DNA from: Promethearchaeota archaeon
Lineage (GTDB): Archaea; Asgardarchaeota; Lokiarchaeia; Sigyniarchaeales; SOKP01
NCBI GenBank assembly: GCA_018238625.1
Contig: JABCSY010000068.1
Coordinates: 1 to 21,456 of the forward strand
Length of the DNA stretch: 21,456 bases
Direction of reading: 5' to 3'
Shown: positions 1-21,456 of the stretch, piece by piece
Position numbering within the stretch: position 1 is the first letter of the stretch
Layout: each line of letters begins with the position of its first letter
Translations under genes and position numbers: made by a program
Notes under the pieces: generated by a model
What the model saw: only the letters and a program-made list of their open reading frames with translations
Told to the model about the DNA's origin: nothing
Databases searched by the model: none

Positions 1-122
1 AAACTTTTTTCGTTTTTTTGGTTATAATAAATCATTATCAACTCAGTTTTTTTTATTAAAATTTTAAATTACTCATCAATAAGATGATTATTTTAAAAAT
101 CAGATTTACTTGCTTTTATGAT

Positions 123-190
123 TGTAGTTCCAATACTTTCATGGAAGTTTCGAACTTTTACGGAAGTTCCATAAAATATATATAAATATA
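123..190 (+). promoter_or_regulatory. Putative operator array (GGAAGTTCC-like units) followed by a TATA-like box, upstream of the wHTH-TPR gene
   Basis: TGTAGTTCC 123-131, GGAAGTTTC 143-151, GGAAGTTCC 162-170; ATGGAA (141-146) and TTCCAT (167-172) are inverted; TATATATAAATATA at 177-190. Confidence 0.45.
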
Positions 191-238
191 AAAGATGTAG
201 ATTATAATTTAGATAATAATATTTTATTTTCTCAAATT

Positions 239-2146
239 ATGGAAATTCTAAATTATCCTCCTGAAAAGATTTATAGCCCTTCCAAGTTAAGTAGGCCAAA
301 TTACGACCACATTATTCTCTGGATGTTGTATAATAATGATATTTGTAAATGGTCCAACCTTAGTCAAGAACCAATTGAAATCCCTATAGGTACATTATCA
401 AGACATATAGGTGCATTAACACGTAAAGGTTTTGTTGATAAAATTTCAAGAGGTAATTATAGAATTACACCAGAAGGAAAAAAGAGATTTCATGAGCTAT
501 CAAGTGCTAAGAAAAAGGTACGAAAGCTAAATTATCCTCCAAAAATAATCCTAAAAAGTGGAAGAAATTACACCCATTGGATTCTTTGGATGGTGTATAA
601 TAATAATTATTGTAAAAGAACTGATTTTATTGAAGATCCTTTATCTATAAATCAGTCCTCATTGTCAAAGAATTTAAGTCTATTTATTGAAGAGGGATTT
701 TTAATAAAGGAGGAGGGAAAATACCTAATAACTCAATCTGGCAAATCAGCATATTCAGAGATGCTGCAACATTATGATTTAGATAGACAAACGATTTTGG
801 AAGAGGAGGGTAAAAAAATTAAAGAAATTACGCAAAAAACTATTAATTTTTTTAATAAACTCAGAATTGAAGATAATGAAATTCAATTTAGATTTCTAAC
901 TAATATTCTAAAATTAGATTATGAAAAAGTAAAACCATTATTAAAAGATGAAGAAGTTTTCTATAAAATCTTGCTTTTTATTTCAATTAATCATCCAGAG
1001 CAATATCCTAACTTCATATCGCCTGAAGATTTTTCAAACAAGTATAAAATTAAAAAAATTACTCTTGATTATTATATAGATGAAATTTCAGAGGGAAAAA
1101 TATATCCATTCAAATTTTTTAAATTAACTGGACCTTCAGATGGAGTTTATTACTTTCAATCGGAAGGAAAATTGGAAAGAATGCTTCAAGTTATTACAGA
1201 AAACTATATTAACAAATTTACATACTTAAATAAACTCTTTTCGAAACCAGTTGATTACCTAACCAAATACGATAGTAATTCTATTATAAATCAGATTTTA
1301 GACGAGATTTGTAGTTTCTTATTCAATAAAGATTTTAAAGAATCATTAAGAGAACTTTTACCGGGATATATCAAATATTTAGCGTATAAATTTGAATTTA
1401 AAAGGGAGTTAAAGGATACTTATGATAAATTGGAAGGATTAATTTGGCAGGATTTGGCAGAAATCTTTGATTCCCCAATTTCTGAAGACTTGAAAAGTCA
1501 ATATGAAGAACAGGTTAAAGAAATTGATAGGGAGATTGAGTTAAATCCTATGAATATCGATTTATATAAATCAAAAATTAAAATTTTAATTTACTTTAAC
1601 CAATATAATGAAGTATTAAGGGCGTTAGATAATATGTTAAAAGCGTTTCCTGAAGAAGAAATAGATGTTATGATGAAAAAGGCATCTATTCTTAAGAGAA
1701 AGAGGGATCTAAGAGCAGGATTAGATATTATCGAAGATTTACTTAAAAAGTATCCAAAAAATAAGGAGCTTCTTAGCTATAAGGCTTATTGGTTCCAATA
1801 TTTGGATAAAAAAGATGAATCCTTAGAAATAATTCAAAAGCTTATAGAGAGTGAACCAGATATAGGAATTTATAATGATAACTACGGAGAAATTTTAATG
1901 CATTTTGAAGAATATGAAGAAGCTGTAAAAAGATTCTTAAAAGCACTTGTAATGGGCAGCGATGAGTGGTATATTTACCAAACTTATATTAAAATGGGAA
2001 TTTGTTATAAAGCGCTTGGGAACCACGATTTAGCAGTTAATAATCTTAAAAAAGGGAAAGATATTATAAATAAAAGCTCAATTGATCCCGATACAAAACA
2101 AAAATGGCTTATAATCGCAGATCTATTTCTTGCTGAGATGAAGTAA
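239..2146 (+). CDS. Tandem winged-helix protein with C-terminal TPR repeats (putative regulator), 635 aa
   Basis: Two homologous N-terminal units (LNYPP...ILWMxYNN...TLSRH/SLSKN...GF...Y-x-IT-x-x-GK) resembling MarR/ArsR wHTH; TPR-like helix pairs in the last ~200 aa (e.g. YGEILMHFEEYEEAVKRFLKAL, MGICYKALGNHDLAVNNLKK). Confidence 0.8.
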   Translation: MEILNYPPEKIYSPSKLSRPNYDHIILWMLYNNDICKWSNLSQEPIEIPIGTLSRHIGALTRKGFVDKISRGNYRITPEGKKRFHELSSAKKKVRKLNYPPKIILKSGRNYTHWILWMVYNNNYCKRTDFIEDPLSINQSSLSKNLSLFIEEGFLIKEEGKYLITQSGKSAYSEMLQHYDLDRQTILEEEGKKIKEITQKTINFFNKLRIEDNEIQFRFLTNILKLDYEKVKPLLKDEEVFYKILLFISINHPEQYPNFISPEDFSNKYKIKKITLDYYIDEISEGKIYPFKFFKLTGPSDGVYYFQSEGKLERMLQVITENYINKFTYLNKLFSKPVDYLTKYDSNSIINQILDEICSFLFNKDFKESLRELLPGYIKYLAYKFEFKRELKDTYDKLEGLIWQDLAEIFDSPISEDLKSQYEEQVKEIDREIELNPMNIDLYKSKIKILIYFNQYNEVLRALDNMLKAFPEEEIDVMMKKASILKRKRDLRAGLDIIEDLLKKYPKNKELLSYKAYWFQYLDKKDESLEIIQKLIESEPDIGIYNDNYGEILMHFEEYEEAVKRFLKALVMGSDEWYIYQTYIKMGICYKALGNHDLAVNNLKKGKDIINKSSIDPDTKQKWLIIADLFLAEMK

Positions 2147-2263
2147 GCTCTCTTTATTTAATAATTAATAAAAAAAATTAGTCTTTGATAGAATTTTGAT
2201 AATCTTTAAAAAACAACCTAAAATATGCATTATATACATACATATACATTTAGAGGGAATAAA

Positions 2264-3265
2264 ATGAATGAAAGGCATTTTCAAGAATTTTTAGAGAATA
2301 ATAAAATTGATGAAAGCATAATAAAAAATTATCTCTCGAAAATTAGAGATTATGAAAAATTTCTCAACAAAGAAAATCTGACTCTCGAAACAGTTGAACC
2401 TAAAAAATTAGTTGATTACACTGAATATTTAGTTTCTATTGAGAAAGAATCTGTTTTAGATTTTCTTAGAGCATTAATGAATTATGCTAATTATTCCAAG
2501 AAATACGATTTTATTACTGAAGCGATAGATATTGCGGAGTCTTACATAGCAATGGAAACTTTGTTTTCAAGAATAGTTGAATTTCATGGTGAGCAGATAA
2601 GAAACGAGATTTTTAAAGATTTGATTATTCCTCCTTTAGGCGTACATCCAGAAAGGAAGCCTGAGTTCACGAAAATTGTTATGAAAAGAATGGAAGATAA
2701 ACTTGGAAAAGAGAATTCAATTAGACTTCTTTCACCATGCCTTCATGGCCGCCCACCTGATGATATTGAAGGAGACAAAAAAGACATCAAAGAATTAGGT
2801 ATTGATGGTTTTTTAGTAAAGAAACACCAAAAGTTAATCCAAAGGCTCAAGAAGCATAGAGACGAGGGGACATTAGAATTTGCTCAGTATGTTGATGATG
2901 AAGTAATAGAATTTGTGAGAAACAATCAAATGTTAGCTGAAGGCGTAAGAGAAGGAAATATCATTTATCTGTGCAAGCATCCTTATCAAATAAAGAAATT
3001 TCTAAATGTTAAAGACGACAAAATGAAAAGGTTTTATCTTTGTTACTGCCCTTGGATTCGAGGAGCATTAAAAAGCGGAACTGAAAGTGAAATCTCAAAA
3101 GATTTCTGTTATTGCAGTGCAGGTTGGTATAAACTTTATTGGGATCAAATTTTTGAACAATCTGTAAAAGTTGAACCTATTAAAACCGCCCTTGACGGTG
3201 CATTGGAATGCAAATTTGCCGTTCATTTACCTGAAAATGTATTAAACTCAAATAAAACGAAATAG
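2264..3265 (+). CDS. Cys-motif protein, DUF6144-like/V4R-like C-terminal domain; function unknown
   Basis: CYCPW...FCYCSAGWYK...W...VKVE...CKFAVHLP pattern. Start moved from 2225 to ATG 2264 because a purine-rich GAGGGA precedes it and a TATA-like TTATATA lies inside the called N-terminus. Confidence 0.6.
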   Translation: MNERHFQEFLENNKIDESIIKNYLSKIRDYEKFLNKENLTLETVEPKKLVDYTEYLVSIEKESVLDFLRALMNYANYSKKYDFITEAIDIAESYIAMETLFSRIVEFHGEQIRNEIFKDLIIPPLGVHPERKPEFTKIVMKRMEDKLGKENSIRLLSPCLHGRPPDDIEGDKKDIKELGIDGFLVKKHQKLIQRLKKHRDEGTLEFAQYVDDEVIEFVRNNQMLAEGVREGNIIYLCKHPYQIKKFLNVKDDKMKRFYLCYCPWIRGALKSGTESEISKDFCYCSAGWYKLYWDQIFEQSVKVEPIKTALDGALECKFAVHLPENVLNSNKTK

Positions 3266-3299
3266 GATTATACTATTTCAACATCTCAAACTCGAACTT

Positions 3300-4523
3300 T
3301 CACATTCTTTCTAATAGTATTGAAATTATATTATTCCCAAATCCTCCGAAATTACACGTAATTCCTGTTTCAGCACCTGCGACTTGTCTTTTTCCAGCTT
3401 CACCTCTTAATTGCCAAACTAATTCTACAACTTGTGCTACGCCCGTAGCTCCTAGAGGATGTCCACGCGCTTTCAAACCGCCTGAGGGATTAATGGGGAT
3501 TTTTCCTCCAATTTCCGTCAAACCATCGTGTGCCGCTTTTGCACCTTCACCTTTTTTAAAAAAGCCAATGTCTTCGCTTTCCACAGCTTCAAGAATCTCG
3601 AAAGCATCGTGAAGCTCAGCAACATCAATATCCTCTGGAGTCTTTTTAGCCATTTTATAAGCCTGATCAGAACAAATTCTCAACGCTTTCAATACGGTAA
3701 GGTCTTCTCTTTCGTGAACTATGTGCGTATCAGTTGCTTGACCTATACCACTAATTAAAACAGGAGTGTCGCAATATTGTTTTGCAATTTCTGCTTTACA
3801 TAATACTAAGGCAGCTGCTCCATCTGAAATAGGGCAAATATGAAAAAGTCTTAACGGATCAGCGATTATTGGGTTTGTCTTATCGTCCTTAAGGTAATCG
3901 TAAATATCATCCCAATTTCCCTTTCCTTTTCGAACAGCACTCTCCATGAACTCGTCTATGGTTTTTTGAAAATGCGCTACCGGGTTTAAAGCGCCATTTT
4001 TATGGTTCTTAATTGCGATATCTGAAAGCCATTCCAATTTAGCGTTATACTTCTCGAGGTATGCTCGCGTCAATAAACCAGCAAAAGAAGGAAGTGAAAC
4101 ACCTTGGCGTCTTTCTGCTTCGTGATGAGTCATAGTAGCGACGTTAGAAGTTATAGCTCCTGGAGTAGTAATGTGCGTCATCTTCTCACCACCAACGACT
4201 AAAACTAAATCGCTCATTCCAGAAGCAATTGCTTGAAAACCAGCTTTTACAGCAGAGCCTCCGCTCGCAGGACCGTTCTTTATATGATCGGCTGCAGCGG
4301 GTAATAGACTTATCCGGTCTACAAGAGCGCTCGCAAGGCCCGAAATCTGATTAAATTGTCCTGGGCTCATCGCACCCACATAAACGGAATCAAATTCTTT
4401 TTCACTAGTATTTGAGTTATCGAGCGCTCCTAACGATGCTTCACAGAGTAAATCCATTAAACCCTTGTCTATCAATCTTCCGAATTTGGTGTGGCCTACT
4501 CCTATTATCGCTACTTTGTTCAT
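3300..4523 (-). CDS. Thiolase-fold protein (SCP2/archaeal type), non-canonical active site
   Basis: VAIIGVG-x-TKFG N-terminus, PISDGAAA, ELHDAF, NPSGGLKARGHPLGATG; NGPASG where NAC-A-S-G is usual. Confidence 0.9.
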   Translation of the reverse strand: MNKVAIIGVGHTKFGRLIDKGLMDLLCEASLGALDNSNTSEKEFDSVYVGAMSPGQFNQISGLASALVDRISLLPAAADHIKNGPASGGSAVKAGFQAIASGMSDLVLVVGGEKMTHITTPGAITSNVATMTHHEAERRQGVSLPSFAGLLTRAYLEKYNAKLEWLSDIAIKNHKNGALNPVAHFQKTIDEFMESAVRKGKGNWDDIYDYLKDDKTNPIIADPLRLFHICPISDGAAALVLCKAEIAKQYCDTPVLISGIGQATDTHIVHEREDLTVLKALRICSDQAYKMAKKTPEDIDVAELHDAFEILEAVESEDIGFFKKGEGAKAAHDGLTEIGGKIPINPSGGLKARGHPLGATGVAQVVELVWQLRGEAGKRQVAGAETGITCNFGGFGNNIISILLERM

Positions 4524-4615
4524 AGTTATAACATATTTTTTTTATATTTAAGATGAATTATGATACATTTTGATTTTATTAAATAATAAGTTTAATACTA
4601 GCGAAATTTATTTAC

Positions 4616-4641
4616 AAAATAAAAAAAAATAAATAAAAAAA
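4616..4641 (-). terminator. Oligo-T archaeal terminator after the canonical thiolase gene
   Basis: A-tracts on the + strand (T-tracts on -) 20-45 nt downstream of the stop at 4660. Confidence 0.45.
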
Positions 4642-4659
4642 GAGAGAACGATAGAATTT

Positions 4660-6006
4660 TCATTTAGGATGCTCGTTTCTTACGATGGTTGCAGCACCCA
4701 TTCCGAGACCAACACACATCGAACTAATGGCAAACTCTTTGCCAGACTGCTCTAATTGTTGAACATTTGTACCAATTAATCTTGTACCCGTAGCCCCTGT
4801 AGGGTGACCTAACGCAATCGCGCCACCCCAAGGATTAAATCGAGAGTCGTTCCAATCTAACCCTAGTTCGTAACAACTTGCATAAATTACAGGGCTAAAG
4901 GCTTCGTTGATTTCTATAAAACTCATATCGTCAAAGGTCATGTTTGCTCTTTTCAAAACTTCAGGCATGGCATCTATTGGGCCTGTTAGTTGTAAAATAG
5001 GATCGGTTCCAAGCACAAAATAATTTACGATTGTAGCTCTAATACTTAAACCAAATTCTTCGGCTAATTCACGCGTCATCCACAGTTGTACCGCCGCACC
5101 ATCGCTAGTTGGGCAGCTATTACCGGCGGTTAAAAAGGCTTTGCTTTTTCTTCCGATTATCGTTCTTAAAGTTGCTAATTTTTCCATGGTGGAGTTTGGA
5201 CGCGGCGCTTCGTCTTTTTTGGTCAATACGGATAAACTTGGATCTTCAGCAACGTCGTTTTTTTCGTTTAGCATGGGTTTTCCATTTTCGTCAAGCTTGG
5301 GACACCAAATCGGCTCAATCTCTTTACCTCTTTCGTCCCAAGTACTAAGAGCTTTTTTATGTGAGGCAAAAGATAGAGCGTCTAATTCGTGTCTAAATTC
5401 TTCCAAAGTTTTTCCAGATTTTTTCATCCAATGGAATCCTAAATCGTGAGCAGAATTAATTTGGCCCGCAAACGAAGTTTTATATTCCTTTAACTTCTCA
5501 GCTACTTCGGGGTTAGATAAAATCTTCTTATTTGGCGCTATCATTACCGTTTTATTTTGTTCCTTATCAAAAATAATAGCGTCAGACATAATTGGATATC
5601 GATTCTGAACTTCCGTTCCGCCGCAAATAACGCAATCGTGTATCCCTGAGGCAATTGCCTGCCAAGCAGACATAACTGATTGGGCACCGCTAGCACATTG
5701 ACGATTGATCGTCATTCCGGGTACTTTTACCGGTAGATGGGCCGCTAAAGCAGCTGTTCTTCCAATATCAAGGGCGCAATCACCAATTTGACTATTGCAT
5801 GATATAATTGAATCCCCAATTATATTTACGTCAAAATCGTTACGGTTTAGAATGGTGCGATAACAATGTACAACTAAATCATCGCCTCTATGACGGCCTA
5901 TAGTCCCTTTTCTCCGCCCTATTGGCGTCCGCACGTAATCAACTAAAACGGGTTCCCGCTTTGGGTCTTTAAAATATTTTTCATACATACTTACTAAGTC
6001 TGCCAT
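4660..6006 (-). CDS. Acetyl-CoA C-acyltransferase (3-ketoacyl-CoA thiolase, FadA-like)
   Basis: All canonical motifs present: RTPIG, INRQCASG, TAGNSCPTSDGAA, EINEAF, GGAIALGHPTGATG, SMCVGLG. Confidence 0.95.
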   Translation of the reverse strand: MADLVSMYEKYFKDPKREPVLVDYVRTPIGRRKGTIGRHRGDDLVVHCYRTILNRNDFDVNIIGDSIISCNSQIGDCALDIGRTAALAAHLPVKVPGMTINRQCASGAQSVMSAWQAIASGIHDCVICGGTEVQNRYPIMSDAIIFDKEQNKTVMIAPNKKILSNPEVAEKLKEYKTSFAGQINSAHDLGFHWMKKSGKTLEEFRHELDALSFASHKKALSTWDERGKEIEPIWCPKLDENGKPMLNEKNDVAEDPSLSVLTKKDEAPRPNSTMEKLATLRTIIGRKSKAFLTAGNSCPTSDGAAVQLWMTRELAEEFGLSIRATIVNYFVLGTDPILQLTGPIDAMPEVLKRANMTFDDMSFIEINEAFSPVIYASCYELGLDWNDSRFNPWGGAIALGHPTGATGTRLIGTNVQQLEQSGKEFAISSMCVGLGMGAATIVRNEHPK

Positions 6007-6136
6007 TAATCTTCACTTTACTTCTTAAATTTTATAGGTTCTAATGTATTTTTATTAATTAACTTTATTTTAATACTTAGTAATATTGGATATATACTCA
6101 AAATCTTAATCAATAATCAAAGGGAAACTAACTAAC

Positions 6137-6736
6137 ATGGCTCTTATTGACAAGATAAAAATTATCAGAAATTTGCCAGAGAGCTTCGAAATCAGAGCCT
6201 CAGAATTGGTTTACGAAGCATTTCAGAAAAAAATTAATTCCGTTATTAAAGAAAAAGAGAAAGCGATTAGGATCATAACAAAATCTATAAATTATTCTGC
6301 TGGTTTTTATGCAATTTATGAAAATTCTTTAGTTGGAATAGCAGGAACACAATCCAAAGGGGATCGATTTATAAAAGCTAAATTTTCGCATTTTCACGAG
6401 GAATATGGTTTTTTTAAAGCACTTATTAAAAAGATCTATTTCAACATTGATTCTATAGGGACAATTAAAAAAGATGAATTAGAATTAACTGCGCTTTCTG
6501 TCCAAAAAGAGATGAGGGGTAAGAAGATAGGCACTAAACTTATAAATAAAATCATACTTTATGCCAAAAGTAAGGATTATAAAAAGTTAAAACTCACTGT
6601 GGTCGATACCAATCCACTAGCAAAAAAACTTTACGAAACTATTGGATTTACTATACATAAGACAAAAAATTACGGTTTTTTAACTCGTTCTGCTGGTTTT
6701 AAGGAAGTTACTCACATGGTTATAAATTTAAATTAA
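6137..6736 (+). CDS. GNAT-family N-acetyltransferase
   Basis: Motif A LSVQKEMRGKKIGTKL and motif B NPLAKKLYETIGF. Confidence 0.9.
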   Translation: MALIDKIKIIRNLPESFEIRASELVYEAFQKKINSVIKEKEKAIRIITKSINYSAGFYAIYENSLVGIAGTQSKGDRFIKAKFSHFHEEYGFFKALIKKIYFNIDSIGTIKKDELELTALSVQKEMRGKKIGTKLINKIILYAKSKDYKKLKLTVVDTNPLAKKLYETIGFTIHKTKNYGFLTRSAGFKEVTHMVINLN

Positions 6737-6804
6737 ATCATCGTTGTCGAAGAATAAGATTTTTTCTAATTATATTTATATTTACATAGAATTAAGAATA
6801 TAAT

Positions 6805-7638
6805 ATGAAATTCGAAAATTTAATTTATAAAGAGATCGACCAAGTGGCTTGGATAACGCTCAATCGCCCTGATGTCATGAACGCGTTAAGCATGAAGCTT
6901 TCTGAAGAGATAGTTACGGCAATAGAAATCGTAAGGCAATCTACAAAACTTAAGTTCTTAGTTATCAAGGGCGCGGGGGATAATTTCTGCGTGGGCGATG
7001 ATATTAAAGAAATGATTAAGTGGGGAAATGCGAATGATATAACAAGAAGAGTACGATATTATCAGAATATGGCTAATCAACTCGAGGAATTGGATAAAAT
7101 CACGATTGCAGCAGTAGACGGTTTTGCGGTAGGCGGTGGCTTGGAGATTACGATGGTGTGTGATTTTGTAATTGCCACCGAGCGCTCGAAATGGGGCATG
7201 CCAGAAGTAGACGTCGGAATAACTCCCGGGTGGGGCGGTACTACGCGATTATCTCGACTCATAGGTCGACGGAGAGCTAAAGAGATTAACCTTATTGGCG
7301 CGCTCCACTCTGGGGAAAAGGCTGTAAAATGGAATCTATGGAACCGGGTTGTGCCCAACGACCAACTTGATACAGAAGTAGAACTATTATTGGACGTACT
7401 TAAATCTAAAAACCAGCAAGGCATGCGTCAACTAAAATTTATTATTAATCGCGGAGTAGAGTGTGACTTATACACGGCTCAAGGCTTTGAAGTTTTATCT
7501 GGTGCTTTAACTGGAGCTGTTAGCGGAATGTGGAAAATAAAGGACGCTGATCAAGGTAAAGGTGTAATCGGATTCACTGAAAAGGATGGTCTGTGGCAAA
7601 CTAGAAGACGGTTAGCAAAAGATTTCTGGGTTGATTAA
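6805..7638 (+). CDS. Enoyl-CoA hydratase/isomerase (crotonase family)
   Basis: ITLNRPDVMNALS, FCVGDDI, AAVDGFAVGGGLE, GMPEVDVGITPGWGGT; both catalytic Glu positions present. Confidence 0.95.
   Translation: MKFENLIYKEIDQVAWITLNRPDVMNALSMKLSEEIVTAIEIVRQSTKLKFLVIKGAGDNFCVGDDIKEMIKWGNANDITRRVRYYQNMANQLEELDKITIAAVDGFAVGGGLEITMVCDFVIATERSKWGMPEVDVGITPGWGGTTRLSRLIGRRRAKEINLIGALHSGEKAVKWNLWNRVVPNDQLDTEVELLLDVLKSKNQQGMRQLKFIINRGVECDLYTAQGFEVLSGALTGAVSGMWKIKDADQGKGVIGFTEKDGLWQTRRRLAKDFWVD
7603..7638. repeat. Left copy of an exact 36-bp direct repeat (last 12 codons of the hydratase gene, including TAA)
   Basis: AGAAGACGGTTAGCAAAAGATTTCTGGGTTGATTAA, identical to 8451-8486. Confidence 0.98.
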
Positions 7639-7763
7639 CTCTTCCTATATTGTTTTAAAGGAAAAGGTAAAAATATATTATTTCTCAAAAAATATATAAA
7701 ACACAAGAAATCTATTTTCAATACACACCAAAATCTAAATAAATATTAAAAGAGATATAATAT

Positions 7764-8033
7764 ATGATGATATCTGAAGAAGATAAAAAAATAATATTAT
7801 TATACGCAAGAAAATACAACTTAGAAAAAGTTATTCTCTTCGGTTCCTCTAAAGAGAGGGAGGATGCGCGAGATATAGATATTGGTGTAAGAGGTATAGA
7901 ACCTAAATTATTTTTTGATTTTTGCTGGGAATTGTACAGGGATTTATCGAAACCAGTAGATGTAATTGATATAAGTATAGATTGTTTATTTAATAAACTA
8001 ATAGAGGAAGATGGGTTAGTATTATATGGCTAA
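7764..8033 (+). CDS. Minimal nucleotidyltransferase (MNT) antitoxin, MntA-like
   Basis: 89 aa, VILFGS-x8-DIDIGV and downstream VDVI; overlaps the HEPN gene by 8 nt. Confidence 0.9.
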   Translation: MMISEEDKKIILLYARKYNLEKVILFGSSKEREDARDIDIGVRGIEPKLFFDFCWELYRDLSKPVDVIDISIDCLFNKLIEEDGLVLYG

Positions 8034-8463
8034 TGTTAAGGACAAAATTCTTGCGGAGAATGAAAATATTGAAAAAATTTTAATTGAATTGGAAAAAGTG
8101 AAAAAAAAACCGAGTAAAGAACTCGTAATTCTTGTAGGAATTGGAGCCTTTCTTCAAAATATCTATACGGGTATGGAAAATATTTTAAAACAAATACTTT
8201 TACACCAAAACTTACCAATCCCTGAGTCACCCACATGGCATAAAGATTTATTGAATTTTGCTTTTGACAATAAAATAATATCGAAAGAAATTCTTGATAA
8301 AATTGGTAAGTATTTAGTTTTTCGGCACTTTTTTACCCATGCTTATGGATTTTTTATTGATGAGGAGAAATTAGAACCACTTATGAATAATATTTCTGAA
8401 ATTTATTCTGAGTTTAAAAGAGAAATAGATGAATATCTCCTAAAGGAACAAGAAGACGGTTAG
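8026..8463 (+). CDS. HEPN ribonuclease toxin, HepT/DUF86-like
   Basis: R-x4-H-x-Y motif (FRHFFTHAYG), LQNIYTGMENIL and WHKDLL; paired with MNT. Confidence 0.9.
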   Translation: MANVKDKILAENENIEKILIELEKVKKKPSKELVILVGIGAFLQNIYTGMENILKQILLHQNLPIPESPTWHKDLLNFAFDNKIISKEILDKIGKYLVFRHFFTHAYGFFIDEEKLEPLMNNISEIYSEFKREIDEYLLKEQEDG

Positions 8464-8486
8464 CAAAAGATTTCTGGGTTGATTAA
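8451..8486. repeat. Right copy of the exact 36-bp direct repeat
   Basis: Identical to 7603-7638; contains the HEPN stop (TAG 8461-8463) and the A of the flavin reductase ATG (8486). Confidence 0.98.
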
Positions 8487-9046
8487 TGCTTATGAAGATA
8501 CAAATTAATAAAACAAACACCCCTATCGTATCTCCTGCCGTTGTTGTTTCGGTAGGTGAATGGGACGAGGCAAATCTCATAACGCTTGCGTGGGTTGCTC
8601 GAGTAGTGTCTGAACCGCCGGTAATGTCCGTTTCTATTCGACCATCAAGGCACTCGTATTCCCTAATTGAAAAATTGGAAGAATTCGTGATTAACGTTCC
8701 GAACGCAGGCCAAATTCGAGAGATGGATTTCTGTGGAACGAGAACAGGGAAGAAAGTAGATAAATGGAAAGAACTTAACTTAACGAAACTAAAAGGTGCT
8801 GAAGTCGATGTACCACTCATTAAAGAATTCCCGATTAATATTGAATGTAAAGTCATCAAAAAAATAAAGCTTGGCAGTCACATAATTTATTTAGGTGAAG
8901 TTTTGGCAGTTCATGTCGATGAGGAAAAATTAACCGGCAAAAAACTAGATCCGTTAAAGCAAGACCAAGTTGTATACATCACGGGTAATTATTATGGCTT
9001 AGTTAAAGAACCGCTTGAAAAACAAGCATTTTCTGTGAGGTCCTAA
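8486..9046 (+). CDS. Flavin reductase-like FMN-binding split-barrel protein (flavoredoxin family)
   Basis: NLITLAW, PPVMSVSIRPSRHSY, EFVINVP, DFCGTRTG, PLIKEFPINIECKV, GSHIIYLGEV. Confidence 0.9.
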   Translation: MLMKIQINKTNTPIVSPAVVVSVGEWDEANLITLAWVARVVSEPPVMSVSIRPSRHSYSLIEKLEEFVINVPNAGQIREMDFCGTRTGKKVDKWKELNLTKLKGAEVDVPLIKEFPINIECKVIKKIKLGSHIIYLGEVLAVHVDEEKLTGKKLDPLKQDQVVYITGNYYGLVKEPLEKQAFSVRS

Positions 9047-9189
9047 TTAGTATTACAATAGGGAATTGAAAAATCGAACGAATCAGAAATAAGAAAAACG
9101 GAAAAATTAATTAGACATGGATCGTTAATTTAATTAATTCTTTAAGAATAGAATAAAGAATTGTTTTCAAAAAAAAATTGGTTTTAAAA

Positions 9190-9468
9190 TTGGTAAAAGG
9201 AACAGTAAAATGGTTTAATAGCCGAAAAGGCTTTGGATTTATAAACTCTGAAGAAGGAAACGACGTATTTGTTCATTACACCGCATTAAGTGGTGGAGAG
9301 GACGAATATTTGACGCTAAACGAAAACGATAAGGTTGAGTTTGACGTAACAGAAGGTCAGAAAGGACCACAAGCTTCAAATGTTGTGGTAACCGAGAAAG
9401 CTCCCCCACAGTTTGGTTCATATAACCGCGGTGGTGGCGGTGGCGGCGGTAGACGAAATCGCTATTAA
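9190..9468 (+). CDS. csp: Cold-shock domain protein with Gly/Arg-rich C-terminal tail
   Basis: GTVKWFN, RNP1 KGFGFI, RNP2 [13 protein letters not shown]; tail [15 protein letters not shown]. Start TTG 9190 preferred, TTG 9178 possible. Confidence 0.95.
9430..9450 (+). repeat. (GGY)7 codon tract encoding poly-Gly
   Basis: GGTGGTGGCGGTGGCGGCGGT. Confidence 0.9.
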
Positions 9469-9711
9469 TTTATTAATTAAGTGAAGTAGTATAAATCTAA
9501 CAAAGTAATAATTTAACATAAGTATTAAATAATAATTAGTAAAAATTTTTGCGATTTTGCGATTTTTTATTTAACCTTATCTTTTTTTTAATAATTTTTA
9601 AGCTGAACTATTGATTTTGAGATTATCGCTTTCAAGTATCATAATAATTAATAAATTTAAAACATCCTTTTTCTATATACAAAAAATAAAAAGAGAAAAA
9701 AGTGGGTATTT

Positions 9712-9906
9712 ATTACAGAAAAAAAGGATGACAGTAAGATTCCAAAAAAAGAACATTCAGTTGAAGAGGTTGCTAAAATTATGGTTGAAAACATGAAAGC
9801 AAACATGGAAAACCCAAACTTTTTGAATGAAAAAGAAGCTCTATTGGAAGAAGTTACTAAAGAGGTTTTAAAAAGAAGAAAGGAAAGACAAAAAAATAAA
9901 GAATAA
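9712..9906 (+). CDS. Small charged helical protein (64 aa) missed by the ORF track, probable ATT start
   Basis: (M)TEKKDDSKIPKKEHSVEEVAKIMVENMKANMENPNFLNEKEALLEEVTKEVLKRRKERQKNKE*; purine-rich coding bias; AAAGTG 7 nt before ATT, as at the thiolase start. First in-frame ATG (9781) would give 41 aa. Confidence 0.6.
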   Translation: MTEKKDDSKIPKKEHSVEEVAKIMVENMKANMENPNFLNEKEALLEEVTKEVLKRRKERQKNKE

Positions 9907-9936
9907 ATTACTATGAAGTTAATTGATGTTTCAATC

Positions 9937-10803
9937 TTAGATAATCTCTCTGATTGATTCTTCATGTAATACTTTTGCGTTAAATTTTAAGACTCGTTTG
10001 ATTTTATCAAGGTCTGAGTAGATTGCGCCTGTTGGACAAACCATCACACAATTGAAACAGTAAATACATCCTTTTTGCTTCTTAGGTAAGTCAGATACAA
10101 TAATTACGCGTGTTGGGCAGTTTTCCTCACACAAGCCACAAGAAGTGCAGAGATCCTTATTGAAGTTGAGTTTTGGCACTCGGAAATTACTTCCAAAAAG
10201 TCGAATAAATGGATATATTACTTGAACTTTCAGATATTGATAGTTCAACATTTTTGATAATTCTCTCCACTCAATAGGGTTAGTAATTCTATACTTAACG
10301 GTTTCACAAAACTTCAATATTAGGTTTTGATCTTCAGAACTGGGAAACTCAATTGAATGTTGATAAAAATGTTTTGCTCTAAGTTTGAGAGCTCCCAATA
10401 CGGTGTAATGTTTCTTGTGAAGTATCTTAGCCATATTTATGAGCGTTTTTCCAGAGTTTACATGTCCATAAGTAGTAAAACAGAAAGAATATCGCCCTCG
10501 ACCTTTATTAATGGGAATGTTAGGGATTCCTTCCAAAAATATTTTTACAGGATCTAACATGTTTAGATGATATGTAGGAGAGCCAACGCCGAGCAATGTT
10601 GTTTCAGAGATAATAGATTCCAATTCACTGGGATCGATCCTTGCTAGGTCAATAAGTAAAACTTCCCCTTCTCCCTTTAGTCGTTCTGCGATTAATTCTG
10701 CACATTTCTTAGTACACCCATTAGGGGACATATAGACAATAGTTACTTTAGAGAAGACATCACGTTCATTAATTGTTTCTTCGCGGGATCTAAGATTTGC
10801 CAT
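9937..10803 (-). CDS. EFR1-family flavodoxin fused to a 2x[4Fe-4S] ferredoxin
   Basis: VYMSPNGCTKK and GVGSPTY flavodoxin motifs; CTSCGLCEENCP and CIYCFNCVMVCP. Confidence 0.9.
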   Translation of the reverse strand: MANLRSREETINERDVFSKVTIVYMSPNGCTKKCAELIAERLKGEGEVLLIDLARIDPSELESIISETTLLGVGSPTYHLNMLDPVKIFLEGIPNIPINKGRGRYSFCFTTYGHVNSGKTLINMAKILHKKHYTVLGALKLRAKHFYQHSIEFPSSEDQNLILKFCETVKYRITNPIEWRELSKMLNYQYLKVQVIYPFIRLFGSNFRVPKLNFNKDLCTSCGLCEENCPTRVIIVSDLPKKQKGCIYCFNCVMVCPTGAIYSDLDKIKRVLKFNAKVLHEESIREII

Positions 10804-10923
10804 AGTACTGGTGTTCCTTAATTCAAAGATATTTAATTATTAAAACTCAATGTTCTGGTTTTGATAATGTTAATGATTTAAATTAAAATAAAAAAATAGA
10901 GAATAAATTTGATTGATAATAAA

Positions 10924-12648
10924 TTATTCTGGGCTTGTACGTTTTTTAAGATATATGTATATGACAGCAGCTAAGGCTACTCCTCCAACTATAGAAACAG
11001 CGACGATAGTGATAATGATGCCTGGATCGAGACCAGCAGTGGCTTTCACAACAGTAACAGCTTCAGATGCTTCATTTCCTATAATATCTTTTGCATAGAA
11101 AGTAATTGTAACATCTCCTTCAGTTAACGCTGCCCATGCCGTTTGATTAATTATCCCGTTTTCTATAAAAGTGTAGTTGTTAATACCTCCATCTATAGTA
11201 TACCACATTGAATCTACATAAACATCAGTGATAGTTACGTCGAAAGAGGGAGCAATTAAGCCAAACACATCGCTTGAAGTAGGTGAATTAATCGTTATTG
11301 ATGGTGCGCCATCTTCTGCTATAGGTAAATAATCTATGCTTCCCGCAGACCCACCTATATATGTATAAGGGTCATCGACAATTCCATCATTTGGATCTGT
11401 ATCTGGAGTAGTCCAATTATCCCAGTAATTCCCAATTGACGTGCTATTCCAAGAGTTATCAGTTCCATCATCCTCCGCATGTTTTCCATTCTCCAGAAAG
11501 AAATTTTGATAAATTGAGTTGTTATCACACCCTGATTCAATATACATTCCCAGAGTATTATTATAAAAGATATTATCAATGATGTCATTGTAATCACCTG
11601 TCTCTATATATATTCCATAATCGTTATTGCTTATTTTGTTACCCTTGATGGTGTTATTGCTACCATCACCTAAAGATATCCCTTCGTAAGTATTACCGTT
11701 TGCGGTGTTTCCCGTAATGTTATTGTAATGACTATTGTCTATAAATATAAACACGTCGTTATAGTTTGCGGTGTTTCCCGAAACCGTGTTATGATCACTA
11801 AAATATAAATATATCCCGTATTCTCCGTTATCATTTGCTGTGTTTCCCTGAATGGTATTATTATCACTGGATGCTAGATGGATTCCATAATTAATATTAC
11901 CATTTGCGGTGTTTCCAGAGATAGTGCTATTATTACAATCCGTGTCTATAGCTATTCCTGAATCTCCATTATTGTTTACAGAGCTTCCTGAGAGAGTATT
12001 GTTAGAACCGTACTCTATATATATCCCTGATTCTCCGTTATCATTTGCAGTGTTTCCCGTAATATTATTGTAACCACAATAACTTAAATAAATCCCAAAA
12101 TTATTATCGTTTGCGGTGTTTCCCGAGATAGTATTGTTATTACATTCGTATAGATATATCCCTTCGTTAGTATTACCGTTTGCGGTGTTTCCCGAGATAG
12201 TATTGTTATTGCAAGTATCTATATCTATCCCCAGCTCCAAATTAGAACATGTATTATTAATTAATCGAGCGTTATTCACATCTTGTAAATAGATTCCTGT
12301 ATCGGTATTATTAATCAAGCAGTCTTGAATAATGAAACTTACATCCGATTGCACAATATCAATCCCTTTCCCTGTCCCGGAACCATTTATTTTGAGATTT
12401 TCAATGATATATGGATCATTCCAGTTTCCTGAACCAGAACACCACGATTGACTTTCTGCCCATGTCCAATTGTGTGCACCAACTCCGGTAGCAGCACCAT
12501 CAATAAAGATTGGTTCATGCACAGCCGATTGTTTCGGGACGCTCAACTCAGCTTGTACTCCGTTGTTGAAAATAAGCGTGTTGTTAAGTAAAAACACCAT
12601 AAATAATCCTATAAATAAAACTGTTATTTTTTTTAGTTTAGATTCCAT
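10924..12648 (-). CDS. Membrane-anchored NosD/right-handed parallel beta-helix surface protein
   Basis: N-terminal signal peptide; WCSGSGNWNDPYIIEN cap; ~23-aa NNTISGNTAN..GIYL repeats; GNYW end cap; Ig-like segment; C-terminal TM followed by KKR. Confidence 0.9.
   Translation of the reverse strand: MESKLKKITVLFIGLFMVFLLNNTLIFNNGVQAELSVPKQSAVHEPIFIDGAATGVGAHNWTWAESQSWCSGSGNWNDPYIIENLKINGSGTGKGIDIVQSDVSFIIQDCLINNTDTGIYLQDVNNARLINNTCSNLELGIDIDTCNNNTISGNTANGNTNEGIYLYECNNNTISGNTANDNNFGIYLSYCGYNNITGNTANDNGESGIYIEYGSNNTLSGSSVNNNGDSGIAIDTDCNNSTISGNTANGNINYGIHLASSDNNTIQGNTANDNGEYGIYLYFSDHNTVSGNTANYNDVFIFIDNSHYNNITGNTANGNTYEGISLGDGSNNTIKGNKISNNDYGIYIETGDYNDIIDNIFYNNTLGMYIESGCDNNSIYQNFFLENGKHAEDDGTDNSWNSTSIGNYWDNWTTPDTDPNDGIVDDPYTYIGGSAGSIDYLPIAEDGAPSITINSPTSSDVFGLIAPSFDVTITDVYVDSMWYTIDGGINNYTFIENGIINQTAWAALTEGDVTITFYAKDIIGNEASEAVTVVKATAGLDPGIIITIVAVSIVGGVALAAVIYIYLKKRTSPE
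11676..12210. repeat. Near-identical internal coding repeats of the beta-helix gene
   Basis: 34 bp exact at 12108-12141 and 12177-12210; 38/39 at 11676-11714 and 12156-12194; further related unit at ~11809-11848 and ~12019-12058. Confidence 0.9.
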
Positions 12649-12913
12649 TTCATTATACCTAAATTTATTTGATAATTAACTCTAATAAGTTATGCTTATA
12701 ATAAGTATTTTACGAATGAAAACACTTGCATTTTTGGAAATTAGAAAAGATTCAATGTTGTGCCAAATAACTCTGATATGACGAGTTACAAGGGATTTAT
12801 AGTTGGTCTGGGTTTTGATGTGAGAGCTTGATTGTTGATAAACATATATAAGATTAGGATGTAAATAAATCCATAGTTCAATTTAATTATAAAAAGTAAA
12901 GTAAAAAAAAGAT

Positions 12914-13471
12914 TTAATTCTTCAATAAATTTGCGTAGTTTTCAGTAAATTTGTTTATTTGATTCCAATCTCTCAGATCATTTCTTTGATTAGGTTTAAT
13001 TCTGGGATCTTCTTTACTAACCATCTTTATCATTTTTTTTCCTACAAATCCGACATTTGAATCTTTAGATAAATCAAGAACTCCTCCAAATACATCGTAT
13101 AAGCCAGCTGTTATTCCATATTGATTTAATACGTCCTCTATGTATTCCTTTTTTAATTCAACTACTTTTTCAGGATTGCTTGCCAGACCGGAGCTTACAA
13201 AAACACCTAAAACTACATTAGAATTTTTGAAGAATTCTAAATTATTTTCTATGAATTTTTTCGTTTCTTTTGTCCATTGACCTACTTTAATACCTGAACC
13301 GATTATGATTCCATCGTATTCCTCTAAATTGGGTTGATTTTCAGTTATCAAATCTTTAGAATTTATAGCAGAAGTATCAATCCCTTTTTCTTTTAAAGTA
13401 TTCACTATTTTACTTGAAACTTCTTCAGTACTTCCATATCTCGTTCCATAAACGATTAGAACTTTTTTCAT
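12914..13471 (-). CDS. Flavodoxin domain protein (HemG/Flavodoxin_5-like)
   Basis: LIVYGTRYGSTEEV, YDGIIIGSGI, FGGVLD, DLRDWNQI; GGAGGT SD upstream. Confidence 0.9.
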   Translation of the reverse strand: MKKVLIVYGTRYGSTEEVSSKIVNTLKEKGIDTSAINSKDLITENQPNLEEYDGIIIGSGIKVGQWTKETKKFIENNLEFFKNSNVVLGVFVSSGLASNPEKVVELKKEYIEDVLNQYGITAGLYDVFGGVLDLSKDSNVGFVGKKMIKMVSKEDPRIKPNQRNDLRDWNQINKFTENYANLLKN

Positions 13472-13511
13472 TTTTACATTACCTCCATTTTTTTCTTTTT
13501 TTATTTTATTT

Positions 13512-13730
13512 TCATAGATTTTTTAATTTTGATTTGTTTATATCAAGTCGTAGATCTCCATTCTCAAACTGGATATAAAGAACAGAATCGTCAATTAACT
13601 TAATTTGGGTTATTTCTTTAAAGTTACAAGAGAAAACAAACTCATTTTTTAAGGAATCCCAATTAAAGTAGCTAATATCTTTAATATCCTTTAATTCAAT
13701 GTTTAAATTATTTTTTTTAAGCCTTTTCAT
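13512..13730 (-). CDS. Small hypothetical protein, 72 aa
   Basis: TAATG coupling to the upstream gene; alternating beta-strand-like pattern (VLYIQFENGDLRLDI). Confidence 0.65.
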   Translation of the reverse strand: MKRLKKNNLNIELKDIKDISYFNWDSLKNEFVFSCNFKEITQIKLIDDSVLYIQFENGDLRLDINKSKLKNL

Positions 13731-14143
13731 TATTTAACAACTCCATCTTGAAATCGTGATTTATTACGGTAAAGATAGATGAGTACGATTCCTGGAACAA
13801 AGAACCCTAAAGCTGCTGTGAATTGTATTGTAATCCCCCATATATCAAATATAATGGTTGCAATACTAACAAGGATTACACCATTGAACCCCCATTTCTT
13901 CATTTGCCATAGTCCGAGAGTAGTGATAAACCCATTTATTCCCAGAATAAAGAACATTACAATTATGAACTGAAAGACAATCGGAGATACGGATACATCT
14001 AACATTGAACCTTCTGTAATATTAAGGATTCCAAAATAAATTCTGAGATATGAATTCAGAGTCCATAAAAGAAAGATAAGAATAAATGAAAAAGATCTTT
14101 TTTTTGATATTTTTTTATTGTCATTCATCAACTCTATAATCAC
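13730..14143 (-). CDS. Hypothetical membrane protein, about 4 TM
   Basis: Four hydrophobic segments, GLWQMKKWG loop. The called GTG lies in the GAGGTG SD, so the true start is probably TTG/ATG a few codons downstream. Confidence 0.75.
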   Translation of the reverse strand: MIIELMNDNKKISKKRSFSFILIFLLWTLNSYLRIYFGILNITEGSMLDVSVSPIVFQFIIVMFFILGINGFITTLGLWQMKKWGFNGVILVSIATIIFDIWGITIQFTAALGFFVPGIVLIYLYRNKSRFQDGVVK

Positions 14144-14144
14144 C

Positions 14145-14564
14145 TCATATGTTTTTCTCTATTTTTTTTTGAAAATATTTTCCCCAAAGAATAGATGAGA
14201 TTAAGGGGGTTATAAGTACTAAAATCCACATTCTACCTTGAAAAATATTATAGTCAGCGAATAACCGTTCCCATGAATGTCCTACAATGTAATGACCAAA
14301 GATAAATTCGAAGGCGATTGTAATAATTACCCAAAGAAGACCTATATAAAGAGAATCTCTGTTTTCATATTTACCTTTAATGTTATTGTAATATAGAGCA
14401 ATAACTAGAAAAAAGATACAGATACCTATAAAACAACTTATAATATGCCCAACAAACTCACCCACTATTGGTGAATACACTCCATTTCGAATTGTTCCGT
14501 TAATAATTGCGATAATACACATTAAAAACCAAATTCCTAATGCTTTTACATATATCTTATTCAT
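14145..14564 (-). CDS. Hypothetical membrane protein, about 4 TM
   Basis: AIINGTIR, IGLLWVIITIAFEFIFGHY, SWERLFADYN..GRMW; start moved from 14636 to ATG 14564 after a GGAGGA SD. Confidence 0.8.
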   Translation of the reverse strand: MNKIYVKALGIWFLMCIIAIINGTIRNGVYSPIVGEFVGHIISCFIGICIFFLVIALYYNNIKGKYENRDSLYIGLLWVIITIAFEFIFGHYIVGHSWERLFADYNIFQGRMWILVLITPLISSILWGKYFQKKIEKNI

Positions 14565-14693
14565 TTTTATTTTTCCTCCTATTATTTTTTTTTTTATATA
14601 TTTCAAAGTCATATTTTTATGACTCTTCATGATCAAGACATTTGAAAACTAAGATATAAATCAATTTTGACTAATTTCCAAACTATTTTGCCT

Positions 14694-14726
14694 AATACGA
14701 ATTTTTAGCAACAATCCGAATTTTTA
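14694..14726. promoter_or_regulatory. Direct repeat, possible operator upstream of the membrane-protein/flavodoxin operon
   Basis: AATACGAATTTTTA 14694-14707 and AATCCGAATTTTTA 14713-14726 (13/14, 19-bp period). Confidence 0.35.
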
Positions 14727-14769
14727 AGAAAATAGTAATATCTAATATAGGAAATAGACTGAAGTAAAA

Positions 14770-15510
14770 CTATGCATAAACTTTTCCTTTACTCCAAAAA
14801 TGCTCCCATAATTTTTTAAGAAAGTCAATTCCTTTAACATCTTTAATAATAATAGCTTCAGAATAATCAGGTTTATCATCACTTGTTTTAGGAAAGCAGA
14901 TTAACCCCTGTCCTAAGGAATTAAATGCCATCGCAATAGTGATGTTATCAAGAATGCGAACCCTAAATTGAGTTTTGGGATGAGCCTTTCTTGTAGTCCC
15001 CTCGCGCTTTAAAATTTCAGGAACAAAGATGTAGTTTACTTTTTTAGCTGATACACTCTCAAATGGAAATGCAGCAGCGACCATAACCCACCTCTCTTCT
15101 GCTGGTGTTTTTTGAAATTCTTTTATTTTAAACATTACTTCACCTGTTCCAGAAACAAATTCACAATCTTTTATGACATCGATCTCTCGAATTAAATGCA
15201 TAGGAAGGTCATCAATTCGATGAGTTCTAAAATATTTAGAATACCGAAAGATAAAATCAATAGGACGAAAAATTGACATTACGACCATTCCAAAGGAACT
15301 AATTTCATACTTCCGCCCAGATGGCAACTCTTTTTGAATAAACCCACATTTCATTAACCTACTTAAGTGTCGTGAAACTTCCGATTTCGAAATATCCCCT
15401 AATTTTTCGGCGATATCAGTTAAAGTTGCTGCTTTTTCAGTAAGCATAAAAAGGATTTTAATCCTTACGGGATTGGAAAGTTCTGAAATCAAATCAGAAT
15501 ATTCACTCAT
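14770..15510 (-). CDS. ArsR-type winged-helix transcription regulator with archaeal C-terminal domain
   Basis: LSNPVRIKIL, ISKSEVSRHLSRLMKCGFI, YEISSFG, then YFRTHRIDDLP. Confidence 0.85.
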   Translation of the reverse strand: MSEYSDLISELSNPVRIKILFMLTEKAATLTDIAEKLGDISKSEVSRHLSRLMKCGFIQKELPSGRKYEISSFGMVVMSIFRPIDFIFRYSKYFRTHRIDDLPMHLIREIDVIKDCEFVSGTGEVMFKIKEFQKTPAEERWVMVAAAFPFESVSAKKVNYIFVPEILKREGTTRKAHPKTQFRVRILDNITIAMAFNSLGQGLICFPKTSDDKPDYSEAIIIKDVKGIDFLKKLWEHFWSKGKVYA

Positions 15511-15580
15511 AAATTTGTATTATTATTAAACTATTTATCATTTCCTATAGACTTAATAGATAAGGTAAAACATATTTATC

Positions 15581-16417
15581 TTAAAATATCTTTTTCATTC
15601 TTTTTTCCTTTAACCAATCTATTCCAAAATCTACTATATCTCGAATGGAAATCAATCGAGCTTCAGCCAAACCAATTTTACCGGGCTTATAATTGATTTT
15701 AGATTCATAATCCTTTCCAAGTTGCTCAAAATCATCGCTATCATAATCTAGACCTTCCCATTCTACCCACTGTCTCTGATTATTCACCATCATTGCACAT
15801 CCATTTCGAATATAGCTTTTTCCAGGGAATTCGCTTCGATATTCAGCAAGATGCAACGAAGAGTTATTCTCGTGGTTTACTCCCACTAATAATATTTGTC
15901 CGTTAAGATCGTAAAGGCGGGAAGTTGGAGAATTCTCGCCTAATTCTGCTTCTAATCCGTGATTTTCGGTAATAAATTTTGCTTGCTTACCCCAAGCAGT
16001 GAACGATGAAGTAGGATGATTACTCCGAAAGACATTAGTCCAATTCCTAAAAGTTTCTACAATTCGTCCCATTGCTCTAGTAGGTGTTATTTTAACTTCG
16101 AAGGCGGGCATCTCTTCTCTTATTATACTCCACCAACTTTTAGGTACGGGAGGATTTTCCCATTGAGATGGTTCGGAATTGCCACTGGTAAATGTCGGCA
16201 TTACTAATGTACCTTCTGAAGTTAAAACTTGTGTTAGCGCTTTAATTACGGATACTGGCCCTCCAACAGTCCAACCAATTTTACTCAGCGAACTATGCAT
16301 TATAATAATTGAACCTTTTTCAACACCAAGCGTTTTAAAATCGCGTTTTAAGGAAGTTATAGTGTTAGGTTGCTTTGTTAATTTAACAACATTGCCTTCA
16401 GAGATTTTATTTTCCAT
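15581..16417 (-). CDS. AAC(3)/YokD-family aminoglycoside N3-acetyltransferase-like protein
   Basis: MHSSLSKIGW, GTLVMPTF, MGRIVETFR, RSNHP, ILLVGV, NSSLHLAE. Confidence 0.92.
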   Translation of the reverse strand: MENKISEGNVVKLTKQPNTITSLKRDFKTLGVEKGSIIIMHSSLSKIGWTVGGPVSVIKALTQVLTSEGTLVMPTFTSGNSEPSQWENPPVPKSWWSIIREEMPAFEVKITPTRAMGRIVETFRNWTNVFRSNHPTSSFTAWGKQAKFITENHGLEAELGENSPTSRLYDLNGQILLVGVNHENNSSLHLAEYRSEFPGKSYIRNGCAMMVNNQRQWVEWEGLDYDSDDFEQLGKDYESKINYKPGKIGLAEARLISIRDIVDFGIDWLKEKRMKKIF

Positions 16418-16427
16418 AGTATATTAA

Positions 16428-16470
16428 ATATTTATAGTTAAAGAGTCTTAAAATTATTTCTAATGAGATT
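16428..16470. repeat. Left copy of a degenerate 43-bp direct repeat; contains the probable aac(3) TATA box (TTTTAAGA on -)
   Basis: ATATTTATAGTTAAAGAGTCTTAAAATTATTTCTAATGAGATT; 34/43 ungapped identity to 17064-17106. Confidence 0.75.
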
Positions 16471-16523
16471 AGAATATTTAAATAATTTTATTGAATTAAT
16501 AATAAAAGAAAGAATAGAAAACA

Positions 16524-16811
16524 CTATATCTGAAGGCGCTGTTTTGAATGGAGAATTGCCACTACTTTGATTAATTTCTTATTCTCATCAATTTGATAAA
16601 GGATTCTATAATCTTTAAAAAGTAATTTTCTAATATTATGTGTCTCTAATTGAGGAATTATTCCATACCTTTTAGGGAATTCTCTAAGAGATTCGATTTT
16701 ATTATAAAAGTCTTCTAGAAAGTGTTCTGCATATTGTATAGAATTTTCTGAGTAATAATTATAAATGTTTTTTAGCTGTCGTTTGGCCTTTTCTGAGATT
16801 CTAATTTCCAT
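16524..16811 (-). CDS. RelE/ParE-family type II toxin
   Basis: 95 aa; ISEKAKRQLKNIYNY, LREFP, IRKL, YRILYQI, VVAILH; downstream of and overlapping a small acidic gene. Confidence 0.88.
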   Translation of the reverse strand: MEIRISEKAKRQLKNIYNYYSENSIQYAEHFLEDFYNKIESLREFPKRYGIIPQLETHNIRKLLFKDYRILYQIDENKKLIKVVAILHSKQRLQI

Positions 16812-17002
16812 TTTCCTGATAAACTTTTCATTTCTTCAAGAGAATAAGATCTTTCTTGCTTGAAATCCTCCAAGCCTTCTAAAACTTGTTTTTTAATGTA
16901 TAATACATCAATTAAATCTTCAATTTCCTCAGATGTAGTATCTTCAGGTAAGTCTTTGATGAGGGAGAGTATTTTTTCTTTAATTTTGCTCATATTTATC
17001 AT
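16772..17002 (-). CDS. Cognate antitoxin
   Basis: 76 aa; LPEDTTSEEI...LYIKKQVLEGLEDFKQER pattern typical of ParE-associated antitoxins; start may be ATG 16993. Confidence 0.8.
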   Translation of the reverse strand: MINMSKIKEKILSLIKDLPEDTTSEEIEDLIDVLYIKKQVLEGLEDFKQERSYSLEEMKSLSGKWKLESQKRPNDS

Positions 17003-17063
17003 AATTTTAGAGACATCTTAGACATATAAAACTTCTCATTTAATAATGATGTTTAAGCTCAAT

Positions 17064-17106
17064 ATATTTATGGCTAAAGAGTCATACAATTTTTACTTAT
17101 TAGAGT
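17064..17106. repeat. Right copy of the degenerate 43-bp direct repeat
   Basis: ATATTTATGGCTAAAGAGTCATACAATTTTTACTTATTAGAGT; 34/43 identity to 16428-16470. Confidence 0.75.
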
Positions 17107-17127
17107 GAATTTATTTTCTATACAGAT

Positions 17128-17149
17128 TAAAAAAAAATTAAAAATAAAA
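17128..17149 (-). terminator. Oligo-T terminator after the acetoacetate-CoA ligase gene
   Basis: T-tracts on the - strand immediately after the stop. Confidence 0.5.
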
Positions 17150-19144
17150 TTATTGAAGTTTATCTTTCATTTCCATATAGTAATCTAAAGAGGTGGGATT
17201 CCTTAACGCGCTTCGGTTGGCCACTTCCATACCGTGAATGATCTTTGTTACGGCAATTTCGACTTTTTTGTTGCTGAAAGTATAAGGAATGCCATCTTCG
17301 GGTGCTTGAAAGATTAATTTCGGTACATGCCTTGGGGAGGTTTTTCCTCGTAAAACTTGCCTTATTTTTGCTTGTAAATCGTCGGTTAGTTCGTATCCTT
17401 CGTTTAACAGCACAAACATTATAATACGTACATCTCCTTCCCATTTTTGGCCTATAACAAGACTATCAGCGATCTCAGGTAATTGTTCTACGACGTTATA
17501 GATTTCGGCAGTACCAATTCGTACTCCAGAAGGCTTTAAAACGGCGTCCGAACGACCCCAGAAGGTAATACCTCCAGTATCGCTATGAATGACTATGTAA
17601 TCGCCATGCCGCCAAACCATTTTTCCTACGTCTTTATAGTAGTCAAAATAGGCAGCTTTATATTTAGTCATGTTATCGTCATCGCCCCAGAAATAAATTG
17701 GCATCGAAGGTACGGGAGCTTCACATACAAGTTCGGCCTGTAAATCTTCAATAGGTTCGGCTTTCTCAGAATACGATTCTACTTTCATCGCTAAAGCGCG
17801 CCCTTGCAATTCTCCAGAATATACAGGTAAAATAGGTATTGCTCCAGCAAAACAACCGTTAATATCTGTCCCGCCACTGATTGAATTGAAAAAGAGATCT
17901 TTTTTAATCTCTCGATAGACATATTCAAAACCTTCAGGAGATAATGTAGATGCGGTTTGCGAGATCTCTCTTAATTCACTTAGATCATATTTCTCAGCGG
18001 GCTTTACCCCAAGTCCCATTAGGTAATGAATATAGGCCGCACTAGTACCAAATATAGTTACCTTATGTTTTTCTATTAATTCAAAAAACCTTAATGGTTC
18101 TGGATATAACGGATTTCCATCGTACAAAAATATTGTTGCACCCGTGGCTAAGGCACTGATAAGCCAGTTCCACATCATCCATGAAGGCGCTGTAATATAA
18201 TTAATGACATCGCTTCTTTTTACATCAGTAGATAAGATTAATTCTTTTAAATGATTGATCAATACACCACCAGCGCCTTGAACCATACACTTAGGTTTTC
18301 CCGTTGTTCCTGATGAAAACATCACGTATAGAGGATGGTCAAAAGGTAACTGTTCATAGTCAAGATTTGGATCTTCCTCTTTTGAAATAAAATCATCCCA
18401 ATGTACTGCGTTTGGAATGTGGCTTATCTTAGGTTTTCCATCAGTGATGTAAGACGCCACTACTACTTTTTCTATCGAAGGAATAGCTTCAACCACAGTT
18501 TTAGCATTCTCAGTGATATTAAATTCTTTGTCCCTATAGAAATATCCATCAACGGTAAAGAGAACTCTTGGCTCAATTTGTCCAAAACGATCGATTACTG
18601 CGTTCGATTGTAATTCTGCGCCACATGAAGCCCAAGTTGCTCCAATGGCAGTAGCAGCTAACATGGCAATAGGGGTTTCAATCAAATTTGGAATGTAGGA
18701 AACAACTCGATCCCCTGCTTTAACTCCCATTTCCTTGAGAGATTTTGCTAAGCGTGCAACTACCTTATTTAGTTCGGCATAAGTAATTTGCTTCGAAACC
18801 TTGGTTTCTCCTTGAAAAACAAAAGCTAATTGGTCATCTTTATACTTGAGTAGATTCTCCGCAAAATTCAATCTTGCCCCGGGAAACCATTTGGTTCCTG
18901 GGAAAACACTTAGATTCTCAACAACTTTATCATATGGTTTAGAAGCTACAATACCTCCAAAGTCCCACATGCCCGCCCAGAAATCCTCGATCTTTTCTAC
19001 AGACCATCTATATAGATCTTTACCTCCCTTAATTTCTTGACCATATTTTTTATTTACATATCCGATAAACTTGGTTATCTCAGCGTTTTTAATCCATTCA
19101 TCGGAGGGTTCCCATAATTTTTTTTTATTTGAAATGATTAACAC
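17150..19144 (-). CDS. Acetoacetate-CoA ligase (acetoacetyl-CoA synthetase)
   Basis: WFPGARLNFAENLL, MFSSGTTGKPKC, SWMMWNWL, SISGGTD, VWRHGD, GRSDAVLKPSGVRIGTAEIY, KKVE; true start possibly ATT 19135. Confidence 0.95.
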   Translation of the reverse strand: MLIISNKKKLWEPSDEWIKNAEITKFIGYVNKKYGQEIKGGKDLYRWSVEKIEDFWAGMWDFGGIVASKPYDKVVENLSVFPGTKWFPGARLNFAENLLKYKDDQLAFVFQGETKVSKQITYAELNKVVARLAKSLKEMGVKAGDRVVSYIPNLIETPIAMLAATAIGATWASCGAELQSNAVIDRFGQIEPRVLFTVDGYFYRDKEFNITENAKTVVEAIPSIEKVVVASYITDGKPKISHIPNAVHWDDFISKEEDPNLDYEQLPFDHPLYVMFSSGTTGKPKCMVQGAGGVLINHLKELILSTDVKRSDVINYITAPSWMMWNWLISALATGATIFLYDGNPLYPEPLRFFELIEKHKVTIFGTSAAYIHYLMGLGVKPAEKYDLSELREISQTASTLSPEGFEYVYREIKKDLFFNSISGGTDINGCFAGAIPILPVYSGELQGRALAMKVESYSEKAEPIEDLQAELVCEAPVPSMPIYFWGDDDNMTKYKAAYFDYYKDVGKMVWRHGDYIVIHSDTGGITFWGRSDAVLKPSGVRIGTAEIYNVVEQLPEIADSLVIGQKWEGDVRIIMFVLLNEGYELTDDLQAKIRQVLRGKTSPRHVPKLIFQAPEDGIPYTFSNKKVEIAVTKIIHGMEVANRSALRNPTSLDYYMEMKDKLQ

Positions 19145-19240
19145 CTCTTAATTTGTAATCTTTAAACATAATATTTAATTCGTTTATACTAATTGGTTTG
19201 AATATTTTTATTACGATATTTTTTCTATTAAATCTTTCTG

Positions 19241-19270
19241 AATTGCAATATTTAAGTGCTTCTTGCAATT
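19241..19270. promoter_or_regulatory. Inverted repeat in the divergent promoter region, possible operator
   Basis: AATTGCAA-N14-TTGCAATT. Confidence 0.4.
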
Positions 19271-19483
19271 AAAATAGTAAAAAATTGATGTTTTCGCTTT
19301 TGTATTTAAGTGATTTTCAACGAAAAGATTCTATGAAATTTAGTATTTTAACGCATATTATAAATATACGCAAGTTGTTCTTATTGTCTTCGAATTAATT
19401 AACAGAATTTATAATTCTAAATTAATTCTTACCCTTAAATACAAATAAATTACATAAAATATATTAAAATATTTTAATTTGGG

Positions 19484-20503
19484 GTGTTAAATATTTCAGA
19501 AATGAAGATATTAAAAGAAGGTACAGGAGAGATCTTCTGTAAAAATACGCCTTCTGAAGTCAGAAAATGGACCAGAGAAAATAAATCGCGTGCTTTAATA
19601 GATAAACGTATGAACATTAAAGACGCCGTAAAAAAGTATGTTAAAGACGGTGATTATTTGGCTATTGGAGGATTTGGCCACATTAGAATCCCCATGGCTA
19701 TAATATACGAAATCGTAAGGCAAAGAATTAAAAATTTATCCGTTGCGGGGCATACTGCTGTTCAAGATCTTGACATATTAATGGCCGGTGGTTGCGTATC
19801 TGCTGTTGATATTGCTTATGTCGTTGGTTTTGAGCTTCGAGGGCTTTCTGGAGTTCAGAGAAGGCAGTTTGAAAGTGGACAAGTTAAAAAAACAGATTAC
19901 ACTAATGGAGCAATGTCTTATCGTATTCGAGCTGGTGCCCAAGGCGTACCGTTTATTCCAGTCAAAGTGATGCTTGGAACTGATACGATGATGCATTCCC
20001 CCGGTAAAGTTGTCAAGTGCCCATTTACCGGAGAAAAAGTATTGTTACTGCCATCGTTAAACCCTGATGTTTGTATAATTCACGCACATAGAGCAGATAT
20101 GTACGGGAACGTTCAAATTGACGGACACATCGTTAAAGACGACTTACAAGCGAGAGCATCAAAGAGGGTTATAGTCATGTGCGAAGAATTAATAAGCGAC
20201 GACATCATTAGACAAGATCCCGGTAAGACCGTCATTCCTTTTTATATGGTAGACGCTGTTGTAGAGCAACCTTGGGGTTCACATCCCGGTAATATGCCGT
20301 ATAAATACTATTTTGACCACACATTTACAGAAGATTACTTAACAGTAGGTAGGAACAAAGATCCGAAAGTATTAGAAAAATGGTTAGAAGATTGGGTATA
20401 TAGCCTTGAGAGTTTTGACGATTATTTAGTGAAATTAGGACCTAGAAGGCTCTATAACCTTAGAGATGCTGAATTTTTAAGAGAACCAGTGAGGGGAGAT
20501 TAA
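19484..20503 (+). CDS. Family I CoA-transferase subunit A (glutaconate CoA-transferase GctA-like)
   Basis: VKDGDYLAIGGF, RIPMA, RAGAQGVPFIP, CPFTG, PDVCIIHAHRADMYGN, GSHP; start GTG 19484, ATT 19493 or ATG 19502. Confidence 0.92.
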   Translation: MLNISEMKILKEGTGEIFCKNTPSEVRKWTRENKSRALIDKRMNIKDAVKKYVKDGDYLAIGGFGHIRIPMAIIYEIVRQRIKNLSVAGHTAVQDLDILMAGGCVSAVDIAYVVGFELRGLSGVQRRQFESGQVKKTDYTNGAMSYRIRAGAQGVPFIPVKVMLGTDTMMHSPGKVVKCPFTGEKVLLLPSLNPDVCIIHAHRADMYGNVQIDGHIVKDDLQARASKRVIVMCEELISDDIIRQDPGKTVIPFYMVDAVVEQPWGSHPGNMPYKYYFDHTFTEDYLTVGRNKDPKVLEKWLEDWVYSLESFDDYLVKLGPRRLYNLRDAEFLREPVRGD

Positions 20504-20506
20504 AAA

Positions 20507-21286
20507 ATGACCGCTGAAAATTATTCGTTAAGAGAATTAATGGCAGTTGTTGCAGCTAGGCAATTGCTAGATGGAAAAGCAGTAGCAGTGGGAACGGGGT
20601 TACCGCTAGTAGCTGCTATGTTTGCTCAGCTAACTCATGCTCCCAATTTAGTTATCTTTTTTGAAGCTGGTGGAATCGCACCACAATTACCCACGCTTCC
20701 CGTATCCGTTGGAGATTCGCGAACCATCCATAAAGCTTTATGTACAACCACGCTAATCGATATCATGGATTCTATGCGTAGAGGTTTTATTGATTACGCC
20801 TTCTTAGGTGGAGCACAAATCGATGGATATGGTAATCTTAATTCCACTATGATTGGAGACGATTACGAAAAACCTAAAGTGCGATTTCCGGGTTCAGGAG
20901 GTGCAAACGATTTTGGTTCGCTCGCTTGGGAAACCCTTATAATAATGGATCGCCATAGTCCTCGGAGATTTATTGAAAAAGTAGATTTCATTACAACACC
21001 AGGGTTTTTATACGGTCCAGGAGCTAGAGAAGAAGAGGGTTTATCTGAAGATACTGGCCCTTCGCGCGTCATTACAGATTTATGCTTAATGGATTTTGAA
21101 CCAGAATCAAAACGAATGAGGTTAATTGCAACTCACCCGGGAATTGCGATCGATGACGTAATAAAAGCAACTGGTTTTGAATTAATTATTGCAGATAATG
21201 TGGAAACTACTAAACCTCCAACTGTAGAGGATTTAAGATTATTACACGAAGTAATAGACCCTAACGGTTTTGTCTTTAAAAAATAA
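20507..21286 (+). CDS. Family I CoA-transferase subunit B (GctB-like)
   Basis: VGTGLP, catalytic Glu in FFEAG, FLGGAQIDGYGNLN, RFPGSGGAND, VDFITTPG, HPG. Confidence 0.92.
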   Translation: MTAENYSLRELMAVVAARQLLDGKAVAVGTGLPLVAAMFAQLTHAPNLVIFFEAGGIAPQLPTLPVSVGDSRTIHKALCTTTLIDIMDSMRRGFIDYAFLGGAQIDGYGNLNSTMIGDDYEKPKVRFPGSGGANDFGSLAWETLIIMDRHSPRRFIEKVDFITTPGFLYGPGAREEEGLSEDTGPSRVITDLCLMDFEPESKRMRLIATHPGIAIDDVIKATGFELIIADNVETTKPPTVEDLRLLHEVIDPNGFVFKK

Positions 21287-21289
21287 ATC

Positions 21290-21301
21290 TTTTTTATTTT
21301 T
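21290..21301 (+). terminator. Oligo-T terminator after the CoA-transferase operon
   Basis: TTTTTTATTTTT starting 4 nt after the stop. Confidence 0.5.
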
Positions 21302-21312
21302 AATTTAAATTT

Positions 21313-21373
21313 AAGTCCACGGCCCCTTTCTTGCCATCTACGACTTGTGGACCTTTTTAACCTTCGGTCAAAA
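21313..21373. other. GC-rich intergenic element with two adjacent hairpins (candidate ncRNA or mobile-element end)
   Basis: GTCCAC 21315-21320 pairs with GTGGAC 21347-21352, inner GGC/GCC; second hairpin TTTTGACC-GAA-GGTTAAAA on the - strand. Confidence 0.35.
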
Positions 21374-21456
21374 TATTTAAATAGTAAATTTTAATTGAAT
21401 TTTTTTCATTACTACCTTATATAACCTAAACTGAAATAATTTTGAGATAATGACAA

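Follow-up and report, generated by a model that had tools for sequence, protein, structure and literature searches.

Direct repeats around toxin-antitoxin cassettes in an Asgard-like archaeal chromosome resemble scars left by ordinary recombination between versions of one locus and not the marks of a novel insertion enzyme

Homology-facilitated illegitimate recombination (HFIR), for which the primary papers are reportedly those of de Vries and Wackernagel, Prudhomme et al., and Meier and Wackernagel, is one of the described processes with which the present locus can be compared. It has been described in naturally transformable bacteria and in E. coli conjugation (excerpt of PMC3240628). Vibrio cholerae T6SS effector-immunity arrays and "orphan" Rhs/CDI arrays have been attributed to HFIR, with the old immunity genes being retained (excerpt of PMC5361080). 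For restriction-modification (R-M) systems, Furuta, Abe and Kobayashi described "insertion with long target duplication" in 2010, and an R-M-made double-strand break was the idea offered for it (excerpt of PMC2853133). Integrons have been reported in Archaea (excerpt of PMC9668308). A limited literature search returned no report of the present pattern for toxin-antitoxin (TA) cassettes or archaea, and no report of HFIR shown in archaea.

The window, i.e., the whole 21,456-nt stretch of DNA analysed here, belongs to a MAG (G000; 97.9% complete, 7.6% estimated contamination). It contains two TA cassettes (Table 1). The chromosome is Asgard-like archaeal, and each cassette occupies a hypervariable slot with conserved genes on either side.

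The two cassettes and their repeats

Cassette 1 is a type VII MntA/HepT addiction module and cassette 2 is a type II RelE/ParE addiction module. Both pairs are bracketed by long direct repeats, matching at 39/40 and 33/41 nt with copy spacings of 848 and 636 nt, which agrees with an earlier note on this DNA that described two TA families in 0.6-0.85-kb units. The MntA-like protein and the putative antitoxin of cassette 2 matched NCBIfam MntA_antitoxin (E 2.8e-5) and RelB_antitoxin (E 0.0037), respectively, both below cut-off, and the latter protein matched no Pfam TA family.

Table 1. Coordinates of features at the two cassettes, in window positions
Feature	Position	Strand	Basis or remark
Enoyl-CoA hydratase (ECH) gene	6805..7638	+	Pfam ECH_1, E 4.9e-50; kept in most genus relatives
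Repeat 1 copy 1, 40 nt	7599..7638	+	Final 12 codons and stop of ECH gene lie in repeat match
Native ECH-downstream intergenic DNA (IG1)	7639..7682	+	Alignment to relatives
Upstream region of TA unit, left end of recently exchanged segment	7683..7763	+	Identity jump vs G056
MntA-like minimal nucleotidyltransferase, type VII antitoxin	7764..8033	+	Pfam Polbeta, E 1.3e-6
HepT-like HEPN toxin	8026..8463	+	Pfam HepT-like_2, E 1.4e-19
Repeat 1 copy 2	8447..8486	+	Second ECH 3' end; finishes in TAATG stop/start overlap with flavin reductase gene
Flavin reductase gene	8486..9046	+	Pfam Flavin_Reduct, E 9.3e-31
Intergenic IG2	9047..9113	+	67-nt segment; duplicated around same MntA/HepT cassette in G008
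Aminoglycoside 3-N-acetyltransferase-like gene, neighbour of cassette 2	15581..16417	-	Pfam Antibiotic_NAT, E 5.4e-89
Repeat 2 copy 1	16428..16468	.	Directly upstream of acetyltransferase start
RelE/ParE-family toxin	16524..16811	-	Pfam ParE_toxin, E 1.4e-17; NCBIfam RelE_StbE, E 1.4e-8
Putative antitoxin	16772..17002	-	Position and weak RelB-like match
Repeat 2 copy 2	17064..17104	.	Intergenic DNA downstream of acyl-CoA synthetase (ACS) gene
Acyl-CoA synthetase (ACS) gene, other neighbour of cassette 2	17150..19144	-	Pfam AMP-binding

Read directly, repeat 1 is exact over 36 nt (7603-7638 and 8451-8486), and automated detection extended it to 45 nt at 93% (7599-7643 and 8447-8491). The single difference between the 40-nt copies says nothing either way about their origin. 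Copy 2 provides the last codons and stop of HepT and has replaced its native C-terminus; a longer native end, finishing in KVKG before the stop, is present in relatives G008 and G056. Repeat 2 is weak but above chance, since just 1 of 1000 dinucleotide shuffles, and none of 1500 control pairs of unrelated intergenic regions from this genome, equalled the top ungapped score between its intergenic flanks (17). The region of its copy 1 is conserved in G016 as far as window position 16487 and the region around copy 2 (17059-17136) is conserved at 72-77% in G016 and G008. The RelE/ParE cassette was found in 0 of 40 relatives, and no empty site was found for it.

An empty site for cassette 1 is seen in G020, where ECH is joined straight to the flavin reductase gene with a single copy of the 40-mer, so repeat 1 is local host sequence, as the earlier note had held. 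The repeat-1 structure recurs in the independently assembled G016 and in metagenome contig L098. IG1 is homologous to the DNA following ECH in six relatives that have neither the cassette nor the flavin reductase gene, and this homology stops after ~7682. By these alignments IG1 is native DNA, and the unit between the repeat-1 copies is not all insert. The apparent left junction thus falls where homology between two allele types ends, as a homologous crossover predicts. The right junction alone, where HepT minus 4 codons is joined to ECH -40, is illegitimate. The flavin reductase gene is missing in relatives where a cold-shock gene directly follows ECH on the synteny map, and G007 has three tandem cold-shock gene units, with IG1 and the final 14 nt of ECH repeated at the junction. 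A parental allele predicted for the G000 clade (ECH, G000-type IG1, TA, cold-shock gene, no flavin reductase) was absent from the 41 genus genomes searched.

The MntA/HepT cassette was exchanged recently between the G000 and G056 lineages: it is 97-100% identical between them, whereas their ECH genes are 70-85% identical, and identity climbs from 60-85% to 97-100% at ~7676. More distant homologues share sequence only from ~7720 or ~7755 onward and have no terminal sequence in common beyond promoter and genes. The repeat around this one cassette measures 40 nt in G000, G016, and L098. In G008 it consists of 67 nt from the next intergenic region, in G056, L099, and L100 it spans ~256 nt of the ECH end and IG1, and in L102 it comprises 74 nt from a thiolase 5' region; the four repeats are mutually unrelated. 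In Logan contigs, the cassette was bounded by repeats in all four runs (4 studies).

Recurrence in the genome and allelic copies at other loci

The enrichment around TA genes that the earlier note had proposed to look for is present in G000, where an isolated direct-repeat pair brackets 6/33 TA toxin genes and 71/4032 ORFs of >=60 aa (Fisher p 2.8e-5), and it persists at 5/32 (p 2.7e-4) when the prompting case is excluded. No bracketing repeat was seen at 27 of the 33 TA toxin genes, and the majority of bracketed ORFs are non-TA. With the same filters, isolated direct pairs numbered 185 and inverted pairs 7. A preferred duplication of 35-45 bp, also put forward earlier, does not emerge: isolated pairs (n = 35) span 28-92 nt, the lower bound being the filter setting, with a median of 48 and 11 pairs at 35-44 nt, and lengths across loci and genomes run from 28 to 256 nt. 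The architecture is a recurring one and is bound to no single att site. The repeats are locus-specific, and no k-mer beyond shuffle level was common to the 38 repeats.

Of the 35 coding sites at which the two ECH-end copies of G056 disagree, 28 are third positions (p 2e-8 vs 1/3; 2.5e-4 vs 1/2). Both copies are nearest to the same relatives, G013 and G010, and no donor lineage was identified for them. In G008, a 142-nt stretch of the ACS 3' end occurs on both sides of other inserted genes, with tandem paralogues between the copies, which differ at 31 sites (21 third positions; p 9e-5 vs 1/3; 0.035 vs 1/2). The left copy at the G008 ParDE locus matches the native copy of G000 at 119/132 nt and G008's own right copy at 86/132. 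Several repeat copies thus differ like diverged functional alleles, not decayed duplicates. Among 25 G000 pairs with one copy in a long ORF, differences by codon position were 41/27/75 (52% third), the pattern that in-situ duplication followed by pseudo-copy decay predicts, so the allelic signal rests on these three cases in relatives and on flank logic.

In the stack on contig C83, a thioredoxin-reductase-like gene is followed by TumE pair A. A 65-nt gene end with native intergenic DNA comes next, then PIN/MazE block B, a 145-nt gene end, TumE pair C, and finally a xerA-like gene. The flank after each gene-end copy is the one predicted by sequential additive recombination, and the extent of the copies at this one locus varies (65, 76, and 145 nt). 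Cassette A joins the 65-nt gene end at 8 nt of microhomology (TAGTTTTT); the G008 joint has 4-5 nt. The C83 locus in G008 reads gene-A-xerA without a repeat, and in G016 and G010, read directly, the gene is followed by ~95 nt and then xerA. Match positions suggest that the site is likewise empty in most of the other relatives in the genus.

As the earlier note had described, no transposase or integrase catalytic family was matched among the 24 window ORFs scanned, and no convincing terminal inverted repeats were found at the cassettes. A Cas1-type integrase, which it had considered, receives no support from the 97.9% complete genome, which gave 0 Cas1 and 0 Resolvase (serine recombinase) matches; its profile matches comprised two for Phage_integrase (tyrosine recombinases; one xerA-like) and one for RVT_1 (RT). 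No recombinase gene was seen adjoining the cassettes, and the xerA-like gene borders the C83 stack.

Origin of the repeats

We propose that no cassette-borne or Cas1-like integrase made the flanking repeats and that these repeats duplicate part of an adjacent gene end or intergenic region. In the reading we favour, at about even chances, DNA from an allele with a different load at this locus recombined through a homologous crossover at one end and an illegitimate joint immediately beyond the TA pair at the other, much as in HFIR. The donor would be an allele from another strain or species; one end would cross over within the shared neighbour gene, and the other would be joined illegitimately. 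The outcome would not differ if a circular fragment integrated via a single crossover. By such additive recombination the resident TA would be kept and the incoming DNA added, leaving a piece of the neighbour twice in allelic copies, and repeated rounds would yield stacked cassettes. Killing of cells that lose the TA would select the additive products, and we infer this HFIR-like route with selection by addiction. Of the earlier alternatives, repair-linked capture comes closest to what the data favour; a Cas1-type reading with a fixed stagger fails. Counting against the HFIR-like reading are the 52% third-position share in G000, the failure to find a donor lineage or the predicted parental allele, the 27 TA toxin genes that lack such a repeat, and the non-TA majority of bracketed ORFs. 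Allelic-looking copies could also arise from true target duplication followed by homologous replacement of the functional gene. In addition, homologous exchange is expected to drag flanking DNA, and an identity jump this close to the cassette edge (within ~10 nt) is more suggestive of a discrete unit whose ends are precise.

The latter boundary, sharp between G000 and G056, fits a dedicated, sequence-independent insertion with true target duplications, in which a free TA fragment is ligated into a double-strand break whose long staggered ends become filled in, or is placed by a trans-acting enzyme. This is the model of the earlier note and the literal sense of "insertion with long target duplication", and we consider it unlikely. 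The precise empty site in G020, the near-identity of the repeat-1 copies, the 52% third-position share and the excess of direct over inverted pairs all favour it. However, the 44 nt beside copy 1 are native to the locus in other lineages, and repeat copies in G056 and G008 are allelic, being biased to third positions or nearer another species' allele, so a simple cassette plus target duplication is not supported. Moreover, the TumE cassette sits at the C83 locus of G008 without duplication, lengths of 28-256 nt contradict a fixed stagger, and no Cas1 gene, nor a candidate enzyme at any of the loci, was found.

Local tandem duplication of the neighbour-gene end and cassette by unequal sister exchange, followed by loss or replacement of one cargo copy, is distinctly improbable. 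Plain tandem duplication did produce the cold-shock units of G007, and the tandem paralogues between the ACS-end copies of G008 point the same way. At least two steps are needed per case, though, an intermediate with two TA copies was seen at no locus, and neither the allelic divergence nor the G008 copy that matches the allele of G000 better than its own partner is explained.

Still less probable are non-autonomous site-specific elements (CIME-, integron- or Xer-type) mobilised by a tyrosine recombinase in trans, with the repeats as attL/attR. For att sites it is typical to measure 30-90 nt and to overlap the 3' ends of genes, as repeats do here. Cassettes form stacks at hot spots, including one that adjoins the xerA-like gene, and integrons occur among reported archaeal elements (excerpt of PMC9668308). 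Against this, four unrelated repeats flank one and the same cassette, the 38 repeats lack a common motif, distant cassette homologues lack common termini, the extent of the copies varies at a single locus, and neither of the two Phage_integrase matches adjoins the other loci.

That the repeats are chance matches, or chimeras assembled from strains that co-exist, is scarcely credible even for a MAG with this contamination estimate and an AT-rich repeat 2 of only 80% identity, because the repeat-1 structure is reproduced in G016 and L098, its 256-nt form in G056, L099, and L100, and the bounded cassette in all four Logan runs, junctions share at most ~8 nt, far below what an assembler needs for joining, and repeat 2 beats 999/1000 shuffles and all 1500 control pairs.

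Comparison with known systems

Casposons carry Cas1, terminal inverted repeats, and a fixed target duplication of ~14-15 bp. What they share with the present case is integration without a classical transposase and with target duplication, but the three features just named are absent here. Integron arrays consist of attC-bounded cassettes and depend on an adjacent IntI. Both systems have small cassettes, promoter-poor or TA-bearing, that stack at a hot spot, whereas the boundaries here are copies of a local neighbour gene without an accompanying integrase.

As in HFIR, one end would be homology-anchored and the other joined illegitimately with short microhomology, 8 nt in C83 and 4-5 nt in G008 (excerpt of PMC3240628 for HFIR); here the process would be read from end products. 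The pattern also resembles the T6SS and Rhs displacement arrays, in which new modules go in at a constant anchor gene without loss of the old protective genes, stacks carry a constant-region fragment before each displaced module, and selection against loss of the protective gene is invoked (excerpt of PMC5361080). The anchors here are unrelated housekeeping genes (ECH, thioredoxin-reductase-like, ligase-like, acyl-CoA synthetase) instead of a toxin gene, and the retained units are complete TA pairs.

The pattern is already known for R-M systems as "insertion with long target duplication". There too, a small addiction-type unit without transposase or integrase is flanked by direct repeats of >30 bp and variable length, built from target sequence that is single-copy in a related genome, and such flanking is commoner at these genes than at the average gene (excerpt of PMC2853133). 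HepT and PIN are RNases by family, so an R-M-made double-strand break cannot be the common cause. In contrast to the R-M insertions, the cargo here consists of toxin-antitoxin pairs, the host is archaeal, native DNA makes up part of the "insert", and some repeat copies are diverged alleles.

Anatomy of the two window cassettes

The window covers bases 1-21,456 of contig C8 in a Promethearchaeota MAG (G000; 4.29 Mb, 201 contigs, 32% G+C) with an estimated completeness of 97.9% and contamination of 7.6%. Pfam matches elsewhere in this MAG, among them Ras/Roc GTPases, a longin domain, TFIIB, and RING and MIT domains, suggest an Asgard-like archaeon. The direct repeat that the earlier note had described around the first toxin-antitoxin (TA) pair is real, as 36 nt are exact (7603-7638 = 8451-8486) and 39 of 40 positions match when counted from 7599; an automated repeat search gave 45 nt at 93% (7599-7643 vs 8447-8491). 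The 848-nt unit of cassette 1 contains both the MntA and the HepT gene, and the last four native codons and the stop of the latter are replaced by codons from the second repeat copy. On translation, the HEPN motif R-x(4-6)-H of the HepT-like protein reads RHFFTH, and the NCBIfam equivalog scores of the pair are under the cut-off. The adjacency of a minimal nucleotidyltransferase and a HEPN protein marks cassette 1 as a predicted type VII HepT/MntA toxin-antitoxin, at the family level only. None of the 24 window ORFs scanned matched a transposase or integrase catalytic family, and no convincing terminal inverted repeats were seen, the only candidates being weak AT-rich pairs, none at both termini.

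Features of the window, with coordinates
Feature	Coordinates	Position or strand	Match or remark
ORF with integrase SAM-like N-terminus	2225-3265	+	346 aa; weak SAM-like matches (E 0.003-0.016), weak DUF6144 match
Enoyl-CoA hydratase (ECH) gene	6805-7638
Repeat 1, copy 1	7599-7638		Final 12 codons and stop of the ECH gene
IG1, ECH-downstream intergenic DNA	7639-7682
MntA-like nucleotidyltransferase	7764-8033	between repeat-1 copies	Polbeta match
HepT-like HEPN toxin	8026-8463	between repeat-1 copies	HepT-like_2 match
Repeat 1, copy 2	8447-8486		Ends in TAATG stop/start overlap with the flavin reductase gene
Flavin reductase gene	8486-9046
IG2	9047-9113
Cold-shock-domain gene	9178-9468		Glycine/arginine-rich tail
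NosD / right-handed beta-helix gene	10924-12648	-	Internal periodic repeats of 66-69 nt (11554-12232)
Aminoglycoside 3-N-acetyltransferase gene	15581-16417	-	Antibiotic_NAT, E 5.4e-89
Repeat 2, copies 1 and 2	16428-16468; 17064-17104
RelE/ParE toxin	16524-16811	-	ParE_toxin E 1.4e-17, RelE_StbE E 1.4e-8

The second repeat matches at 33 of 41 positions (80%). Its flanks reach a best ungapped score of 17; of 1000 dinucleotide shuffles one scored as high, and of 1500 unrelated intergenic pairs none did. The claim of a second repeat thus stands in so far as it exceeds chance in shuffles and control pairs, but at 80% identity over 41 nt it is weaker than repeat 1. The toxin it brackets is partnered by an overlapping upstream 76-aa ORF, weakly RelB-like, and with a family toxin and a small upstream partner gene cassette 2 is a predicted type II RelE/ParE toxin-antitoxin. 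Cassette 2 was present in 0 of 40 relatives, and the acyl-CoA synthetase (ACS) and acetyltransferase genes were adjacent in 0 of 40, i.e., no empty site was seen. In this slot, relative G016 carries a 553-aa gene and a 64+96-aa pair, and relative G008 two paralogous genes, a duplicate of the ACS end and a 64+84-aa pair. Repeat 2 could be either an ancient scar resembling repeat 1 or a shared regulatory motif.

The 8-kb stretch from the flavin reductase to the ACS gene (9047-17149) is hypervariable between close relatives. G016 lacks window 9635-12868 and 13505-15545, the two flanking genes lie about 0.9 kb apart in relative G020, and in G008 they are separated by about 4.5 kb of partly different content. 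The acetyltransferase, a strong match in an archaeal sediment genome, is kept beside variable cargo in many genus relatives. The periodic repeats of the NosD gene are beta-helix coding repeats and not mobile DNA.

Repeat pairs and toxin genes across the genome

Repeat pairs with copies separated by 300-3000 nt were sought in G000 by a seed-and-extend script. Of those reaching 25 nt, 566 were direct and 25 inverted, many of the direct ones in repeat proteins or paralogues, and identical filters (28-120 nt, identity of 88% or more, low-complexity pairs excluded) left 185 direct and 7 inverted pairs. Isolation and dissimilar flanks were then demanded, which reduced the direct pairs to 35, with lengths of 28-92 nt (the lower end fixed by the filter), a median of 48 nt and 11 of 35 in the 35-44 bin. 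The length distribution is broad, with a weak mode at most. The preferred 35-45-bp duplication proposed before is not borne out, given lengths of 28-92 nt in G000 and 28-256 nt overall.

Pfam annotation covered 147 ORFs at 29 loci of isolated pairs, the window's own pair excluded. Several of these loci hold TA cargo: on contig C139, repeats of 52 and 29 nt surround a ParDE-like pair, and on C52 a 49-nt repeat surrounds a 73-aa ORF and an ORF that is weakly GNAT-like (E 9e-4, below the cut-off). Other isolated pairs bracket ordinary genes, among them those for malic enzyme, an FGGY kinase, a histidine kinase, an epimerase and an LRR protein. The malic-enzyme gene lies between the copies of an 84-nt repeat (contig C13, 46837-48570, locus L054), one copy of which is the 3' end of the neighboring URO-D-like gene, and the same architecture therefore also occurs with non-TA cargo. 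The suspicion that this architecture recurs beyond the two window cassettes was well founded, as there are further TA loci on C83 and C139 and one cassette is found with four different repeats.

Family searches identified 33 TA toxin genes in G000 (ParE, 7; PIN, 16; HepT-like_2, 1; HepT, 6; TumE, 3). With a slightly wider set of 110 repeat pairs, 6 of 33 toxin genes are bracketed, compared with 71 among 4032 ORFs of 60 aa or longer (Fisher p 2.8e-5), which agrees with the enrichment expected earlier, and the difference persists against ORFs of 60-200 aa (33/1500 bracketed; p 1.2e-4). Without the case that prompted the search it is 5/32 (p 2.7e-4), and counted by loci instead of genes about 4/30 (p 0.002). 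A HepT gene on contig C82, inside a 43-nt pair that failed the flank filter, makes a seventh case; 27 of the 33 toxin genes have no such repeat. The enrichment may come from addiction, an inferred step in which cells would die once a TA-less allele had cleanly replaced theirs. It could equally reflect a high turnover of TA genes.

Alternative alleles in relatives

The repeat-1 locus was searched in 40 relatives and then in 41 genomes of the genus, three of which contain cassette 1: G016 (99% identical), G056 (98%) and G008 (95%). The arrangement of the window, including both repeat copies, is shared by G016 and metagenome contig L098. The ECH gene of G020 runs straight into the flavin reductase gene, and the 40-mer is present once there, a clean "empty site". 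G008 has this same empty junction and carries the cassette 600 nt further, past the flavin reductase gene, where 67 nt of the following intergenic region, equivalent to IG2, form a direct repeat around it. The flavin reductase gene is absent from G056 and from contigs L099 and L100, where the order is ECH, IG1, the cassette with a full HepT end, a second ECH end of ~256 nt with IG1, and the cold-shock gene. More distant homologues (81-90% nucleotide identity) occur on L101-L104 in a different context, which for two of them is a position upstream of a thiolase gene; on L102 the cassette lies between 74-nt direct repeats of the thiolase gene 5' region, and no bracketing direct repeat was found around that on L101. 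A single cassette family is thus located between four unrelated local duplications of 40, 67, 74 and 256 nt.

IG1-homologous sequence follows the ECH gene in six of six relatives (G007, G013, G010, G004, G002 and G024) from which cassette and flavin reductase gene are both missing and in which the cold-shock gene region comes next. Because this sequence is native in cassette-less genomes, the true left junction of the foreign DNA lies at about 7682 and not at the repeat end. Between G000 and G056, identity is 60-85% through ECH and IG1 and rises to 97-100% at about 7676 and throughout the cassette. The cassette was recently exchanged between lineages whose neighboring gene is about 20% diverged.

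The cold-shock gene occurs in tandem in some relatives, with three units in G007 (L045, 4290-5910) and two in G004 and G002; the duplication junction in G007 repeats the last 14 nt of ECH and the intergenic region. Public runs X1, X3, X6 and X11, from four studies of marine or cold-seep sediments, yielded contigs for window 6800-9300 that carry the cassette with 0-4 differences, and the ECH and flavin reductase flanks are found on additional contigs at 90-95% identity. No joints from excision or empty sites were listed for the Logan contigs of these four runs, which end within the repeats, as 31-mer graphs would lead one to expect, and so carry no information on excision. These contigs fit one cassette that would be common to several co-existing lineages.

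Contig C83 of G000 holds a larger stack, in which the 3' end of a thioredoxin-reductase-like gene occurs three times (76, about 65 and about 145 nt); these copies set off a TumE pair from a PIN/MazE block and the block from a further TumE pair. The order is the reductase-like gene, TumE pair A, the 65-nt gene end with native spacer, block B, the 145-nt gene end, pair C (a diverged allele of pair A) and xerA. Immediately downstream of this hot spot (C83 8766-14418, L068; C48 51167-51797) is the conserved xerA-like tyrosine recombinase gene. In G016 and G010, both read directly, the reductase-like gene, a short spacer (about 95 nt in G016) and the xerA-like gene follow each other, and match positions point to the same empty arrangement in most other genus relatives. 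G008 has the reductase-like gene, TumE pair A and xerA, and the duplication is absent. In G000, the DNA after each gene-end copy is exactly the flank that pieces of three differently loaded alleles would give when joined head to tail. An apparent duplicate at this locus in G024 was discarded, being a full tandem paralogue gene and not a cassette scar.

Judged by codon positions, the ParDE locus and the flanks at C83, the repeats are probably often not true target duplications. A pseudo-copy decaying in place should change at all codon positions. However, the two ECH-end copies of G056 have 35 coding differences, 28 of them at third positions (p 2e-8 vs 1/3; 2.5e-4 vs 1/2), and the 142-nt ACS 3'-end duplicate around two inserted genes in G008 has 31, of which 21 are at third positions (p 9e-5 vs 1/3; 0.035 vs 1/2). 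Both sets resemble pairs of alleles that diverged while the genes were functional. At the ParDE locus, the left copy in G008 (132 nt) is identical to the native copy of G000 at 119 of 132 positions but to its own right copy at only 86, and the C83 gene ends each carry the flank expected of joined alleles. On the other side stand 25 pairs of G000 with one copy in a long ORF, where the differences of 41/27/75 by codon position (52% third) are as duplication and decay would predict; this genome-wide test did not discriminate between the models. Allelic copies could also arise if homologous recombination later overwrote the functional gene, both G056 copies are closest to the same relatives, and the sharp identity boundary at the cassette edge fits a discrete unit more easily than homologous exchange. 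The repeat-1 copies of the window differ at 1 nt.

The Cas1-type route raised in the earlier note found no counterpart, with 0 matches to PF01867 (Cas1/casposase) in the 97.9% complete genome and matches in 7 of 14 reference genomes in a control search. Family searches of G000 also gave 0 Resolvase matches and a single RVT_1 match on contig C147, far from all loci, on which grounds Cas1, a serine recombinase and an RT were rejected as agents. Phage_integrase had two matches, the conserved xerA-like gene beside the C83 hot spot and another on contig C89, and none at the window, C139 or C52 loci. Among 38 repeats, no exact k-mer (6-10 nt) exceeded shuffles; only exact k-mers were considered. The enzyme inventory and the lack of a common k-mer speak against both a Cas1-type route and a single att-like site. 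A site-specific cassette (att, integron attC or Xer dif-like) fits poorly with one cassette between four unrelated repeats, no common k-mer and no cognate recombinase beside the arrays at the window, C139 and C52. A casposon was dismissed since Cas1 and terminal inverted repeats are absent and the repeats span 28-256 nt rather than a short fixed duplication. A hidden integrase encoded by the 346-aa ORF was likewise rejected, as it has no catalytic-domain match (nor a PDB match at E up to 1 or an NCBIfam match); this ORF could be a very divergent recombinase or something unrelated.

Proposed recombination route and known systems

Instead of the enzyme-like 35-45-bp integration proposed earlier, comparative evidence points to anchored and illegitimate recombination between alleles. 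We give about an even chance to additive recombination between alternative alleles of one locus that resembles homology-facilitated illegitimate recombination (HFIR), where one end is anchored by homology and the other is joined illegitimately. One end of the incoming DNA would cross over homologously inside a shared neighbor gene and the other would be joined illegitimately just past the TA; a circularized fragment integrating by one crossover would give an identical product. In the window, a TA-bearing allele (ECH, IG1, TA) would combine with a flavin-reductase allele in which ECH overlaps the reductase gene, as in G020. The product would be ECH, IG1, a slightly truncated TA, the final 40 nt of ECH from the other allele and the flavin reductase gene, and this predicted structure matches the observed one exactly. 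With the illegitimate joint on the opposite side, these two allele types would duplicate IG2 instead, as in G008. At its homologous junction HFIR leaves no scar and a donor-type native flank, which is what is found in IG1, native ECH-downstream DNA, and in the C83 flanks with their predicted order. At one C83 joint the microhomology is 8 nt and in the G008 joint it is 4-5 nt, and none is evident at the HepT/ECH joint of the window.

A further and rather doubtful step is that addiction drives accretion, with TA modules resisting allelic replacement so that additive recombinants stack cassettes between housekeeping genes. Cells taking a TA-less or differently loaded allele would die, and survivors would be additive, with one homologous and one illegitimate joint, and allelic repeats would mark every boundary. 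In this way TA modules and further accessory cassettes would pile up between housekeeping genes. If true, this would be a recombinase-free route to variable and defense islands, and TA pairs would be effectively mobile between species, because each repeat-cassette-repeat unit could leave as a loop and reinsert through nothing more than homologous recombination.

The spread of chromosomal toxin-antitoxin pairs in the absence of mobile-element machinery has long been a puzzle. Here a single cassette, with four different flanking duplications, can be traced across four species and a number of metagenome contigs, and it is 97-100% identical across lineages whose neighboring gene is only 70-85% identical. 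Anchored and illegitimate recombination with an addiction filter would offer a testable mechanism in place of a hypothetical new integrase, and short gene-end pseudo-copies beside small accessory genes would be usable in Asgard genomes as signs of earlier recombination between lineages.

Insertion with long target duplication, as set out by Furuta et al. 2010 (PMC2853133), concerns a whole module of <20 kb without mobility genes, a direct repeat of >30 bp that is single copy in a related insert-less genome, and restriction-modification cargo. Cassette 1 likewise holds a whole addiction module, is <20 kb and lacks mobility genes, and its repeat exceeds 30 bp and is single copy in G020. Unlike that pattern, the cargo here consists of TA pairs and not of a restriction-modification system, and it is therefore the same pattern with a different cargo. 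The stacking at C83, with fragments of a constant neighbor, resembles T6SS effector-immunity arrays and Rhs/CDI orphan modules, for which others have proposed HFIR that leaves old immunity genes in place (PMC5361080; PMC3240628). A literature search, with most subscription journals outside its reach, found no report of the pattern for TA cassettes or in archaea. The case is best filed as TA cargo and an archaeal host added to a known but unexplained pattern, which ties TA spread to what has so far been described for restriction-modification and to T6SS/Rhs displacement arrays, and extends the pattern to archaea.

Follow-up and report, generated by a model that had tools for sequence, protein, structure and literature searches.

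Gene-tail repeats flanking an MNT/HepT-like cassette in an uncultured archaeon: a plausible scar of recombination between alleles

Background

Islands carried by tyrosine integrases regenerate the 3' ends of the genes into which they insert, and satellites consisting of cargo only can be mobilised in trans. The locus described here resembles such elements in that its direct repeat corresponds to the 3' end of a target gene and that relatives hold empty sites, whereas it differs from them in having no recombinase, no core common to the repeats of different copies, repeats of variable length, and an insert that contains the native spacer of another allele. It lies in a 21,456-nt stretch of DNA from a Promethearchaeota archaeon, the whole of which is hereafter called the window (the genome to which it belongs is G000), and its cargo is a pair of genes encoding a minimal nucleotidyltransferase (MNT) and a HEPN protein. 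MNT-HEPN pairs of the MntA/HepT family are type VII toxin-antitoxin (TA) systems. As in MntA/HepT, the gene for a small nucleotidyltransferase shares an overlap with the HEPN gene downstream of it, which carries an Rx4H motif; on the other hand, HepT in the window has a chimeric C-terminus with codons derived from an enoyl-CoA hydratase gene (ECH), and the roles of toxin and antitoxin are putative.

Homology-facilitated illegitimate recombination (HFIR) is documented for bacteria capable of transformation and for conjugation in E. coli (PMC3240628). In the E. coli screen, 56 of 60 clones were single crossovers of circular molecules that duplicated part of the homologous locus, with duplications of 109-950 bp in 14 sequenced clones (PMC3240628). 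Such HFIR or Campbell-type integration shares with the present locus the combination of one homologous and one novel junction, an insert that is a relative's version of the locus, and, as the clones of that screen are described, a duplication of variable length flanking the insert. The duplications reported here (40-247 bp) are shorter, however, and the event has been reconstructed by comparing genomes in an uncultured archaeon.

An HFIR-like displacement model has also been proposed for the effector-immunity modules of type VI secretion (T6SS) in V. cholerae (PMC5361080). In the displacement of 3' modules at Rhs/CDI/T6SS loci, as it is set out there, modules are added by transfer between relatives behind a conserved upstream anchor, old 3' pieces are retained downstream, and mosaic arrays differ among close relatives, in all of which the present locus is similar. 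In contrast to the orphan genes retained in those systems, a 40-bp gene tail is retained here, the gene that serves as anchor is metabolic and bears no relation to the cargo, which is a type VII-like TA pair, and the host is an archaeon. Aloposons, which are described as large tRNA-targeted elements (PMC8813620), are unrelated to the cassette. A search of the literature on TA loci within direct repeats and on Asgard mobile elements with long target duplications returned nothing describing the case of the ECH locus. Gene flow in these archaea is, to our knowledge, poorly documented.

Results

Structure of the locus

The locus extends from ECH to a cold-shock protein gene and comprises the following features, given as positions in the window.

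6805..7638, + strand: ECH, enoyl-CoA hydratase gene (Pfam ECH_1, 4.9e-50)
7599..7638, + strand: repeat copy 1, the final 40 bp of ECH (36 bp exact, 7603-7638)
7639..7681, + strand: i, a shortened copy of the native spacer between ECH and the cold-shock gene, not cassette-specific
7682..7763, + strand: upstream region of the cassette, of which the last ~45 bp (from about 7720) are AT-rich and TATA-like
7764..8033, + strand: MNT, putative antitoxin (Pfam Polbeta)
8026..8463, + strand: HepT-like HEPN RNase, putative toxin (Pfam HepT-like_2, 1.4e-19)
8446..8447, no strand: single novel (illegitimate) junction, joining the HepT 3' end to ECH position ~795
8447..8486, + strand: repeat copy 2, a 40-bp ECH tail of the kind found before FR in alleles of the FR type
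8486..9046, + strand: FR, flavin reductase gene (Pfam Flavin_Reduct, 9.3e-31)
9047..9113, + strand: t, the spacer between FR and csp, a diverged counterpart of i
9178..9468, + strand: csp, cold-shock protein gene (Pfam CSD, 3.2e-26)

As a preliminary description of this DNA had stated, a 36-mer is present in two exact copies (7603-7638 and 8451-8486), the first of which begins in register with the codons of the ECH reading frame (7603-6805 = 798 = 266 x 3) and ends at the ECH TAA. No match was obtained in any of 100 dinucleotide-preserving shuffles, even when up to three mismatches were allowed, and the repeat can be extended to 40 bp with one mismatch (7599-7638 and 8447-8486). The 812 bp between the exact copies were said to hold an AT-rich region, MNT and HEPN, and all three are found there (MNT, HepT and 125 bp of AT-rich upstream sequence), but the TAG stop codon of HepT (8461-8463), which had been overlooked, falls beyond this interval, inside copy 2. 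Copy 2 now provides both the HepT stop codon and the region directly upstream of the FR start, and its right end, TAATG, is a native junction in genomes with an empty site.

MNT and HepT form a two-gene module, being adjacent and co-directional with an overlap of 8 bp. The former scores 28.9 bits (1.3e-06) with Pfam Polbeta, the cut-off of which is 26.9, and its translation carries FGSS...DIDIG, i.e. the GS...DxD signature of the minimal nucleotidyltransferase domain; the latter matches HepT-like_2 with 70.6 bits against a cut-off of 27, and carries RHFFTH, the Rx4-6H motif of HEPN. Since the scores for the NCBIfam equivalogs MntA_antitoxin (23.9 bits) and HepT_toxin (19 bits) are far under their cut-offs of 60, the pair is at best a distant subfamily of MntA/HepT. 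The last six codons of HepT in the window, stop included, are sequence of the ECH fragment, and the HepT reading frame of genomes G056 and G008 ends otherwise, five codons past the point where the window switches to ECH sequence. The HepT gene of G008 has a 25-bp deletion and a frameshift, its MNT being intact. BLASTN similarity to related cassettes at a second locus, locus B (L086 and L087), begins at 7720; the ~45 bp common to them is the likely promoter. A scan of viral contigs with HepT gave no relative, and a viral origin is unsupported.

Authenticity of the assembled structure

The duplicated 36-mer might in principle have been made by a mis-join of the metagenome assembly at a shared k-mer. 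G000 is an assembly of 201 contigs with an estimated contamination of 7.6%, and Logan unitigs of two public runs, X2 and X5, break within the repeat (at 7609-8480 and 7627-8480), as they should at k=31 if the 36-bp repeat is exact. Genome G016 and metagenome contig L082, however, were assembled independently with this gene order and these junctions, and their two repeats are not identical; run X15, which belongs to another study, has a single Logan contig that extends from position 6873 to 8494, and hence across both junctions, at about 95% identity. The structure is accordingly real, and we regard an artefact as extremely improbable. Neither an empty-site joint nor a circle joint was present among the contigs of four (X2, X5, X11 and X15) of 24 public runs, which cannot show rare forms; the only joint listed, in X11 from 6740 to 8063, looks spurious, having 20 letters on its shorter side. 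An 848-bp circle could possibly arise through host recombination between the repeats.

Empty sites and the native spacer

Orthologues of ECH (E<=1e-100) are found in 29 of the 42 genomes of the genus. The sequence 3' of the ECH stop codon is wholly different between clades, which makes this codon a synteny breakpoint across the genus; FR adjoins ECH in only six of the 42 genomes, and csp lies downstream of ECH or FR at 15 of the 30 ECH loci tabulated. In the model discussed below, ECH would be the conserved left anchor, and csp the conserved right anchor, of a variable locus. Half of the six genomes with FR beside ECH (G020, G042 and G051) carry the empty site, in which the ECH TAA overlaps the FR ATG as TAATG. 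The empty site that had been reconstructed from the window alone thus exists in relatives, and the insertion polymorphism is genuine.

Positions 7652-7681 of the window match the sequence directly downstream of ECH in G004 at 100% over 30 nt, and that in G007, G014 and G052 at 92-97%. Alignment by eye in seven genomes without FR shows that the spacer i, and with it the ECH|i boundary, is native there. The insert consequently opens with 43 bp of the native ECH-downstream spacer of relatives, which makes the inserted block part of a different allele of this locus; the view that it is a minimal element is not borne out. Since a parental allele has the ECH|i boundary and another the ECH-TAATG-FR boundary as its native state, 8446|8447 is the only new one. 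This one junction is identical in G000, G016 and L082, the identity of the cassette to those of G056 and G008 ends at 8446, and no extended homology and no clear microhomology were seen across it. The transition from ECH to i is seamless in FR-less relatives, and that of ECH-TAATG-FR in empty-site relatives. The same spacer in G052 contains a 2.8-kb insert without long duplication.

Distribution and conservation of the cassette

The full cassette is present in four of the 42 genomes, always beside ECH, in one copy per genome (a search of G000 returned only the copy in the window) and in three arrangements; a metagenome scan added one contig of the window's type and two of the G056 type. The last 40 bp of ECH are duplicated in G000, G016 and L082, 67 bp of the FR-csp spacer t (9047..9113) in G008, and ~247 bp, comprising the ECH 3' end and spacer, in G056, L083 and L084. 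These arrangements have the left junction i|cassette in common and differ at their right ends. At the second locus, in L086, the related cassette is flanked by 74 bp of unrelated spacer, the two copies being 89% identical. No common core was found when the 40-bp, 67-bp, ~247-bp and 74-bp flanks were compared.

The cassette of the window is 99, 98 and 95% identical to those of G016, G056 and G008, respectively, and the adjacent ECH gene 91.7, 79.1 and 90.2% at the nucleotide level. That the cassette (95-99%) is far more conserved than its flanks (79-92%) indicates recent exchange between species, and these sequence comparisons support the view that the MNT/HepT module moves between them.

The two 36-mers, identical in G000, differ at 4 of 36 positions in G016 and at 3 of 36 in L082, copy 1 having CGATTGG and TTTTTGG as against TTAGC and TTTCTGG in copy 2, and copy 1 of G016 has exactly the sequence of the one copy in G042, an empty-site genome. 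In G016 and L082 the copies are therefore different alleles. Furthermore, since these two share the arrangement and junctions of the window while their repeats have diverged, the insertion is not recent, contrary to what had been supposed.

In G056, the ECH genes of G013 (89.6%) and G010 (89.1%) resemble the 192-bp ECH part of copy 2 more closely than does copy 1 of G056 itself, which is absent from the best 12 matches of copy 2, all of at least 83.9%. A tree of this ECH tail does not reject the two G056 copies as sisters (lnL difference 3.94, p-AU 0.089; 10 of 16 inner branches open), and sliding identity between G056 and G010 is patchy (79-100%), with no clean breakpoint.

Discussion

On balance, we consider it somewhat probable that the repeats are the scar of recombination between two alleles, one bearing the cassette and the other FR, in which one junction was homologous and the other illegitimate. 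The interval from ECH to csp would be a recombination hotspot in this archaeal genus with several allele types, including ECH-TAATG-FR-t-csp and ECH-i-cassette-...-csp, the latter having the cassette behind the native spacer. The window would be a chimera, whose left part (ECH, i and the cassette) came from a cassette-bearing allele and whose right part (the 40-bp tail of ECH, then FR, t and csp) came from an FR-bearing one, the two having been joined in a single recombination event, probably following DNA transfer between related species. Ordinary homologous recombination in the shared flank would account for one side, and the illegitimate join at 8446|8447 for the other, a pattern that fits HFIR and equally a single crossover by a circularised fragment with short homology. 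If the alleles are chimeric in this way, the apparent target duplication consists of the ECH tail from each parent, and is not the product of a transposase or an integrase. G008 would represent the reciprocal solution, with the FR block first and the 67-bp spacer duplicated. Copy 2 may persist because the HepT stop codon and the sequence directly upstream of the FR start lie in it. The join removed the T-rich tail of the cassette, which may have left FR open to read-through from upstream; in addition, loss of a TA pair is expected to be harmful, so that selection would act against a simple allelic exchange that puts FR in place of the cassette, and additive chimeras would be favoured.

Several observations count against an allele chimera. 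The postulated parent, an FR-clade ECH-i-cassette-...-csp allele without FR, was found neither among the 42 genomes nor among nine metagenome loci. Copy 1 of ECH in all three carriers is of the FR-clade type up to the stop codon, so that a donor from the FR-less clade would need a crossover within the last ~20-40 bp or a later conversion; the T-to-C variant invoked for gene conversion in G000 is a single site that is also present in more distant ECH genes. The arrangement in G008 requires two non-homologous junctions, not one, and the sister relationship of the G056 copies that the tree leaves standing would amount to duplication in situ. Finally, other cassettes at other loci, both related and unrelated ones, are likewise flanked by local duplications, which could mean a general duplication-making insertion, and the purD locus of G000 behaves in an att-like manner.

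Such a duplication-making process, inserting small cassettes and copying 30-250 bp of the target in one step, for instance through capture of a fragment at a break with long, staggered and filled-in ends or through template switching during replication, would make the 40-bp repeat a true target duplication, the result of which homologous recombination merely spreads. It would explain why locus-specific duplications recur, not only at the ECH locus with 40, 67 and ~247 bp, but also as the 74 bp around the L086 cassette, as 118 bp (79%) around a HepT/MNT pair on contig C82 of G000, where an Rfam search gave nothing, and as 41 nt (80%) around the window's own ParDE (ParE) pair at 16428-17104. Likewise, nested partial copies occur at the ParDE locus of contig C139, with extents that differ in G000, G020 and G008, and of 17 other isolated long-repeat pairs in G000 two hold clear TA-like genes and a third a weak GNAT pair. 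The left end of the block, however, coincides exactly with the end of homology between allele types, i.e. the ECH stop, which homologous recombination predicts and random capture does not; the two G056 copies are more than 16% apart in their ECH part, yet the cassette between them is 98% identical to that of the window; and the insert in the same spacer of G052 lacks a long duplication. Moreover, long flanking repeats as a general property of MNT cassettes can be rejected, there being no enrichment at MNT loci (BLASTN gives 2 of 14 MNT loci and 16 of 300 random places; for exact repeats of at least 18 nt the figures are 2 of 14 and 7 of 300). We therefore hold duplication upon insertion to be unlikely. 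A broader version is, to our judgement, just as doubtful, namely that small integrase-less cassettes, TA pairs and other single genes alike, share one uncharacterised mobility that leaves target repeats of 30-250 bp, the ECH cassette being an eroded example; its mechanism could be a recombinase acting in trans at gene 3' ends, as the purD arrays suggest, or break repair or template switching that duplicates a long target.

Mobilisation of the cassette in trans at the ECH 3' end by a tyrosine recombinase encoded elsewhere, with the repeats as attL and attR and excision as an 848-bp circle, is less probable still. It agrees with a repeat that regenerates the ECH 3' end and stops at the stop codon, with the single repeat copy at the empty sites of G020, G042 and G051, and with the two tyrosine recombinases of the genome (PF00589, contigs C48 and C89). 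An att-like process may indeed exist in the lineage, as an imperfectly palindromic 28-mer at the purD 3' end, exact in eight of nine copies and with one mismatch in the ninth, bounds different small inserts in four species and has diverged in G008, which is an empty-site genome at purD. Nevertheless, the preliminary description's idea of an att-like site, or of a long target duplication of fixed length, is not supported at the ECH locus, where cassette copies sit in different flanks of 40 to ~247 bp without a shared core. The repeats of G016 and L082 differ at the positions given above, no palindromic arms were seen on reading the 36-mer, and the cassette has no other copy in the genome. The insert was correctly described as having no integrase, since it holds the two cassette reading frames only, and no Pfam or NCBIfam recombinase family was matched by any of the 24 reading frames scanned in the window. 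An insertion sequence or transposon was also considered and rejected, there being no transposase, duplications of 40 to ~247 bp that are not fixed in length, and one copy per genome; in addition, no inverted repeat at the ends of the insert was present among the 25 longest pairs listed.

Under the favoured reading of recombination between alleles, the locus would provide a case in which a TA cassette that brings no recombinase spreads from species to species within an uncultured archaeal genus. The homology of the conserved gene beside it would carry the cassette along, and would leave a duplication of that gene's tail resembling an attachment site or else a long target duplication. It calls for caution in taking gene-tail repeats as proof of new mobile elements. 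If addictive, such a cassette may resist allelic replacement, and may thereby tilt recombination towards additive chimeras, in which cassette and incoming gene are both retained. The repeat-flanked cassettes and the array of att-like 28-mers at purD could, if followed up, outweigh the finding at the ECH locus in importance.

The reading frame at 2225-3265 of the window was rejected as an integrase (weak Phage_int_SAM_5 match, E 0.003, with no NCBIfam family and no PDB sequence relative). It has a weak terminase-like PHROG match, and a homologue lies directly after ECH in G015 and G057.

Host genome and comparison set

The window corresponds to contig C8 of an assembly (G000) that totals 4.29 Mb in 201 contigs, with 32% G+C. 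The small-subunit rRNA of this genome matched the archaeal Rfam model with 1458.7 bits, and Ras-family and longin-domain genes were also encountered in it, which is consistent with an Asgard-type archaeon as the host. For comparison, we used 42 species genomes of the genus.

The repeats and the genes around them

The preliminary description had reported an exact 36-bp duplication around an MNT-HEPN gene pair, and this was borne out: the 36-mer occurs at 7603-7638 and again at 8451-8486, and such a match was seen in none of 100 dinucleotide-preserving shuffles. If one mismatch is allowed, the repeat grows to 40 bp (7599-7638 and 8447-8486). The left copy (copy 1) is the in-frame tail of the enoyl-CoA hydratase gene (ECH), ending at its TAA, and the right copy (copy 2) terminates in TAATG, the ATG of which is the start of the flavin reductase gene (FR). 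Besides the MNT/HepT pair (hereafter the cassette), an AT-rich stretch is also present between the copies. The genes are as follows.

6805-7638, ECH, 277 codons (Pfam ECH_1, 4.9e-50)
7764-8033, MNT, minimal nucleotidyltransferase, 89 codons (Polbeta, 28.9 bits against a cut-off of 26.9)
8026-8463, HepT-like HEPN gene, 145 codons (70.6 bits)
8486-9046, FR, flavin reductase (9.3e-31)
9178-9468, cold-shock protein gene (CSD, 3.2e-26)

The motifs GSS...DID of MNT and RHFFTH of HepT can be read in the translations, and the pair scores far under the cut-offs of the NCBIfam MntA and HepT equivalog models. The stop codon of HepT (8461-8463) sits within copy 2, a point that had been overlooked.

Empty sites and age of the insertion

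An ECH orthologue (E<=1e-100) is found in 29 of the 42 genomes, and FR (at least 92% amino-acid identity) immediately follows it in only six genomes of the genus. The empty allele that had been predicted for relatives, in which ECH and FR overlap as TAATG, exists in G020, G042 and G051, thus the insertion polymorphism is real. The worry that the arrangement might be an assembly artefact is met by independent assemblies, which exclude it: the gene order of the window is recovered in the genome G016, in the metagenome contig L082, and in a contig of the public run X15 from a different study, which covers 6873 to 8494 at ~95% identity. In G008, the order is ECH, FR and then the cassette.

The insertion had also been taken as recent, a view that the comparison does not uphold, as the arrangement is common to G016 and L082, in which the two 36-mers mismatch each other at 4 and 3 positions, respectively. 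Furthermore, G000, G016 and L082 share one right junction, the HepT frame exiting the cassette at 8446 and ECH sequence running from 8447. Copy 1 of G016 and L082 carries the states CGATTGG and TTTTTGG, which are present, or nearly so, in the single copies of G042 and G008, copy 1 of G016 being identical to the single copy of G042; copy 2 of G016 and L082 carries TTAGC and TTTCTGG. Only G000, among the carriers, shows copy-2 states in copy 1. We read the identity of its copies as probable gene conversion between them rather than as youth, on the basis of few sites, an argument weakened by the occurrence of TTC at the codon concerned in distant ECH genes as well.

Origin of the insert

When the 812-bp insert was used as the query against the genus, its positions 14-43 (window 7652-7681) were found with 100% identity in G004, directly 3' of the ECH stop, and with 92-97% identity in G007, G014 and G052. 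In seven FR-less genomes (G004, G011, G010, G002, G007, G024 and G013), the ECH stop is followed by a spacer of ~55 bp, here called 'i', and then by the cold-shock protein gene's upstream region; a shortened 'i' makes up window 7639-7681. Alignment by eye shows 't', our name for the 67-bp interval that separates FR from the cold-shock gene in the FR clade (9047-9113), to be a diverged counterpart of 'i'. As 'i' is native 3' of ECH in FR-less genomes, FR-less alleles have ECH|i as a native boundary, and FR alleles have ECH-TAATG-FR as theirs; 8446|8447 is the sole junction of the window absent from both allele types. The insert is most simply a fragment of another allele of the same locus.

The ECH stop is a general synteny breakpoint, downstream of which the content is wholly different among clades; in G052, an unrelated 2.8-kb two-gene insert lies within 'i' without a long duplication. 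Several FR-less relatives (G004, G002, G052 and G007) have the cold-shock protein gene in two or three tandem paralogous copies. A 346-codon ORF of no assigned family at window 2225-3265 has a weak Phage_int_SAM_5 match (E 0.003), and a homologue of it (62-67% identical) immediately follows the ECH stop in G015 and G057 (loci L057 and L058).

Other arrangements of the cassette

The full cassette is present in 4 of the 42 genomes, each time beside ECH and in one copy per genome. In G056 and the metagenome loci L083 and L084, FR is absent and the order is ECH, 'i', cassette, a second ECH 3' copy with 'i', and the cold-shock gene region; the second ECH piece comprises the last ~190 bp, is diverged and carries a TGG-to-TGA change, so that the duplication with 'i' is ~247 bp. 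The series in G008 runs ECH, FR, 't', 'i', cassette, a 19-bp T-rich tail, partial 'i', another 't' and the cold-shock gene, with a duplication of 67 bp and about 5 mismatches. The left junction i|cassette is common to all versions, with a 43-bp deletion there in G008. The right end varies: in G008, the HepT stop is retained together with the T-rich tail, a tail found after the stop also in the contig L085 from a second locus; in G056, the cassette ends at the stop; and in the window's type, it ends 5 codons before that. No core common to the flanking repeats of these arrangements was found. In addition, HepT of G008 (L022, contig C264) has a 25-bp deletion causing a frameshift before its Rx4H motif while MNT is intact, which suggests decay of the toxin in this species.

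Identity of the cassette and of ECH between G000 and other carriers
Pair; cassette; ECH (nucleotide)
G000 and G016; 99%; 91.7%
G000 and G056; 98%; 79.1%
G000 and G008; 95%; 90.2%

As the cassette is more similar than ECH in each pair, it has been exchanged between species later than the divergence of the surrounding genes, which confirms its mobility. In the genus genomes, the exchanged cassette is always in the same interval, the simplest explanation being that homologous flanks guide it there.

A recombination model

We propose that the window is a chimera, the left part of which (ECH, 'i', cassette) would derive from a cassette-bearing allele and the right part (the last 40 bp of ECH, FR, 't', cold-shock gene) from an FR-bearing allele, joined by one crossover in shared sequence and one illegitimate join. 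The repeat copies would then be the ECH tails of the two parents, one each, which explains their exact end points, copy 1 at the stop before 'i' and copy 2 at TAATG, and the allelic difference between the copies in G016 and L082; the truncation of HepT and its borrowed stop codon are likewise accounted for by the chimera. G008 would be the reciprocal product, an FR block anchored in ECH and ending in a non-homologous t|i join; that it requires two novel junctions is a weakness of the model.

The joining could proceed by homology-facilitated illegitimate recombination of a linear fragment, or by a single crossover of a circularised fragment bearing short ECH homology, and the two pathways, yielding the same product, are indistinguishable here. 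The latter has direct experimental precedent in an E. coli screen, in which single crossovers of this type accounted for 56 of 60 clones and the 14 clones sequenced had duplications of the homologous locus spanning 109-950 bp (PMC3240628). For T6SS effector-immunity modules, a displacement model of a related type has been put forward, as it had been earlier for Rhs loci (PMC5361080). Copy 2 may be retained because it supplies the stop codon of HepT and the bases immediately before the FR start, and loss of the T-rich tail may allow read-through into FR; an addictive toxin-antitoxin pair might resist replacement by the FR allele, such that only additive chimeras survive.

The ECH part of copy 2 in G056 (192 bp) is 89.6% identical to G013 and 89.1% to G010, and its identity to copy 1 of the same genome is below 83.9%, outside its best 12 matches; being nearer to other species, copy 2 seems compatible with a donor-plus-recipient origin. 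The tree of this part is poorly resolved, holding the two G056 copies together costing only 3.94 log-likelihood units (p-AU 0.089), and G056 and G010, compared in sliding windows, show patchy identity with no clear breakpoint. Neither the 42 genomes nor the 9 metagenome loci contained the FR-clade parent without FR that the model postulates.

The preliminary description had favoured an element of the attachment-site type mobilised in trans, or a mechanism of long target duplication. The former is disfavoured, as the flanks differ among cassette copies, the repeats are variable in length and diverged, and no recombinase was found among the 24 window ORFs scanned; two tyrosine recombinases are encoded elsewhere in G000. 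The latter is likewise unsupported for the cassette, yet an insertion process generating long target duplications could still account for the primary events, since comparable structures are found repeatedly. In contigs L085-L088, a thiolase-like gene has a related cassette (81-90% nucleotide identity) upstream of it, and in L086 this cassette stands between 74-bp repeats of the local spacer; a HepT/MNT pair on contig C82 of G000 lies between 118-bp repeats (79% identical), and a ParE pair in the window between 41-nt repeats (80% identical). MNT loci show no excess of flanking repeats, however (2 of 14, compared with 16 of 300 random places). The chimera model, the most likely explanation, stands for a known kind of process, here in an uncultured archaeal lineage, for which our literature searches returned no description of it.

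Other repeat-flanked cassettes

The spacer upstream of the thiolase-like gene is a toxin-antitoxin hotspot too; in L087 (864-1864), a second, unrelated HEPN (PF05168) and MNT pair lies on the opposite strand right after the cassette. The C82 pair (C82:39941-41190, L091; HepT PF01934) adjoins a PIN-domain gene, and its direct repeat has a 23-nt exact core. The ParE repeats (window 16428-17104) are copies of the spacer upstream of an aminoglycoside-acetyltransferase-like gene, and enclose:

16524-16811, minus strand, ParE toxin (Pfam 1.4e-17)
16772-17002, minus strand, upstream partner of ParE, 76 codons

G016 holds a different 2.5-kb insert at this place, and window 9627-17159 is missing entirely from G020. 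At C139:18800-21200 of G000 (L104), a ParD/ParE pair and a 96-codon ORF lie between BRCT-domain and CCG-domain genes; G000 has both cassettes, G020 only the ORF (L123), and G008 only ParDE, with a 132-bp flank copy (L124). Each is bounded by partial copies of local sequence, the extents of which vary among the three genomes. Other isolated pairs of exact direct repeats, 32-41 nt long and spaced by 0.9-2.0 kb, surround one to three genes on C11, C52, C117, C190, C136 and C100 of G000 (L092, L096, L102, L106, L103 and L100), including a UPF0175 and PIN/DUF3368-like pair, an epimerase, an ECH paralogue, and a 73-codon ORF with a weak GNAT-like ORF.

A different pattern, which merits separate study, was found at the 3' end of purD (GARS; G000 C76:14318-16128, L097 and L125; relatives L126-L130), where a 28-mer, the centre of an imperfect palindrome, occurs in four species with 8 of 9 copies exact: two in G000, three in G020, two in G051 and two in G016, the second of which has one mismatch. 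These copies bound differing inserts of 0.5-1.8 kb, and the 28-mer looks like a putative attachment site for integrase-less cassettes, mainly because of which we still grant a more novel reading of cassette mobility a small chance. The copies are 516 and 771 bp apart in G020, 951 bp in G051 and 1354 bp in G016; the G000 insert (1.78 kb) holds a single-copy 484-codon ORF of no known family, and G008 has one diverged copy and no insert.
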